In this document: piece after piece, positions 1 through 64,000 of the stretch
Numbering within the stretch: position 1 is the first letter of the stretch
Layout of the letters: every line of letters begins with the position of its first letter
Assembly (NCBI GenBank): GCA_963790805.1
Contig: CAWBPL010000002.1
Span: 384,696-448,695 of the forward strand
DNA length: 64,000 nucleotides
Origin: Candidatus Gottesmanbacteria bacterium
GTDB lineage: Bacteria; Patescibacteriota; Microgenomatia; UBA10105; UBA927
Direction: 5' to 3'
Made by a program: the position numbers and the translations under genes
Notes under the pieces: generated by a model
What the model saw: the letters and a program-made list of their open reading frames with translations, nothing else
Told to the model about the DNA's origin: nothing
The model's database searches: none

Positions 1-1458
1 GACTACGCGAAAAACCACAACTATACAATAGTTGGTATTTTCCGCGAGGAAGGTATATCCGGAGGCGTTATAGAAAGACCTCAAATGCAAAGGCTTCTTA
101 TTAGGCTTGAAGACTATAAAGATGAGTCTGATAAAACCATCGTCATCATTGACGACATCAAAAGACTAGCGCGAGACGTTCAGGGGCATTTTATACTGCG
201 TACGGCTATCAACTCCAGAAACGGAGATTTGGAAAGCCCGAGTCACCGGTTTGAAGATTCGCCGGAGGGAAAATTTGTGGAAACGGTGCTTGCCGGCGCT
301 GCAGAACTAGAACGGAATCAAAATAAACAACAGGTAATGAACCGCATGAAGGCTCGTGCGGAAATGGGACACTGGCCTTTCTGTCTTCCGCCTGGACTGA
401 AAAATCAAAAAAATCCAGTTCACGGAAAAGTCGCCCAACGAGACGAACCAATCGCCACTATCTTCAAATCCGCGATTGAAGGTTACCGAGACCGTATCCT
501 TCTTACACAACAAGACGTCATTTCATTTATACAAAACCAATACGAAAAGCAGGGAGTCAATCGCAAAATCTCACTACATGGAGTACAAAGTCTACTCACT
601 GAAATCCTTTACACGGGCTATATTGAATATCCGAAATGGAACATCTCCAGAAGAAAAGGTACCCATGACGGGTTCATCTCTTTGGAAACGTTTGAGGAGG
701 TACAAAAAATTCTCAACGATCGTACGAAGCCGAAAGTTCGCCGAGATACCAGCTCTAATTTTTCTTTAAGAGGACTTGTTCTTTGCTCTTTATGTCATAC
801 CCCTCTTACCGCGAGCCTCCATCACGGACGTAAAGGACAACTCTACCCCCACTATTTTTGCAGGAAACCGGGGTGTGAATTGAAAGACAAATCAGTACGC
901 AAGAAGGATCTTGAAAGTAGCTTCCTCGCCTATTTGGGATCAATAAAATTAGGAAAACCTGTGGCTAACCTCGCTTTGGCGGTTCTAACCGACGTATGGG
1001 ACCAACAACAAGCGCAACTTATCGAGGAACAACGCACAACTGAGTCCAAGAGGCAGGAAACCGAGCAAGCGATCTTTACGGTAAATACTCTCATCAGAAA
1101 AACAACCAACGAAAAACTTATACGGAACTATGAGAATGAACTTATAAGGCTACAGGAACAGAAAGAAAACCTGGAGAATACTAATATACCCACACACCAT
1201 ACTAAAGAACAATTTGGAACCGCTTCAGAGAAGGTGTTAAGCATTCTAGAAAATCCCGCCGATACGTGGCAAACCGGGGATTTGAACGACAGGTTAGCCG
1301 TCTATTTCATGCATTTTGACCAAAAACCGTCCTACGACCGAAACTTGGGATTTGGAACCGCTACTTTGGCGCAACCTGTAGCCATGATTCGCTCTTTGGG
1401 GAGCGAAAAAATACACAGTGTGGAGATGCCGGGTAATGAGCCCGGGTCCGAAAGTTAA
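1..1458 (+). CDS. Large serine recombinase (integrase type), 5' end cut by window edge
   Basis: Frame 1 is open from base 1 (DYAKNHNYTIVGIFREEGISGG...), so the ORF-track Met at 85 is internal. It has the C-terminal half of a resolvase catalytic domain (IVIIDDIKRLARD) and a recombinase domain (GHWPFCLPPGL...LYTGYIEYP). A Cys-pair zinc-ribbon-like motif (CSLCHTPL...YFCRKPGC) and a C-terminal coiled-coil stretch follow. Confidence 0.85.
   Translation, partial: DYAKNHNYTIVGIFREEGISGGVIERPQMQRLLIRLEDYKDESDKTIVIIDDIKRLARDVQGHFILRTAINSRNGDLESPSHRFEDSPEGKFVETVLAGAAELERNQNKQQVMNRMKARAEMGHWPFCLPPGLKNQKNPVHGKVAQRDEPIATIFKSAIEGYRDRILLTQQDVISFIQNQYEKQGVNRKISLHGVQSLLTEILYTGYIEYPKWNISRRKGTHDGFISLETFEEVQKILNDRTKPKVRRDTSSNFSLRGLVLCSLCHTPLTASLHHGRKGQLYPHYFCRKPGCELKDKSVRKKDLESSFLAYLGSIKLGKPVANLALAVLTDVWDQQQAQLIEEQRTTESKRQETEQAIFTVNTLIRKTTNEKLIRNYENELIRLQEQKENLENTNIPTHHTKEQFGTASEKVLSILENPADTWQTGDLNDRLAVYFMHFDQKPSYDRNLGFGTATLAQPVAMIRSLGSEKIHSVEMPGNEPGSES
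1..1458. mobile_element. Right-hand end of an integrated element docked at the tmRNA gene (extent to the left unknown)
   Basis: The recombinase gene abuts and overlaps the 3' end of ssrA, a classic island integration site. The element boundary should lie near 1421-1460. No second att copy is visible inside the window. Confidence 0.45.
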
Positions 1459-1832
1459 CATCAAAAACGTCTACAAGCGTAGTCCGTATAATTTCCCGCC
1501 AACCTCAATACGGACAAAATAATCAGCGGGAGTTTGACCAAAATTGCTCCGAGATCAACCGGTCACATTGATCTCTGACGTCCCGGCTGTTTTTCCACCT
1601 GACACCATTCACCGAGAAGAAATATGTATCAGATGCCGCTTAAACTTCTGCGAATGCAAACGTTCGTTGCGGAGAAATTCCGAGCATCTCTTGAATTGCT
1701 CCAAGTTCAGCAAGGAGTTCCTGTTTGCGTGATGTTATATCAGCAAATATGATTTGATAACGTTTTACGGCTCTTTTATCATCGCCGGCTTGCAGTTTTT
1801 AATGTACGACTCTCGTCGAATCATTCATCCCC
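1421..1832 (-). ncRNA. ssrA: tmRNA (SsrA)
   Basis: On the minus strand it starts GGGGATGAATGATTCGACGAGAG, the conserved tmRNA 5' motif. It ends GGACTACGCTTGTAGACG...TTTCGGACCCGGGCTCATTACCCGGCATCTCCA. The acceptor stem GGGGATG/CATCTCC carries a G3:U70 pair, and the T-arm is CCGGG-CTCATTA-CCCGG. It sits 2 nt downstream of the smpB stop. Length is 412 nt. CCA is not encoded. Confidence 0.85.
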
Positions 1833-1834
1833 AT

Positions 1835-2278
1835 TTATTTTACTTTTCCCCTGAATTCGCGTTCCAATTCCCTCTTCTGATCCTCTCGCCTCTTCGCTTC
1901 ACGTTTCTCGTACTGCTTTTTCCCTTTCGCAAGACCGATTTCCAGCTTGACAAGAGGCCCCTTAGTATACCAAGAGACGGGTATAAGGGTCAAATTGGCG
2001 CCTTCTATCCTACTTTTTAGGCTAAGGAGCTCCTTTTTATGCATCAAAAGCTTTCGTGTCCGCCTCGGATCGTAGCCTTCAGGACGGGCATAAATAAAGG
2101 GAAATATCTGTGCATTCACTAAATATGCCTCAGATCCGATAATTCGCACAAATGAGCCATCGAGCTTCGCGTGACCGCCTTTGAGCGATTTCACCTCAGC
2201 GCCGGTTAACTGGATACCCGATTCAATGCGCTCAAGAATCGTGTAATCATGGAAAGCTTTTTTGTTTGCGATATTCAT
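1835..2278 (-). CDS. smpB: SsrA-binding protein SmpB
   Basis: The 147-aa product shows typical SmpB sequence (NKKAFHDYTILERIESGIQLTGAEVKSLK...LLMHKKELLSL...KGKKQYEKRE) with a basic C-terminal tail. Confidence 0.95.
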   Translation of the reverse strand: MNIANKKAFHDYTILERIESGIQLTGAEVKSLKGGHAKLDGSFVRIIGSEAYLVNAQIFPFIYARPEGYDPRRTRKLLMHKKELLSLKSRIEGANLTLIPVSWYTKGPLVKLEIGLAKGKKQYEKREAKRREDQKRELEREFRGKVK

Positions 2279-2311
2279 ACATTGCCCACAAATGGACAGC
2301 CCTATTGTACG

Positions 2312-4144
2312 CTATTTCAAATCGATGGAGTAGATTTTACCGCCCGCAAGAAGAAATATTTTTTTCGCTTGCTCTGATACGGTTAACGCTGACGGGTTAA
2401 ACTTTTGGCTCCACTGATACTGAGCAAGATACGTACCGTCCTTATCCAGCACGACCACCCGATTGTTTTGGTTATCCAATACGTAGACATTATTGACACT
2501 ATCGCTTGTGTAAACCCGAAGATCCAATCCAAACGCAGGGGTCACCCCATGGGAAACGTATGGATTATCTCTTCCCTGCGTAAAACGAAGAATTTTCCCG
2601 TCCGTCGTCCCTATCCAAACCGATCCATCAATCGACATACCCGTCGCCCTTGATAGATCGGGAAGCGTATCAGAATTCAGATATTCATTGATAGTTGAAA
2701 ATCCGCTATCGGTAGCAACATATTTCCAAATTCTTCCTTTTTCCGTATCAAGAATATACAGGTTGCCACCGAATGAAACGAGCGTTGTAACGACTCCCCA
2801 TGAATCATCTTTCGTCACAACACGTTTTGAACTGCCGGTCGTTTCAGAAAATCCAATGACCCCATCACTTGTCAGCGCATATGTACTATCGCCATGTATC
2901 GCTACCGATTCTATCTGTTTGACGTTCGCGCCACCCCCTATGACCTGTGCGTTTTTTGACGTGATATCTATTTGATATACGGTTGAAGTTAATTGATCTC
3001 CAATTGCGAGCGTATTGCCATCAAGATCCATACTTGTGGCCGTCGCTCCTTTTTTTACAAGACTCATGTCATAAAAAAGCGCCGGTGAAATTTTAATTAT
3101 TTGCATTGATTGCGTCAGGTTGTCGGTAATTTTACGATACAATGTTTGCATCTCGTATCCTTCGGTCGTCTGAGTAGATATAGTATGAATATAGGGATCC
3201 AGTAATTGTTTGGCATACGTCAATCGCTCCCTACTTTTCACAGAATCCAACGGAGATAAAGCAACCCCCTCATCAAGTGCGTGTTGCGCATCAGACAGAG
3301 CTGACATAATTTGTTGATTTTTCTTCGCCGTTGCTTGTTTCCAAACGCCTAACACAACACTTATGGCAAAAAGTGACGTAAGAAAAATTACAAACGCGGC
3401 TTTCATTCTCTTGGGGTTTTGACGAAGGGTGGTAATGTATCTTTTTACTCGCGGCAGAGAAATAACACCAGCCACGTGTTTTGTCCATTGTTTCAAATTA
3501 TTTTGAACGGGTTCAATGGTGCTTTTCTCTTGAAGTAATGGAGATTCTTTTTTCTCTTCAACAACTACCTCTTCTCGTAACTGATCCTCCTGAAGTTCTG
3601 ACGCCTCATACACCAATGCGACACTTCCCTCTCCACCCTTTTTTTCATGCAGAAGAAGTGTCAATTTTTCGGCAACCTCCGAAGGCGGGAGATGATCAAA
3701 CAATGTCGTTAACTCATCATGAGAAAGCACCTGCGAAAAACCGTGTGACACTAAAAGAAACGTATCACCTTCACGTATTTCTCCCGAAACGCCGCCATCA
3801 TCATGCATAAGACTCGCAAGCTCATTTCTCCGTTTCACAAATACCCCTGCCCGACCCCGTAAAACAACATACGCAACCCGACCAACCGGAACAAACAACA
3901 CAAGACTTTGCACGACACTATTTAGAATTTTATCTGCTATTTCTTCAACAACCTGAAGGCTTGACACATCTCGACTCAACAACTCACTTAATAAAGAAAG
4001 TATCTGAACTCCCCGCTGCTGCGCTTGCTCTTGAGGATCTAAAATTTCAATAATACCGTAGGCGGTCGGCGTCACCAAGACCTGTCCCCAATGGGTTCCA
4101 TCAACCGGTCCCACGGCAAGACCTATGGATGATTTTATCCGCAT
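2312..4144 (-). CDS. Membrane protein: N-terminal PP2C-like (possibly degenerate) domain, one TM helix, C-terminal NHL-like beta-propeller
   Basis: The N-terminal third resembles the PP2C/SpoIIE fold pattern (VDGTHWGQ..., AYVVLRGRAGVFVKRRNEL..., GDTFLLVSHGF..., GSVALVY). A TM segment (AAFVIFLTSLFAISVVLGVW) follows. Repeated NHL-like strands come next (VYVLDNQNNRVVVLDKDGTYLAQY, LYILDTEKGRIWKY). Confidence 0.5.
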   Translation of the reverse strand: MRIKSSIGLAVGPVDGTHWGQVLVTPTAYGIIEILDPQEQAQQRGVQILSLLSELLSRDVSSLQVVEEIADKILNSVVQSLVLFVPVGRVAYVVLRGRAGVFVKRRNELASLMHDDGGVSGEIREGDTFLLVSHGFSQVLSHDELTTLFDHLPPSEVAEKLTLLLHEKKGGEGSVALVYEASELQEDQLREEVVVEEKKESPLLQEKSTIEPVQNNLKQWTKHVAGVISLPRVKRYITTLRQNPKRMKAAFVIFLTSLFAISVVLGVWKQATAKKNQQIMSALSDAQHALDEGVALSPLDSVKSRERLTYAKQLLDPYIHTISTQTTEGYEMQTLYRKITDNLTQSMQIIKISPALFYDMSLVKKGATATSMDLDGNTLAIGDQLTSTVYQIDITSKNAQVIGGGANVKQIESVAIHGDSTYALTSDGVIGFSETTGSSKRVVTKDDSWGVVTTLVSFGGNLYILDTEKGRIWKYVATDSGFSTINEYLNSDTLPDLSRATGMSIDGSVWIGTTDGKILRFTQGRDNPYVSHGVTPAFGLDLRVYTSDSVNNVYVLDNQNNRVVVLDKDGTYLAQYQWSQKFNPSALTVSEQAKKIFLLAGGKIYSIDLK

Positions 4145-4154
4145 ATAATTATCT

Positions 4155-4216
4155 TATCACGAAGGGGGTGAGTATCACGCGCGAAGAGGGTGAATATCAC
4201 GCACAAAGGGGTTAGA
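4155..4216. repeat. Three imperfect tandem direct repeats (TATCACG[CRCR]AAGRGGGTKAR) upstream of the 2312-4144 gene
   Basis: The copies are tatcacgaagggggtgag (4155-4172), tatcacgcgcgaagagggtgaa (4173-4194) and tatcacgcacaaaggggttaga (4195-4216). They lie 11-72 nt upstream of the start codon at 4144. The last copy overlaps the stop of the upstream small gene. Confidence 0.6.
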
Positions 4217-4433
4217 GAAGAATGAGCGCAAGAAAAAAAAGAAAAATAATAAGAGCAAGATGAACGTAGGTAAGAACTCGCAGAACCGGTTCAAACCCTT
4301 CTTCCAATACATGCGCCATCGTACTTTCCTGCCGAACCATGACTCCGGCAAATACAATATACACCGCGATACCAAGTAGTGTAAAAAGTTTTAAGATAAG
4401 CCACGCTTCTGGTGGAATCGTAACAGGTATCAT
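4212..4433 (-). CDS. Small two-TM membrane protein (function unknown)
   Basis: The 73-aa product has two hydrophobic helices. Its start overlaps the stop of the upstream gene by 4 nt (ATGA), which suggests translational coupling. Confidence 0.45.
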   Translation of the reverse strand: MIPVTIPPEAWLILKLFTLLGIAVYIVFAGVMVRQESTMAHVLEEGFEPVLRVLTYVHLALIIFLFFLALILL

Positions 4434-5086
4434 AGTGAATCCCCGCCTTTTTCTGTAAGAGACCGAATGGTTTCTACAACGCGTTCAGGATGAGGCACCT
4501 TCTCAAACACCAAATTTGGGGCTTCCCCCGCGGTTTCTATAATGACATCACCATAATCAAAAATAGCAGCAAAAATACCGCCGGCGTCAAATGATATATC
4601 CTGAATCTTGTTCAGCTCCGCCTCGGCAAAATGCTTATAGAGAAGATAATAAAAATCAATATCCACTATTCGCTCATTGGTGACAATGTAAATATTAATA
4701 AACCAACCCAGTAATTTTGCAAGCACAAATCCGAATGTTGCAATATACCAAAGGGCCGTGCCGATAAAAATATACCCGCTCGGTAACGGGAGTGAAATCC
4801 GAATAATAGTAAATAATATAGGAAATAAGAGAGTAGGCGCAATGGCAAGGACTATGGCAATAAGTACCCATGGAACATTGACAATAACGTGTTGACGCAA
4901 AAAGAGAACAACGGTTTCCTGTTCTTCCTGCGTTTCAAACCTAACCCCCTCGGGATTCATGGCAAAACTCGTCAACGGCCCCATTTCCCCTTGAACGCCG
5001 CTTGTAGCCGGCTTGGGGGTCGGACTATTTGTCATCGTCCCACTTTTTGGTGGAGCGCTGGATGAAGAATCAAAGATCGTTGGCAC
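4430..5086 (-). CDS. Membrane protein with bacterial PH (YdbS/YdbT-like, bPH_2) domain
   Basis: It has a Pro/Ser-rich N-terminus and two long TM helices. The C-terminal region (NERIVDIDFYYLL...ISFDAGGIFAAIFDYGDVIIETAG) is typical of bPH_2/DUF304 proteins. Confidence 0.55.
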   Translation of the reverse strand: MPTIFDSSSSAPPKSGTMTNSPTPKPATSGVQGEMGPLTSFAMNPEGVRFETQEEQETVVLFLRQHVIVNVPWVLIAIVLAIAPTLLFPILFTIIRISLPLPSGYIFIGTALWYIATFGFVLAKLLGWFINIYIVTNERIVDIDFYYLLYKHFAEAELNKIQDISFDAGGIFAAIFDYGDVIIETAGEAPNLVFEKVPHPERVVETIRSLTEKGGDSL

Positions 5087-5107
5087 ACCGGTATTGTACT
5101 AAAGTGA

Positions 5108-6907
5108 CTATCTTTTCTCAACGTTATATAAAGGACCAACAATTTGAATATTGGCGGGCGCCCGAAGATTAAAATATGTTTTAAAATCGTTTCCATCAAA
5201 CGTATTGGTTCCCCCGTCACCAGATACCGACACGGTGGTCACCTGACCCGTACCCGTATTAAAGCTGATTGATACATCGCTTACTGATGTATACGGCGTT
5301 ATACCGCGGGACGACAACTCAGAGTGCACACAACCCGCATCCCACGTATCAACACCGTCGGGATTTGCCTTGTCTGTTTGAACCAGATGCTGTTGGGTAG
5401 AATTATCCCGTTTAGCCAATAGCAATACGTTGACGATATCGGCAACTTCTTCGGGCTTCAACCACGCAGTTCCGCCATAGGAACTTCTTCCTCCCCAGTC
5501 ACAATAAAACCATGGACTATTTTTGTCATACGCATTACTTCTCAAGTCTGAAAAACTTGAAACAGAACCGCTGGGAGTATCTATCATGCGCTTGGTGTAT
5601 GAAGTCGCTGACCATCCCTGCAAATCACCAGTATTATACGCGTACCCTCCGTGCGTTGAAGAAAAAAATGCTTTAATGGGATTACCACCCTGAACCATTA
5701 TTTGCGTTCCGGTATCATCAACTGCCTGATTCCAAGCTCCTCCTTTTTCCCCCGACTGAAACACCTGACAATATTGATTTGCACAGATCGACATGCTGCC
5801 GTTATTCGTGGTCGCCAAAACATATGAACGAATTGCAATTACCTGCGCCTTTAACGATTCGGCTGGCCAATCGATCGGAACTTCATATATTCGTTTCACA
5901 TAATCGTTCAATTTTCCGCTCCAGATGATGTTTCCCTGATTGACGCTATTACTGTCGTTCACTTTGATGGTTATATTAGAGTCAGCGCTCTGATACCCAT
6001 CAAAATTATAGTACGCGTGAAGAATAGAATCGGCGTTCTGACCTGCTTGCGCTCTTCCCAGCGCTCCATATTGATTTAACCCTACACGGTTGGGAACTCC
6101 AAACGTAAAAAACCCATATCCTCCACCAAACCCAGGATCTTTCCCGTTGGTTAAATCACTTGAGCACCCGCCACCACTTACAGCAAAAAGAGGGATTCCC
6201 AAACCCGCTAATTTTTCATTTAAAAACTCCTGCTGTCGAGCAGTAATCGCGGCAAGATATCCTTGAAGCTTCGATTCATACGCATTCACCTGATCGATAA
6301 GTTTTTGCACCTGCTGGGCCCGGCGGTCTGTATCTGCTTTCAGACTTGCAAGAGACGCTTTCTCATCTTCCAATGCCTTTTTGCGGTCTTCAAGATCTTT
6401 TACGCTCAACGCTGTTTGGGTAATCACCCGTTTATCTTCGTTCACTGCGGCTTGCTGATAGCCGATGGTTCGAAGAACCGAACCGATATCAACGGAAGAA
6501 AGAAGCAAATACATCGGGTTTGTCATAAAACTTCTGATATAAAACTGTCGTATTCGAACACTTGCAAGGGCGAGAGATGCCGAAAGACTCGTATCAAGTA
6601 CGGTAATTTCTTGAGTTTTGTTACTAACGTCGGCTTCAATGGTTTTAATGCGCGCTTCAAATGCGGCAATGGAACGGTTCATCTGGTCCAACTCGTCACG
6701 ACTGGGTTTTGCGGCTTTTTCAACATTGGCATATGCGTCATCGCACTTTGCACTAATAATCGTCAACTCATCACTATTGCACTGTTCAAGTTTGTCGGGA
6801 GTAACATTATCACAATTGAGATCGCACGCTTTCACGCGTTGCAGCACAATCCCACCCAACAAAACAAGAATACAGAGAGTAATGAATTTTTGTGCTTTGT
6901 TATACAT
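5108..6907 (-). CDS. SpoIID/LytB-domain peptidoglycan-remodelling protein with N-terminal coiled coil
   Basis: It has a signal/TM N-terminus and a coiled coil of about 200 aa. SpoIID-like motifs follow (LKAQVIAIRSYVLA, CANQYCQVFQSGEKG, IKAFFSSTHGGYAYN). Confidence 0.75.
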   Translation of the reverse strand: MYNKAQKFITLCILVLLGGIVLQRVKACDLNCDNVTPDKLEQCNSDELTIISAKCDDAYANVEKAAKPSRDELDQMNRSIAAFEARIKTIEADVSNKTQEITVLDTSLSASLALASVRIRQFYIRSFMTNPMYLLLSSVDIGSVLRTIGYQQAAVNEDKRVITQTALSVKDLEDRKKALEDEKASLASLKADTDRRAQQVQKLIDQVNAYESKLQGYLAAITARQQEFLNEKLAGLGIPLFAVSGGGCSSDLTNGKDPGFGGGYGFFTFGVPNRVGLNQYGALGRAQAGQNADSILHAYYNFDGYQSADSNITIKVNDSNSVNQGNIIWSGKLNDYVKRIYEVPIDWPAESLKAQVIAIRSYVLATTNNGSMSICANQYCQVFQSGEKGGAWNQAVDDTGTQIMVQGGNPIKAFFSSTHGGYAYNTGDLQGWSATSYTKRMIDTPSGSVSSFSDLRSNAYDKNSPWFYCDWGGRSSYGGTAWLKPEEVADIVNVLLLAKRDNSTQQHLVQTDKANPDGVDTWDAGCVHSELSSRGITPYTSVSDVSISFNTGTGQVTTVSVSGDGGTNTFDGNDFKTYFNLRAPANIQIVGPLYNVEKR

Positions 6908-6979
6908 AAAACGTTACCCGTGATGTCTTTTCATTGTATCATTCTTTATTTTCATAGAGTGCTTTGATACACTGTATTC

Positions 6980-7441
6980 ATGAGATATATGGATCTGGTG
7001 GGACGAATACTCATTGTTTTGATGCTTTGTATGTTTGCCGTTAATGTTGTGCATGCTGATACACCGGCTCCGGCAACAGGAAAATTCAGCGAGGATTTTA
7101 TCGGGGCGTGTAATTATGCGGGAGCAAAATATAATGACTGTAAAACCTGTGCCCAAGGAAACGGTGTGTGGACGGCGTTCGGTTGTGTACACCCCAACGG
7201 CGGGTCCATGTTTAACGTTATATTCCCAATTTTTATGGGCATGGCCGGAGGCATAGCATTTCTTCTTATCCTTTTTGGCGGGTTTCAGATTCTCATGAGC
7301 GCAGGGAATCCAGAAAAAATGAATGAGGGCCGCGAGCTTATTACCTCCGCAATTGCCGGACTTTTACTTATTATATTCTCAGTTTTTATATTACGGCTGG
7401 TCGGATACGATATTTTGCGTATTCCCGGCTTTCAACCATAA
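6980..7441 (+). CDS. VirB2/TrbC-like T4SS pilin-family protein with Sec signal peptide and Cys-rich N-domain
   Basis: It carries a signal-like N-terminus (LIVLMLCMFAVNVVHA|DTP) and a 5-Cys segment (GACNYAGAKYNDCKTCAQG...FGC). The shared pilin core follows: TM1-GGFQILMSAGNPEKMNEGRELITSAIAGLLLII-TM2. Confidence 0.65.
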   Translation: MRYMDLVGRILIVLMLCMFAVNVVHADTPAPATGKFSEDFIGACNYAGAKYNDCKTCAQGNGVWTAFGCVHPNGGSMFNVIFPIFMGMAGGIAFLLILFGGFQILMSAGNPEKMNEGRELITSAIAGLLLIIFSVFILRLVGYDILRIPGFQP

Positions 7442-7445
7442 TTTT

Positions 7446-7790
7446 ATGTACCACATACTGGCGCAGAATTTAACACTTCCCGGAGATAACTCGGCCATTT
7501 CTGGCCCCACCGGAATAAATGTTCTTCAGGATTCGAGTGGAAATATTACTCTTGGCAGCATCGTATCACGGGCACTTCCTTTAGTTCTTGCATTTTGTGG
7601 GGTATTTCTTCTTATCATGATCCTGTTTTCAGGATTTTCATATCTTACCAGTGCCGGAGATGAAAAAAAACTGGAACACGGGAAAAATCAACTTACGTAT
7701 GCTATTGTTGGTTTCATTATTATATTTACCGCATTCTGGCTCGTTCAAATACTCGAAACGATTTTCGGCTTGCCGACAATTTTTAAATAA
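7446..7790 (+). CDS. VirB2/TrbC-like T4SS pilin-family protein
   Basis: I use the in-frame ATG at 7446 (MYHILAQN...), because the ORF-track start at 7323 would overlap the preceding gene. Core motif: SGFSYLTSAGDEKKLEHGKNQLTYAIVGFIIIF. Confidence 0.65.
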   Translation: MYHILAQNLTLPGDNSAISGPTGINVLQDSSGNITLGSIVSRALPLVLAFCGVFLLIMILFSGFSYLTSAGDEKKLEHGKNQLTYAIVGFIIIFTAFWLVQILETIFGLPTIFK

Positions 7791-7794
7791 CTCC

Positions 7795-8484
7795 TCATCG
7801 ACCAAAACGCCGCTGCCGTAAATAGTAATCTGCAATAATTTCATCAAGCCGCTGGGGCGTAAAATCCGGCATAAACCACGGAGAAAAATATAACTCGCTA
7901 TATTCACTTTGCCAGAGTAAAAAACCGCTTAATCGCATTTCACCGCCCGTTCGGATAATAAGCTCTGGATCGGGAATCCCCGCCGTATCAAGATACTCAC
8001 TAAATTCTTTCTCAGTAATATCTCTCTTTTTATTGTGACCACATTTGTGCATGGCGCGTATAATTTCGTTTCTTCCGCCATAGTTTGCCGCAAATATGAC
8101 GGTAATTTTTGTATTATTTCGGGTGCGATCAATAAAATAATGAATCGATTTTTGAATGTCCGGCTCAAATTTTGATATATCCCCTATTGCCTTAATTCGA
8201 ATTCCCTTTTTATGCATTTTTTCTCCAAAATGTCCGAATCCCCACCGGAGAAGATTCATAATCCCTGTCACTTCTTCGTTATCGCGCCGCCAATTCTCGG
8301 TTGACCATGCCCATAGCGTTAAATACTGAACGCCGACGCTTGCTGCATGCTCGATAAGTTTTTCCAATACATTGGTAACAACCCGCCTGTGTCCTTCCGA
8401 TATCGGAAGATTATGCTCACGCGCCCACCGGCGGTTCCCGTCCATAATAATCGCTATATGTTTTGGTGCTTGTTGTGTTTTCAT
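7795..8484 (-). CDS. uppS: Undecaprenyl-diphosphate synthase (cis-isoprenyl transferase)
   Basis: Carries HIAIIMDGNRRWA, LTLWAWSTENWRR and RTGGEMRLSGFLLWQ. Confidence 0.93.
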   Translation of the reverse strand: MKTQQAPKHIAIIMDGNRRWAREHNLPISEGHRRVVTNVLEKLIEHAASVGVQYLTLWAWSTENWRRDNEEVTGIMNLLRWGFGHFGEKMHKKGIRIKAIGDISKFEPDIQKSIHYFIDRTRNNTKITVIFAANYGGRNEIIRAMHKCGHNKKRDITEKEFSEYLDTAGIPDPELIIRTGGEMRLSGFLLWQSEYSELYFSPWFMPDFTPQRLDEIIADYYLRQRRFGR

Positions 8485-8489
8485 AATTT

Positions 8490-9470
8490 CTAAAATAAAT
8501 GGGTATCCGTTAATACGGTTCCGGCGCTTGGTTTATTCAGCAACACGGATTGTACACCCGAACACGCTTTCAGCGCATCCGCTACCCGCATCGCATTGTT
8601 CGCTTCGCAAATACAATGGACATTGGGTCCAGCGTCAATCGTAAAATACACGGGAATCCCCTGAGTCCGTAAATCCCCAACACATTCAATGCACTTCATC
8701 GTTCCCTGATTCCAATAAAAGAGCGACGGCACCTGCGTCATCATGACCGCATGCATGGAAAGACAATCCGCTTCAATCGCTTCTCCCAATAATCGAATAT
8801 CTTTTGATTGCATCGCATCTCTTACTTGTTGTAACCTGTTTGGAACATCGAGGAATCTCTTTTTCCAAAATGGACTCGTTGTTGCCTTATCCATCCCGTC
8901 GGTACTTGTTACTTCTTTTGATCTCTTCTCGACAATAGCAAGAACATCACACAAATCCCAGTGTGTTGATGGATACAAGGAATAGGCATAAGATTCCTCT
9001 GACGTTCCTCCCGTTTTCCACTCAACAAACCCGTCTGGAATAGAACGACATGCTGATCCGGAACCAATACGCGCCAATACCGTTAATTCTTTTCCGCTGA
9101 GCGATAGTCCTAAAGCTGCGGCGGCAGCAACGGTGAGCGCAGCAAATCCCGATGCAGACGATGCAATCCCTGTTCCTTTTGGAAAGGTATTCGATGTTAC
9201 GATCTTTGCACAAAGAGTGCTTTGCGCAATTCTTCGAATCCGATCAAGATGGGAAATAATGCGATTCACTTCTTGTTCCGAAAATATACCATCCGCTAAA
9301 ACAACACTATCGTGAGCATGTGCTTGAGAAAACTCGACGGTAGTCGTCGTTGTCGTGCCGGATAGATTCATGGAAATAGATGAATTTGCCGGAATTCTTA
9401 AAGCATCATGTATTTTACCCCAATATTTGATAAATGCGATGTTTGCCGGTGCTGTCGCCGTTTTTTTCAT
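8490..9470 (-). CDS. mvaD: Diphosphomevalonate decarboxylase
   Basis: The N-terminus is APANIAFIKYWGK, followed by GHMP-type GTGIASSASGFAAL. It overlaps the upstream gene by 4 nt. Confidence 0.9.
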   Translation of the reverse strand: MKKTATAPANIAFIKYWGKIHDALRIPANSSISMNLSGTTTTTTVEFSQAHAHDSVVLADGIFSEQEVNRIISHLDRIRRIAQSTLCAKIVTSNTFPKGTGIASSASGFAALTVAAAAALGLSLSGKELTVLARIGSGSACRSIPDGFVEWKTGGTSEESYAYSLYPSTHWDLCDVLAIVEKRSKEVTSTDGMDKATTSPFWKKRFLDVPNRLQQVRDAMQSKDIRLLGEAIEADCLSMHAVMMTQVPSLFYWNQGTMKCIECVGDLRTQGIPVYFTIDAGPNVHCICEANNAMRVADALKACSGVQSVLLNKPSAGTVLTDTHLF

Positions 9471-10951
9471 ACCAGTATCCCCGCTTCTTTGAGCGCTACT
9501 TCCGCTCCTTTTGTTAACTGGATTTTTCTGCTCACAACGTCAAACCGAAGTTCCCGGATATCAAAATATTGCACGCTATCGACCTCTTCGGGATGTAGAG
9601 TAAACGGTCCGTCGCTTTGTCCTTTATATATCGCTGCGCGCTCGGTTTCTTTCTCATCCCGTACCATACATGTTTTTAAAAAGGTTAACGGCACATCAAT
9701 ACCCAATTCTTCCGATAATTCACGGTGCACCGCTTCATCATCTGTCTGACCTTTCGTCACGTGGCCGGCGGAGGATATTCCCCATAATCCCGGATCCATG
9801 TCTTTGGTCATACTCCGCTTTTGCAAAAGAAGTCTTCCCGCATGATCAAACAATAATACGCCAACCGTCCGATGGATAAGTGTCGGGTTGTGGTGACATT
9901 CAAAGCGCGTTTTATATCCAACAACCGTATCGCTTTCGTCAACAACAATGAAAAGTTCGTCCTGATTATCGGTAGTCTCAACACGTACGCCCTGCGCATC
10001 GGGAAGAACATCCATCACTTGCCCCCCTGCTTTTTGAATTGCCTCTGCAACAAGCGCACATTTGTCTTTTGCAGCAAGGGCAATCATGCAATCACCGCCG
10101 CCGGCTCCCGAAAGTTTTGCTCCCCATGCACCGGCACCTTTGGCTGCGCTCACGAGTGATTCCAACTTCTCGGAGCTTACTCCTAAATCGCGAAGATAGT
10201 CCTGATTAAAATCCATAAGTCGCCCGACACGCTCCCAGTCTCCTTCCAAAATTCTTGCTTTTGCTTCAACGACAAGTTTTTCTATCGCCTGAAATATCCG
10301 ATCAACTTTTTGGGGGTATGCCTTTCGCTTTTCGGCAACCATCGTTACTAACTGTGCCGTGTCCGCTTTTACTCCCGTATACCCGACAATGAGAGGTATT
10401 GAGGAAATCTTTATTGGTTCTATGACTTTCCCACCGCCAACAAAAACAATTGTTCCCCCCCAGATTGCTGCTGCAACATCAAATCCAGATCCTACACCTT
10501 GAACATCCAAAATAGTTTTATAGGCAATATCAAAAAGCTGTTTTTGAGACAATGGTGTGCAAGTAATCGATGCGAGCGCAAAAAGCACTGCAACGGTTGT
10601 TGCCGATGAAGATCCAAAACCAAAGGTTGAAGAAAAGCCTGCGTGCGTTTCAATACGGATTCCCGACGGAAGCGGATATCGTTCAACAAAATTTCGAACG
10701 GCAAATTCTGCAAACTGCGCCTGTTTGGGAATTTCACCGATCCCAAGATCTTTTATTGGCTTTTTATATCCCTTAATGTGTATGTCCGAAGCTTCCAGTT
10801 GAAAATCTGCTGAATCAATTAGGGAAGCAGATGCATGAATTCTTTGATCAACTGCAGTTACAAGACTCGAGTATCCATAGACAACCGCATGATCCCCCAT
10901 GAGAAGTAATTTTCCCGGAGCACTCACGCTTATGGATTGGTTATTTTTCAT
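9467..10951 (-). CDS. Phosphomevalonate kinase (GHMP) fused to a C-terminal Nudix / type-1 IPP-isomerase-like domain
   Basis: The N-terminal ~330 aa carry APGKLLLMGDHAVVYG, GFGSSSATTVA and QGVGSGFDVAAAIWGG (PMK-like). The C-terminal ~165 aa carry HHNPTLIHRTVGVLLF...LLLQKRS..KD..PGLWGISSAGHV...EAVHRELSEELGI, which aligns with E. coli Idi and the Nudix box. I place the start at ATG 10951, preceded by AAGGGA. The ORF-track GTG at 10972 is also possible. Confidence 0.8.
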   Translation of the reverse strand: MKNNQSISVSAPGKLLLMGDHAVVYGYSSLVTAVDQRIHASASLIDSADFQLEASDIHIKGYKKPIKDLGIGEIPKQAQFAEFAVRNFVERYPLPSGIRIETHAGFSSTFGFGSSSATTVAVLFALASITCTPLSQKQLFDIAYKTILDVQGVGSGFDVAAAIWGGTIVFVGGGKVIEPIKISSIPLIVGYTGVKADTAQLVTMVAEKRKAYPQKVDRIFQAIEKLVVEAKARILEGDWERVGRLMDFNQDYLRDLGVSSEKLESLVSAAKGAGAWGAKLSGAGGGDCMIALAAKDKCALVAEAIQKAGGQVMDVLPDAQGVRVETTDNQDELFIVVDESDTVVGYKTRFECHHNPTLIHRTVGVLLFDHAGRLLLQKRSMTKDMDPGLWGISSAGHVTKGQTDDEAVHRELSEELGIDVPLTFLKTCMVRDEKETERAAIYKGQSDGPFTLHPEEVDSVQYFDIRELRFDVVSRKIQLTKGAEVALKEAGILV

Positions 10952-11897
10952 CAAGTCGTATCCCTTCTTCACCTAATCGAACTGCACCAATACTATAGTT
11001 ATATTGTTTGCATATTTTCTCGATTGCCTGTTTATCACTGTGATAACAAAGTAAAAATCCAACTCCTTTTTCTCTGCCGCCGCCCCCTAAAATCTTTGCC
11101 GCAGCACCCAGCGCTTCAATCTTTCGAATCAAAGGGATTACGGTTTTACTGACCACTCCAAATCCCTCCAGTGTTTTTTCTCCCATCCGCAATGCATCAA
11201 TGAGTTCTTTTTCTTGACCCTCTTTCAACGCTATCGTAATTCGCTTAACCTGAGATTCGTTTTCATTAAGGAGTCGATCCATTTCTAACGGATTTTTTTC
11301 GTACTGTTTTCGCACAAATGCCACCATGTCTCCCGTCGACTCGAGAGGTCGTCCGGTGTTAATGAGGAAAAAATGATTGAGTTGAGCGGGTGGTCGAAAC
11401 GGCAACTGCCAAATACTTTTAAGAAATTCTAATTCCCGGCGATACCAGATAAAGCCTCCCATCGTGACTGCCGTATTGTCGCCGCCGGACGGATTACCAT
11501 GCTGTTTTTTTTCAATCTCATACGCAAGCTCGTTTATCCGGATGGGGTTCCAGATTTTTTTATAAAAATACATGAGTGCTGCGCTTATGCCAACCGCGAG
11601 TGCCGCCGATGAACCCAAATGAAATCCGGCTGGAATGTCGGAATCGATCGTCAACGTAACCGGTTTTGTATGAACAATGTTTAACTGCTTCATGACATAC
11701 AAAACTGCATAGCGAGCATGTTCGATAGATTCCGAAGATTGAATCGTAATATCGCTATTTTTTTTGCCTATCAAAGAGGGTTCGGAAATGCTCACGCGCA
11801 TTCGCATGTCGATAGCCGCAAGAAGAGCCGGCTTACCATACACCACCGCATGTTCACCCATGAGATGCACCTTGCCTGGAACGGAAACGGTAACCAT
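10941..11897 (-). CDS. mvk: Mevalonate kinase
   Basis: Carries VPGKVHLMGEHAVVYGKPALLAAI, GFHLGSSAALAV and KKQHGNPSGGDNTAVTMGG, all mevalonate kinase signature regions. Confidence 0.8.
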   Translation of the reverse strand: MVTVSVPGKVHLMGEHAVVYGKPALLAAIDMRMRVSISEPSLIGKKNSDITIQSSESIEHARYAVLYVMKQLNIVHTKPVTLTIDSDIPAGFHLGSSAALAVGISAALMYFYKKIWNPIRINELAYEIEKKQHGNPSGGDNTAVTMGGFIWYRRELEFLKSIWQLPFRPPAQLNHFFLINTGRPLESTGDMVAFVRKQYEKNPLEMDRLLNENESQVKRITIALKEGQEKELIDALRMGEKTLEGFGVVSKTVIPLIRKIEALGAAAKILGGGGREKGVGFLLCYHSDKQAIEKICKQYNYSIGAVRLGEEGIRLDEK

Positions 11898-11899
11898 AG

Positions 11900-12199
11900 C
11901 TAGACTGGTTTAACTTTTATACCGTACGGAATAACGTCATCAGTTTCTATTTGTATTGTCCGCCGGACAACCGTTACGACACGCTGGCCGATAACAAGAT
12001 TCTTTACATCATAATCCACCATTTGAGCCGCAAGAGATTCGCCGGTATCTAACTTCACAAGTGCAACTGGATAGGGCGCCTGATATCCAAAATCCGCCGG
12101 AGGAAGCCGGATAATGGTCCATGAAACGATCACGCCGGTTTTCCCGACCATTCGGGCGACAAATTTTTGATTTCTCCAAACCTTTACTGGACTGATCAT
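11900..12199 (-). CDS. DUF35-type OB-fold protein (thiolase/HMG-CoA-synthase partner), lacking the Zn ribbon
   Basis: The 99-aa product has an OB-fold-like sequence (GVIVSWTIIRLPP..., ALVKLDTGESLAAQMVD). It sits immediately downstream of the thiolase and HMGS genes, as in the archaeal trio. It contains no Cys residues. Confidence 0.65.
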   Translation of the reverse strand: MISPVKVWRNQKFVARMVGKTGVIVSWTIIRLPPADFGYQAPYPVALVKLDTGESLAAQMVDYDVKNLVIGQRVVTVVRRTIQIETDDVIPYGIKVKPV

Positions 12200-12203
12200 A
12201 TGA

Positions 12204-13358
12204 TTATAGTGTTAATATGTGTACTGTTGCCGTCGCACCGCTTCCTCCGACGTTATGGGCAAGTCCGACTTTTGCACGCGCTACTTGTCTTTTTTGTGCG
12301 CGACCACGCAACTGCTCAACTAATTCTGCAACCTGCTTCACGCCCGTTGCACCTACAGGATGACCGCATCCTTTCAGCCCGCCGGATGGATTAACAACGA
12401 ACCGTTTTGATTTCCCAAGTGTTGTCTCTCCGGCCGCAATTCCTTTTGCGGCTTTCCCTTTCGCATAAAATCCAAGATCTTCCATCGCAAGAATTTCAGC
12501 GATAGAAAAACAATCATGTACTTCCGCAACATCTATATCATTTGGTTCTACTCCCGACAGTTCGTACGCACGCTTTGCTGCACGCTTTGTCGCAGCAAGC
12601 TCAGTTAAACTGCTGCGCTGGGCCAAGCCTAATGTGTCTGTTGCTGTCGCTGACGCAATAATGCGCACGTTTGAATTTGCTGATTCAGTGTATTTTTTGT
12701 TGCTCGTTATGATAAGCGATGCGGCACCGTCAGAAATAGGCGAACAGTCTAAAAGCTTTAACGGGTCGGCAACACATGGACTTTTCATAACCTGTTCGAC
12801 AGAAATGAGCGAGTGAAATTGCGCATTGGGATTTAATGTCGCATGATAATGATTTTTTACAGAAACTGCTGCAAGATCTTCCTCTGTCGTTCCATACGTA
12901 GACATATGAATCCGAGAAAGAAGCGCGTATAGACCCGGAAATGTTGCCCCAGCCAATCGTTCCCCCTCGCTTCCGGCTCCCATAAGGGCGGTGGCCACAT
13001 CTTCAGGTTTATGGTCCGTCATTTTTTCCACTCCCAAAACGGCAACTGTTTGATATTGTCCCGACAATACAGCGTTAACTGCATTGTGAAGCGCTAATCC
13101 ACCTGATGCACAGGCGCCCTCAATTTTAAATGCAGGGACAAAGAGGCCAAGTTCTTCGGCAAAAAATGCTCCCAAATGTTCCTGACCGCCAAGCATGCCT
13201 GAAAGCATATTACCGACAAAGAGTGCTTCAATCTTGCTCGCTTCTATTTTGGCATCCAAAAGAGCGTTACCAACCGCCTGACCGGCCAAAGCGCGCGGAG
13301 ATATACCCCACAGTTCACCAAATTTTGTTGTCGCAGCTCCCAGTACAAAAATATTCAT
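12204..13358 (-). CDS. Acetyl-CoA acetyltransferase (archaeal/SCP-x-type thiolase)
   Basis: Carries GAATTKFGE, the active-site region IEGACASGGLALHNAV and the C-terminal GHPVGATGVKQV...NVGGSGATATV. Confidence 0.9.
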   Translation of the reverse strand: MNIFVLGAATTKFGELWGISPRALAGQAVGNALLDAKIEASKIEALFVGNMLSGMLGGQEHLGAFFAEELGLFVPAFKIEGACASGGLALHNAVNAVLSGQYQTVAVLGVEKMTDHKPEDVATALMGAGSEGERLAGATFPGLYALLSRIHMSTYGTTEEDLAAVSVKNHYHATLNPNAQFHSLISVEQVMKSPCVADPLKLLDCSPISDGAASLIITSNKKYTESANSNVRIIASATATDTLGLAQRSSLTELAATKRAAKRAYELSGVEPNDIDVAEVHDCFSIAEILAMEDLGFYAKGKAAKGIAAGETTLGKSKRFVVNPSGGLKGCGHPVGATGVKQVAELVEQLRGRAQKRQVARAKVGLAHNVGGSGATATVHILTL

Positions 13359-13359
13359 A

Positions 13360-14403
13360 TTAAATTTTATGAGTTTTTTTCAAGTATCCGACGTAATCAA
13401 TATAAACTTTCTTTTCAATTTGTTGACAAACTAATTCACCTTCTTCTTTCCGCTTTTTTTGCAACGGAATCATTTCATCTTGCACTTGCCACAAAAATGC
13501 GTCACTACCAGCTCCTGACCCATAAGAAACCATGAAAATAGTATCTCCTGGTTTCGCCTGATCCAGAGTGGCTGCTAACCCTAAAAGCGAAGCAGCGGAA
13601 TAGGGGTTGCCGATGCGATCAACGATTAAAGACGGCGCCAGCTGGGTGGCAGTAAATCCAAGCCGTTTGGCGGCTTCTCTTGGAAATTTTGCATTGGGCA
13701 TATGAAACACACAATGGGTTACATGATCTGGTGTTATCTTTGCTTTTTCCATCAGACTTTTTGCGGCACCCAACACATGAGCAAAATAGGCCGGTTCTCC
13801 GGTAAACCGTCCTGCGTGGGTAGGATATCGGATGCCATCACGCCGCCAAAAATCCGGCGTATCCGAGGAGTAGGAAGTATAGGACAGAAGCGTCGCAATA
13901 GTATGCATTGACCCTAATAGAAATCCTGCTCCTGCCGACGCCGATGTATACTCGAGCGCATCGTGCGGCTTACTCTGCGCCGTATCTGATCCGATAGCCA
14001 ACCCATAATGAATATGCTCGGATTCAACAAGTCCGGCGATTGCCTGCATGCCTGCTGTTGCCGCTTTACATGCAAACTCGAGATCAACAGCCAGATAATG
14101 ATTACCAATCCCAAGAAGTTCACCAACGATGGTTGACGTTGGATTTACCGCATACGGATGACTTTCTGATCCGACAAACAAAGCTTCAAGATCTGTGGGT
14201 TTACAACCGCTGAATCGAAGTGCGCTCTCACCCGCTTCAAGCGCAATAGTTACTGAATCTTCGTCAATGCCCGGCACAGATTTTTCTTGAATTCCAAGCG
14301 AACTCGCGATTTCTTTTCCATCTTTTCCCCACACTTTCGCTATATCTTCAAGGGTCACCCGATATCGGGGTATGTATGTACCATATGAAACAATTCCCGT
14401 CAT
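13360..14403 (-). CDS. Hydroxymethylglutaryl-CoA synthase (short, archaeal-type)
   Basis: The 347-aa product carries GIVSYGTYIPRYRV, DEDSVTIALEA, the catalytic Cys region DLEFACKAATAG and VSYGSGAGSDAF. Confidence 0.88.
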   Translation of the reverse strand: MTGIVSYGTYIPRYRVTLEDIAKVWGKDGKEIASSLGIQEKSVPGIDEDSVTIALEAGESALRFSGCKPTDLEALFVGSESHPYAVNPTSTIVGELLGIGNHYLAVDLEFACKAATAGMQAIAGLVESEHIHYGLAIGSDTAQSKPHDALEYTSASAGAGFLLGSMHTIATLLSYTSYSSDTPDFWRRDGIRYPTHAGRFTGEPAYFAHVLGAAKSLMEKAKITPDHVTHCVFHMPNAKFPREAAKRLGFTATQLAPSLIVDRIGNPYSAASLLGLAATLDQAKPGDTIFMVSYGSGAGSDAFLWQVQDEMIPLQKKRKEEGELVCQQIEKKVYIDYVGYLKKTHKI

Positions 14404-15575
14404 AGTGCGCCCCCTCTGCCAAGTTGTGCGTGGGCTCGCGCCAGCGTTCCTTCTTCAAGAGATGCAAGAAGTGAAATTTCTCCAGCCAATATCGCTGCGC
14501 CAGCTATTTCAGCAAAAAGACGTGCATTATTGCCGTTATCCCCTCCGGCAACTCCTAACATCGAAAGGGCCTCGTGTTGGGTCGCAAGTCCAGTTCCGCC
14601 TCCAACTGTACCGATCATCAAATCCGGAACGTATACACATACATATAAATCTTCGCCAGACAAAACTTCTGCGGTTGTCACACCCAAACTTCCTTCAACG
14701 ACATGCGCCGGATCCTGACCGGTAGCTAAAAATAATGCCGCGACCACATTGGCAAATTGGGCGTTAAATGCCATGGACCCGCTCATAACACTTCCCAGCA
14801 TACACTTGGCTAACCACACATCGTACATCTTTTGCGCTGTCGTTTTGAGAACTGTAGCAAGCACGGTTTTTGTCAACACAACTTCCGCCCAAACTTTAAT
14901 TCCTCGTTTTCCAAGAACATTGAGCCATGAAGGTTTTTTATCAACACAGTAATTTCCGGAAAGCGCCAAGCACTCAACTCCGGTTTTTTCCTGCATATAC
15001 GAAGCAATCGCTTCTGTCGCTATTGTCACCATGTTAAGTCCCATCGCGTCCTGCGTATCAAAAACAAACCGGACATACCGGTATCTCCCGATTCCTGTTG
15101 AGGAAAACGATGTGAGCGCAAGATGGTGAGATGTTTTGGCGGCGATCGCCTTGAGTTCATCAAACCGCGTATCCAAAAATGTACGAAGCGTTCTGTTTTC
15201 CGCTAGATTTTTCACCCGAAAAACCGGTCCTCGGGTAGCCCCTATTTTGTGGCTATCAACAATCGCTCCGCCGCTTTGCGTAATCGCCTTGCATCCGCGA
15301 TTAATTGACGCCACAAGCGCTCCTTCTGTTGTCGCAAGTGGTATATAATACTCTTTTTCCCTGTGAGCGATGGGGTTTGAAATGTGCGATTGAATCCGTA
15401 AAGGACCGGCAACTCCCACGGGAATCTGAGCTACTCCAATCATATTTTCACAATTTCTGGTTGAAGCGGCTGCTTCATCGAGCGTAAATGAGCCGATATG
15501 AGGCAGCTTAATGTGAAGCTCTTTCTCAAGCATCTCTCGCCGTTTCCCCGCCGATGTTCCTTTGCGTATATTCAT
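14400..15575 (-). CDS. HMG-CoA reductase, class I type
   Basis: Carries ENMIGVAQIPVGVAGPLRI, IPLATTEGALVASINRGCKAI, DAMGLNMV and GTVGGGT. The TTEGxLVAS motif is class I rather than class II. I place the start at ATG 15575 (MNIRKG...), a 4-nt overlap with the upstream stop. The ORF-track start at 15725 adds a Cys/Phe-rich extension inside the neighbouring gene. Confidence 0.9.
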   Translation of the reverse strand: MNIRKGTSAGKRREMLEKELHIKLPHIGSFTLDEAAASTRNCENMIGVAQIPVGVAGPLRIQSHISNPIAHREKEYYIPLATTEGALVASINRGCKAITQSGGAIVDSHKIGATRGPVFRVKNLAENRTLRTFLDTRFDELKAIAAKTSHHLALTSFSSTGIGRYRYVRFVFDTQDAMGLNMVTIATEAIASYMQEKTGVECLALSGNYCVDKKPSWLNVLGKRGIKVWAEVVLTKTVLATVLKTTAQKMYDVWLAKCMLGSVMSGSMAFNAQFANVVAALFLATGQDPAHVVEGSLGVTTAEVLSGEDLYVCVYVPDLMIGTVGGGTGLATQHEALSMLGVAGGDNGNNARLFAEIAGAAILAGEISLLASLEEGTLARAHAQLGRGGAL

Positions 15576-16189
15576 ATAAACGGTATACGAAAAATTCCCA
15601 ACCGATACATGCCGACAGTATAGAATCCTAAAATCGGCAACACGATGGCTGACAAAAGCACAATTTTCACAAGGTCCATTCGAAAAGCAAAACGCAATGT
15701 GAGATACGAAAGAATGACTTTCCAAAATAAAAGAATTGCGGAAACGATAAGATACACGATGCTAAACGCCACCCCGAAAAATCTTGTCGTTCTGGGCGGC
15801 GGCAATATGATGTAAAGAAGAAGTGTTATCCAAAACCAGAGAAGCGTTGGAATCATGCTGTATCCCCAACCGACGATAAGTCCCCGAAGATTTGTGGTGG
15901 CCCGCAATAACCGCCCGACCCCCCAGAAAAGCGAAACAGCCAATATTAACGTTAATCCTGTGGCTGATGCAAGCGTTATAAATTGCCGTGACAATAAAAA
16001 CGGTTCGAAAAGCGATTGTTTAACCAATGAAACGGTAAGCAAATAACACAGTATTAAAGCGACAACAAACGCGAATTCTCCTATATTTCCATGTTCAACT
16101 ATCCGTCGGCATGTTTCATAGGGCCTCGTGACAATGCCCACAAGATTCCGTCCAAACGATACACCAACCGTTGTAATCGAATTTGACAT
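15572..16189 (-). CDS. Polytopic membrane protein (Yip1-like, tentative)
   Basis: It has about five hydrophobic helices after a short soluble N-terminus (MSNSITTVGVSFGRNLVGIVTRPYETCRRI). I choose the start at 16189 to avoid overlapping the upstream small gene. Function unknown. Confidence 0.45.
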   Translation of the reverse strand: MSNSITTVGVSFGRNLVGIVTRPYETCRRIVEHGNIGEFAFVVALILCYLLTVSLVKQSLFEPFLLSRQFITLASATGLTLILAVSLFWGVGRLLRATTNLRGLIVGWGYSMIPTLLWFWITLLLYIILPPPRTTRFFGVAFSIVYLIVSAILLFWKVILSYLTLRFAFRMDLVKIVLLSAIVLPILGFYTVGMYRLGIFRIPFI

Positions 16190-16239
16190 AAACAAAACGG
16201 GCCATTTAAGGCCTATATATAATACGTCGAAGAAATCGG

Positions 16240-16470
16240 CTAAAACCCGCGCTGGAGGATGCTCACAATGAGTGTTATCGTAGAGCCAATAAGTATATAT
16301 AAAGCCAGAACAAAGAGAATTCCCGATAAAACCAGAGCCGGCCACGGCATAACTTTAAGCCGTTTGACTGCTCGTTTATATATCGGCGTTAGAGGTCCAA
16401 CGGTCTGAGGTGGAACTTCGGTCACTTCTTCCCACCGCTTCACAAATTTTGTATAAATCGTATCTGCCAT
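16240..16470 (-). CDS. Small single-pass membrane protein, candidate anti-sigma factor
   Basis: The 76-aa product has one TM helix and lies 8 nt downstream of the ECF sigma gene. The call is by position only. Confidence 0.4.
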   Translation of the reverse strand: MADTIYTKFVKRWEEVTEVPPQTVGPLTPIYKRAVKRLKVMPWPALVLSGILFVLALYILIGSTITLIVSILQRGF

Positions 16471-16478
16471 ACAATAAT

Positions 16479-17030
16479 TTAAATTGATAAAAATATCTCG
16501 ACAAACGCTTTTCTTGCCCGAAATAACTGTGATTCCACGCTTTTTAAAGAAACCGCAAATTTTTTCGCGATTTCCGCAACAGACAGGTTTTCTTCGTATT
16601 TGTAGACAATGAGCTTCCGATAGTGAGGCAATATTCGAGCCAGCACGTTATGAATTTTTTCTTTCAACATGGTTGTATCAAGCTCTTCCTCAGGGTTTAA
16701 TATCGGTGAAACCAGCATTTCAAGATTGGGCGTTTGCGAAAAAACTATGTGCCGAAGTTTTCGTCTCCTGTAAAAATCGATAATTTTGTGGTGACAAATC
16801 GAAAAAAGAAACGTTGAAAGACTGGAATTTCCCTGAAAATCACGGATCGCTTCCAAAAATCCGTAAAGCGTATCTTGTAGTATCTCTTCCGCGTCGGCGG
16901 GATTATCGATACGGGCACGGATAAAAGCCGTAAGTCTGGGGGTGTAGCGGCGATAAAAAAGCGAAAGCGCCTGTCGATCACGGGAGAGAATCTGACCAAT
17001 AAGCTTGCTGTCATCGGTGTTTTGTCGCAT
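16479..17030 (-). CDS. ECF-type RNA polymerase sigma-70 family factor
   Basis: Region 2 reads LSLFYRRYTPRLTAFIRARI...AEEILQDTLYGFLEAI. Region 4 reads YRKLIVYKYEENLSVAEIAKKFAVSLKSVESQLFRARKAF. Confidence 0.85.
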   Translation of the reverse strand: MRQNTDDSKLIGQILSRDRQALSLFYRRYTPRLTAFIRARIDNPADAEEILQDTLYGFLEAIRDFQGNSSLSTFLFSICHHKIIDFYRRRKLRHIVFSQTPNLEMLVSPILNPEEELDTTMLKEKIHNVLARILPHYRKLIVYKYEENLSVAEIAKKFAVSLKSVESQLFRARKAFVEIFLSI

Positions 17031-17082
17031 ACCGGTAGCATACTATAACACACGATCGCCCTGTGAGACAAATACAGATGGA

Positions 17083-17111
17083 TTGACAGGAAGCGCCTCA
17101 TTACCTACACT
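17083..17111 (+). promoter_or_regulatory. Candidate sigma-70-like promoter for the pilin operon
   Basis: TTGACA (17083-17088), a 17-nt spacer, then TACACT (17106-17111). The ATG is at 17118 with no SD in between, so the transcript could be leaderless. This is pattern match only. Confidence 0.3.
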
Positions 17112-17117
17112 AAAAAT

Positions 17118-17438
17118 ATGAAACAGGTCTTCGCGCAAGTAGATATCGGAACCTATTTTCAACCGGCACAGCACTTTACGACACTGGGAAGTCTGGTTTC
17201 AGTGATCATGCCCAATGCATTTATTTTAGCCGGTATTATCGCCTTTGTTTTGTTAGTTTTCGGCGGATTTGGTATCATAGTAGGCGCAGGATCCGGTGAT
17301 CCGAAAAAAATAGAACAGGGAAAAAAGGCAATCACGGGGGCAGCGATTGGACTTATTATCATCGTTGCATCCGTCTGGATCATACAAATTATTGAGACAA
17401 TAACAGGAATGAACGGCAAACTCCTGCCATTACACTAA
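17118..17438 (+). CDS. VirB2/TrbC-like T4SS pilin-family protein
   Basis: N-terminus MKQVFAQ..., two TM helices flanking GGFGIIVGAGSGDPKKIEQGKKAITGAAIGLIIIV. Confidence 0.7.
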   Translation: MKQVFAQVDIGTYFQPAQHFTTLGSLVSVIMPNAFILAGIIAFVLLVFGGFGIIVGAGSGDPKKIEQGKKAITGAAIGLIIIVASVWIIQIIETITGMNGKLLPLH

Positions 17439-17439
17439 T

Positions 17440-17796
17440 ATGAATGTGCTCGCTGATGAAATAAGCGGTGTTGTCGGTACCATTACCATGCCCAATGGAT
17501 TTCAAAACGTCGATTCAACCTCCGGCGGTTTCGCCGTATTATTTAGTAATATTTTACGGCTGGTGTTTGTGGCTGCCGGCATCTTTGCATTTATCAACTT
17601 CATCATTGCAGGATTTGAATACATGAGCGCAGCCGGAGACAGCAAAAAGCTTTCCGCCGCACTGGATCGCATATGGTATTCGCTCTTAGGGCTTGTCGTA
17701 CTTGTGGGTTCATTTGCATTAACTGCGGTTGTTTCTCAGTTGTTTTTTGGTAACCCAACGTACATATTAAATCCGACGATTACGGGACCAAAATAA
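17440..17796 (+). CDS. VirB2/TrbC-like T4SS pilin-family protein
   Basis: Starts 1 nt after the previous stop. Core motif: AGFEYMSAAGDSKKLSAALDRIWYSLLGLVVLV. Confidence 0.7.
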   Translation: MNVLADEISGVVGTITMPNGFQNVDSTSGGFAVLFSNILRLVFVAAGIFAFINFIIAGFEYMSAAGDSKKLSAALDRIWYSLLGLVVLVGSFALTAVVSQLFFGNPTYILNPTITGPK

Positions 17797-17799
17797 TCT

Positions 17800-18183
17800 A
17801 TGATCTTAACTGACAATACTCTTCATTTAGGACCAATTGGCGGAAGCGGCTTGGGGCCATTTAGTACCATCGGAAGCTCTAACAATGGGTCGGCGGGTAT
17901 CACCGGCGTTGCTGATCTTGTCAGCTCCGTTATCGGAATTCTGACAGTCGTTGCAAGCGTCTGGTTTTTGTTAAATATTCTCTTCGGCGGATATGAATGG
18001 ATGTCAGCAGGCGGCGATTCCAAAAAAATCGGAGAGGCGCGCGATCACATTACCCATGCATTTATCGGACTTGTCATTGTTGTCGGTGCATGGGCGCTTA
18101 CCGCAACCGCTGGTCAATTCTTTGGCTTTAGCATATTGGATCCGGCAAAATTATTCGGGACCCTGCCTATCAACGGCAAATAA
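17800..18183 (+). CDS. VirB2/TrbC-like T4SS pilin-family protein
   Basis: Starts 3 nt after the previous stop. It has a Gly/Ser-rich N-domain. Core motif: GGYEWMSAGGDSKKIGEARDHITHAFIGLVIVV. Confidence 0.7.
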   Translation: MILTDNTLHLGPIGGSGLGPFSTIGSSNNGSAGITGVADLVSSVIGILTVVASVWFLLNILFGGYEWMSAGGDSKKIGEARDHITHAFIGLVIVVGAWALTATAGQFFGFSILDPAKLFGTLPINGK

Positions 18184-18184
18184 T

Positions 18185-18541
18185 ATGACCCATGTATTGG
18201 CACAGATCGTAAATCCTGTATTACCAAGTAGTATTGGAGGGAAAGGCTCATCAGGAGATCAGGGTGGCACAGCGCTGGGCCTGCTTGTCAGCAATGTTGT
18301 AGGCGGACTGTTTATCGCCGGATTTCTTCTCGCACTTGTTTTTTTGGTCATGGGAGGATTTACATGGATTACCTCCGGCGGAGATAAAACAAAACTCGAA
18401 AAAGCACGCGACGAAATCACAAATTCCCTCATTGGCATTGTTGTTGTAGCCGCAGCATGGGCTATTGCAACATTGGTTGCGAAATTCTTTGGCATGGATT
18501 TATCACATTTACCCATTCCTTCCATTCCGGGAGGAAACTAA
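18185..18541 (+). CDS. VirB2/TrbC-like T4SS pilin-family protein
   Basis: I use the in-frame ATG at 18185 (MTHVLAQI...), 1 nt after the previous stop. The ORF-track start at 17993 would overlap the preceding gene. Core motif: GGFTWITSGGDKTKLEKARDEITNSLIGIVVVA. Confidence 0.7.
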   Translation: MTHVLAQIVNPVLPSSIGGKGSSGDQGGTALGLLVSNVVGGLFIAGFLLALVFLVMGGFTWITSGGDKTKLEKARDEITNSLIGIVVVAAAWAIATLVAKFFGMDLSHLPIPSIPGGN

Positions 18542-18648
18542 AAATAACGAAGCTCAGAAATTATTCGGGGTTGACAAGGTAAAAACATTTGCGCGACAAT
18601 AACAACTAAGATATAATAAGCTATATTGTGACCGAAGGAGGATTCTCT

Positions 18649-18990
18649 ATGTTCCCACAAGTATTTGCTCAAAGTAATCCACAGATTACCATTAACCAAC
18701 CGTCAAACATCAAAATCGGTGATGTCGGCCAGCTTATCAGCGCTTTGGTGGGAACACTTCTTATTGTATCTGCACTTCTTGCATTCTTCTATCTTATTTT
18801 GGGAGGCATCTCGTGGATTACTTCAGGCGGCGATAAGGCAGCCATGGAAGCGGCCCGAAACAAAATCACGCATGCGATCGTCGGACTTATCATTGTGGGC
18901 GCCGCATGGGCTGTCATGATACTCGTTCAGAACTTCTTAGGCGTCACGATTATCGGCGGAACATTAAGCTTTCCGAAACCGTTTCAATAG
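18649..18990 (+). CDS. VirB2/TrbC-like T4SS pilin-family protein
   Basis: The ATG at 18649 (MFPQVFAQS...) is preceded by GGAGGA at 18637-18642. Core motif: GGISWITSGGDKAAMEAARNKITHAIVGLIIVG. A TATAAT hexamer lies at 18612-18617. Confidence 0.7.
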   Translation: MFPQVFAQSNPQITINQPSNIKIGDVGQLISALVGTLLIVSALLAFFYLILGGISWITSGGDKAAMEAARNKITHAIVGLIIVGAAWAVMILVQNFLGVTIIGGTLSFPKPFQ

Positions 18991-19022
18991 AGTGTACCCC
19001 GTTTCTTTACAGCGCTTCATAG

Positions 19023-19409
19023 GTGCGAGATAATACACGCATGATACTTACCCAACTTACTTCATTGTTTGTTGTACACGCCGCGGATGACTGGGGCGGA
19101 TGTTTACAGGGAAGCGGCACCGGCGCCCCTGACGTTGCGACGTTCACGTGTCTTGAGCCGCTTTTCAAAAACGTCATTCAAGCCATCATTGCGCTTGCGG
19201 GAGTCGCACTGTTTATCATGTTTTTGATCGGCGGGTTTAGTTTTCTTTTTTCCGGCGGCGATCCGAAAAAACTTGAGTCAGCACGAGGCACCATTACCAA
19301 TGCCATTATCGGTCTTATCGTCATCGTTGCCGCATACATCATACTTCGCATTATCGAGGTATTTACGGGGGTGCCTGTTACTAAATTTGGCGTTACCATA
19401 CCGCAGTAA
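19023..19409 (+). CDS. VirB2/TrbC-like T4SS pilin-family protein with Sec-type signal peptide
   Basis: The start is GTG 19023, or ATG 19041. The signal-like N-terminus is MRDNTRMILTQLTSLFVVHA|ADD, and the N-domain holds two Cys. Core motif: GGFSFLFSGGDPKKLESARGTITNAIIGLIVIV. Confidence 0.65.
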   Translation: MRDNTRMILTQLTSLFVVHAADDWGGCLQGSGTGAPDVATFTCLEPLFKNVIQAIIALAGVALFIMFLIGGFSFLFSGGDPKKLESARGTITNAIIGLIVIVAAYIILRIIEVFTGVPVTKFGVTIPQ

Positions 19410-19436
19410 TCCATCATTGACTGCACTCTTTTTTTA

Positions 19437-20942
19437 TTGGACAATAGAAATGTGAAGCGCATATCGTGGTTTATCCAAATAGCACTTGCTGTCTTTCTTT
19501 TCCTCCTCATACCGGCGAGCCGGAATCTATTTATTTACGGTAATTCTTCCGTCTTGGCGGCTCCAGCTCCTTATCTAGAACAGAACTACGCCACAGATAC
19601 GGATAATGCAATCAAAAATCAGCAGGTAAGCCTTACTCCCATTACCGAACAAACCAGTTTTGTCGACATGCACTGGTTAACATGTCACATCATTACCTAT
19701 TATTACAACGGCCCGTATACCTGTACGCAGGACGAAACAATATATAAAACGTCAATGAAATCAAGTGCACTGGGCAACATCGCCATGGGCATAAATACCA
19801 TGTACGAAAATCCGCCGGCGGACCTCGCGTATTGGGTGCAGGACACTGCGCAATCACTTGGCATTGCGCCAAGACAGGTATACGCGCAGGGTATCGGATT
19901 TACGGGTCTTGCCCCTTTATTACCGGTATGGAAGGCGTTTCGCAATATCGCCTATCTTGTTTTAGCCCTTGCGATGATAGTAATCGGATTTATGGTTATG
20001 TTGCGCAAAAAAATCGATCCGAAAACCGTGGTTACCGTACAAAACTCAATTCCGCGCATTGTTATCGCTCTTATTCTTATCACATTTTCCTATGCAATCG
20101 TCGGGCTGTTTATCGATGTGATGTATCTTCTGATGGGGTTTTTATCAATAGTCGTCCAGGGGGCACTACCCAATACAACCCTCGGAAAGTCTCTTATACC
20201 CATAAATTTTTCTAATCCGGGATTTGTTGACCTTATTCGTGCTGTTCTTACCCCTGCCGGCGAAATGAGTCCTTCAACCTCAATGATTAATGATTTTTAT
20301 CACGGAGACGTATTGGGAGGGCTTTTAAACATGATTGGTACCGGGATATTTTATGGTACTGGGATCGGTTTCATATTTATGTTTATTATTACGATCGCGT
20401 ATTTAATCGCATTTATCCGCATACTTATGATGCTTCTTAACAGCTACGTTCAGATTCTCTTAGCGGTTTTGACCGGCCCGCTTCAAATTCTTGTCGACGT
20501 ATTTCCCGGAGCCGACGGATTTACATCATGGGTAAAAAATCTTGCGGCGAACCTCATCGTTTTTCCGGTTACCGCGCTTCTTCTTATGGTTGCTGATGTC
20601 ATTACACAATACACCGGCAGTCAGACGCTGTGGACTCCGCCGTTTTTGCCGCAAACCATTTATTCCGGCACGTTACCGGTCGTCGGCAATGTGACGGTTG
20701 GCGGTATGGGCGGGCTCGCTGAGGGAATTATTGCTCTTGGCATCGTCCTTGCAATCCCCAGTATCGTCAACGGCATAAAGGAAGCGCTCAAAGCCAAGCC
20801 GCTTATCAGCAGTGGTCTTGACGTGGTCGGCGGACAGGTGAAGGGAGCCTTCCCGATTGCTCTCCAGCTCGGTGGCATGGCGCTACAACATCAGCAAATG
20901 AGTCAATTCGGTAAAATGCTGGGACAGGGAAAAGAAGAATAA
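19437..20942 (+). CDS. Polytopic membrane protein, candidate VirB6/TrbL-like T4SS channel component
   Basis: The 501-aa product has an N-terminal signal/TM, an exposed domain of about 130 aa, and then at least 6 hydrophobic helices. It lies immediately downstream of the pilin array. The call rests on topology and context only. Confidence 0.4.
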   Translation: MDNRNVKRISWFIQIALAVFLFLLIPASRNLFIYGNSSVLAAPAPYLEQNYATDTDNAIKNQQVSLTPITEQTSFVDMHWLTCHIITYYYNGPYTCTQDETIYKTSMKSSALGNIAMGINTMYENPPADLAYWVQDTAQSLGIAPRQVYAQGIGFTGLAPLLPVWKAFRNIAYLVLALAMIVIGFMVMLRKKIDPKTVVTVQNSIPRIVIALILITFSYAIVGLFIDVMYLLMGFLSIVVQGALPNTTLGKSLIPINFSNPGFVDLIRAVLTPAGEMSPSTSMINDFYHGDVLGGLLNMIGTGIFYGTGIGFIFMFIITIAYLIAFIRILMMLLNSYVQILLAVLTGPLQILVDVFPGADGFTSWVKNLAANLIVFPVTALLLMVADVITQYTGSQTLWTPPFLPQTIYSGTLPVVGNVTVGGMGGLAEGIIALGIVLAIPSIVNGIKEALKAKPLISSGLDVVGGQVKGAFPIALQLGGMALQHQQMSQFGKMLGQGKEE

Positions 20943-20968
20943 GTACCGTGATATTTGAATGAAACTTC

Positions 20969-23900
20969 TTACTCTTTGTGCTCTTCACCACCCATTCCGG
21001 AAACGATAGTACCCCCAACAATAATAATCGTTCCGTACACTGCAATATTTGATCCGGTAAAGCTCCACACGCCGCTTGGCGCCCGAAGATTCAAACCCTC
21101 GACAAACCGTGAAAACCGTTCGTGTGCAGGAACGTTCTGCATAAATACGCGGCCGATGGTGTTATTAAAGATATTCTCAAAAAAACGTGTCCTGTGTGTA
21201 TATGTCTGTCTCTTATGGGCAAACAGATTCGGTAACACTCTGTGAATCAATTTTGACCGGCGGCTGTCTGGAGGAAGCCTATCAGCTGCGCTTCGGATAG
21301 CTTTTGCCACAGGGTTTTCTTTGTGTGCTCGATAACTGCGACGACGCATTGTTAAAATATTTCTCCAGTTTGAAATACCGGTTTGCGATTCAGTTGCCTC
21401 AAAGGTGGCGGGTGCGCGGTGACTGAGCGCTCCTCTTGTTGCCTGAATCTTATCCACAAATCCGTGCCGCTCATCTACCGTCCACGATGGTGAATGGGTT
21501 GAATTCGTCGCCTTTCTCAACCGAGAACTCAAATTAAGCCACTTAAACCACCGCCACGTTCTGGTTTTTGCAGCGTCCAGATATCCCGAAAGCGCTCCGC
21601 AGGTAGAAACACCCGCATCTGTTTCGGAATTGTAGCCGAAAAATGTTGAATCCATCGTAACCATTGATTTCATCGCCGCTTCAGGATCGGCTTCCATAGT
21701 GCCCATAAAGTTTGTTATCTGGTCTTTTATACAGAGCCGGAAATCATGCATGCCGGTTACCCACAAACCCGTACGCCCCCGCCCGCGATCGGAAATCGCG
21801 CGGGATGCCGCTATATTGTCTTTTGCTTTCATCATAAGCGCGGCTGTCTCCGCATCCGCCTCTTCAGCAAAAATACTCATAAGATTTGTTTTTTCGACCT
21901 GCGTTAAAGGAATATCGTCGGTCCACAAAACGGATGAAAATTGATGCGCATATTTAACATCAAGAAAATCATCTATATGGGTAGAAACGTCTGTATAATA
22001 TCCTTTCATTGATGCTAAAAACTCATCGGGTTTCATGGGCGCTGCATCTGCCAACTTATCAAAAACATGCCGGAAGACGTCCTGCTGCATCGGTGTCCAC
22101 TGATTAATCTCCTGTGCGTTACTGGCAAGTCCGTAATGTATGGGCAACTCTCCGCGCATTTGAAGCTCATGATTAATAAGGTGAAAAAGGCGTACAGAAT
22201 CGTTGAGCTTCTTTTCTTCTGCGGCAGTAAGGCGCATTTCGGGATGATAATATTTTGTCTCAACGGCATGGCGCGCGCGGTACAACATGTGGGGGTGCGT
22301 TTTGGCTGCTGCTTTAAGTTCGTTGGTAAAGCCTTTGTCCCCAATTGCATCGTGACGCTCAATTTTCGGATTAAAGTAAGATTCGGCAGCTCCATATAAT
22401 CTTCCGCCCACCATAATCCCGTTTTCCGGATTTCCGTTGTCATCCAAACCTAAAGGGGAAACGAAATTGTGTTCAAATGCGGGAGCATATCTCGGATGCA
22501 GTCTTACCGCCCGCAGAACAGCGTTGCGCCGGACACCGCTTTTCCAGAAACCGTAAAAATTGATCGCATCGCGCTGGGCAAAATCACCCCCAATGTCTAC
22601 CAACACATAATGAAGAAGATTGTCACGGTCATCCTTAAATAAATGCATGCCTCTTGGGGGATCTTTATCGATTGTCGCAAAAAAACGAGCATATTCGGCG
22701 TCTGATCCGTTCGGAGCCAAATTCATCTTATGGTGATAATCTGCAAATATGCTCTTGAGCTCAAGAAACGTCGAATATTCATCAATTTTCGGCTTTAATT
22801 CAACAGGGACCGAATCAAACGAAGCGTTGGGATTTAATTCAAGAAACCTTTTAACATCAGCAAAATACCCCTTGTGATTTGCATGCTCCCATTCCTCCAT
22901 ATGAAGCCAGTCGTGACCATAACCGTTTTGTCCGTGTATTTTGTCATATAAAATATTCGTCCTCTCCATTCCCCAATCAAATAACTTATCGTCTTTTTCA
23001 ATATACATAAGGCAGCGGCCCTGCCAGATGGTCCGTGCATGGTCGGTCCAGTTGCGCCATTTGCGCAAAAACATATCGCGTACGCGATCGGCAAATCCTT
23101 CGCGGTCAACCCATGTTGCTCCTGCAAACGAGGTTATGTCGCCGACATCCTCACCTGCTATCGGCGTCGCGGCAAATGTATACGTATCCTCCTGCTGTTC
23201 AAAGCGGAGCATATACAGCGCTTCCGCGTACACACCGATGGACTTACACGTCTCCTCGCTATCAAGGCTCGTAATTTTGTTAATTTCTTGGAACATTTCA
23301 TCCACTGAAGGAGAGCCCTCACCAACAATATCTCTCATCTCTTCTAATTGCTGCCTTAGGTGTTTTGCATAATCCTCTTGATGTAAAGCGCGCTCTTCGT
23401 GCAGTTCTCTAACAGCCTCTTGCGTCGCCTGATGCCGCAATTCTGCGCTTGACCGGTGCGCTATACCCATACTCGGATGGTTGAGAAGTTCAATGTGATG
23501 CTCGCGGATTTTTTGCATCATAAGATCTCCGAGTTCTCCGTAATGGGCTCCTCCGCCAAAAACACCGCGATCTCCCAGAGATTCAACCATCTGCATCAAT
23601 CGTGTGTCATCCGCATAGCTGTCGCCGTGATTGAGTGCAACCACCAAATCAAGCGATCGGGCCCGGGAATGATAAATGTTCAGGGTTTCTGCTTTTTGGT
23701 TAATATACAACTGGCGATTATGGTAGACCCTGTCAAACGTTTCTTGACTGGTGGCTCTGTCAACCAAGACTTCCAAGCTTAATCCGTCTCCACCAACCAT
23801 CTTGTCGTAGGAATCCGACGTATACCAGTCAACGAGAAGCTTAAACCGCTGAAGCTTATCCTGAAAAACGTCGGATTCGTATCCGTATTCATAAATCATC

Positions 23901-25030
23901 TGCTCAAGAGAGCGTGAATACATTTCAAAAAACAATATGGGGTTTCGCACAAGCGCTTCTGTCTCGATTCTGTCAAGATAAATGCTGCTGTGTTGCTGAC
24001 CGAGCTCCGCAAGTTTTGATTCGTATTCATACAGTCGGGACCGAAACTCCCGAAGTACCTTCGCGCCATCCCCTCCAATCTCTAAAACACCTGTTTTATT
24101 ATTTCGCTTGGTAAGCCATCTGTTAATTGCATCCTCCGCGACACGGGCGGTATGTCCGCTTTCTATCTTGTCTGATCCAACCAGCTGACGAATATCATCA
24201 AGTGCATCTTTCAATTTGCCTGAACCAGCTGTCGGTATATCAACACTCCCTGCATTTCTATATTCTCCTGCGGAGGCCGGCCGGCTATATTTTTCCTGCA
24301 CAAACGTTACCATTCTTCTGTCTTCAAGGCTTCGCGCGTATTTTAACTCCAGAAGACCGACATCCTCACCGCCAAGCGACGTCATGGTCGCCTGACTGAA
24401 CATTTTTTTCTGTGATTCTGAAAATCCCAACTCATTTAGTCTGGCACGGATATGGCGCGTCGTTTCTTGCATGATGAGCATGCGCTCCGCCCGTCCTTCA
24501 GGGGTCAGTGCTGAAGAATCGGAAAGTGCGTAGCGCATAAGTTCACGCTCAAGCACGTACGGATCTTCCCTGAGGCGCTCGGGAATAAGCGCGAGGCGGC
24601 TGACAAATTCAGCAGCTTTCGGATCATTCTGTATTCTGTCACCCATGTTTTTCAACCACGGCGGCGCGTGGCCCTCCCGCGTGCGCACCATATTCATGGA
24701 TGTATCAAGCACTTTCTTTGCGTCTGTTATGTTGGCGGCAGTCAGCTGTGCGTCGGGATTTTTTAAATTTTTGAGTGCTGCGGTTTGCTTGGCTTTTTCA
24801 GATGAACCTGCATCCTTCACCCAGTCTTTTGAAGAATTAAGAAACCTGTCCTGATGCGCCTGATCTCCGACAATCTTATCTATCCCCTCCTGAAAGGTTA
24901 CTTTCTGCGTTTTTTCCAGACGGGTTGCGGCTTTTCGAAACGCCTTACCTGTTTCGGCTGTCCGAATGGCAGCCGATTGCGCAAGATTATAAAGAAACTT
25001 GCCTAATTCCTGGCCTTGCTCTAATCCCAT
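20969..25030 (-). CDS. Very large (1353 aa) protein of unknown function with a single extreme C-terminal TM helix
   Basis: The ORF is uninterrupted for 4062 nt. The sequence is mostly helical and charged, with no signal peptide and no motif I recognise. The C-terminus is IAVYGTIIIVGGTIVSGMGGEEHKE, a tail-anchor-like arrangement. Confidence 0.6.
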   Translation of the reverse strand: MGLEQGQELGKFLYNLAQSAAIRTAETGKAFRKAATRLEKTQKVTFQEGIDKIVGDQAHQDRFLNSSKDWVKDAGSSEKAKQTAALKNLKNPDAQLTAANITDAKKVLDTSMNMVRTREGHAPPWLKNMGDRIQNDPKAAEFVSRLALIPERLREDPYVLERELMRYALSDSSALTPEGRAERMLIMQETTRHIRARLNELGFSESQKKMFSQATMTSLGGEDVGLLELKYARSLEDRRMVTFVQEKYSRPASAGEYRNAGSVDIPTAGSGKLKDALDDIRQLVGSDKIESGHTARVAEDAINRWLTKRNNKTGVLEIGGDGAKVLREFRSRLYEYESKLAELGQQHSSIYLDRIETEALVRNPILFFEMYSRSLEQMIYEYGYESDVFQDKLQRFKLLVDWYTSDSYDKMVGGDGLSLEVLVDRATSQETFDRVYHNRQLYINQKAETLNIYHSRARSLDLVVALNHGDSYADDTRLMQMVESLGDRGVFGGGAHYGELGDLMMQKIREHHIELLNHPSMGIAHRSSAELRHQATQEAVRELHEERALHQEDYAKHLRQQLEEMRDIVGEGSPSVDEMFQEINKITSLDSEETCKSIGVYAEALYMLRFEQQEDTYTFAATPIAGEDVGDITSFAGATWVDREGFADRVRDMFLRKWRNWTDHARTIWQGRCLMYIEKDDKLFDWGMERTNILYDKIHGQNGYGHDWLHMEEWEHANHKGYFADVKRFLELNPNASFDSVPVELKPKIDEYSTFLELKSIFADYHHKMNLAPNGSDAEYARFFATIDKDPPRGMHLFKDDRDNLLHYVLVDIGGDFAQRDAINFYGFWKSGVRRNAVLRAVRLHPRYAPAFEHNFVSPLGLDDNGNPENGIMVGGRLYGAAESYFNPKIERHDAIGDKGFTNELKAAAKTHPHMLYRARHAVETKYYHPEMRLTAAEEKKLNDSVRLFHLINHELQMRGELPIHYGLASNAQEINQWTPMQQDVFRHVFDKLADAAPMKPDEFLASMKGYYTDVSTHIDDFLDVKYAHQFSSVLWTDDIPLTQVEKTNLMSIFAEEADAETAALMMKAKDNIAASRAISDRGRGRTGLWVTGMHDFRLCIKDQITNFMGTMEADPEAAMKSMVTMDSTFFGYNSETDAGVSTCGALSGYLDAAKTRTWRWFKWLNLSSRLRKATNSTHSPSWTVDERHGFVDKIQATRGALSHRAPATFEATESQTGISNWRNILTMRRRSYRAHKENPVAKAIRSAADRLPPDSRRSKLIHRVLPNLFAHKRQTYTHRTRFFENIFNNTIGRVFMQNVPAHERFSRFVEGLNLRAPSGVWSFTGSNIAVYGTIIIVGGTIVSGMGGEEHKE

Positions 25031-25081
25031 ATTATATTTATGCCTTTCTATTGCTCTTTTTAATTATAACATCCCAATAAA

Positions 25082-25648
25082 TCAAAGTGAACCAGACTGA
25101 TACAGCTGGTGTTGCTGTATATATTCGGCAATCGCCGCCGGCACAAATTGATCAATAGGCAATCCTTTGGCAACCCTATCGCGAATTTTGGTGGACGAAA
25201 TGGTGCTTTTGATCAAGAGTTCATGAGAAATAATTTTCATTCCGGGTCGAAGAGGTTCGCAGGGAAATCCTTCGCGCGGAAATATATAAAACGGCATGGC
25301 GGCAAGAAGTTTTTCCCACCCTAACCACGTATGAAATAGCGCAAGCAGATCGCTCCCGAGAATAAAAGAATATGTATGTTCTTTTGGTAAAAACGGCAAC
25401 AGATGCACAGTTTCTCCGTCCAGCTTGTTATCTATCTCAAGCGTCGAGACGCGGGTTTTGGGCAATTCCAACAGATTGGCCATTGCAAGCCTGTCGGCCG
25501 CCGGCGCCACGTCTTTTGCAGGACTCTGGCCGTAATTCGGAACAAACCAGACTTCTTCGGCATCAGTAAAATCCAATACCTGCTGGGCAATCATGAGATG
25601 TCCTGTATGCGGCGGATTAAAGGCGCCACCAAGTAAAGCTATGTTCAT
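25082..25648 (-). CDS. nadD: Nicotinate-nucleotide adenylyltransferase
   Basis: The N-terminus MNIALLGGAFNPPHTGHL carries the (H/T)xGH nucleotidyltransferase motif, and ISSTKIR lies near the C-terminus. Confidence 0.9.
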   Translation of the reverse strand: MNIALLGGAFNPPHTGHLMIAQQVLDFTDAEEVWFVPNYGQSPAKDVAPAADRLAMANLLELPKTRVSTLEIDNKLDGETVHLLPFLPKEHTYSFILGSDLLALFHTWLGWEKLLAAMPFYIFPREGFPCEPLRPGMKIISHELLIKSTISSTKIRDRVAKGLPIDQFVPAAIAEYIQQHQLYQSGSL

Positions 25649-25699
25649 AAAATTCTAAATCCTAAATTCTAAATCTAAAATAAATTCAAATATCAAAAA

Positions 25700-26071
25700 T
25701 CAAACACTACTCTTCTTTTGTTTTTCTACTATTGATCCGAATATTTTAGTTAATTCGAGCGCTTCCTGAATAAGAATTTCTTGCTCAGACAACATTTCTT
25801 CTTTTACTATACACAGCCTCAGCCACAATCGGCTTTCTTTACTTTCTTTCCGGCATATCTTAACTCGATGGAAAAAATCTTTTTGACTTATTGCTTCATT
25901 TGCTTCTATGTAATTTGCCGCCTGCGATCCTGATGATCGAATCAATTGCTCCCCATATTCAATGTTTGCTTGTGTTTTTGAGAGTTTACCAATAAAATCA
26001 CGACATCGTTTTGCAAACGCAAATGTCCGATCTTCTAGATCGTATTGTTTTGAATTTTTGATTTGTTCCAT
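25700..26071 (-). CDS. Four-helix-bundle protein (23S rRNA intervening-sequence protein family)
   Basis: The 123-aa product carries RTFAFAKRCRDFIGKL...QLIRSSGSQAANYIEANEA.S.KDF..RVKICRKESKESRLWL, characteristic of this family. Confidence 0.8.
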   Translation of the reverse strand: MEQIKNSKQYDLEDRTFAFAKRCRDFIGKLSKTQANIEYGEQLIRSSGSQAANYIEANEAISQKDFFHRVKICRKESKESRLWLRLCIVKEEMLSEQEILIQEALELTKIFGSIVEKQKKSSV

Positions 26072-26096
26072 TTGTTCATTATTTTGATTTTTGTGC

Positions 26097-28286
26097 TTAG
26101 GGTTTTGTGCTTATCTTTTTAGCATACCGTTCTCGACTGCTTCGTATGACTTTTTCTCTGTTTTGGTTGCGGCTTTTGGGAAGCGGCAGTGTTTTTGCAG
26201 AAAACGGATCGGATGTCTGATTATCAATAGAAAGTTTCAACAATACATCATAGTTCCCTAAACCGACAAGTTCGCTTTCTTCGTATTTTTCTCCAAATTC
26301 CTTCGATAATATCCGTGCGTCAGTTGCTCCAACGCTAAAAGTTATAATTGACCCCGCGTTGCCGAAAATTGCTTTTTGCACATCTTCGTCTATTTGTCCG
26401 ATATATTGATTCGCAAGGGTCAGATCCAACCGGTATTTCCGTGCTTCGGAAAGAATTTTAATGAAGGATGTCGTGGCAAAATTTTGAAACTCATCGACGT
26501 AGAGATAAAAATCCCGGCGCTTGGCCTCTTCCATATAGACGCGGTTCATGGATGCCAGCTGGATTTTTGTAATAATCATGGCCCCCAACAGGGCGCTGCT
26601 GTCTTCGCCCAGCTTTCCTTGTGATAAATTTACAAGGACGATTTTCCCCTCATTCATCATGGTTTCAAGGTCGACCGTTGAAACAGGACTTCCCACAATG
26701 TTACGTATGGTCTGCGAAGACAAAAACTGCCCGACCTTGTTAAGAATCGGAGAAATCGCCTCAACGCGCATTTGCGGGCTCATTTTGGCAAACTCATTGA
26801 TCCAGAAATTTTTAAGCACATGATCAGACATTTTTTCAACTATTTTTGCGCGGTAGTTGTCGTTCGTGAGAATTTCAGGAACCTGCAAAAGCGTGCTGTT
26901 GGGAACGCTTAACAACGTCAGAATCGTGTTGCGAAGGATATATTCAAGCCTCGGCCCCCAGCTTAAATGGTAGAGTTTATAAAAAATTGAGACGATGCCT
27001 GATGAAATGAGCTCCCGATAGGCGGGATTTTTTACCTCAAGCGGGTTGAGATGAAACGGGTAATCAATGTCAGACGGATCCAAATACGCCACATCATTGA
27101 TCCTATGCGACGGAACGTAATCCAATAAAATATCGCAAAGATCTCCGTGCGGATCTACAACAGCCACACCTTCGCCGTTTTTCATATCGTTTATCGCCAT
27201 GTTGGCAATGAGCGTCGATTTGCCGGTTCCGGTTTTTCCGACGATATAGATGTGTTTCCGCCTGTCGTCTTTTTTCACGCCAAACGTCGCAATCCGGTTT
27301 TTATACTCAGCTCTGGCAAAAAAGTTGATCTGCCGCTTTTCTTCTTCGCTCTCAGTGGCAATCGGTAAATTCTCCGGCGCCTCTCCAGTCAATATCGCTC
27401 CCCACGAAATATTTTTAATCATCGAAAGCGTCAATCCCGGCGGATGCCATAACGATGCGAGCTCGCTTGCGTTCAAAATCTGATGCCGCGGAGCAACGTC
27501 GCCGTTTCTCTTTACAAATCCCTGTTCCAAGCGCTTCTTTTGCCAGAACGCCGGCTCTGTCATAGCAAGAGAATTTCCCTCCCCTAATGTGAAAACACCG
27601 AATGTGCCGCAAAGAGCGTGGAGTAGTTCTTTTGCACGCGCCTCCGTCGCAGCTGTAGTAACAACGCGGAGGGCGGCCACAAAGCCAACCTGTGCTATTT
27701 TTGTTTCAATAAGCCGCGCGTGCGGATGGGTTTTCATGCGCCCAGTTGTTGATGTCAAATCGGGAATGCCGCGCGCCACAATTGCGGAAGCGGTATGCTG
27801 CCATGCGTTTCCGGCCGGTTCAAGTCGGATTTGCACGGCAGCCGCCTCCCCTTGGGGAAGCTTGGCCATTTGTCCTAATATACTTGCCAAAACGTCAAGA
27901 TCCTTCACATCTTTATATGTTTTGAGCGGATAGTAAAACGAGTTGGTGAACGTAAGTTGTGCCGCCGCATGCGGAAGCGAAAGAAAATGCGGCGCATAAT
28001 CCGCCGACACTGAAAGAAGCACTTTGGGGTATTGGGCGGTTAATTGACTCTCAACGTACGCTTGAACATGAGAAGGCAACCCGACAAAAAAATGAATTCT
28101 TGAGTTTATCGACACAAGCTCAAAACTGAAATATTTTGGCGCGTGCCGCGAACCGAATATGCGATCCAAGAGCCCTCCATGTCCTGCCGATGCTCCCAAT
28201 GCCGCAAACACCTGTTCCATGGCGGCAGGTGTTTCTTCGCTGTCGCGAGAATTTTTCACCTCAAGAAGCACGAACGGAGACTCCAT
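26097..28286 (-). CDS. VirD4/TraG-family (coupling-protein-like) ATPase without N-terminal TM anchor
   Basis: Walker A is IVGKTGTGKST and Walker B is FYLYVDEFQNF. The motif RKYRLDLTLANQYIGQI is also present. The ~330-aa N-terminal domain is of unknown type. Confidence 0.65.
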   Translation of the reverse strand: MESPFVLLEVKNSRDSEETPAAMEQVFAALGASAGHGGLLDRIFGSRHAPKYFSFELVSINSRIHFFVGLPSHVQAYVESQLTAQYPKVLLSVSADYAPHFLSLPHAAAQLTFTNSFYYPLKTYKDVKDLDVLASILGQMAKLPQGEAAAVQIRLEPAGNAWQHTASAIVARGIPDLTSTTGRMKTHPHARLIETKIAQVGFVAALRVVTTAATEARAKELLHALCGTFGVFTLGEGNSLAMTEPAFWQKKRLEQGFVKRNGDVAPRHQILNASELASLWHPPGLTLSMIKNISWGAILTGEAPENLPIATESEEEKRQINFFARAEYKNRIATFGVKKDDRRKHIYIVGKTGTGKSTLIANMAINDMKNGEGVAVVDPHGDLCDILLDYVPSHRINDVAYLDPSDIDYPFHLNPLEVKNPAYRELISSGIVSIFYKLYHLSWGPRLEYILRNTILTLLSVPNSTLLQVPEILTNDNYRAKIVEKMSDHVLKNFWINEFAKMSPQMRVEAISPILNKVGQFLSSQTIRNIVGSPVSTVDLETMMNEGKIVLVNLSQGKLGEDSSALLGAMIITKIQLASMNRVYMEEAKRRDFYLYVDEFQNFATTSFIKILSEARKYRLDLTLANQYIGQIDEDVQKAIFGNAGSIITFSVGATDARILSKEFGEKYEESELVGLGNYDVLLKLSIDNQTSDPFSAKTLPLPKSRNQNREKVIRSSRERYAKKISTKP

Positions 28287-28341
28287 GAGGCTATCTTATC
28301 ATACCTTCAAGATCTCAAGTAAAATTTTTGTACGCTCATTT

Positions 28342-28378
28342 CGTGAAAACTGTCATGCGTAAATGAAGAGTTTTCACG
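28342..28378. promoter_or_regulatory. Perfect 10-bp inverted repeat in the divergent VirD4-like / PrgI-like intergenic region
   Basis: cgtgaaaact (28342-28351) and agttttcacg (28369-28378) are separated by 17 nt. Downstream are TTGCGT (28400-28405), a 17-nt spacer and TACAAT (28423-28428), which ends 9 nt before the ATG at 28438. Confidence 0.4.
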
Positions 28379-28437
28379 GTCCTGATGCGCTTTGTGCTAT
28401 TGCGTGCCAAAGAAAACGTCCGTACAATATTAATACA

Positions 28438-29802
28438 ATGGAACAGCATCCTGTCCCGCAGAATGTCACAACATTTCAGTTTCGCCTCATTGGCGACATG
28501 ACGATTAAACAGTTCGGGTATCTTGCCGGAGGGGTTCTTCTCGCATACATATCATACAGGCTTCCTCTCCCCTTTTTCTTTTCGTGGCCGCTTGCGCTTA
28601 TTTTTGGATTGGGGGGGTTCGGATTTGCCTTTGTACCGGTCGAAGAACGTCCGATGGATATATGGGTATTATCGTTTATAAAAAGCGTCTACAGTCCGAC
28701 GCAATATGTATGGGAAAAAGAGGCGCCACCGCCCGTTGCGCCGCCGGCCACAAAAGTGCTACCAACGGCGCCGGCCAAAAGCCCGGATCTTCACACCGCA
28801 CTTCCCGCCTCCCGCGGCGTATCAGACATACTCCAAGGATTGTTTGGAACAACTCGGCCGCCCCAAGCTAAAACCGTAGCGGCACCACCGCATACATCCG
28901 TACCGGTTCCGCCGCCGCCCCAACACACAACAACGCCATCCTATGCAGCAAGCATGGTCCAGCCAAAAGCGCGTATTGTAAGCACAAACCAGCAAACAAA
29001 CCCATGGGACTGGATTATAAAATATTTTTCGTCATCTCCCGCCAAACCAGCACAACGAATTGCACCGATGGGAAATTACGTCACCCCCTCGGTAACAGGA
29101 AAACACATAGACCTCTCTGCCCCCCCTGTCGTCACGCCGGCCGCAACCAAAACGCAGCAGGCGGCGCTTGTTGAAGCGCAAAATAAAGAAACGGTGCTTG
29201 AAAAGAAATTAACGGAATTAAGCCATGACCTTGAAAACAAAACCATGACCGAGGCGCGGGTTCTGGAGCTTCAAAAACAACTGACCGAAGTGCTGGCACA
29301 AAAAGAAAAAATGCAACAAGAGCTCACGTTGCTTCGAAAACAAGCGGCAACCCCGCCGTCACCGGCCGTTAGTCCTGCAGCAACACACATTGCGAGTCCT
29401 CAGACGCCGCATCAACCCACAGTAAAAATTATTACGCCGGAAAGCGCTGTCAAAGTCGGACTTCCGCGGCTTACCACCTTCCCCAACGTGGTTACCGGCA
29501 TTATCAAAGACAGTGAAAATAATTTATTGCCAGGCGTACTCGTTACCGTCAAAGACAAAGACACGATGCCGCTTCGAGCGCTCAAAACCAATCGACTGGG
29601 TCAATTTGCCGCATCAACTCCGCTCGCAAACGGATTATATTTTGTGGAAATTGAAGACCCGCGCGGCAGATTTGTATTCGACCGCGTACAAATCACGCTC
29701 AACGGCTCGATCGTACCGGCGCTTGAAATTATTGCAAAAAGCCAAAGACAAATTAATCGCGCACTGCTTGAAAAGGAACTTTTTGGAACAAAACCAACAT
29801 GA
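28438..29802 (+). CDS. PrgI/VirB3-like membrane protein extended by a Pro-rich linker, coiled coil and C-terminal beta-sandwich (carboxypeptidase-regulatory-like) domain
   Basis: I place the start at ATG 28438. The N-terminus MEQHPVPQNVTTFQFRLIGDMTIKQFGYLAGG plus two TM helices fits the PrgI family pattern. A region of about 130 aa rich in P/A/T and a coiled coil (LEKKLTELSHDLE...) follow. The protein ends with VTGIIKDSENNLLPGVLVTVKD...GLYFVEIEDPRGRF. Confidence 0.6.
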   Translation: MEQHPVPQNVTTFQFRLIGDMTIKQFGYLAGGVLLAYISYRLPLPFFFSWPLALIFGLGGFGFAFVPVEERPMDIWVLSFIKSVYSPTQYVWEKEAPPPVAPPATKVLPTAPAKSPDLHTALPASRGVSDILQGLFGTTRPPQAKTVAAPPHTSVPVPPPPQHTTTPSYAASMVQPKARIVSTNQQTNPWDWIIKYFSSSPAKPAQRIAPMGNYVTPSVTGKHIDLSAPPVVTPAATKTQQAALVEAQNKETVLEKKLTELSHDLENKTMTEARVLELQKQLTEVLAQKEKMQQELTLLRKQAATPPSPAVSPAATHIASPQTPHQPTVKIITPESAVKVGLPRLTTFPNVVTGIIKDSENNLLPGVLVTVKDKDTMPLRALKTNRLGQFAASTPLANGLYFVEIEDPRGRFVFDRVQITLNGSIVPALEIIAKSQRQINRALLEKELFGTKPT

Positions 29803-30455
29803 CGACACCTATAGTGCCAATTCGATCAACAACCCAAATCTTTACAGAAATAGAGACCATTGATCGCGACATAGTCTTGTTTATTGACGGATCGTGCTGT
29901 GTCGTCGTATCCACAACCGCAGTAAATTTCGGGTTATTATCTGAACGGGAACAGGACGCTATCATCGCTTCTTACGCTGGTCTTTTAAACTCACTTTCAT
30001 TTCCCATCGAACTTCTTATTCGTACGCAACACAAAGACGTTACGGCCTACCTGCGGCTTCTTGAAGAACAGGAAAGGAAACAAAAAAATCCCAAACTCTC
30101 CAAAAGTATTCATGATTACCGCTTGTTTGTTTCTGCGACTGTTAAAGAAAAAGATGTTTTGGATAAAAATTTTTACATTGTTATTCCATTTTCAAGTCTT
30201 GAGCTTGGGCCTTCAACGAATGTTTTTTTCGGCAGTAAAAAGAAGGGCCTGCCGTTCGCAAAAACATACATATTTGAACGGGCGCTCACGGTTCTTAATC
30301 CAAAACGGGATCATGTAATACGTCTCTTAAACCGTCTCGGACTTCAAGCTCATCAGTTAACAAACGAACAACTGGTGCGATTGTTTTTCACCACATATAA
30401 CGCAGAGGTGCCGTTACCAGACAGTGACACTATAGAAAAAGCGATACAACAATAA
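29799..30455 (+). CDS. Conserved hypothetical protein in the T4SS operon (resembles a VirB4 N-terminal-type domain)
   Basis: Its ATGA overlaps the upstream stop. The sequence IFTEIETIDRDIVLFIDGSCCVVVSTTAVNFGLLSEREQDAIIASYAGLLNSLSFPIELLIRT recalls the non-ATPase N-domain pattern of VirB4/TrbE proteins. No Walker motifs are present. Confidence 0.4.
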   Translation: MTTPIVPIRSTTQIFTEIETIDRDIVLFIDGSCCVVVSTTAVNFGLLSEREQDAIIASYAGLLNSLSFPIELLIRTQHKDVTAYLRLLEEQERKQKNPKLSKSIHDYRLFVSATVKEKDVLDKNFYIVIPFSSLELGPSTNVFFGSKKKGLPFAKTYIFERALTVLNPKRDHVIRLLNRLGLQAHQLTNEQLVRLFFTTYNAEVPLPDSDTIEKAIQQ

Positions 30456-30459
30456 CAGT

Positions 30460-32412
30460 ATGGATCTACCAACAGTTCTAAAAAAAGTCGTCAACCCGAT
30501 GCCGGAGAATAAACCCGTTTCTCATCACGTCAACGCGCCACTGGTTATTAAAGATATTATTGCCCCGCCTTCTATTGAGGTCGACTTTGATACGCTAAAA
30601 ATCGGAACGTATTATTACCGGACGATGTTTGTCGCCGGCTACCCGCGATTTGTCAGCGCCAACTGGCTTGAGCCGCTTATTTCATTTAATCATACGCTTG
30701 ATATATCCATGTACATCTACCCGACGAGAAGCGAAGAGGTGCTCGAGAATCTGAAACGGAAGGTCGGCGAGATGGAGGCAACCATTCAGTCTGACATGAA
30801 ACGGGGACGCGTCATCGAACCGTCAGTTCAGGTGGCTTTGGAAGACGCGCTGGCGCTTCAGCAGGAGCTCGCCAAAGGCGCGCAGCGTTTTTTTCAATTT
30901 GGTCTCTACGTCACAATTCCCGCCAAATCGCTGGACGATCTGAATAAAGCAACAAAACAGGTTGAAGCAACACTCGCGTCTCTTCTTATCGTAACAAAAC
31001 AGGCTACGCTTCAAATGGAGGAAGGATTTAAAACAACGCTCCCCATGGGACAAGACCGCCTTGTTATTACCCGCAACATGGACACGACGTCTTTGGCCAC
31101 CACGTTTCCGTTTACCACTTCAGAACTCACGGCGAACGAAGGAATCTTATACGGCATTAACGAACACAACGACAGTTTGATTATATTTGACCGCTTTACG
31201 CTTGAAAACGCCAATACGGTGGTATTTGGAAAATCCGGTGCCGGCAAAAGCTATATGGTGAAGCTTGAAATATTGCGAAGCCTCATGTTTGACACGGAGG
31301 TTATCGTTATCGATCCTGAAAATGAATATGAAACACTCACGCATGCGCTGGGTGGAGAATATATCCGTTTCCATTTTGGGGCCGCCACAAAAGTAAATCC
31401 GTTTGACCTTGCGCTTCTTCATCAAAAAGGTTCAACGCAGGAAGATAGCGAGCTCAATCAAAAAATTCTTTCTCTTCACGGGTTCTTCCGCGTGGTCATG
31501 GGAAAGCTGACACCCTCTGAAGACGCACTTTTGGACCGAGCGCTTATTCTTACCTATAAACAAAAGGGCATTACGCCCGACCCCGAAACACAATCAAAAG
31601 AACCGCCGCTTATGGAGGATCTGTATAAAACTCTGGTGGGCATGGAGGACCCTATTGCGCGCGGACTTGCCGATCGCATAGAAAAATTTGTTAAAGGGAG
31701 CTTGGTCGGCATATTTGATCAGCAAACTAATTTTGAAATCCGCAACCAGTTAACTGTGTTTTCGATCCGTGACCTAGAAGACGAACTCCGACCCATCGCT
31801 ATGTACCTTATTCTGGACTTTATTTGGACCAAGGTGCGTCGCAACACCAAAAGAAGAATCCTTATTGTCGACGAGGCGTGGTACATGATGAAATATCCGG
31901 ACTCGGGGGCATTCTTAAATTCCATCGCCAAGCGCGCGCGAAAATATTATCTGGGTCTTACAACTATTACGCAAGACGTCGAAGACTTCCTGTCTGTCGA
32001 CCTTGGAAAAGCTATTATCCAAAACAGCAGTCTTCAAATCCTTCTTAAGCAATCAACGGCCGCAATCGACAAGGTGGCGGAAATATTTTTCCTCTCTGAA
32101 GGAGAAAAACATTTATTGTTGTCCTCCGGCATCGGCGAGGGTCTGTTTTTTGCCGGCGCCGCCCACGCTGCAGTTCGAGTCATCGCCTCTCCACAGGAGC
32201 ACAGCATTATTACCACAAAACCTCAGGAGCTCGAGTCAAGCGCGCTTCAGGCAAAGAATCAGGCGGAACAATCGGCTTCTCATGACCAGCCTGTCACCCC
32301 TGCCGCGCCAAATGCGCCTGCGCTCACAAACAAGCCTCCCACCTTTATAACACAACCAGCCAGTGGCACCAGTCGACCGATATTTACAACAGAAACTGTG
32401 CCAGATAAGTAA
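30460..32412 (+). CDS. virB4: VirB4-family T4SS ATPase (PrgJ/TraE-like)
   Basis: The N-domain reads IGTYYYRTMFVAGYPRFVSANWLEPLI. Walker A is VVFGKSGAGKSYM and Walker B is RILIVDEAWYMM. The motif GLTTITQDVEDF is also present. Confidence 0.85.
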   Translation: MDLPTVLKKVVNPMPENKPVSHHVNAPLVIKDIIAPPSIEVDFDTLKIGTYYYRTMFVAGYPRFVSANWLEPLISFNHTLDISMYIYPTRSEEVLENLKRKVGEMEATIQSDMKRGRVIEPSVQVALEDALALQQELAKGAQRFFQFGLYVTIPAKSLDDLNKATKQVEATLASLLIVTKQATLQMEEGFKTTLPMGQDRLVITRNMDTTSLATTFPFTTSELTANEGILYGINEHNDSLIIFDRFTLENANTVVFGKSGAGKSYMVKLEILRSLMFDTEVIVIDPENEYETLTHALGGEYIRFHFGAATKVNPFDLALLHQKGSTQEDSELNQKILSLHGFFRVVMGKLTPSEDALLDRALILTYKQKGITPDPETQSKEPPLMEDLYKTLVGMEDPIARGLADRIEKFVKGSLVGIFDQQTNFEIRNQLTVFSIRDLEDELRPIAMYLILDFIWTKVRRNTKRRILIVDEAWYMMKYPDSGAFLNSIAKRARKYYLGLTTITQDVEDFLSVDLGKAIIQNSSLQILLKQSTAAIDKVAEIFFLSEGEKHLLLSSGIGEGLFFAGAAHAAVRVIASPQEHSIITTKPQELESSALQAKNQAEQSASHDQPVTPAAPNAPALTNKPPTFITQPASGTSRPIFTTETVPDK

Positions 32413-32414
32413 CT

Positions 32415-34691
32415 ATGGCCACCGCCGACACACAGGGGAAAAAATTACACGAATTTTTTAACCAATTACAGGAATCCGTCGCAGGCGGAAGCACCATCGA
32501 CCGCGACGTTGTCTATGCGGAAGCCGCGTCATTTGCTCCGCTTCAGGGCTGGCTTTCTGCTCATGCGGAATTTACCAAAGAGTGGTTTACGACACAAACC
32601 AATGAGGAGATATTGCGGCTTGCTAAAGACCTCGTCGCACAAAAAACGGAAATTGAAGCGAACCTTCCAGAATTATCCCAATTGCGAAATCAGGCCGAAA
32701 CACAAACCACACCCGTTACCCCCGCGCGAATAAAAGCGATACATGATGCCCGTGAGACGCTTGTGGAATCTCTTCCGGAGATGAAACAGCGACAAACAAC
32801 GCAAGCAAGAGAAGTTGCTGAAAAGTATACAAATGCGTACGTCTCAGGATTAAGAGAACAGCTTCGACGCAAAAACGTTTCCATCTCCGACGAAGCGCTT
32901 GAGGAAACGTTTAAAACGCTTACCGACAATCCTCCCGACTCGACTGCGCATTCACAAGAAGAAGCAATAAACACAATGGTAGAACAAATAAGCCATGCCT
33001 CAGCGTTTAAATCGTATCAAGAAGAGGTGGAAACAGCCGCGCGGGAGGTTCTACAAAACAATCCATCCGTTGTCGAAGATGTCGGTTCTATATGGAACTA
33101 CACAACCACTCAAGCCGCCGCAATAGAAGCCATCACAAAAGACCCGACCATAACCGATGGGAAAACATTTATTGAAACCCTTGCCGGAGCACCGCAGGGT
33201 TTTTCGATGCAAAACACAATTGACAATGCGGCAAAGGCAAGCAGAATGGCATCTGCGCTTGAAACGCCAAATCTTCCAGATTTAACACATGTTCCCATCG
33301 GTTCTTTTGTGTCAGGGCCGGCAGGAACACTTGTCAACGTCGCGACAACAATCGTTCCAGGCTCCAAGCAGGCGGCCATGAGAGAAGTGCTTACAAACGC
33401 ATGGGAAGGCGCTGTGCATACCGAGGGTTTTGTAGACAAAGTAACGAACGCGGTGGGAAAAGAGGCGGCGTCACACCTCGGGTCCGTTATTGAATCGGGA
33501 AACAATCTGGCAGCACAACAGCACCAAAGCAGGTCTATTGCTAGTGCAGTGGGGAGATTCACAAGCGGTGTTATTGAGTCAACAAAAGCTCCTCCCAGCG
33601 AAGCAATGACTCAATATGTTGCGTTTGTCACAAAGAGGGTCGCCTCGGGGGGTGCTTCTATAAACCCAAGCGAATTTTTTTACGCGATGCTCTACAGCTC
33701 GGCCCCTATGAGCGAAGCCTTCTCGGGATGGCTCCTTCGTCTCGGCGTTAAAAAAGCGGCCAGCGAGGCAGGTGGAGCTGTGGTAAAAGGTTTGGCAGAA
33801 AAAGCTGCAACAGGAGGACTTGCAAAGATCGCCGGTGGGGCGCTTGGTTCATTCTTCGGCGGGCCCGTCGGAACCTTCATTGGAAGTTTTCTTTTTGACA
33901 AAGTGTTACAGGGCTCTCTTAACCTAGGAAAACGAGCTTTGGGAATGTTAGCCTTTTTTGCAACCGGTTCGTGGTTAGAGGGTAAAGGTTTTCCGCCCGG
34001 AAGTGAAATAAACGTAATCCCGTTTGTAATCGTCGGTCTTTTATTTTTCTTATTTGTTTTGCCGACATTTCTCAATCCGCACAATGTCATGCAACAAACC
34101 CAGCTTGCAACGCTTTCTGTAAGCCTTACAAACGGCGGCCCCGGCGGACCAACCGTTCCCGGTGCGCCCGAGGGAGAGCATGTTACATGGTCATATAGCG
34201 GAAACGCACCCGTCTCAAACATAACCGACTCTTCTCAGCTCGGCTGTCCCGTACATGGTGGCGTTATTACTCAGGGTCCAAATGGGTCCTTTTCCCATCA
34301 GGGTCTTCAGGCTTATGACATTGCTTCTTCTATGGGCGCGCCTATCTATGCAACGCATGACGCATATGTGGTGAGTTATCATGATGGAATCCCCGCAAAT
34401 ACATTTATTAACAACAGCTACGGAAACTACGTGCTCCTTGTGGGGCAGTTGCCAAACGGCACAAAATTTTTTACCATATACGGCCACCTTTTGCGTGTAG
34501 CCGACGAGGTTGTTGCCGCGGCGGGAACCCAAACACTCATTCACAGGGGAGACGTAATCGGATATGAGGATGCGACTGGCTCAACATGGAGCACAACTCC
34601 CAGCGGAAACACTGTGCCCGGAGGAGGAGTACATGTACATTATGAATCGCAGGGAATCGGAAACCTTGTTCTTCCGGCCGGATGTCCATAA
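32415..34691 (+). CDS. Membrane protein with C-terminal M23 (LytM-type) peptidase domain, candidate T4SS cell-wall hydrolase
   Basis: It has a helical N-region of about 400 aa, then Gly-rich TM segments. The M23 motifs are HQGLQAYDIAS..GAPIYATHDAYVV, YGNYVLLV, IYGHL and GVHVHYE. Confidence 0.75.
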   Translation: MATADTQGKKLHEFFNQLQESVAGGSTIDRDVVYAEAASFAPLQGWLSAHAEFTKEWFTTQTNEEILRLAKDLVAQKTEIEANLPELSQLRNQAETQTTPVTPARIKAIHDARETLVESLPEMKQRQTTQAREVAEKYTNAYVSGLREQLRRKNVSISDEALEETFKTLTDNPPDSTAHSQEEAINTMVEQISHASAFKSYQEEVETAAREVLQNNPSVVEDVGSIWNYTTTQAAAIEAITKDPTITDGKTFIETLAGAPQGFSMQNTIDNAAKASRMASALETPNLPDLTHVPIGSFVSGPAGTLVNVATTIVPGSKQAAMREVLTNAWEGAVHTEGFVDKVTNAVGKEAASHLGSVIESGNNLAAQQHQSRSIASAVGRFTSGVIESTKAPPSEAMTQYVAFVTKRVASGGASINPSEFFYAMLYSSAPMSEAFSGWLLRLGVKKAASEAGGAVVKGLAEKAATGGLAKIAGGALGSFFGGPVGTFIGSFLFDKVLQGSLNLGKRALGMLAFFATGSWLEGKGFPPGSEINVIPFVIVGLLFFLFVLPTFLNPHNVMQQTQLATLSVSLTNGGPGGPTVPGAPEGEHVTWSYSGNAPVSNITDSSQLGCPVHGGVITQGPNGSFSHQGLQAYDIASSMGAPIYATHDAYVVSYHDGIPANTFINNSYGNYVLLVGQLPNGTKFFTIYGHLLRVADEVVAAAGTQTLIHRGDVIGYEDATGSTWSTTPSGNTVPGGGVHVHYESQGIGNLVLPAGCP

Positions 34692-34700
34692 TATAAAATT

Positions 34701-35690
34701 ATGAATATAAAAAGAATCGCTCTTGTTTGTCTTCTTGTTTTTATTGTCGTGATTTTAGCTGTCTTTTGGGAACAAACACAAAAGAAATCACAGGTCACAA
34801 CACAACCCACGCCCAGCGCCCCGCAACCTCTTCTTCCCTCCCCCGCAACAACAACACAGCCGACATATCAGGTGGGGCCAATCGGTAAAACTTTTCCATC
34901 AACGCTCCCCGTTTATTCTGTTACAACACAACCACAAATAAAAACAATTGCGTCTATTTTTTCTTTATCTTTGGGGTTGACCGGTCAGCCCCAGGAGATT
35001 CCGTCAAACCGCGGGGCGATATATATCTGGTCCAACAAAACAAACACTGTTGTGGCGAACGAAGAATCCTCAACAATCACATTTAACGGCACGGGGCAAC
35101 TGGGTGGAAATCTTGGCAACCAACTTGAAACATACTATTCCTCCGCTGATCGGGCGCTTTCTCCGCTCCGTCTTACAAATCAGTTGATACAGTTAACGAG
35201 AGCTACGCCCCAATACTTTAATCCCGCCGGTGGAGATGCAAATGAGGTAAATTCTCCATCACAAGCAACGAGCATTCAATTAAACTATCAATACACAGTT
35301 GGGGGCGTCGCTATATATGCGGGAACCTCAACAAGCCCAAGTGTTTTTGTCCGTCTTAATGCAAACGCGGATGTGCTCTCTTTCACTGCGCGCGTCCTTC
35401 CCTCACTTAAAAAATCTGACCACTCTGTTCCCGTTATCCCTATTGTTGACGCAGTACAAAACTTATTGGGTGGCGGAGGCAGGCTTATTGATCTCGTTTC
35501 GGGGGAAACTGGTGATCAACCATATTATTTTGATTCTCCTCCAACTATATCAAATATTCAGGATGCTGACCTTGCCTATTATTATTCTCCGGCCCAAAAT
35601 CAACTCACACCTGTATATGCTTTTCGGGGTGTTGGAAAAATAAATGGAAAAATAGTTAACACCACCACTCTTGTTTCCGCAGTTAAATAA
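34701..35690 (+). CDS. N-terminally anchored exported protein of unknown function (last gene of the T4SS operon)
   Basis: It has a TM/signal N-terminus (IALVCLLVFIVVILAVFW), a Pro/Thr-rich linker, and a domain of about 260 aa that I do not recognise. Confidence 0.4.
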   Translation: MNIKRIALVCLLVFIVVILAVFWEQTQKKSQVTTQPTPSAPQPLLPSPATTTQPTYQVGPIGKTFPSTLPVYSVTTQPQIKTIASIFSLSLGLTGQPQEIPSNRGAIYIWSNKTNTVVANEESSTITFNGTGQLGGNLGNQLETYYSSADRALSPLRLTNQLIQLTRATPQYFNPAGGDANEVNSPSQATSIQLNYQYTVGGVAIYAGTSTSPSVFVRLNANADVLSFTARVLPSLKKSDHSVPVIPIVDAVQNLLGGGGRLIDLVSGETGDQPYYFDSPPTISNIQDADLAYYYSPAQNQLTPVYAFRGVGKINGKIVNTTTLVSAVK

Positions 35691-35702
35691 TTGTAGAACC
35701 AC

Positions 35703-36812
35703 CTAGGAACCCTGCACCCGTACGGGCATAATAATGTGCAAATACGAATCGTCTTTTGTTGGTTTAAATACACCGGGATTTAAACTCCCAGTCATCTCAA
35801 ACAACAGCTCTTCTTCTTTATAATTTGATAAAAATTCCAGCAAAAATCGACTGTTAAATGCTATATCCCCGCCTTCACCATCAACTTTTGCTTCGACATC
35901 AATTTCGTCTTCTCCAACCTGAGGAGTGTTTGCTGACACGGTTAATGTTTGATTTTCTATGTGAAAGCGGATAATGTTGGCGTTGTCCCGCGCAAAAATT
36001 GCTGCTGCTTTTACTGCTTTTTCAAGAGCCGCCCTTTCCAAAAGAGTGCGGGTGTTGTGCTTTGCGGGTATAATTTTTTCAAAGTCGGGATACTCCCCGT
36101 CTATAAGGCGCGTTCTAATCTCTGTGTCTCCGATTATAAAAGCCACCTGTCCGTCTGCCGGTTTTACTATGTCGATATCATTCACCGCCTTGTCTTCTTC
36201 GCAGACTTTTATCACCTCGGTAAGCGCCCGTGCGGGCACCAAAAAATCGAGCGGTTCTTTGGTTTTTAGTGCTACGCGTCTTACCGAAAGCCTGTATCCG
36301 TCTGTTGCTGCAAATACCGTCTCCTCTTCAACACGAACAACCCTCACCCCCGTAAGAAGCGGCCTTCCCTCGTCTGTCGCTGCAGAAAAAATTACTCCAC
36401 TAATCGCGTCAATTATCTGTTTCTTTTCAACGCTTATTTCGTTCTTTTTTAAAACGCTTGCCACTGGCGGAAACTCTTCTTGTGGAGCACCGGGAATGGT
36501 TGCCCGAAACCCGCCGCACTGTATAAACAGGCTCCCTTCTTTTGTAAGCATCGTTACGGTTGATTGGGGGAGCGACGAAACAAACTCGAATAACAACCGA
36601 GAGGAAACACAAATCCCTCCCTCTTTTTCAATTTTTGCGCCAACAAGCGTTATTTCCGTTGTCTCAAGGTTCGTTGCTGTTATTTTTAGTCTGCTTTCGT
36701 TTGTGGTTAAAAGTACGTTTTGGACAATTGGTAGTTGGGGTTTAACCGGTACTATTCTTCCAACTCGTATTAAAGACTTTATTAGGTTTTCTTGTAAAAC
36801 ATTAACAATCAT
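35703..36812 (-). CDS. dnaN: DNA polymerase III beta sliding clamp
   Basis: The 369-aa product carries LPIVQNVLLTTNESRLKITATNLE, DGYRLSV and a C-terminal MPVR. It lies downstream of dnaA. Confidence 0.92.
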   Translation of the reverse strand: MIVNVLQENLIKSLIRVGRIVPVKPQLPIVQNVLLTTNESRLKITATNLETTEITLVGAKIEKEGGICVSSRLLFEFVSSLPQSTVTMLTKEGSLFIQCGGFRATIPGAPQEEFPPVASVLKKNEISVEKKQIIDAISGVIFSAATDEGRPLLTGVRVVRVEEETVFAATDGYRLSVRRVALKTKEPLDFLVPARALTEVIKVCEEDKAVNDIDIVKPADGQVAFIIGDTEIRTRLIDGEYPDFEKIIPAKHNTRTLLERAALEKAVKAAAIFARDNANIIRFHIENQTLTVSANTPQVGEDEIDVEAKVDGEGGDIAFNSRFLLEFLSNYKEEELLFEMTGSLNPGVFKPTKDDSYLHIIMPVRVQGS

Positions 36813-37004
36813 ATTTTATATATCTATTAGTAGTAGTAAATAGAAAGCGGTGTGGAAAAGTGTATGCTTTTTTGTCTGAGCTGTCAACGGACGGTTCTGG
36901 CGACAAAAAGAAATAAAAAGAACAGGAAAAGCAGGAGTATTGGGTGTGGATAACTTGGTGGATAAAAAGTATTAATTTGTGGATAAGTGGAAAACTTAAC
37001 AGTG
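36813..37004. other. oriC-like region: DnaA-box cluster plus AT-rich stretch in the dnaA-dnaN intergenic spacer
   Basis: TGTGGATAA is perfect at 36945-36953 and 36978-36986. Boxes matching 8/9 are tgtggaaaa (36851-36859) and ggtggataa (36957-36965). A 7/9 box lies at 36986-36994. All are in one orientation. An AT-rich run lies at about 36811-36845. Confidence 0.7.
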
Positions 37005-38369
37005 TTATACCCAAAGCCGTTGTTTTATCCCCGCCACCGCCTCGCGAAGACGCTCGTTTGTGGACAATTCCCTTGTAATTGTTTCAACGCCATGCATGAT
37101 GGTGGTGTGGTCTCTCCCGCCGAGAACCCCGCCGATGTCATCGAGGGTAAGCCCAAGCTCCGTGCGGCAAAGATACATAAAAATTTGTCGCGGTCGGGCA
37201 AGGGGGCGGTCTCTTTTTGGCCCCTTAATGGCCGTGGTTTTTATACCGAAGTATTGTGCAACAGCTTCAAGAACATCCTGAGGAGGAACCCGCTTGGTTT
37301 GTTTCTGTTGTTCTCCCCCGTTTGGCTTGATACTTAACAGTGAGGCCACAAGTTCAACGGAAATCGTTGTTTTTCGAGCCACCATTTCTGTTGTAAGGCG
37401 ACGCAAAAACCCCTCAATTGCCCGAACGTCCGAAAGGTTTGCTGCAATAAGTTGTGCGGCGTCTCCCTGAACGGCCACCCCCATAGCTGTGGATTTAATA
37501 TTAATAATAGCAACACGAAGTTCAAAATCTGGTGGGGATATGTCTACCGTGAGTCCTCCTTCAAAACGAGAGCGCAGCCGGTCTTCGAGTTTTGAAATTT
37601 CAGCAGGCGGCCTGTCGGAAATAAGGATAATCTGTCCACCCTCTCTGTGCACCGCGTTAAAAGTGTGAAAAAATTCTTCTTGGGCTGTTTGCTTGCCGGC
37701 TATAAATTGTACGTCATCAACAAGAAGGAGCTGTGATGACCTGAATTTTTGTTTAAACTGTCGGGCGGTTTTTGTTTGAATTGCCTCAACAAGCTCGCTT
37801 AAAAACTCCTCGCCCATACAATACACAACGGGAGTGTTGGGTTTTCTTGCTAAGATGGCATTGGCAACCGCCTGCATGAGGTGCGTTTTTCCCACCCCCA
37901 CCCCGCCATATATAAACAGCGGGTTGTATGCCGTTCCCGGCGATCGGGCGACGGCAGTTGCCGCGGCGTAGGCCATTTGGTTTGTTGTTGATACGGCAAA
38001 ATTTTCGAATGTTGCCTCGGGACGGATGTGAAGCCTTTTTGCGATAGAGATGGTGCTTATGGTTGTTTCTTCGTGGGTGGGCATAAACAGAGGGCCGGCG
38101 TCGTTTCGCGAGAGAACTTCTTTTTTAGGGACAACAACAAAAACAAGACTGGTGTTCTGATTTGTATGGTGATCCAAGATGCTTTTTACGAGTGAATAGT
38201 ATCGTGTTTCAACAAGCGTTTTCATAAGGGGGTTCGCAAATCCAATTGTGGCAACGTTGTTTGTTAGCGACACGAGTTGAGAGTTTGCAAAATGCGTTTG
38301 GTATGTTGCTTTTGAAACAGAGAGCTCTAGCTCGGCGAGAATAGATTTCCAAAGTTTTTCAGTGTCCAT
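37005..38369 (-). CDS. dnaA: Chromosomal replication initiator DnaA
   Basis: I place the start at ATG 38369 (MDTEKLWKSILAEL...). It carries Walker A GGVGVGKTHL, then LLLVDDVQF, and the C-terminal DNA-binding region GGRDHTTIMHG. The ORF-track start at 38414 would run over DnaA boxes. Confidence 0.95.
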   Translation of the reverse strand: MDTEKLWKSILAELELSVSKATYQTHFANSQLVSLTNNVATIGFANPLMKTLVETRYYSLVKSILDHHTNQNTSLVFVVVPKKEVLSRNDAGPLFMPTHEETTISTISIAKRLHIRPEATFENFAVSTTNQMAYAAATAVARSPGTAYNPLFIYGGVGVGKTHLMQAVANAILARKPNTPVVYCMGEEFLSELVEAIQTKTARQFKQKFRSSQLLLVDDVQFIAGKQTAQEEFFHTFNAVHREGGQIILISDRPPAEISKLEDRLRSRFEGGLTVDISPPDFELRVAIINIKSTAMGVAVQGDAAQLIAANLSDVRAIEGFLRRLTTEMVARKTTISVELVASLLSIKPNGGEQQKQTKRVPPQDVLEAVAQYFGIKTTAIKGPKRDRPLARPRQIFMYLCRTELGLTLDDIGGVLGGRDHTTIMHGVETITRELSTNERLREAVAGIKQRLWV

Positions 38370-38395
38370 ATGATTGTGAGGCAGAAATGAGGGAC

Positions 38396-38414
38396 GTGGA
38401 TAAGTTGTCCACAA
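38396..38414. promoter_or_regulatory. Inverted pair of near-consensus DnaA boxes upstream of dnaA
   Basis: cgtggataa (38396-38404) and ttgtccaca (38406-38414) each match TTATCCACA/TGTGGATAA at 8/9 positions. They may mediate dnaA autoregulation or form a second origin module. Confidence 0.55.
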
Positions 38415-38507
38415 TAGTAGATAAGTTTAACACGTCTGTCAAGAGACATATAATTCACGTATCCAAGGAGACACCCCGTGTAGTAAAATGATGATAATTT
38501 CCTTGTT

Positions 38508-41450
38508 ATGATTTACATACGCCGCCCAGTTTTGCAAAATCAGCCAGAGTCTTTTGAACAAAAGCAGGGGCCTGCGGGAATATATAAAAAAGAACTTATA
38601 ATAAGCGTTGTGGTGGCTCTGGTCGGGGTGTTGTGTGTACTATACGCATTGTTTAGCCGAAATTATGAGTGGATTGTTAATAAAGGTGTTGATGTTTCAC
38701 GGCCCCCAATTTTTACCCCCAAAACAACGCTTCTAACAAACTTTCAGGCATATGACAAAGGAGTTCTTTATACGACGGAAAACGATGCCCTATCTGCACG
38801 CGATAAAAGTTTTAAAAAAGAAATATGGAGGGTAACGCTGGACAGCGGATACGTTTTTGCCACCCCCCCTACGGTTTTTTTAAACTATGTTTTTGCCGGA
38901 GACACAACGGGCAGGCTCTACGCCTTTTATACGAATTCTGGAAAAATTGCGTGGGAATTTTTTCATAACCCAACAAAACAATCAACAGCAAAGCGGATGA
39001 CCCCCGCTTTATGGTTTGGCGAAATGATTTTTACAAGGGACACGGTAGTGCTTGGAGCAAGAGACGGTGTTATTACCGCGCTCTATCAAAGGTCTGGAAA
39101 AACGAAATGGACGTACGCTATGGATGATGCCGTTTCTTCTCTTGAGAGCAGCGCGGGAACGATTTTTGCGACAAGTTTTTCAGGCCAGATGGTGGCTCTT
39201 TCTTCAGACGGCCACCTTTTGTGGAGCAGTAGAGGCATAAAAGACGTGAAGTATGAGGAGTTTCCCGGTAAAGAAAGCATACTAACAAGATTTTTTATGC
39301 AATTTCCCAAAATTCAGGTGTCAAACTTTTTTGTAAGACGGTATCTTTCTGTTTTGTCAATGAACGCGGCCGGTGACGTTGTTTCAAGAGACATGAGAAC
39401 TGGGGCGGTATTATATCATGCGACTCTGGGCTCTCAAACAACCACCCAACCGGCGCTGTGGGCAGATTCTCTTTTTGTTGGGACAGACGCGGGACAAGGT
39501 ACAGTAACAAAAATGAATCTGATTACCGGTTCAATAGTTTGGGCTTTTGGAGGTGGGGATACGTTTTCCGCGACACCGATAATAGGATATAGAAACATAT
39601 TATCGGGCGTATTATGTAGTGCGTTAAGCTCTTATTCGTGGACTTCTCGGCCGTGTTTGGCGACGGTGTTTGTTGGTGATTACGGTGGCAATTTTTATGC
39701 AATTGACGAATTTTCCGGCGCGCTCGTTTGGCAGTTTCGTTCGTCCGGACCCATTACCGCTTCAGCGGTAATTCATAATCGCCATGTTGTGTTTGGCAAT
39801 TTAGCTGGCGATCTGTATCAAGTTTTTATTCTTGACGGGAAGACTCCTAAAAAAATTGGCTGGCAGAATATCACAGTAAAGCAAAACAAGACCGTCCTGT
39901 CGGGGGCAGATGTGCTGGAACTAACTCTTGCCTACCCCGATGATTATTTTCTTCACCCGTGGAACGATGTAGCGGTTGCCGCTCAATTTAAAAACGATAA
40001 AGGCGTCATTTTTAATATAAATGGGTATTATTATGATAAAAACACTTGGAAAGTTATATTCAATCCTCCCAAAGAGGGAAAGTGGAGCTATGTGGTTCAG
40101 TTTCAGTTTCCCGATTTTTCAACCGTAACGCGTCGTGGAGTATTTACCAGTGATAAGTCAAATAAAGGATCGTATTTAAAAACGGTATATATTCGAGGCG
40201 GAATCGGGCGACTAACAGCCGACGGGCAGACCGTGTTTTCGGTTTTAGGTGTTCAGAACACAGAGAAGGACTCAAATTGCGACGGAAACGTATTAGATGA
40301 TTTTGCAATTGGAGGAGACAATGAAGAGTCAACAAAAAGCGCGCTGTTGTCGTGTTTTCAAAAAACAAACACCCACACTCTTGACGAATTTTTGAGTCAA
40401 TATGGAGACGGATCACGCGTGTTTAACACGTTTCGCTTCGGGTTTAACAACGCATCGTTTTCACTGGTTCAAAGCATGTCGCCTGGATATTACCAGTATT
40501 TACCTTTTGAAGGAAGAGCAGCAGACGCTTTGGCAAAATCCGTTGTTTCTCATGGTCTCCATCTGTGGATGACCATGTTTGACCCAACAGTATTAAATGA
40601 TACTCTTTGGAATTCCTCTCCCCTCTATCCGTTTTTGGCGAAGCAATATATTAAATATATTGTTGCCCGGTATGGTGCCTATGTTAGTGTTTGGGAATTG
40701 ACGAACGAGATGAACACTGATGACGCGATCATTAATGTTTTGGCTACATATTTAAAGAGTCTTGATTATGAATCAAGACCAATCTCTGCAAGTTTTGAAA
40801 AGCCTGAACTATGGAACATAGATGTCATTTCTCCCCACTGGTATGAAAACGCTCAAAGCGGAAATTTTGATACCTCCCTTTTGCAACAGGTTTATAACGC
40901 AAAATATAACACTTTTGGGAAACCGGTTATTTTTGGAGAGATTGGAAATAAGACATTCAATTGGGATCCGCTTTCAGCGACACAAATGAGGGTGCGGGCA
41001 TGGGCAGCTGCCATGAATAATATTGGTTTAATATTTTGGAATATGTCGGAAAACAAAAATTACGTTCCTCCAACGGGGCCGGGTTATAACGGAAATCAAT
41101 ATATTGGGACAGAAGAAAGAGATTCGGTAAGAGCGCTCAATTCTTTTATGGCGGGCGTGAAGATTAACAGCTCGGTCTTCAGTTTTAACGTAGACACACG
41201 TAGTATTCGTTCGTACGGAATTTCAGATGACTCAAAAATTAGAGGATATTTTTATCGATATTCAGATGCTTTCGATCAGAGTCCTATAACTGTATCCTTT
41301 GTGGTTCCTTCGAGCGGTTTTTTACAGTGGTATGATACAAAAAGCGGAAACATCATAAAGCAAGTACGCTTAAACAAAGGCGCTGTACGAGTTCTCAGTC
41401 CTCCTTTTGCTGTTGATATCGCAGCGGTTTATTTGCAAGACTCCCAGTAG
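38508..41450 (+). CDS. Membrane-anchored PQQ-like beta-propeller + DUF5060-like Ig domain + clan-A (GH5-like) glycoside hydrolase domain protein
   Basis: It has an N-terminal TM. Repeated propeller strands follow (GRLYAFYTNSGKIAWEF, GVITALYQRSGKTKWTY, GNFYAIDEFSGALVWQF). Next comes WNDVAVAAQFKNDKGVIFNINGYYYDKNTWKVIFNPPKEGKWSY. TIM-barrel GH signatures are YGAYVSVWELTNE (acid/base NE) and KPVIFGEIG (nucleophile E). Confidence 0.65.
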   Translation: MIYIRRPVLQNQPESFEQKQGPAGIYKKELIISVVVALVGVLCVLYALFSRNYEWIVNKGVDVSRPPIFTPKTTLLTNFQAYDKGVLYTTENDALSARDKSFKKEIWRVTLDSGYVFATPPTVFLNYVFAGDTTGRLYAFYTNSGKIAWEFFHNPTKQSTAKRMTPALWFGEMIFTRDTVVLGARDGVITALYQRSGKTKWTYAMDDAVSSLESSAGTIFATSFSGQMVALSSDGHLLWSSRGIKDVKYEEFPGKESILTRFFMQFPKIQVSNFFVRRYLSVLSMNAAGDVVSRDMRTGAVLYHATLGSQTTTQPALWADSLFVGTDAGQGTVTKMNLITGSIVWAFGGGDTFSATPIIGYRNILSGVLCSALSSYSWTSRPCLATVFVGDYGGNFYAIDEFSGALVWQFRSSGPITASAVIHNRHVVFGNLAGDLYQVFILDGKTPKKIGWQNITVKQNKTVLSGADVLELTLAYPDDYFLHPWNDVAVAAQFKNDKGVIFNINGYYYDKNTWKVIFNPPKEGKWSYVVQFQFPDFSTVTRRGVFTSDKSNKGSYLKTVYIRGGIGRLTADGQTVFSVLGVQNTEKDSNCDGNVLDDFAIGGDNEESTKSALLSCFQKTNTHTLDEFLSQYGDGSRVFNTFRFGFNNASFSLVQSMSPGYYQYLPFEGRAADALAKSVVSHGLHLWMTMFDPTVLNDTLWNSSPLYPFLAKQYIKYIVARYGAYVSVWELTNEMNTDDAIINVLATYLKSLDYESRPISASFEKPELWNIDVISPHWYENAQSGNFDTSLLQQVYNAKYNTFGKPVIFGEIGNKTFNWDPLSATQMRVRAWAAAMNNIGLIFWNMSENKNYVPPTGPGYNGNQYIGTEERDSVRALNSFMAGVKINSSVFSFNVDTRSIRSYGISDDSKIRGYFYRYSDAFDQSPITVSFVVPSSGFLQWYDTKSGNIIKQVRLNKGAVRVLSPPFAVDIAAVYLQDSQ

Positions 41451-41672
41451 CTTTAGAGTATATATTGTTCATTCATACACAACTTTAAGACATGTAATTT
41501 CTTGGCAAACTTTACTGTATGAATGATTTCAAATTTTTTTGATCGATGAATCGTGTTGTGGCATACGTATATAAAAGTTGTTCAGCATTCGTTCATATAC
41601 GTTTCTACTAATGTTTTATTGGGTGTTTCTGCTATAACTAACTTTGTGGTTGTGATACATTTATAATGCTTT

Positions 41673-42647
41673 ATGAACATATATCTTGTCATTCCGACAA
41701 TCCGAACTTTACGTTTTCTCAAAGATTGGAAAAATCAATTTCAAGATTGTCACATTGTGATAATTGAAGATCACGCAACCCAAGAAATAGAAACTCCGAA
41801 GGTGCCAAGTAAAGAAGTAATTCACTATACATGGAAAGATGTTGCAAACGATTTTGGACCAAAAGAATGGGTTTTCTCTCGGAAAAACGCCGGTATACGA
41901 TCGTATGGTTTTTGGAAATCGTATCAACGCGGGGCGGATGTTGTAATTACGCTTGATGACGATTGTTATCCGGTTGAAGACGGTTTTATAGAACGACACA
42001 TACGTAATTTAAACCTCAAGTCGCCAGACCGTTGGGTAAACACCTATCCTCATCCAGACTACGTATTTACTCGTGGTATACCCTATTCTATTCGCGATAA
42101 GTACCGGTCTGTTATTAGCCATGGGTTGTGGACGAATAAGATTGATTTGGATGGTCAAACAGAGATTAACTTTCCATCATTACATTTGCCAAGCTATCCT
42201 CCATTGTTTCAATTTATTCCAAAAGGAGTCTACTTTCCCATGTGTTCAATGAATTTAGCATTTACTCGTGACGTAGTTCCTCTTATGTATTTTCCATTGA
42301 TGGGACTTGATAAGAATGGAATATCGTGGGGATATGACCGTTTTGATGATATTTGGGCTGGAATATTCGCAAAAAAAATTATTGATCATCTTGGATTGTC
42401 TGCTGTCAACGGCTCTCCCTTTATCGAGCACAGAAAGGCATCCGACGTACGAAGTAATATTTTAAAAGAAAAAAACGGTATGAAGGTAAATGAATCACTG
42501 TGGAGAGCGGTCGATGTGGTGAGTCTAACCATGCGTACCCCCGAGTCCTGCTATAGAGAGCTTGCCGAAAAAGTTGTTTTTCCAAAATCCCAGTATTTTC
42601 AAAAACTTAAAGAAGCAATGATTATTTGGGCAAACCTTTTTATTTAA
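41673..42647 (+). CDS. Reversibly-glycosylated-polypeptide / UDP-arabinopyranose-mutase family protein (GT75)
   Basis: It aligns by eye along its whole length with plant RGP/UAM. Shared segments are LVIPTIRTLRFL, ITLDDDCYP, TRGIPYSIR, SHGLWTNKIDLDGQT, IPKGVYFPMCSMNLAF, RFDDIWAGIFAKKIIDHLGL and HRKAS. Confidence 0.8.
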   Translation: MNIYLVIPTIRTLRFLKDWKNQFQDCHIVIIEDHATQEIETPKVPSKEVIHYTWKDVANDFGPKEWVFSRKNAGIRSYGFWKSYQRGADVVITLDDDCYPVEDGFIERHIRNLNLKSPDRWVNTYPHPDYVFTRGIPYSIRDKYRSVISHGLWTNKIDLDGQTEINFPSLHLPSYPPLFQFIPKGVYFPMCSMNLAFTRDVVPLMYFPLMGLDKNGISWGYDRFDDIWAGIFAKKIIDHLGLSAVNGSPFIEHRKASDVRSNILKEKNGMKVNESLWRAVDVVSLTMRTPESCYRELAEKVVFPKSQYFQKLKEAMIIWANLFI

Positions 42648-42653
42648 ATCTTT

Positions 42654-44678
42654 ATGAAGTTATTCCGTTGGGTTAAGACATTATTATCTTCGCAGCTTCC
42701 TGTCTCAATGTTTTTTTTAACCATATCGGTTTGTCTGTTTTTGGGAGACGGCAAACAGACGGTTGTTGAGGAGGCGGGCGTTGCGGGAGTGTTGGGATTG
42801 TATATAGTAGCCAGATATTATTTTAAAAAAGTACGAGAACCGCCAGATACTATAATCTGGTTATGGTCAGCAATATTACTGTATTTATGCATTACAACTA
42901 TTTTTTCCGACGACGTAAGCTACTCTGTCGATGCAACCATTCGATATATTGAAGCATTCCTTCTTTATTACATTTTTTATTGCTACAGTGATAAAAAAAC
43001 ATACGACCTGTTTATAAACCTGCTGGAATATTTTGTAGTTTTTGCAATAATTTGTGCGGTATTTATTACGCTTGTCCCAGGATTGTTTGAGTTTTTGGCT
43101 CCGACGAATTTGCTCTATCCAACATATGGACACAACTATATTGCAGCGCTCATTATTTTTATTTTTCCGCTTGTTGTCGGACGTTTTATAAACAATAAAA
43201 ACAGTATCCATTCAATATTGTTGTTTGTGGTTGCGGGGGCGCTTGTGTTTTCTTTTTCCCGCGGAGCAATCGTTGCGGCAATCCTTTATCTTACTTTTTT
43301 ATGCGTGCGCCATTGGGTCCGAGAGCGAAAGGTTTTAAAGCCCGCGGTGATCCTTACGGTCGGGTATGTCATCGTTGCAGCAACGATATTTATTATTCCG
43401 CACATATTCAATAAACAGTTAGCACAAAACACTCTTTTGAGTCGTCAACTGATAAAAATATCAATAGTGGACAGTAGGATAAGCTATTGGAAGCAAGCGC
43501 TTGCAGCAATAAAAGTGCGACCAATGTTTGGAACGGGCGCCGGAACGTTTAATCTGCTTTCTAAACGATATGAGAACGGGCCAGTTTCCTATTCGTGGTA
43601 TGCGCATAGTTTTCCTTTACAAACGCTTGCTGAGGTCGGCGTCATTGGATTTATTGGCGTGTTTTCAATATTTGGCTATATAGTATATGGAATTGCATTT
43701 AGCGTAAAAAACGAAAGCACACACAATCAGAGTCTTGAGTTGTTGTTTTACGGAACAGTATTGACACTTTTTTATAGCATCTATGAATTTAATTTAGATT
43801 TTTTAGTAATGTGGTTCATTTTGTGGGCGTCGCTGGGTGTTCTTTCATCACTCGCCACGTACACGCAAGGAAACAAACGGTCTCAGAATTTGTCTTATTG
43901 GGTACAGTTATTCTGTCTGAGCATCATTACTCTTTATTACATTCTTTCCGTTGTGTCCACGAGCACACAAGTATTTTCAAAAAGTCAACCGTATGTATTT
44001 GTGTTTGAATCATATAACGCGGATCAAATAAGTCACTATATTGATAGTGTAAATCAAAAGAAACAGATTCTTCCGGAATATCAAAGGAACCTAATAAATT
44101 TTTTTCATAAACAGAACCCTGATGTTTTATTTGCACAGGGACTGTATAAAGAAGCCTTTTATAATAATCCGGAAGATGTCAGCACGTTTAAAAAATATTA
44201 TTCTGATCTCGTTGCCAACAATAAATCGAACGAGATAACAGAATTGCTCTATATGCTCATACATAAGTATTTACCAAACAATAGCAGCGAAAAAGTCCTT
44301 TATACGTACTTAAAAATATGTGAGGCGCAGCATGCATATACAGATGCAAGCATTACGTATTTTGGGATGCCAACAAATATGAGAGAGGGAGTAGCCAAAC
44401 TTCTTTACTATTTCGGTTTAGAAAATATCAAACAAAACCCGCAAATGACAACAGTATTTTGGGAAACGTCAAAAAATCTTACTCCGGAATTTGGGCATTA
44501 TTACGTTGAACTTTCCAGTCTGTATTATGCTCACGGGGACACTGTTCATGCCAAGCAAATACTCGTGGACTGCCGGCAATATCCGTATGCTAAAAAACAA
44601 TGTGAAGAGGCTCCGTGGCCCCCTCTGTCTCCAGGGTTATTGAAAGAAAAAATACAGATGTTTCCGAAAGTGTTATAA
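42654..44678 (+). CDS. O-antigen ligase/polymerase-like (Wzy_C) membrane protein with C-terminal soluble TPR-like region
   Basis: It has at least 10 TM helices. The motif FSFSRGAIVAAILYL and an exposed loop GTGAGTF...YAHSFPLQTLAEVG are present. The C-terminal ~250 aa are soluble and helical. Confidence 0.65.
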   Translation: MKLFRWVKTLLSSQLPVSMFFLTISVCLFLGDGKQTVVEEAGVAGVLGLYIVARYYFKKVREPPDTIIWLWSAILLYLCITTIFSDDVSYSVDATIRYIEAFLLYYIFYCYSDKKTYDLFINLLEYFVVFAIICAVFITLVPGLFEFLAPTNLLYPTYGHNYIAALIIFIFPLVVGRFINNKNSIHSILLFVVAGALVFSFSRGAIVAAILYLTFLCVRHWVRERKVLKPAVILTVGYVIVAATIFIIPHIFNKQLAQNTLLSRQLIKISIVDSRISYWKQALAAIKVRPMFGTGAGTFNLLSKRYENGPVSYSWYAHSFPLQTLAEVGVIGFIGVFSIFGYIVYGIAFSVKNESTHNQSLELLFYGTVLTLFYSIYEFNLDFLVMWFILWASLGVLSSLATYTQGNKRSQNLSYWVQLFCLSIITLYYILSVVSTSTQVFSKSQPYVFVFESYNADQISHYIDSVNQKKQILPEYQRNLINFFHKQNPDVLFAQGLYKEAFYNNPEDVSTFKKYYSDLVANNKSNEITELLYMLIHKYLPNNSSEKVLYTYLKICEAQHAYTDASITYFGMPTNMREGVAKLLYYFGLENIKQNPQMTTVFWETSKNLTPEFGHYYVELSSLYYAHGDTVHAKQILVDCRQYPYAKKQCEEAPWPPLSPGLLKEKIQMFPKVL

Positions 44679-45889
44679 TAAAAAACGTGGCTAAAAACAC
44701 TCCATTACTGTCTAACGTTGCCTGCATAATTCCTTTTACAACATTACAAATTAGCCCACGAGGAGAAATTTACCTTTGTTGTCCGGCGTGGACCTCGTTT
44801 GGTCCGGTAGGACAACTGACGGACAAAACCTCAATAGATGAAATTTGGAATTCAGATAAAAGTCAGTTTGTCAGACAATGTGTCTACAATTCGACTCTTC
44901 ATAAAATATGCAATATGAAATATTGTCCATACGCTCTCGCGGGTAAACAAGAATCTCTTCAAACAACGGATAACCGATATAGAAGTCTTTACCGCGAGAT
45001 ACAAAAAGGGAAAAAGGTTCTTACTATAGCTCCCCGGACTCTTATTATTGCTCACTCCGGTCGGTGCAACCTTCGGTGTGTTATGTGCTGCTCGAACGAA
45101 GATTTTGTAAAAGAAGACCCGCATTTAAATGAGTTGATTTATAAACGCGAATTGCCGCGCATGTTTCCGCGCCTGTCGGAAATTATTTTAACGGGAAACG
45201 GCGACCCGTTTTTTATGAAAGACTCACGGGAGCTTTTACAAAAGTTTAACGTTAAAAAATTTCCACAGATCAAGTTCAGCATTATTACAAACGCGATTTT
45301 GTTAAATAAATATCTCTGGAAGACAATCAAACATAATCATTTTGGCTGGATTAGCGTTTCAATTGACGCCGCCACAAAAGACACGTATGAGCGTGTTCGC
45401 CGTCATGGTAATTGGGAAATACTACAAGAAAACCTGAAGCTTATCAGTTCCTTGCGACAAAAAGGAATTTTTTCAACATTCAGCATCACATTTGTTGTTA
45501 TGAGAAGTAATTATCAGGAGATGAGGCAGTTTGTTGAAATGGGCAGGCGATTAAAAGCAGATAGGATAGTATTTCAAAAAATATTCGGAATGGCCTCTGT
45601 AAGAGAAAACATTAATCTAACACGCAACAAAGACGTAAAGATAAAAATAGCACAAATTCTATCCGACCCCCTCTTTTGGCAACCGACGGTTGACACGACA
45701 TTAATTGATGAGTATAAAAAATATAAAAATTCAAAAGCGACAGCCATTGATAAGTGGAAAACGGCAGTATTGGAACAGACAAATGACGTAGTGAACAAAA
45801 CAAAAATTGTCAAAAATCAGAAACTCCGAAGTTTAAGTATCAATATGCAGTCAAAAACTCCCTGGGTGAGAAAATTCATGGGTTGGTAA
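44615..45889 (+). CDS. Radical SAM enzyme with an N-terminal SPASM/twitch-like Cys motif
   Basis: The radical SAM motif is CNLRCVMC (CxxxCxxC), followed by ILTGNGDPF. The N-terminal segment ISPRGEIYLCCPAWTSFGPVGQLTDKTSIDEIWNS...CVYNSTLHKICNMKYC resembles a SPASM motif. The start is uncertain. ATG 44615 overlaps the upstream gene by 64 nt, and the in-frame GTG at 44687 is an alternative. Confidence 0.7.
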   Translation: MAPSVSRVIERKNTDVSESVIIKNVAKNTPLLSNVACIIPFTTLQISPRGEIYLCCPAWTSFGPVGQLTDKTSIDEIWNSDKSQFVRQCVYNSTLHKICNMKYCPYALAGKQESLQTTDNRYRSLYREIQKGKKVLTIAPRTLIIAHSGRCNLRCVMCCSNEDFVKEDPHLNELIYKRELPRMFPRLSEIILTGNGDPFFMKDSRELLQKFNVKKFPQIKFSIITNAILLNKYLWKTIKHNHFGWISVSIDAATKDTYERVRRHGNWEILQENLKLISSLRQKGIFSTFSITFVVMRSNYQEMRQFVEMGRRLKADRIVFQKIFGMASVRENINLTRNKDVKIKIAQILSDPLFWQPTVDTTLIDEYKKYKNSKATAIDKWKTAVLEQTNDVVNKTKIVKNQKLRSLSINMQSKTPWVRKFMGW

Positions 45890-45926
45890 AGAAGAGAAAC
45901 GCAGATTTCATTGGGATACGAACGCA

Positions 45927-47009
45927 ATGAAACGAAAAATATCCCTTGTTTTCATCAGTATACTGTTGGCGATAGCGTTTGTTGAGGGTGTCCTCAGATT
46001 GGTAATACCCGAGAAAGATTTGTATGGTGACTGGTTGTTAATCCCCTTCAACGAGCACTATTGGGATAAGGACAAAAGTGTAATTTTCATTAAGACAAGT
46101 GTTCAAGATGAGATTCTGGCAGAAAAAAAGTCCAATACGGTTGTACTATTGGGCGACTCTTTTGTGGCGGGAGACCCCGTAAAATTGGAATACAGCACTC
46201 CAAGCAGGCTTTCGTATTATTTGCAACAACACCACATATCGAATGAAGTTGTTAATCTTGGAGTGGGAGGATACGGTCCGGATCAGGAATTTAAGTTGTT
46301 CTCGCAATATATTAATGCCGGTAACCGTCCCAAAGTTGTTATCTGGTGTTTTTATGTTAACGATGTATTTGATAATTATAATACGCCTATTTTTGATATT
46401 TCTGCAGACGGCGCGTTTGTGAGTCTGGATCCGTCGAAGAACTTTATCTATAGAAGACAAGTATTTTATGATGCCATTCCCCTGCCGAGAACAATTAAAT
46501 ATAACTCATGGATAATCCACGAGTTGCTTTCCTCTTTTGATTACTGGCAATTTGATCAAATCCCTGCGGGTTATCAAAATAACAGGGATCAGTGGAGTAT
46601 TGACAAGCTGACAGTAGAACTTAATCTTATGGAGGCGTTGTCGAGAGCTTTGCGGTTTAATCTGGTATACGTATTAATTGCTCCGCAAACGGCATATATG
46701 CCTCGGGCGGCAATTCCTCAAGATTATGATTGGACACTGAAATATTATTCTGTGCTTTCACAGGTATTAACGGGCAGAAAAAATACCATTTTGTTGGATT
46801 TTCAAAATAGCGCGCCGACCTCAGAAAAAAACGTTTTGGGCGCGACAGCTGGTCTTGACGATTTGCTCTTTACTCACCCGCCACAGGAAGCTTTTGGAAA
46901 AGGAGAACGGCACTTTAATGCAACGGGGTATGATTGGTTTGCACAGAGCCTTTACGACTACATTGAACACAATTCCCTTCTTGCCGACCCGCCAAAACAA
47001 CCGCGATAA
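45927..47009 (+). CDS. SGNH/GDSL-family hydrolase (possible glycan O-acyl esterase/transferase)
   Basis: It has an N-terminal TM/signal. Block I is VVLLGDSFVAGD, followed by a GVGGYGPDQE block. The C-terminal half is not recognised. Confidence 0.6.
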   Translation: MKRKISLVFISILLAIAFVEGVLRLVIPEKDLYGDWLLIPFNEHYWDKDKSVIFIKTSVQDEILAEKKSNTVVLLGDSFVAGDPVKLEYSTPSRLSYYLQQHHISNEVVNLGVGGYGPDQEFKLFSQYINAGNRPKVVIWCFYVNDVFDNYNTPIFDISADGAFVSLDPSKNFIYRRQVFYDAIPLPRTIKYNSWIIHELLSSFDYWQFDQIPAGYQNNRDQWSIDKLTVELNLMEALSRALRFNLVYVLIAPQTAYMPRAAIPQDYDWTLKYYSVLSQVLTGRKNTILLDFQNSAPTSEKNVLGATAGLDDLLFTHPPQEAFGKGERHFNATGYDWFAQSLYDYIEHNSLLADPPKQPR

Positions 47010-47031
47010 TTGAGGCAATACTAACATTGAT

Positions 47032-47068
47032 ACCCGTTCGCGCCATTTGGGCGCAACGGGTGTATTTT
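47032..47068 (+). terminator. Rho-independent terminator candidate after the SGNH gene
   Basis: The stem acccgtt(c)gcgcc / ggcgcaacgggt has 12 bp with one bulge and a 5-nt loop. It is followed by gtatttt. It lies between convergent genes. Confidence 0.5.
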
Positions 47069-47236
47069 CGGACAATTCAGTATTAGTTATTTTAGAGTTT
47101 TTTAAAAAAATACTTTATCCCCACTGGGTATATCAGGTAATCAATATATTGAGTATGCTAATCTTGGTGTTTACACACCAGACGGGTTTTCCTCGGTCGG
47201 GATTTGTGGATGTATATCTATAAGCGGAGAGAATAA

Positions 47237-50200
47237 CTATTGTATTTTAAGTGCAATATCGCACGCGAAGCTGGGGATTGTTACTGTATTCCAGCCGGCA
47301 GCAATTTTAACGGAGTTTAGTACATCACCATTTTCAGGATTAATAAACTGTCCAACCCCCTCCTTTGTAAAATACAACGAAACATGCGCTGATGTTTCTT
47401 GACTCGGATCGGCATAATGAAAGAAATACGCCAACAACTGTGAATCAGAGGTGACGGCATAATAATGGGTGCCTGTGTTATCCATTAAAAGCATTGTTGA
47501 CTGGTAATCAGAAGAAAGACTATTAATCGTATTCTGAAAAACTTTTATATATCGTCGTTCATCTGGCCCGATATAGATATTTGCGTTTTTGGTACTGGTA
47601 AATTTTTTTGTTCCACTTACGTTCCAAAAAATCAGCGAAGCGTCATTAAAAAAAGACGTCCACACGCGAACCCTCATCCGTACAGCGGACGTTTCATCCC
47701 AATTGACATATTTATTTCCCTCTTCGCTAAAAACGATAGGTTTTTGCCATTGTGTAAACTGGCCGATTTTAGTGATCAACGCGCTATCGGTTTCACCCAA
47801 CGGCTCGTTATGATACCAGTGAACAGACGTGATATTTATTTGCGGAAGATCCGGTCTTTCCCAGTTCATGCTAATAGGATGATGATACGGATCAATCGTT
47901 GACAGAATATGTGTGACATACGAAATCCATGAGTCCTGCGCCTTCGCCTCGTTTCCCAGCTCCCAAACGTCGACATATGCGCCATACCGCGCTACAACAT
48001 ATCGAAGATATGTTTCAATACTTGTTTTACTGTAGTCTGTATTAGGGTTTTCCGTGCTGTCGGTGGGATTAAATCCCCATATGGACATCCAGATGTGAAA
48101 TCCATTCTTTTTGAGCGTTTGAACGAGTTCGTCCCCCCACAACCCGTTTTTTATTGGATAGGTATCCCATGATGCGCTTTTTGTTGAATAGGGGCTGTAT
48201 ATTGTGTTCCACAATGGAAACGAAGCATTGTCGACACTCCACCGAAATATATTAAACCCAGCGCCGTTCTTTCCATAGATTCGCGCATATTGATCGAGTT
48301 GAATATTTGGTTTTTCATCTACACTAAAATCATCCAACGGAAAGCCGTTGGCGTTGATATCAAGGAGGGCATCTTCTATACCCAACGGATAAAATGAAGC
48401 GCCGTTGTCAACAACAAAACGGAACGGATTTGTTTTGCTTATGCGGATAAATCCAGGATTTTTTGATGACTCAACGACAAATGTTCCCGTAAAGACACGT
48501 TTCGATGATGGAACCGGACGTACAGAAATAGACCAGTGCCATTTCCCTATTTCGTTTGGGGCAAAACGGACTTTCCACGTATTATGGTCATAATAAAATC
48601 CGTCAAGTGAAACAGTTTTGTGTGACGGAGAAAGAAACACCGCCGAAACAGAGGCCTCGTTCCATGGGTTTTGGTAGAGAGAGTCGCTGTGGGTCAGAGA
48701 GAATTCAATTGGATCATAAAGCAAAACTTTATTTGGTGCAGTAACCAGTGCAGCGTGAGAAACATCAATAAACGGTTTACCCGTGTGTGTGTTTAGGGCG
48801 TAGACATACCATCCGCTCGTAAAGAATATCGTGTTTCCGACGATAGATGGAGCTGCTTCGATAGGTTGATTTACCGTATAAACCCATTGCTTTTTTCCAT
48901 TTTTGAGATTAACGGCATAAAGTGAATTATCCGAGCTGCCAAAATACACAGTATTTCTGTCTATTGCCGCTCCGGAATGATTTGCAGTTCCGATAGCGTT
49001 TGCCCAGAGAATTTTACCTGTAGAAAGCGATAAAGCATAGAGTTTATCGTTCAGGGTATTAATAATAACGTTCGTATCTTTTATGGCTGGTGTTGCATCA
49101 ATCGCACCCCCCGTTTTTGTTTTCCATACGAGTTTTTTATCTGACAGTCGAAGCGCATAGACGTATGCATCTTCGCTTCCAATGACAAGCAGGTTGCCGG
49201 ATATTGCCGGTGATGATAATACAGACCCGCCAGTCTGATACTCCCAAATACGTTTGCCTGATTGTGCATTTATACCATAGATTTTGCCGTTAAAACTTCC
49301 AAAGTAGAGAATTCCGTTCCTGATTAGCGGAGAGGATTCAATATAGTTACTTTTCTGTCCTGACCACACAGAGCGTAACGCTTTGTTGTTTGCGTTATCA
49401 GCGCGAAAGCTCCACTTTGTTTTCCCAGTTTTCCAATCGAGGGCATACATGTATCCATCACGACTTCCAAAAAGCACAATGTCATTATACATAAGCGGAT
49501 GAGTTGTTATGCTTTTTAGTTGCTCGCTGGCGAATTTCCATTTTAGTGCGCCAGTTTTGTCGTCAAGGGCATACATATGTCCATCGATGCTGCCAATGTA
49601 GACCATATTTTTAAATACTGTTGGAGCAAACGGGAGATCGCCATCAGCCGTAAATTTCCAAATTAGCTCACCTGAAGCGATATTTAAAACATATAATGTA
49701 GAATCTTCCCAACTTGAAATATAGAGTTTGTTGCCAACAACAACCGGCGTGCACGTTAATAACCCATCAGTTTTAAATCGCCACCACTTCGGAGGGTTAG
49801 CAAAAAGATGCGACTGATATACACCTGTCCTCTGTTCGTTGGCGCGGTAGCTAATAGTTTCATTCGGGTATTGCCGCAATAGAAAGATAGCGATTAATAA
49901 ACCCAGAAGGATAAACGCTAAGAATACTCGTTTGAATTTACCAATGTACCGCAAAGCACGGGAAGCGATGAGTTTTGTTAAAAACATCATATCTCTCACG
50001 TAGCGAACAAGTAGCCGTTTCGGTTCGAGGAAAATTCTCCATATCCACTCAAGTCCAACCTTTTGCATCCACATTGGGCTTCGTGGTGTTTTTCCTGACA
50101 AAATATTAAATGCTGATCCCACGGCGATAAAGACCTTTGCGTGTGTTTTGTGGGCGTTTTCCAGTATCCAGTATTCCTGTTTGAGGGGGCCTATTCCCAC

Positions 50201-50677
50201 TAACACTATATGTGCTTTTGTTTTGTTTATATGTTGAATAATATGCGCAGTTACAGCGTTACCCCATATTTGTCTGTGTGGAGGACAATCCCCACCAACG
50301 ATGTTGTTGGAGGGTGTATTATATTTTGAAATAATTTTTTGTAATATTTCAGAATCCGGAGCGATTATAAATATATTTTTAAACGACGTAAGGATATGTT
50401 CTGTAAGTTCGGTCCCGCTTACCCTTTCCGGAATTTTTGTATTTGTGAAAGCCGATAACCAGAGAAGAGGAACCCCGTCAGGAAATACGATATTCGCATG
50501 ATTATGTTTTTTTTGTAATGAAGGATTTTTTATTAACTCCACAAGAATGTGGATGTTCATTGGAAATATAGTCAGACGTCCGCTTTTGCCGGTAATGCGC
50601 AGAATGAGGCGCATTATGTCGTTTAATGAAATACAATGAATGATTGTATTAAAAAGTGAGGTATGTCGTAATTTCAT
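47237..50677 (-). CDS. Fusion protein: WecG/TagA/CpsF (GT26) glycosyltransferase + TM + PQQ-like beta-propeller + DUF5060-like + GH5-like domain
   Basis: The N-terminal ~240 aa carry IVFPDGVPLLWLS, VLVGIGPLKQEYW, AVGSAFNILSGKTPRSPMWMQKVGLEWIWRIFLEPKRL, all typical of the GT26 family. A TM follows (VFLAFILLGLLIAIFLL), then propeller repeats. The remainder is paralogous to 38508-41450 (WNEASVSAVF...GFYYDHNTWKVRF, YGAYVDVWELGNE, KPIVFSEEG). Confidence 0.7.
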   Translation of the reverse strand: MKLRHTSLFNTIIHCISLNDIMRLILRITGKSGRLTIFPMNIHILVELIKNPSLQKKHNHANIVFPDGVPLLWLSAFTNTKIPERVSGTELTEHILTSFKNIFIIAPDSEILQKIISKYNTPSNNIVGGDCPPHRQIWGNAVTAHIIQHINKTKAHIVLVGIGPLKQEYWILENAHKTHAKVFIAVGSAFNILSGKTPRSPMWMQKVGLEWIWRIFLEPKRLLVRYVRDMMFLTKLIASRALRYIGKFKRVFLAFILLGLLIAIFLLRQYPNETISYRANEQRTGVYQSHLFANPPKWWRFKTDGLLTCTPVVVGNKLYISSWEDSTLYVLNIASGELIWKFTADGDLPFAPTVFKNMVYIGSIDGHMYALDDKTGALKWKFASEQLKSITTHPLMYNDIVLFGSRDGYMYALDWKTGKTKWSFRADNANNKALRSVWSGQKSNYIESSPLIRNGILYFGSFNGKIYGINAQSGKRIWEYQTGGSVLSSPAISGNLLVIGSEDAYVYALRLSDKKLVWKTKTGGAIDATPAIKDTNVIINTLNDKLYALSLSTGKILWANAIGTANHSGAAIDRNTVYFGSSDNSLYAVNLKNGKKQWVYTVNQPIEAAPSIVGNTIFFTSGWYVYALNTHTGKPFIDVSHAALVTAPNKVLLYDPIEFSLTHSDSLYQNPWNEASVSAVFLSPSHKTVSLDGFYYDHNTWKVRFAPNEIGKWHWSISVRPVPSSKRVFTGTFVVESSKNPGFIRISKTNPFRFVVDNGASFYPLGIEDALLDINANGFPLDDFSVDEKPNIQLDQYARIYGKNGAGFNIFRWSVDNASFPLWNTIYSPYSTKSASWDTYPIKNGLWGDELVQTLKKNGFHIWMSIWGFNPTDSTENPNTDYSKTSIETYLRYVVARYGAYVDVWELGNEAKAQDSWISYVTHILSTIDPYHHPISMNWERPDLPQINITSVHWYHNEPLGETDSALITKIGQFTQWQKPIVFSEEGNKYVNWDETSAVRMRVRVWTSFFNDASLIFWNVSGTKKFTSTKNANIYIGPDERRYIKVFQNTINSLSSDYQSTMLLMDNTGTHYYAVTSDSQLLAYFFHYADPSQETSAHVSLYFTKEGVGQFINPENGDVLNSVKIAAGWNTVTIPSFACDIALKIQ

Positions 50678-51651
50678 GGAGATGTACGTAATAGAATGTC
50701 ATGAACAATTTCCGGTAATGACGTTAAGACTGTGTGTGTGGGTTTCCATCCGAGTTTCTTGATTTTATTATTATTGAGCATTCTTCGTTTTGATCCTTCG
50801 GGTTGATTTTGGTTAAAAATGAGCCGTACGTTCTGTTTGTGCATTATTTTTTGAACCGCCAGAACAATCTCTTTTATTGTGTGTTCATCCTGCGGATCAA
50901 TATTATATACGTTTCCATTAACGCCCTCTTGAGCAAGTAACAGAAGGGCGCTGACGGCATCTTCAACATGCAGAAATGAGCGTTTTTGATTGCCGGACCC
51001 AAAAATTTCAATGGAGGAGTCTGCCTGAATAAATTTTTTTATTATTGTTGGTATAAAGTGCCCTAAGTCGTCATAATTATCCCGCGTTCCATACACATTT
51101 ATTAGCCGCGCGATAACCGTATGCAGGTTTGCATTTTCACTATACCAGCGGGCTAAGTTTTCTCCCTCCCGTTTGGCGAGCGCATACCCGAGTTTTGATT
51201 GTTCGGGGTTTCCCTCGTCATCTGATTCTATTGTCGGAACATGACGTTCCATTGCCAGTGTAGAGTAGATCGATGCAGAACTTACTTGAATAAATTTTTG
51301 AACGTTGTTTATTGCTGCGGCACGAAGCGGCATCATTTGAAGTAACATATTTTCCTCAAACATGTATTGAGTCCGTCCGATATCAAAATCAACACCGGTA
51401 TTGACTGCAGCGAGATTAAATACAATCGTTTGATTTTTTGTCGCTCGCAGAGCCCCTCTTTCAGTTCTAAGGTCAGCGTTAATAATGGCAACTTGTTTAT
51501 TCAGATGGCGTATGTTTGACAGCGAACCTCTTGAAAAATTATCCGCAATCGTTACGCGAGCACCCAAAGTTATCAAACGTTCGGACAGATGAGAACCAAT
51601 AAAACCAGCTCCTCCAGTCACCAACGCATGAGTTTTACGTAATGATGTCAT
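50674..51651 (-). CDS. NAD-dependent nucleotide-sugar epimerase/dehydratase (SDR family)
   Basis: Carries ALVTGGAGFIGSHL and a YxxxK region (YALAKREGE). I place the start at ATG 51651, a 4-nt overlap with the upstream stop. Confidence 0.85.
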   Translation of the reverse strand: MTSLRKTHALVTGGAGFIGSHLSERLITLGARVTIADNFSRGSLSNIRHLNKQVAIINADLRTERGALRATKNQTIVFNLAAVNTGVDFDIGRTQYMFEENMLLQMMPLRAAAINNVQKFIQVSSASIYSTLAMERHVPTIESDDEGNPEQSKLGYALAKREGENLARWYSENANLHTVIARLINVYGTRDNYDDLGHFIPTIIKKFIQADSSIEIFGSGNQKRSFLHVEDAVSALLLLAQEGVNGNVYNIDPQDEHTIKEIVLAVQKIMHKQNVRLIFNQNQPEGSKRRMLNNNKIKKLGWKPTHTVLTSLPEIVHDILLRTSP

Positions 51652-52586
51652 ATGGTTGATTGTATTCTGATATACAACTTTATGCATTGAACCAATAAAG
51701 AAGTATACACAAGAAGCACAAATAAGAGAACACTTTTTTCTATAGTTAATTTATTCTTACGAACGAAGTGAGTGTAAAAAGATAAAAATCCCATATGTTT
51801 TTTCCTTGATGCGCCCAAGGTACGACGAAATGACCGCCATTTATTTTCGTATGTGGCATGAGCGAACGAGCGCATTATAAGACGCTTTGTATAAGACAAA
51901 AGCGAAGTAAGATCTTTGTGATAGACAATAATTGTTGGGTTGTAAAAAGCCGTTCCGCCATGCTGCTGGATTTGCATGCCTAAATCACAATCATCGCTTG
52001 CACCGAAATATGCTTTTCCTCTGGTTTCGTCATAGGCGATACCATTTTTTTTGAAATACGTCAGATTATATGCAACATTTTTATTATCCAAGGTTTCCAA
52101 ATCAAGAATTTTTCTTCCGTCACGAACCCTACTTTTCCAGTGCGCCTCGTTAAACATAGTTGCAAGTGAAATGATGTCATTGGGATACCACGATTTTGAT
52201 TCGCCCGCAATCGCTGCAGCATACGGATGTTTAGAAATATTTTCTTTCATGTGCAATACCCAATTCCGATCCGTTATACAGTCATCATCCGTAAATGCGA
52301 CCCATTGGTTTATTGCTTTTTTAAGAACATGATTTCTAGCAATCGGAAAACCGGTTTGTGGTTCGTATACGTAAATAACGGGATATCGGACTGTTTTTGT
52401 AAACGCCTGAATAATGTTTTTTGTTTGGTGATTGGTGCTGCTGTCAACAATAATGAATTCATCCGGAGCGGTGGTTTGGCATTTTATTGAGGCCAAACAG
52501 GAAGACACCTCGTGGGGTCTGTTTTTTGTTATGATGCTTATCGAAAGTGGGATAGTGATGTGAGAAGGCCTATTGCTTGACTTCAT
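51648..52586 (-). CDS. Family 2 glycosyltransferase
   Basis: Carries SISIITKNRPHEVSSCLASIKCQT, IIVDSS and AFTDDDC (DxD region). Confidence 0.8.
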   Translation of the reverse strand: MKSSNRPSHITIPLSISIITKNRPHEVSSCLASIKCQTTAPDEFIIVDSSTNHQTKNIIQAFTKTVRYPVIYVYEPQTGFPIARNHVLKKAINQWVAFTDDDCITDRNWVLHMKENISKHPYAAAIAGESKSWYPNDIISLATMFNEAHWKSRVRDGRKILDLETLDNKNVAYNLTYFKKNGIAYDETRGKAYFGASDDCDLGMQIQQHGGTAFYNPTIIVYHKDLTSLLSYTKRLIMRSFAHATYENKWRSFRRTLGASRKKHMGFLSFYTHFVRKNKLTIEKSVLLFVLLVYTSLLVQCIKLYIRIQSTI

Positions 52587-52591
52587 GTGTT

Positions 52592-53434
52592 TTAATCATA
52601 TATAGCCGAGATTTCTAAAAAACTAAGTGAGGTTGACGGGAACTCTATGTTGAGCTGAGACCCGATTTTAATTGGCGTACCATAAACAGTATAGAAAGCT
52701 TTATTATATTTGATGGCCTTAATTTTTAATTTCATTATTACGTCCCTTCTCGTTGGGTCTTCCGACTGTATAACAAATTGTCGACCATAAATATCATCAA
52801 GTTGGTATGTTTGTGCATTTTGTATATTCATGTCTTCGATTTCAGCAATGACAGTTCCCGATTCGTCTTTGGCTTGAAGTCCTTTTGCTAGACCGGAAAT
52901 TTTCCATGGATGTATAGCAAGGATTCTGGCTTCTATATTTTTATCAACATAAGTTAACTGGTGGTTGATGTCTATTACCATACCAATGAGGGAGAATTTG
53001 CTAAAAGTAATCTCAATGGGTTTTCCGATTAATACCGGTTGATAATTATATTCATACTGGTGTCTGAATATGTCATATGAAGTTTTTAATTTTACCTCCG
53101 TTATGACTTCGTTTCTCCCATCGTTCGTTTCAAAAGATTGAACATGATTGAGAACTGCCTCTTTTTGACCAAAGGAGTTATATGATTCCTGATTTGGCGA
53201 AAGCGACTGGGTATACCACGGAGAGGGATTTGCCTCCCACCAAAGTTGGTCCGGCTGAACTCTCACTAACACAGTAATCCATTGTGTTCTACGGGATAAT
53301 CGCAAGAATAAAAATGAACCGATGATAATGACGATACATCCCGCGATCAGATAATCCAGTGCGCGCATTCTTTTTATCATCCGTTTCATTTGGAGCTTTA
53401 TATTCCCCATATATTCATTTGCATGATACCACAT
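52592..53434 (-). CDS. N-terminally anchored protein of unknown function
   Basis: It has a single TM (YLIAGCIVIIIGSFLFL) followed by a beta-rich domain that I do not recognise. The true start may be one of the internal Met codons. The ORF-track start leaves only 16 nt to the divergent gene. Confidence 0.4.
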   Translation of the reverse strand: MWYHANEYMGNIKLQMKRMIKRMRALDYLIAGCIVIIIGSFLFLRLSRRTQWITVLVRVQPDQLWWEANPSPWYTQSLSPNQESYNSFGQKEAVLNHVQSFETNDGRNEVITEVKLKTSYDIFRHQYEYNYQPVLIGKPIEITFSKFSLIGMVIDINHQLTYVDKNIEARILAIHPWKISGLAKGLQAKDESGTVIAEIEDMNIQNAQTYQLDDIYGRQFVIQSEDPTRRDVIMKLKIKAIKYNKAFYTVYGTPIKIGSQLNIEFPSTSLSFLEISAIYD

Positions 53435-53450
53435 GGTATTATTAAGTTAA

Positions 53451-55070
53451 ATGCGAAGAATTATTAAAACTGTTCGTTCTGTCTCGGTGATTCCGATCAT
53501 ATTTCTTTTATTGGGCCTAGGATTGCGTCTTTTCCCTTTTTTCACGAAATCATTTTGGGAAGATGAGATGTACTCATATTTTTTTGCAACGCAACCGAAA
53601 AGCTTCTTGGAGTATTTCCGCGCACCTCCCGATGATAGACCGCCCCTCTTTTATTTAATTGTAAAGGCAGTTACGTTTATTGGAACGCAGGAAAAATTAT
53701 TGCGTTTACCTGGGTTGATTTTTTCGGTTTTGGCATTATACATATTGTATCGTGCATTTAAAAAAATTCACACAGGTGCTGCTTTAACAGTATTGTTTTT
53801 AAGCGCGTGTTCCTTATTTCAAATTGATATGACGTGGGAACTACGGGATTACGTTGTTCAGATTTTTGTCTCCTCCGTCATTATTTATCTCGTAGTCCGT
53901 TTTTTTCAAAATCTTTACACGCGAAGCGCGCTTATGTATCGGTATTACGTATTTTTGGGTATCGCCTCAACGTTGGGATGTTTATTAAATCATATATTTA
54001 TACCTTTCGTTATTGCCGTTCATGGTCTATTAGCGTTATTTTGGATTATTTTTGCCCGCAAGAAAAGGCTTTTTGGTTCAATTTTGTTTATTCTTGCTAT
54101 TGTGCCGCCGCTTTTGACATCAGGTTATTTTCTCCATAAACAGACAAGCGTGATGAGAGATACAGTATTATGGATTCCTCAGGCAACCACACTTTCCTAT
54201 TTATCGCTTCCGCCTTCTTTTTTAGGATTTTCAAAGAATTTTGACGTTACCTATTATGAGGATCAGGATCTTCTCTATGGAGCAATAAACCAAAATATAG
54301 AAATTATTTTGGTTCTGTATGTCTTGTTTATTATATGTTTTATGAATAGGAAAAAAGAAACGGTTCAATACAACACGGTCATCCTGTTTATTGTTTTTGG
54401 ATTTTTGGTGAGCGTTCTTGATGTTGTCGGGATTAGTATTGCTTCCAGAATCCTCGGACACGAACTTTTTGTGCCACGGGCATTCACCCCCGCGCAAGTA
54501 ATTTTTCTCGCGAGTGTCGGGGCGCTGGTTGGATTAGTGCTGGGACAATCAGGAAAGACAAAATATATGAAAGCAATTTCCATAGTCGGTGCCATTGTGT
54601 ATATGTCCGTATTCTGGAATATATATTTTGATTTATATGCTGTTATAAAAACAAATACGTTCAAAATGGACAGCAGGGATGAAATGATGGCCGTTGCACG
54701 AAAAAATTATTCATATGGAGATCAGGTAATTATTGATCCTCTGTATTTACGTGATTCGTATCTCAATTATTTGTGGAGGAAAGAAAAAAACAAGAATTAT
54801 GATATTCTGGCAACGGCTCTGTTACATAACAAAGCTACCCCGCAAACGCTACGGCAAATATCTATGCAGTCCCATAATCCTAAAATAGTATTTATAATAG
54901 ACGTTCGTTTATTAGATCCGTCAAAAAAGGATATTTTTTCTGATTATTGGTGGTTTCCATCTCTTGCAAATATTAAAGAAGCGAAGACTTTTTGTTTGGG
55001 ACCGCCAACCGAAAAACTTCATAACGATGCATACATTGTATCCGTATGTCCAATGTTCGTTCCCAAATAA
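53451..55070 (+). CDS. GT39/ArnT-like (PMT_2) lipid-carrier-dependent glycosyltransferase
   Basis: It has about 11-13 TM helices, and the first-loop motif is FWEDEMYSYFFA (DE motif). A soluble C-terminal domain follows. Confidence 0.65.
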   Translation: MRRIIKTVRSVSVIPIIFLLLGLGLRLFPFFTKSFWEDEMYSYFFATQPKSFLEYFRAPPDDRPPLFYLIVKAVTFIGTQEKLLRLPGLIFSVLALYILYRAFKKIHTGAALTVLFLSACSLFQIDMTWELRDYVVQIFVSSVIIYLVVRFFQNLYTRSALMYRYYVFLGIASTLGCLLNHIFIPFVIAVHGLLALFWIIFARKKRLFGSILFILAIVPPLLTSGYFLHKQTSVMRDTVLWIPQATTLSYLSLPPSFLGFSKNFDVTYYEDQDLLYGAINQNIEIILVLYVLFIICFMNRKKETVQYNTVILFIVFGFLVSVLDVVGISIASRILGHELFVPRAFTPAQVIFLASVGALVGLVLGQSGKTKYMKAISIVGAIVYMSVFWNIYFDLYAVIKTNTFKMDSRDEMMAVARKNYSYGDQVIIDPLYLRDSYLNYLWRKEKNKNYDILATALLHNKATPQTLRQISMQSHNPKIVFIIDVRLLDPSKKDIFSDYWWFPSLANIKEAKTFCLGPPTEKLHNDAYIVSVCPMFVPK

Positions 55071-55199
55071 CGCTCTCAATATTGAGTTAGTTCGATAGCG
55101 GAATTTTTACAGGGATATTAACGTATTAAAGAATATTTTGCGTTCCCCTATTCTTTGAGATAATTATTTAAGCGTTAGATCAAGCTCACTTTTGTATAT

Positions 55200-56345
55200 T
55201 TACAGTCGTTCTCTCTGTGTGTTTTTCTTGAAAATATTCGATAGTGTGCGGGCAACGTGTATAAATTCGCGTCTCGTGTTTCCCAGTCCTGACGGTATAT
55301 AAAACCCTGTCTTTGCTAATTTTTGAGAAACCGGAAACCGGTCCCGCGAATATAATCCCATTTGGGCAAAAGCTATATTGGGAGGATAGAAAAAAGGTCT
55401 TGTATGAATGTTTTGTTTTGTGAGAATTTTCATAATTTGCTCCCGTGTCAACGCTGTTTTTTTTGGATTTACGCGCACGGTATACATCCAATATACGCAT
55501 GTCGCCCATGGTTTAATGGAAGGTAAAATAATTTCATCGATTGATGATAAATATTTTTTATAAATTGATGCCATCGTTTGTTTATAGCGTATTGATTCTT
55601 CAATGTGGTTAAGGCTCGACAGCCCGACAGCTGCCTGCATACTGCTCATAAGGTAGTTATACCCAATCCCTTTATGGATAAACCGTTTATGAGAATGGTT
55701 GAGAGATTTTAGCCTGTTAATTTTTTCAAACAGAGATGCATCTTTTGTGACGATCATTCCTCCCTCACCTGTTGTGACAATTTTGTTTGCATAGAAACTG
55801 AAAATAGAAACATCTCCGATAGATCCGACTTTTTTTCCTTTATACAGGGCTCCGTGCGCTTCGGCTGCATCTTCGACCACAAAGAGATGATGTTTTTTTG
55901 CGATGTTCATAATCGGATCCATATCGCATGGGTGACCGAACAAATGAACCACCATTATTGCTTTTGTTTTTTTCGTGATGTATTTTTCTATAATCGTCGG
56001 ATCGATTGTATACGTGTCGGGCGTTACATCGACAGGTACCGCCTTTGCCCCAACATGCCAGACGGCAAAATAGCATGAAGCGATGGTTAACGCAGGAACA
56101 ATCACTTCATCCCCTGCCTTGATATCAAGACAAGCCAGAGATAAATGAAGCGCGGCGGTTCCCGAATTTGTTGTTGAGGCATACGGGACGCCAAGATAGG
56201 ATGCAAATTGGTCTTCGAATTGTTTTACGAGCGGTCCTTCTGAAGAGAGCCATCCAGAATCGAGTGCACGCTTAATGTAGACATACGTGTCTTTATATAT
56301 TTTCGGTTTATTCACCGGTATGTCATGAATTAGAGACGTATCCAT
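55200..56345 (-). CDS. DegT/DnrJ/EryC1/StrS-family sugar aminotransferase
   Basis: Carries GWLSSEGPLVKQFE, TNSGTAALHLSL, VVEDAAEAHGA and SFYANKIVTTGEGGMI (PLP Lys region). I place the start at ATG 56345. Confidence 0.88.
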   Translation of the reverse strand: MDTSLIHDIPVNKPKIYKDTYVYIKRALDSGWLSSEGPLVKQFEDQFASYLGVPYASTTNSGTAALHLSLACLDIKAGDEVIVPALTIASCYFAVWHVGAKAVPVDVTPDTYTIDPTIIEKYITKKTKAIMVVHLFGHPCDMDPIMNIAKKHHLFVVEDAAEAHGALYKGKKVGSIGDVSIFSFYANKIVTTGEGGMIVTKDASLFEKINRLKSLNHSHKRFIHKGIGYNYLMSSMQAAVGLSSLNHIEESIRYKQTMASIYKKYLSSIDEIILPSIKPWATCVYWMYTVRVNPKKTALTREQIMKILTKQNIHTRPFFYPPNIAFAQMGLYSRDRFPVSQKLAKTGFYIPSGLGNTRREFIHVARTLSNIFKKNTQRERL

Positions 56346-57316
56346 TGTTTTTGTTTGGAAGATGCGTATATTCCCTGTACCATTTTTAGAACTTTCAATC
56401 CGTCTGTCGGAGAAGGGCTGACTGCAGTTTTGTTTTGAATACACGATGCAAAATAGACAAGCTCATCTTGATAAGATGTATGTGGCGCTTTATTGTATGC
56501 ATAGACACGTGGTTTTGTATCGGTATGTTTTCCGACGATAAGGCGCTCCTCTCGGAGAGTATCGAACAATATGTAACCGGTCTCTCCCCAAATTTCAAAA
56601 TTGATATATCCATTTTCCTGAAACCATGATGCGGTAATGGTTGCAGATCTGCCATCAGCTGTAATGAATGTACCGGTACCGTAATCTTCAACTGACGCAT
56701 TTTTCCAGTAAACCTTCGATACTTGACCGAAACACGAAGAAAAGTCGCCCATAAACATGCGGGCGATATCAATGAGATGGCTGCCATTGTCTAGATATGT
56801 CCCCCCACCGGCAGTACGTTTATTCCAAAACCAAGACCCCTCAATTCTCGTACCATCATTTCCGATAAAACCATGAAATGCTAATATTTTTCCGATTTTG
56901 CCGCTTCGAAAAATTTCATATGCTTTCTTTACCGGCTGAAAGAACCGGTGATTCGATCCGATTTTTACTACTTTATTATATTTTTTTGACGCATCGATAA
57001 TACGCTCGGCGTCGTGCACGGTCGTTGCTATTGGTTTTTCACAGAGAACGTGCTTGTTCTGTTTAAGTGCCCGCACAGCAAGATCGGCATGAAATATATT
57101 CGGTACCGCCAAGATGACTGCTTCAATAGTAGGATCATTTAATATTTCGGAAACGCCCTTTACCTGAACATGTGTAAGATTTTTTGCTACGTCCTCTGCT
57201 TTTTTGATATCACGGTCTCCCACGGCAACGAGCGTGACCACTTTTGGTATACGACGGCAGCACTCAATCCGTTTTTGTCCAAAATGACCGCATCCAATTA
57301 CAGCAAGTCGTAACAT
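56330..57316 (-). CDS. Gfo/Idh/MocA-family sugar oxidoreductase
   Basis: The N-terminal Rossmann motif is LRLAVIGCGHFG, and EKP lies in HVLCEKPIA. It is paired with the DegT aminotransferase. Confidence 0.85.
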   Translation of the reverse strand: MLRLAVIGCGHFGQKRIECCRRIPKVVTLVAVGDRDIKKAEDVAKNLTHVQVKGVSEILNDPTIEAVILAVPNIFHADLAVRALKQNKHVLCEKPIATTVHDAERIIDASKKYNKVVKIGSNHRFFQPVKKAYEIFRSGKIGKILAFHGFIGNDGTRIEGSWFWNKRTAGGGTYLDNGSHLIDIARMFMGDFSSCFGQVSKVYWKNASVEDYGTGTFITADGRSATITASWFQENGYINFEIWGETGYILFDTLREERLIVGKHTDTKPRVYAYNKAPHTSYQDELVYFASCIQNKTAVSPSPTDGLKVLKMVQGIYASSKQKQWIRL

Positions 57317-57337
57317 ATTAGCTCATTATAGTGATTT

Positions 57338-58849
57338 GTGTTGCATTTTCCAGTCCAACAGGATGTGAAAATATTCGCTATTGCGTATAATGCACACGTA
57401 ATGAGTGTTATACAAGATTTGATTCAAAAATATGTGCGTACGAGCGGCAGTCGATTATTTTTGATGACGCTGTGTTATTATGCGTTATTATTTTTTTGTA
57501 ATTCCAATATCGCGTTTTTCCTTTTGAGTCTGATGTATTTTTTTGTTCTTTGGAAATTAGTCAAAGATCCTCTTCTTGCAGCGTTCTTGTGCTTTTTTGC
57601 ACATTTACCTTTTGTGAAAGGAAAATCGTTTTCCTTTCTTATTCTGCCAAAAGAAATGGTGCGAATGAATATTCAACGGGATCTAGTATATTATTTTCCT
57701 CTGACTATGTCGGATTTTTATTTACTTGTATATTTTTGGTTTCACTTTCGAAAAAAGAAAATAACACATTTACCTTTTTCTTCCCCATGGCTCATCACGT
57801 GTTTGGTCCTGTTTTTTTTCCTAAACATTGTATCTATATTTTGGAGTGAACAATATATTATTTCCTTGCTGTCCGCTATCATCCTTTTTAAGTTCATAAT
57901 TCTGTTTTTTTTACCAGGCTTTGTTCATTTTACTAATGATGTTAAAAAAAAGATGATTTCTATTATTGCCTCATTTGCGATATTTGAGAGCGCATGGGGG
58001 TTTTTGCAATATATCATCCATGGAAGTCTTGGTCGATACATAGAATCGTTCAACAATGCATACGCGTATGGGAAAGTAGCGTGGGAGAATAATAATCTTC
58101 TGAGGATAAGCGGAACGTTTGTTGATCCTGATCTGTTCGGAACGTTTATGTTTATGCATTTTGTTTTATTTTTCTTTCTCTTCCTTATGTCGGAGCGTTC
58201 GCCGAAATTGGAGAAGATGATGTATGGAGCATGCGTCATACTGTCCGGCGCGTCAGTATTTATTACAGGAAATCGAGCATTGTATTTTTGTTTAGTATTA
58301 TCGTTCGTATGTATTCTTGTGATGACCAAAAAGACCCGATATATTATTTCGGTTATGCAAAAGCCGATTGTTTCTTTAACCACGGCTGTGGTGATTGTGA
58401 TGCTTTTTCCATATGTGTCAACGCGAATGCAGAATTTACCTGAACTTTTTTCCGAGGGGACAGGGACGTTCAGATTGCAAATAGCGGATTATGCGTCCAG
58501 ATTGGGATTCTCAAATATATTTGGTGTAGGGCTGGCGACGTCCCCGTACCATTTTGCTTTGGATTTCCCCGGAACAAACGTTCTCTTCGGACCTGATTAT
58601 CCGCATAATATTTTTTTTCAGGTATTTGCAGAAGTTGGGATAATGGGTCTTGTTGCCTTTGTCATTTTTATCTACCTTTCCTTCCGGCCTTTCTTTCTTC
58701 AACGGCAAAAAGTGACAATCACGCCGTTTTTTCTGGCAGCCGGTGCATATCTTGTAAGTGCGTGTTTCTATCCTCTCTATATTCCACTCGTTGAATTGCC
58801 GTCATTTTTCTTTCTGTATTTAGGGATCGCAGTATTTCATACGCTATGA
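57338..58849 (+). CDS. O-antigen ligase/polymerase-like polytopic membrane protein
   Basis: It has at least 10 TM helices, the segment TGNRALYFCLVL, and an exposed loop GVGLATSPYHF...PHNIFFQVFAEVG. The start is uncertain: GTG 57338 or ATG 57401. Confidence 0.55.
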   Translation: MLHFPVQQDVKIFAIAYNAHVMSVIQDLIQKYVRTSGSRLFLMTLCYYALLFFCNSNIAFFLLSLMYFFVLWKLVKDPLLAAFLCFFAHLPFVKGKSFSFLILPKEMVRMNIQRDLVYYFPLTMSDFYLLVYFWFHFRKKKITHLPFSSPWLITCLVLFFFLNIVSIFWSEQYIISLLSAIILFKFIILFFLPGFVHFTNDVKKKMISIIASFAIFESAWGFLQYIIHGSLGRYIESFNNAYAYGKVAWENNNLLRISGTFVDPDLFGTFMFMHFVLFFFLFLMSERSPKLEKMMYGACVILSGASVFITGNRALYFCLVLSFVCILVMTKKTRYIISVMQKPIVSLTTAVVIVMLFPYVSTRMQNLPELFSEGTGTFRLQIADYASRLGFSNIFGVGLATSPYHFALDFPGTNVLFGPDYPHNIFFQVFAEVGIMGLVAFVIFIYLSFRPFFLQRQKVTITPFFLAAGAYLVSACFYPLYIPLVELPSFFFLYLGIAVFHTL

Positions 58850-60009
58850 AGCAATCCGTTATCGTGATTCCGTTTCATTTGCCATGGGCGTGGAAAGCGG
58901 ATTTCATGAGAGAGACCGCAACAACTCTTGCACGAGATAACACTGTTGTTTGTTTATTGACTGCAGAACCTGTGTTTTTTCGAACTATTTTTGTTGAGGC
59001 GATACGAGGAAAAATTATTAAAAAATTTTCCGAACGGTTATGGTTGATGCGACCGATTCATTTCATTCCCCTTGGGCAGTTTGCGACTATTCAGAGATTA
59101 AATATGTACATAAATTTGTTTTGCGTGAAATCCTATATTCGAATATTGTCGTTTCGAGGTGCATTTATAAATAAAACACTTTGGGTTTTTAGTCCGAAAT
59201 TTACTCCGTATCTTCGTTTGTTTTTAAACTCCTATACTATTCTTTATGATTGCGTTGATTATGTTTGGGATCCATCTCCCGTTGTAAATGAAAAGGTGCG
59301 TCGTGAAGAAGACGAATTGATTTCGTTATCCGATTTTGTTTTTGTAAATTCCCATGCTCTCTATAACGTTCACAAAAAAAAGACAAAAAACATATTTGTT
59401 GTTCCGTTAGGATTTCGGTTCAATCAATTGAAAAAAAATGTTCGAAATAGCCACGTCTTTCCCGTCGGTAAGCCCCTCATCGGCTTTGTTGGTGTTATAA
59501 ATTACCGTCTTGATTATTTGCTGCTTCAGAAGGTTGTTCTGAGCAACCCACAATGGAATTTCGTTTTTTGCGGACCGATTGAAACCACTGTCCATGGTGA
59601 GATGTTTCATGTTCAAGAAGCGATCGATCGTTTAAAGAAATTGTCAAACGTTTTTTTCCACGAAGGCACCACACCGGAAAAAGTATCTGAAATCATTCGG
59701 TCTTTTGATATCTGTATCATTCCGTATAATGTTTTATATCCAATTAATGTGTATTGCTACCCCATGAAATTATTCGAATATTTTTACGATGGAAAACCCG
59801 TTATTTCCACACCGATTGAAGAATTACGGCGATTTCCTCAATATGTGAAAATCGGGAAAACTATGATTGACTGGGAAAAGTACATACATTTTTTTCTTTC
59901 TCGACCATGGCTGAAAGTTTACCAGAGAGACCAACGGAGGTTAGCAGTAGAAAATAGTTGGAATAAAAAGATAGATACAATTATTGAGATTTTGAAATCG
60001 GATACATGA
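58846..60009 (+). CDS. GT-B fold glycosyltransferase (GT1/GT4-like)
   Basis: The C-terminal motif PMKLFEYFYDGKPVISTP and the overall length fit this family. Its start overlaps the upstream stop by 4 nt. Confidence 0.7.
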   Translation: MKQSVIVIPFHLPWAWKADFMRETATTLARDNTVVCLLTAEPVFFRTIFVEAIRGKIIKKFSERLWLMRPIHFIPLGQFATIQRLNMYINLFCVKSYIRILSFRGAFINKTLWVFSPKFTPYLRLFLNSYTILYDCVDYVWDPSPVVNEKVRREEDELISLSDFVFVNSHALYNVHKKKTKNIFVVPLGFRFNQLKKNVRNSHVFPVGKPLIGFVGVINYRLDYLLLQKVVLSNPQWNFVFCGPIETTVHGEMFHVQEAIDRLKKLSNVFFHEGTTPEKVSEIIRSFDICIIPYNVLYPINVYCYPMKLFEYFYDGKPVISTPIEELRRFPQYVKIGKTMIDWEKYIHFFLSRPWLKVYQRDQRRLAVENSWNKKIDTIIEILKSDT

Positions 60010-60328
60010 CTAGTATACAGAGAATACTTTTGATATGCTCTCAAAGAGCATTAACGTATATAGTTTCGAAGGGTAATCATAATGGGCGATTTTTTCTTGC
60101 TTTCATTTCTTTTGGAGCGTAAACTTGAGCATACACATTCTTTCTGACCTCTCTCGTTGTGGGACATAAAAAGGGTATAGTATACTTACAATGAAATACT
60201 GCAGAGGAATGAGGACGGGATACGTAAGATTTGAATAAGACTCATACCGCTGGCGTAAATCCATAAAAGTATATTAGTAGTTTTTGTGTAAATTATAAAA
60301 GAGATTGTGACTATATTTAATTGGAATT

Positions 60329-61582
60329 ATGAAGTTATTTGATTCGATGTTTACAAAAAAATTGCTTCGAACATTAGAAGGAGAAGAACAAAGTAATGAT
60401 CGATTGTTGCATTTAACTGCAAATGAAAACATAATGTCTCCGCTTGCAACCAGATTTTATAATTCCCCTTTAAGTACTCGTTATGATTTTGGTCGCGGAT
60501 GGAATGGTGTGATCGGAGGAGAAACGTTTGCATATTTTTCTGCCACGAGCTTGCCTAAGATCCAAGATATTTTTGATGAAGCGATCAAACGATCAAATAA
60601 AATGCTTCACGCCGGATTTACTTCTTTTAATTGTCTTTCTGGTCTTCATGCAATGATGTGTGCCTTATTGGCTACAACGCTTCCCGGAGACACTGTCATG
60701 ATTGTTAAAGAACAAGACGGAGGGCATTTTTGTACAAGAAAAATGCTTCAGATGACCGGTAGAAAGTTTGTTTATGCAACATATGATCAGCAAACCCATT
60801 TTCTTGATAGTAAAAAGACTGCCGAAACGTTTCGCGCTTCGGGCGCTAAGGTGCTGTATTTTGACGTGGCTGTGAATTTAACCCCGCTACCCCTTTCCGA
60901 TTTACGCAAACTTCTTCCCAAAAAATCAATTGTTATTTATGATGCCAGTCACACGCTGGGGTTAATAATGGGAGGAGAGTTTCAGGCCCCCTTGAGAGAA
61001 GGAGCAGATATTATTTCAGCCAACACCCATAAAACGTTTCCCGGTCCGCATAAAGGCATATTAGCCTTTCGCGATCAAGAATTAGGACAAAAAGTTCATA
61101 ATATGATTAATGACAGTTTATATTCAACCGTTCATACCAATAGTAAATTAGCTTTGGCAATTACCGTTATAGAATTTTCTCTCTATGGTAAATCGTATGT
61201 AAAACAAATAATAAAAAATTCTAATGCGCTCGGGCTCGCTTTAGAGCGACAGGGATTAACCGTAAGAAAAACAGGACAACACTATAGCTTCAATCATCAG
61301 GTGCATGTGTTTGTTAATATGAAAAATACTGATGTAGTGGCGTGTTTTCTTACCAACGGGATGTCGGTCAATACCAGTAATGCATTAGGAGGCAAACTTT
61401 TTTTACGATTCGGGACTCAGGAAATTACCAAAAGAGGTATGAAAGAACATGATATGACACAACTCGCTTCGTTGATTAAGAAAATTCTTCTTGGAAAAAA
61501 TATAAAAAAAGAAGTTTTTGTATTTAATGACCGTTTTAGAAAAGTATCATACTGTTTGCCGTATGATTCCCGATGTGAGTAA
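60329..61582 (+). CDS. Divergent serine-hydroxymethyltransferase-like PLP enzyme
   Basis: Carries LHLTANENIMSP, LSGLHAMMCALLATTLPGDTVM, GGHF, YDASHTLGLIMGG and ISANTHKTFPGPHKG (compare SHMT TTTTHKTLRGPRGG). Confidence 0.7.
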   Translation: MKLFDSMFTKKLLRTLEGEEQSNDRLLHLTANENIMSPLATRFYNSPLSTRYDFGRGWNGVIGGETFAYFSATSLPKIQDIFDEAIKRSNKMLHAGFTSFNCLSGLHAMMCALLATTLPGDTVMIVKEQDGGHFCTRKMLQMTGRKFVYATYDQQTHFLDSKKTAETFRASGAKVLYFDVAVNLTPLPLSDLRKLLPKKSIVIYDASHTLGLIMGGEFQAPLREGADIISANTHKTFPGPHKGILAFRDQELGQKVHNMINDSLYSTVHTNSKLALAITVIEFSLYGKSYVKQIIKNSNALGLALERQGLTVRKTGQHYSFNHQVHVFVNMKNTDVVACFLTNGMSVNTSNALGGKLFLRFGTQEITKRGMKEHDMTQLASLIKKILLGKNIKKEVFVFNDRFRKVSYCLPYDSRCE

Positions 61583-61590
61583 AATATTTT

Positions 61591-62070
61591 ATGAATAATC
61601 CCCTATTTATTTATATGTTATTTGCAATTATAGCGGAACATATTCTCGTTGCGGGAGTTGTCGTTTATTTTCTCGTACGACGATTAAAATATGCACGAGC
61701 TGCAAGCAAATACTTACATCAACTTCAGCCCACTCCCTCCTTTAATATCATTGAAACAAAAAACTTATATCTGGAGCAGAAAATATTTATTGAAACTCCC
61801 GAGGTAGGGGTATATATAAAACGATTATATCGTACACGTAGTCATAAGCACACGATTGTGAACTCATTATTATATATATTAAAAGGAAAAGCGCATGTGA
61901 CCATGGGTAACAAGCAATTTATTATTAAACCGAGGCAGTTTCTCTACGTTCCAGCGTTAGTTGTTCATGATTGGAAAGTACTACATCCTTACCAATATGT
62001 AGAATATATCGAAATAGCTAACCCCTCATTTGTATATGCACCTCCTGACGATACCGTTTGGGAGAAATAA
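61591..62070 (+). CDS. Cupin-domain protein with N-terminal TM helix
   Basis: It has a TM (IYMLFAIIAEHILVAGVVVYFLV). The cupin-like core is SHKHTIVNSLLYILKGKAHVTMGNKQFIIKPRQFLYVPALVVHDW. Confidence 0.5.
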   Translation: MNNPLFIYMLFAIIAEHILVAGVVVYFLVRRLKYARAASKYLHQLQPTPSFNIIETKNLYLEQKIFIETPEVGVYIKRLYRTRSHKHTIVNSLLYILKGKAHVTMGNKQFIIKPRQFLYVPALVVHDWKVLHPYQYVEYIEIANPSFVYAPPDDTVWEK

Positions 62071-62094
62071 TTTGTGTGACTCCATATCTTGAAT

Positions 62095-63021
62095 ATGCAC
62101 GCAAATAATTTATTAGCAGTATTAATTTGTACCTACAACAAAAAGAAGTCGCTTCTACGATGTCTTCAAAGCATCCATGAACAGACTGTCCCCCCAAACC
62201 ATATTGTAGTAGTCGAAAAAATATCTGAGTTCCCCACGATATCCAGAAAAGAACTGCGCAGTTTGTTCAAAAACACGGTGAGAGTTACGTACGTTACCGT
62301 TCGAAATGTTAATATTTCTGCCTCTCGAAATATTGCAATAAAGCATGCGACAGAAGATTTACTTTTATTTGTTGATGATGATGTTCTTCTTGATCGCACC
62401 TATATTGAAAAGCTTCTCGACTATTATAAAAAAAACCCATCTTATTCTGTAATTGTTGGGCGGATTATTTCTTCAAGGACAGGCTATTGGGACATTTTTG
62501 CGAAAAAGATCCATACTTCTTACGCGGCCGATGAATTTAAAAACCAAACAGTTGATTTTTGGCCGACTATGAATATGTCCTTTCGAAGATTCATCGGTGT
62601 TTCGTTCGATGAACGCTATTCGGCGATGGAAGATTTGGATTTTTGTATGCGTTTAAAACAACGGGGATATAATATATATTATTTTCCCCGCTTATGCTGT
62701 ACTCATGAATATATATCCACATTTACCCAGTTCGTTCATAAATTTTCCCACTACTTTACAAATAATCTAAGCTTGTTGCGGGAAGAGCATCCTAAAAATT
62801 ATGTTTCTGAGTTTCCTCAACTTGATAAACATTCCATTCTCTCGTATGTGAGATTATTACGATTTTATATCGTTCACAGTAACGATTTGCGGGTTTACTT
62901 AAAATTACCCCCTCAGTATTATTTCGCGTGTCTCACGTACCACTGGATATTATATAAAGCTGTATATTTTGATAATCCACGGTTTTTGCACCACAATGAC
63001 GAATGGCATTCTGTAGAATAA
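62095..63021 (+). CDS. Family 2 glycosyltransferase
   Basis: Carries LAVLICTYNKKKSLLRCLQSIHEQT, LLFVDDDV and MEDLDFCMR. TTG 62089 is an alternative start. Confidence 0.8.
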   Translation: MHANNLLAVLICTYNKKKSLLRCLQSIHEQTVPPNHIVVVEKISEFPTISRKELRSLFKNTVRVTYVTVRNVNISASRNIAIKHATEDLLLFVDDDVLLDRTYIEKLLDYYKKNPSYSVIVGRIISSRTGYWDIFAKKIHTSYAADEFKNQTVDFWPTMNMSFRRFIGVSFDERYSAMEDLDFCMRLKQRGYNIYYFPRLCCTHEYISTFTQFVHKFSHYFTNNLSLLREEHPKNYVSEFPQLDKHSILSYVRLLRFYIVHSNDLRVYLKLPPQYYFACLTYHWILYKAVYFDNPRFLHHNDEWHSVE

Positions 63022-63039
63022 TAAGTCGGCGATGTGGAA

Positions 63040-63795
63040 TTATTTTCCATTCCGTTTAAGAGCAAATTCCTTAATTTCATTTGTTTTAAACGTTGAGTGA
63101 AATTGAAAGTGGTGATTGACAGCGAGTCGTCGAATTTCATTTCTTTGTATCTTTGTTATTACTCCTTTATTCATAGAATAATATGTATTTGCAAGTGACC
63201 ATAATATTTCGGGCACATGTGAGGAAATAATTGTGGTTAACGTATTGTTTCGAAGCATTTCCTTAAGAGTATAAAAGATTTTTTTCTGGAAATTCCAGTC
63301 GCTGCTCAAAAATATTTCATCAAACAACAATACCTCCGCTTTACTGTTTATCGCTACGGCGCAGGCAAGACGAAACTTCATTCCTGCGGAATAAGTAAAA
63401 AATGGCTCGTTGATATATGGTCCAATATCCGCAAATTCAATAATTGATGATAAGTGTTGCATAATATCCTTCTTTCTCATCCCGATAATTAATCCATTCG
63501 CCATAATATTTTCATATCCCGTTAATTCCGGTTCAAAACCGGATTCAAGATCTATCAGTGAGACAATATTTCCTTTCGTAATTACCTCCCCACTTGACGG
63601 CTTGGCGATGCCCCCAATGATTTTAAGGAGCGTCGTTTTTCCTGCGCCGTTATTACCAATGATTCCTATTCGATCCCCCCGTGCAACAGTTAAGCAAACG
63701 TTATTCAGCGCAACAAATTGCTGCCTGTTTGAAATATTGTATTTTTTACTTACGTTTTTGAGAGAGATAATTATTTCTGCCGGTTCTTTTGTCAT
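63040..63795 (-). CDS. Polysaccharide/teichoic-acid ABC exporter ATP-binding protein (Wzt/TagH-like)
   Basis: Walker A is GIIGNNGAGKTTLLK, the signature is YSAGMKFRL and Walker B is LLFDE. Confidence 0.9.
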   Translation of the reverse strand: MTKEPAEIIISLKNVSKKYNISNRQQFVALNNVCLTVARGDRIGIIGNNGAGKTTLLKIIGGIAKPSSGEVITKGNIVSLIDLESGFEPELTGYENIMANGLIIGMRKKDIMQHLSSIIEFADIGPYINEPFFTYSAGMKFRLACAVAINSKAEVLLFDEIFLSSDWNFQKKIFYTLKEMLRNNTLTTIISSHVPEILWSLANTYYSMNKGVITKIQRNEIRRLAVNHHFQFHSTFKTNEIKEFALKRNGK

Positions 63796-63797
63796 AG

Positions 63798-64000
63798 TTA
63801 TATATAATCATCAAAGCTGTCCTTGTGGTACTGGAAGAGAAATATTCCTACGCTGATAGTGAAAAGTATGAGTAATGAATTTGAAATTATATACGAAGAA
63901 TATATTGGGGTGCCAAAAAGGGAATACTGAAAGAGCATGATGATTTCAGTGAGAGGATTGAAGTTCCATGCATACCTGATAGTTGCTGGAATTCTTGAGA
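63798..64000 (-). CDS. ABC-2 type exporter permease (Wzm/TagG-like), C-terminal fragment, 5' end beyond window
   Basis: The minus-strand frame is open to the window edge. It reads ...IRYAWNFNPLTEIIMLFQYSLFGTPIYSSYIISNSLLILFTISVGIFLFQYHKDSFDDYI*, with the NPL motif typical of ABC-2 permeases. The stop is at 63798-63800, 2 nt before the ATPase start. This ORF is not in the ORF track. Confidence 0.6.
   Translation of the reverse strand, partial: SRIPATIRYAWNFNPLTEIIMLFQYSLFGTPIYSSYIISNSLLILFTISVGIFLFQYHKDSFDDYI

Follow-up and report, generated by a model that had tools for sequence, protein, structure and literature searches.

Leaders of a few residues on the VirB2-like pilins of a Patescibacteria type IV secretion locus resemble signal peptides that lack the hydrophobic region

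Can a leader of a few residues that looks like the last part of a signal peptide still be a processed signal, or is it something else? The question is raised by eight small genes (g1 to g8) in the 64-kb stretch of DNA that was analysed here (the window). All eight products matched the Pfam family PF18895 (T4SS_pilin) with 28.7 to 42.7 bits, above the gathering threshold of 26.6 bits, and they are VirB2-like pilins of a chromosomal type IV secretion system (T4SS) locus of Patescibacteria (Gottesmanbacteria-like) next to dnaA. The genes and their N-terminal signals are as follows; a slash marks the site after the leader, and +1 is the residue behind it.

6980 to 7441, + strand: g7 pilin, 153 aa; PF18895; N-domain with four Cys
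7055 to 7057, + strand: -1 Ala at the end of the full Sec signal peptide of g7, MRYMDLVGRILIVLMLCMFAVNVVHA/D (AVNVVHA/DTP)
7446 to 7790, + strand: g8 pilin, 114 aa, starting MYHILAQ; PF18895, E = 8e-10
7446 to 7463, + strand: g8 leader MYHILA; +1 Gln at 7464 to 7466
17118 to 17438, + strand: g1 pilin, 106 aa, starting MKQVFAQ; PF18895, E = 8e-9
17118 to 17135, + strand: g1 leader MKQVFA; +1 Gln at 17136 to 17138
17440 to 17796, + strand: g2 pilin, 118 aa, starting MNVLADE; PF18895
17440 to 17454, + strand: g2 leader MNVLA; +1 Asp
17800 to 18183, + strand: g3 pilin, 127 aa, starting MILTDN; PF18895
17800 to 17811, + strand: g3 leader MILT; +1 Asp; the Thr at -1 is an outlier
18185 to 18541, + strand: g4 pilin, 118 aa, starting MTHVLAQ; PF18895, E = 2.5e-10
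18185 to 18202, + strand: g4 leader MTHVLA; +1 Gln at 18203 to 18205
18649 to 18990, + strand: g5 pilin, 113 aa, starting MFPQVFAQ; PF18895
18649 to 18669, + strand: g5 leader MFPQVFA; +1 Gln at 18670 to 18672
19023 to 19409, + strand: g6 pilin, 128 aa from GTG 19023 or 122 aa from ATG 19041; PF18895, E = 6e-11
19080 to 19082, + strand: -1 Ala at the end of the g6 signal, SLFVVHA/ADDWGGC; N-domain with two Cys

The array g1 to g6 lies directly 5' of a gene for a VirB6-like protein, and the T4SS cluster is in the same window. A 329-aa and a 218-aa T4SS protein had no database matches.

19437 to 20942, + strand: VirB6-like polytopic membrane protein, 501 aa; no Pfam match; E = 7e-8 with the iterated pilin HMM
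26097 to 34691, mixed strands: remainder of the T4SS, from the VirD4-like to the M23 gene
26097 to 28286, - strand: VirD4-like coupling protein (Pfam TrwB_AAD_bind/TraG-D_C)
28363 to 29802, + strand: PrgI/VirB3-like protein (Pfam PrgI)
29799 to 30455, + strand: the 218-aa protein
30460 to 32412, + strand: VirB4-like ATPase (Pfam P-loop_TraG/AAA_10)
32415 to 34691, + strand: M23 hydrolase (Pfam Peptidase_M23)

AlphaFold2 (AF2) models g4 as a simple hairpin of two helices, at residues 24 to 63 and 68 to 101 (pLDDT > 90), with residues 1 to 23 as a low-confidence coil. The SGGDK loop between the helices is invariant or nearly so in the ortholog alignments, where it is of a short basic GGD-x-x-K type. 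Foldseek of this model against the PDB gave nothing at E ≤ 0.001 and only noise, a two-helix hairpin being too simple to discriminate, and a search of the PDB sequences with the pilin profile was empty. The TrbC/VirB2 family PF04956 was matched by none of the eight pilins at E ≤ 0.01, nor by g1, g4, g5, g6 and g8 at E ≤ 5. Several PF18895 homologs, however, carry PF04956 too, and thus the two families are related.

Only 4 to 7 residues precede the site in g1 to g5 and g8. The first-pass annotation of this DNA had reported four paralogs with [VI][FL]AQ starts (g1, g4, g5, g8) together with MNVLADE (g2) and MILTDN (g3), and sequences and coordinates agree. It had also described two paralogs with full Sec signals ending in VVHA; both endings are there and the g7 signal is full, but that of g6 is short, with 14 aa if counted from the ATG or 20 aa if from the GTG, and of only moderate hydrophobicity. 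A class I h-region (about 7 to 15 residues) is thus present in g7, weakly so in g6 and absent from g1 to g5 and g8, whereas the c-regions in the window (VFA, VLA, ILT, VLA, VFA, ILA and twice VHA) follow the -3/-1 rule (a small or aliphatic residue at -3 and Ala, Gly or Ser at -1), apart from the outlying Thr of g3.

If the real starts lay upstream, at non-canonical codons or behind a read-through, the short N termini would be an annotation artefact that hides ordinary signal peptides. We regard this as very improbable. In-frame stops are found 17 codons (TGA), 9, 1 and 13 codons upstream of g1, g2, g3 and g5, and there is no other start codon between the upstream stop and the ATG of g1, g2 and g3. 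Ahead of g4 and g8 the frame does stay open, for 70 and 41 codons, but these stretches overlap the preceding gene and are not signal-like. The g2 start is 1 nt past the g1 stop and the g8 start 4 nt past the g7 stop. For g5, the ORF listing contains an alternative GTG at 18628, but the ATG at 18649, behind a Shine-Dalgarno sequence, is the likely start.

18634 to 18641, + strand: Shine-Dalgarno sequence of g5, GAAGGAGG, containing GGAGG, 7 nt upstream of the ATG

Across the family, the distance between the upstream stop and the site is below 15 codons in 134 of 254 short-form genes, an upstream start together with a hydrophobic stretch is present in only 10 of the 254, all of them overlapping the preceding gene, and independent public gene calls place the starts identically. 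The annotated short starts are genuine, and hidden upstream signal peptides, which would have undone the earlier reading, are excluded by the stop positions. Read-through of the tandem array in the window as a polyprotein was also ruled out, since the frames differ and stops are present.

The motif was then surveyed in 419 pilins from 74 loci, with 671 other proteins of the same loci as controls. [VIL][FLY]A ending by residue 12 occurred in 214 of the pilins (51%) but in only 11 of the controls (1.6%) and in about 20 of 419 shuffled sequences. With Gln at +1 in addition, the numbers were 138 pilins, no control and about 4 shuffled sequences. Conservation in orthologs, on which the first-pass annotation had made its proposal depend, was indeed found: the motif is retained in 145 of 145 unique g4 ortholog sequences, whose positions were anchored on a downstream NP motif without presupposing it, and 119 of 120 g5 orthologs in the database read M-x(0-9)-V-[FYH]-A-[AQ]. 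The 145 g4 orthologs have Leu at -2 in 94%, Ala at -1 in 92% (Thr or Ser in most of the rest) and Gln at +1 in 93%; their leaders are 4 to 9 aa long and vary in length and sequence from -7 to -4, and neither a leaderless form nor a full signal peptide was found among them. The prefix before the motif is variable in g4 and g5 orthologs alike (0 to 9 residues), and in 39 of the g5 orthologs MVFA/A is all that there is.

The other orthogroups are looser. That of g1 follows M-x(0-6)-[VI][FLY]A; g2 orthologs either show [VI][FL]A/[QDEA] or lack a leader (M-[ED]-x-IVG); and an alignment of 51 g3 orthologs shows M-x(1-5)-[LIVF][LFY]A in nearly all, the exceptions being one full signal peptide (PLVSA/QQPLGTIGG) and about six leaderless proteins. 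Representatives of g8 at 50% identity begin MTHLLAQ, MNKLLAQ, MKLAQ or MLAQ or have full signal peptides (PVFA/QELILPG). In the g1, g2, g3 and g5 groups there is less variation at -3 to -1 than at +2 to +6, a comparison that is partly circular because the members were picked by the motif. All four Ala codons and several Val and Leu codons are used in the leaders. Since the codons vary while the amino acids are fixed, selection acts on the motif at the protein level; conservation at the level of DNA or RNA was ruled out on the same grounds, and so was gene conversion among the paralogs of the window, whose codon usage differs.

What is conserved here? Distant g4 homologs have full signal peptides that end in VLA/Q, AFA/Q and VAA/Q, and xxAQ lies at residues 15 to 45 in 51 of 124 members of the wider family (about 4% expected). 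In an alignment of g5 relatives, MVFA/ and MFPQVFA/ align exactly with TPAFA/ and APVMA/, with a gradation from full signal peptides down to MVFA. The g6 orthogroup contains full signal peptides, short leaders (MVYA/ADW) and leaderless proteins (about half) that start MAAW, MATW or MADW, that is, at the +1 residue; PIHA/ATWGSC and VYA/AAW, for example, have the leaderless counterparts MATWDSTC, MAAWTGC and MADWTATPGC. Likewise, IFA/EDDIVGSV corresponds to leaderless MEQIVGQV. The motif is positionally equivalent to the c-region of a signal peptide, and within orthogroups there has been repeated erosion from the full signal peptide through the short leader and MVFA/A to leaderless forms with Met at +1. 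The earlier view, in which the short forms match the part of a signal peptide at its cleavage site with the hydrophobic core missing, is borne out, the same tripeptide ending Sec signal peptides in orthologs and the wider family. At least two Cys in the N-domain were found in 72% of the pilins with full signal peptides but in 4% of the short-leader forms, where the former class is an approximate one of about 25 to 30 of 419, the automatic assignment being noisy and including leaderless proteins with an early first transmembrane helix (TM1).

The motif also occurs inside proteins, with no Met in front of it. In the VirB6-like protein, APRQVYA/QGIGF precedes a pilin-like transmembrane hairpin by about 22 aa, and 42 of 44 orthologs retain the AQ.

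19875 to 19886, + strand: QVYA of the internal motif in the VirB6-like protein

Fused di- and tri-pilins, found outside the window, have it at their junctions (ISPVYA/QG, LVPEVYA/QS, MVPAAYA/QS and SPAFA/QG), and one of these fusions was confirmed in the DNA as a continuous ORF.

From these sequence comparisons we suggest that the short leaders are signal peptides minus the hydrophobic region, that they have retained a site of the signal peptidase I type and that they are probably still cleaved; we put the probability of this reading at roughly 55%. The leader, about 3 to 12 residues, would consist of Met and 0 to 6 polar residues, with the look of an old n-region, followed by the old c-region, [VIL]-[FLY]-Ala, and a conserved first mature residue, mostly Gln. 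A signal peptide would no longer be required if the first transmembrane helix of the pilin acted as a reverse signal-anchor. The N-tail of about 30 residues would then cross the membrane and the Lys/Arg-rich loop between TM1 and TM2 would remain inside; K+R per 100 residues are 13 in the loop versus 5 in the N-tail. On the outer face, the exported tail would be cut past the Ala by an activity like that of type I signal peptidase, and the resulting mature N terminus, a Gln that could form pyroglutamate, would be the same as in relatives with a full signal peptide. N-tail translocation, the cleavage, the enzyme involved and pyroglutamate formation are the steps of this scheme that we infer.

The pattern at -3 and -1 is compatible with signal peptidase I: in a set anchored on AQ (340 of 800 pilins), -3 is L, V, I, T, A or F in about 88% and -1 is Ala. 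Several observations do not fit easily. In about 12% of the short forms, -3 is occupied by K, D, E, Q, N, H or Y (MKLAQ, MELAQ, MDLAQ), residues that make a poor site for signal peptidase I. Positions -2 (L, F, Y or I in 96%) and +1 are more conserved than -3, a departure from a textbook cleavage site. Efficient cleavage by signal peptidase I normally needs an h-region that positions the site at the membrane surface, and leaders of 3 to 11 residues are, to our knowledge, far below the length of any known signal peptide. About half of the leaders carry Lys or Arg at -4, a less than ideal feature for translocation of the N-tail. Moreover, since leaderless orthologs exist, the leader is dispensable in some orthogroups.

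We also considered that the leader might be an uncleaved relic of a signal peptide that has taken on a new role, as a hydrophobic cap that aids insertion of the N-tail or packs against other subunits or lipid in the pilus. The hydrophobic -2 is stricter than signal peptidase I demands, and at -3 the A/V of full signal peptides gives way to L/V/I in the short forms, 12% of which have a residue there that is unfavourable for signal peptidase I. In g5 orthologs, +1 is Ala in 61 of 119 and VFA is nevertheless retained in all; since Met removal alone could produce that N-terminal Ala, the tripeptide may be kept for another reason than cleavage. An unprocessed precedent exists in the archaeal pilin CedA1 (PMC9905601), and no peptidase gene is close by. 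We nevertheless consider an uncleaved leader rather unlikely. The tripeptide is necessarily removed in homologs with full signal peptides, whose mature fold thus does without it, and leaderless orthologs begin at +1, not at the tripeptide. The almost invariant small amino acid at -1 (Ala, with Ser or Thr in a few cases) and the Gln at +1 fit a cleavage site but not a hydrophobic cap, fused pilins have internal copies where their units join, and residues 1 to 23 are low-confidence coil in the AF2 model. The g5 data also contradict the idea that the leader is kept only because removal of Met cannot make an N-terminal Gln. As a partial factor we retain this idea, which fits g4, where Gln is present in 93% and no ortholog has lost the leader, and g6, where +1 is Ala and about half of the orthologs are leaderless.

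Could the site belong to a maturation system of its own? In that case a specialised peptidase, TraF-like (S26) or unrelated and encoded elsewhere, would cut Phi-Ala/Gln without an h-region, and pyroglutamate formation or head-to-tail cyclisation would follow. The preference for [AV]-[FLY]-A/Q is family-wide, in long and short forms, and tighter than the generic specificity of signal peptidase I; +1 is Gln in 134 of 254 short forms. Cyclic pilins exist, TrhA of the H-pilus and TrbC of IncP reportedly being closed head to tail. However, Ala, Asp or Glu is found at +1 in many orthologs, and the C termini of the pilins are variable in length and sequence. The first-pass annotation had suggested a search for a TraF/LepB-like or other candidate peptidase, but a Pfam scan of about 57 ORFs of the 64-kb window gave no match to Peptidase_S26, and a crude test for ORFs with at least two S26 box motifs found none, either in the window or in any of 73 related loci (about 20 kb each, within about 10 kb of the arrays). 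The sole peptidase found is the M23 cell-wall hydrolase. The parallel that had been drawn with Agrobacterium VirB2 stands in part: it has the Ala/Gln cleavage site and a mature N terminus reading QSAG, and the archaeal pilin TedC has a predicted AVA/QA site behind a predicted signal peptide of 20 aa (PMC9905601). The cyclisation of VirB2, in contrast, is contradicted by two cryo-EM studies, according to which it is not cyclic in the pilus, and no sign of cyclisation was seen in the pilins studied here. We hold such dedicated maturation to be improbable.

A bolder version of our preferred reading, which we put forward tentatively, is that ultrashort leaders of 3 to 12 aa without an h-region form a class of their own. 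They would be removed at Phi-Phi-Ala/Gln on the outer face after translocation of the N-tail, the same site would split the poly-pilins and cut the VirB6-like protein, and the exposed Gln would become pyroglutamate. The enzyme might be signal peptidase I in an unrecognised mode or a dedicated peptidase.

How do the short leaders compare with known systems? VirB2 of Agrobacterium, TrbC of RP4, TraA of F and TedC are, like the pilins of the window, two-helix hairpins that go with VirB4, VirB6 and VirD4 homologs. They have long classical signal peptides (about 36 to 51 aa in the bacterial VirB2, TrbC and TraA), whereas the leaders studied here have 3 to 12 aa and no h-region, and the system of the window is of a monoderm (Gram-positive-like) type, unlike those of VirB2, TrbC and TraA. 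Class III prepilins and archaellins (PilD/FlaK) also have leaders of few, often positively charged residues on a filament subunit, but there Gly at -1 is followed directly by a hydrophobic helix and the cut is made on the cytoplasmic face; the pilins of the window have Ala at -1, Gln at +1 and 20 to 40 mostly polar residues before the first transmembrane helix, the sequence being polar from +1 to about +25. CedA1 of Aeropyrum pernix is VirB2-like and exported without a cleavable signal peptide, and the N-terminal region of its VirB6-like partner CedA is homologous to pilins (PMC9905601), which parallels the pilin-like module of the VirB6-like protein. However, CedA1 has no conserved N-terminal motif of the AxA/Q type, whereas the pilins of the window keep a cleavage-site motif under selection.

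In Patescibacteria, VirB2-like arrays of PF18895 with 2 to 11 divergent tandem paralogs near virB4 and dnaA are abundant in Microgenomatia (Quinonero-Coronel et al. 2025, PMC12102498; PMC10633639; review PMC12857230), and the array in the window shares family, tandem layout and vicinity to virB4 and dnaA with them. One array is cited in these papers as "Sec secreted". Term searches found no discussion of pilin leaders or their processing in PMC12102498, PMC10633639 ("signal peptide" zero times) or PMC12857230 (once, for Brucella effectors); the leader without an h-region and its conservation are not described in those papers.

The T4SS is conserved across Patescibacteria, a very large and mostly uncultivated phylum. 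Southlakia epibionticum, the sole genetically tractable member, cannot do without its array of six pilins, on which, together with the T4SS, its epibiotic life depends (Wang et al. 2023, PMC10633639). How the pilins are exported and matured also bears on whether signal-peptide predictors can be relied on here; they would probably score most such surface proteins as non-secreted. A conserved site of the signal peptidase type that lacks a hydrophobic core offers a natural test of the substrate features that signal peptidase I, or another enzyme, really requires, and the graded series inside orthogroups shows how a signal peptide erodes once the protein is able to insert unaided. If the leader stayed on, the motif would still be a useful annotation rule and an example of an evolutionary relic, but an ordinary one.

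The route of export and maturation also decides the surface of the pilus and the true N termini for antibodies, mass spectrometry and structures. Peptides that span the site in short forms are MTHVLAQIVNPV, MVFAADPQIT and MKLAQINFEI, and N-terminal peptides that retain the leader would begin MTHVLAQIVNPVLP or (M)VFAADPQ.

All eight pilin paralogs of the window (g1 to g8), whose host is a Gottesmanbacteria-like member of the Patescibacteria (Microgenomates), exceeded the Pfam threshold of PF18895 (T4SS_pilin) in a Pfam search; membership in PF04956 was not demonstrable in the profile search. The features of the locus are as follows.

Position, strand and product of the features
6980-7790, +, two pilin genes, g7 (6980-7441) and g8 (7446-7790), PF18895
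7795-8484, undecaprenyl-diphosphate synthase
16240-16470, -, 76-aa membrane protein, possibly an anti-sigma factor
16479-17030, -, ECF sigma factor
17118-19409, +, six tandem pilin genes, g1 to g6, PF18895
19437-20942, +, VirB6-like polytopic protein of 501 aa, directly 3' of the six-gene array
35703-38414, -, dnaN and dnaA, directly after the T4SS cluster

A VirD4-like coupling protein, a PrgI/VirB3-like protein, a VirB4-like ATPase and an M23 hydrolase are encoded no more than 15 kb away. With dnaN and dnaA adjoining the cluster, the T4SS is located at the origin of replication, a position also described for some Patescibacteria. Patescibacterial T4SS loci with arrays of VirB2-like pilins near the origin have been published (PMC12102498, PMC12857230), and the layout found here agrees with them. 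Pilin arrays of Patescibacteria are already known (PMC12102498, PMC10633639, PMC12857230). A term search of these three papers turned up no passage on the leaders of pilins or their processing; the term "signal peptide" is absent from PMC12102498 and PMC10633639 and occurs once, in a different context, in the review PMC12857230.

The short leaders MKQVFA (g1), MNVLA (g2), MILT (g3), MTHVLA (g4), MFPQVFA (g5) and MYHILA (g8) were quoted exactly in the first-pass annotation, which had named start sites lying elsewhere as a refutation of its proposal. The sequence upstream of the genes rules such starts out. In-frame stops lie 17, 9, 1 and 13 codons upstream of g1, g2, g3 and g5, respectively, no ATG, GTG or TTG is found between stop and start, and the few residues upstream are non-hydrophobic; GAAGGAGG is located 7 nt before the ATG of g5. 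Longer open stretches precede g4 and g8, but they run through the 3' end of the pilin gene before and do not resemble a signal peptide. Among 254 short-form genes of related loci, the distance from upstream stop to site is below 15 codons in 134, and an upstream start together with any hydrophobic stretch occurs in only 10.

Seventy-three related loci were fetched, and the 444 pilin ORFs recovered from them by iterated HMM sort into six syntenic orthogroups that match g1 to g6. The motif [VIL][FLY]A ends within residue 12 in 51% of 419 single-domain pilins; among 671 control proteins the share is 1.6%, and among shuffled sequences about 5%. When Gln is also required at +1 (the first residue after the presumed cut, marked by a slash below), the values are 33%, 0% and 1%. 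Orthologs of g4 (145 unique) were anchored at the NP motif that lies downstream, so that the leader motif itself was not assumed. Leu occupies position -2 in 94%, Ala occupies -1 in 92% (with mostly Thr or Ser in the remainder) and Gln occupies +1 in 93%, after a prefix of 1 to 6 residues of variable sequence; leaderless or full-signal-peptide forms were not found among the 145. For g5, 119 of 120 independent database gene calls start with M-x(0-9)-V-[FYH]-A-[AQ], and 39 of the 120 are bare MVFA/A. Conservation in orthologs, the check proposed in the first-pass annotation, thus holds for both orthogroups. The leaders of g2 (MNVLA/D) and g3 (MILT/D) represent this motif too, followed by Asp at +1; within the 51 orthologs of g3, its Thr at -1 is exceptional. 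The motif is encoded with all four Ala codons and with several Val, Leu and Gln codons, and the window paralogs differ from each other in its codons; because codons vary at both levels, selection acts on the protein. The codon differences between the window paralogs also rule out gene conversion as the cause of the shared motif. The motif is real, and it is a general feature of the pilins of Microgenomates.

The short N-termini had been read as the cleavage-site end of a signal peptide without its hydrophobic core (h-region), and this origin is borne out by the homologs. Distant family members have ordinary Sec signal peptides ending in PAFA/Q, SVLA/Q, PVAA/Q or QVFA/Q, and xxAQ is present at residues 15 to 45 in 51 of 124 of them (about 4% expected). 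In alignment A3, MFPQVFA/ (g5), MVFA/ and MNLIQPVYA/ stand directly below full signal-peptide c-regions such as MKKALTVTSTFLSSLALATPAFA/. Moreover, every stage is present within single orthogroups: that of g6 contains full signal peptides (LLTPIHA/ATWGSC), short leaders (MNIVFA/ATNWGGC, MVYA/ADWSSC) and leaderless forms starting at +1 (MATWDSTC, MAAWTGC, MADWTATPGC), and in that of g3 a single member carries a full signal peptide (LVPLVSA/QQPLGTIGGEGLGPF), next to about 43 with short leaders and about six that are leaderless. Pilins of Gottesmanbacteria-like loci are about 69% short-leader, 2% full signal peptide and 28% leaderless or other, and those of more distant Microgenomates loci are 42%, 14% and 44%, respectively. 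Since Lys or Arg occupies -4 in about half of the short forms, the leader can be read as an n-region joined directly to a c-region, the h-region being deleted. In the window, g1 to g5 and g8 lack the h-region that defines class I signal peptides, and the Gly at -1 that marks class III leaders is absent. We conclude, with a probability of about 0.9, that selection maintains the motif as the end of a truncated signal peptide. Full-signal-peptide pilins (g7, 6980-7441; g6, 19023-19409; related loci) usually have 2 to 4 Cys in the N-domain, and Cys pairs occur there in 72% of them versus 4% of short-leader forms; signal-peptide retention may be linked to a disulfide-bonded N-domain.

The motif is also found inside proteins. 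About 150 residues into the VirB6-like protein, LGIAPRQVYA/QGIGFTGL (motif at 19875-19886) precedes by about 22 residues a pilin-like transmembrane hairpin (own HMM, E 7e-8), and 42 of 44 orthologs share its A-Q. The VirB6-like protein may be a fusion of pilin and VirB6 or a processed form of one; that pilins are homologous to the N-terminus of VirB6 was noted previously (PMC9905601). With g8 as the query, an exhaustive phmmer search of public proteins yielded many multi-domain pilin proteins (P0345-P0494; also locus L074, 1009-1659) with 2 to 10 PF18895-like hairpins per chain. Most of them begin with a single signal peptide and show no motif at the junctions. In a minority, comprising at least eight fused di- or tri-pilins, the junctions are Met-less (FISPVYA/QG, LVPEVYA/QS, MVPAAYA/QS, SPAFA/QG, TVAHA/QT), and one of these proteins was confirmed in its contig as a continuous ORF. 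Because the internal copies in fused pilins and the VirB6-like protein lack Met, the motif is not tied to translation initiation; it is placed where an extracytoplasmic cut would separate units.

The reading with the best support is that of a signal peptide without its h-region in which a signal-peptidase-I-type site is retained. The first transmembrane helix and the positive-inside loop should suffice for export of an N-tail of about 30 residues (K+R per 100 residues: loop 13, N-tail 5). CedA1, an archaeal relative, is exported unprocessed (PMC9905601). AF2 of g4 gave low-confidence coil for residues 1-23, followed by two long helices. A cut after Ala would generate an N-terminus identical to that of full-signal-peptide relatives and to the one that Met removal leaves on leaderless relatives. 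To judge from sequence, the odds that the leader is still cleaved are even or marginally better. Cleavage is doubted because signal peptidase I normally requires an h-region, because conservation is higher at -2 and +1 than at -3, because about 12% of short forms have a charged or polar residue at -3 (MKLAQ, MELAQ, MDLAQ) and because VFA is kept in g5 orthologs even with Ala at +1; the last point suggests that this tripeptide acts before, or instead of, removal. The main rival, an uncleaved hydrophobic N-terminal cap, is less likely. The first-pass annotation was right in giving Ala/Gln as the processing site of Agrobacterium VirB2: its mature form begins with QSAG, and an AVA/QA site is predicted in archaeal TedC (PMC9905601). 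The VirB2 cyclisation named along with that site is contradicted by two cryo-EM studies, in which VirB2 is non-cyclic within the pilus (one: PMC9905601). A dedicated peptidase with cyclisation or enzymatic pyroglutamate formation is possible, but gene content gives it no support: an S26 peptidase gene was found neither in the window nor, by a crude motif scan, near related arrays.

Upstream of the array and divergent from it (15572-17030, minus strand) are genes for the ECF sigma factor, the 76-aa membrane protein and a Yip1-domain protein. Their presence in 48 to 51 of the 73 related loci suggests dedicated regulation of the array. Directly after the VirB6-like gene, a 1353-aa ORF (20969-25030, minus strand) without a Pfam match has a homolog in only 1 of 73 related loci, with flanking genes conserved, and may encode a surface or effector protein that is hypervariable. 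Between the two pilin arrays lies a mevalonate pathway cluster that looks complete (8490-15725, minus strand); it comprises diphosphomevalonate decarboxylase, GHMP kinases (one NUDIX-fused), thiolase, an HMG-CoA synthase-like gene and HMG-CoA reductase. At the left window edge, a large serine recombinase (85-1458, plus strand; Resolvase, Recombinase and Zn_ribbon_recom domains) may mark a nearby mobile element. Two large PQQ/beta-propeller plus DUF5060 proteins (38508-41450, plus strand; 47237-50677, minus strand), one a WecG/TagA glycosyltransferase fusion, flank a cell-envelope glycan cluster with Wzy_C ligases, glycosyltransferases, an epimerase and a DegT aminotransferase.
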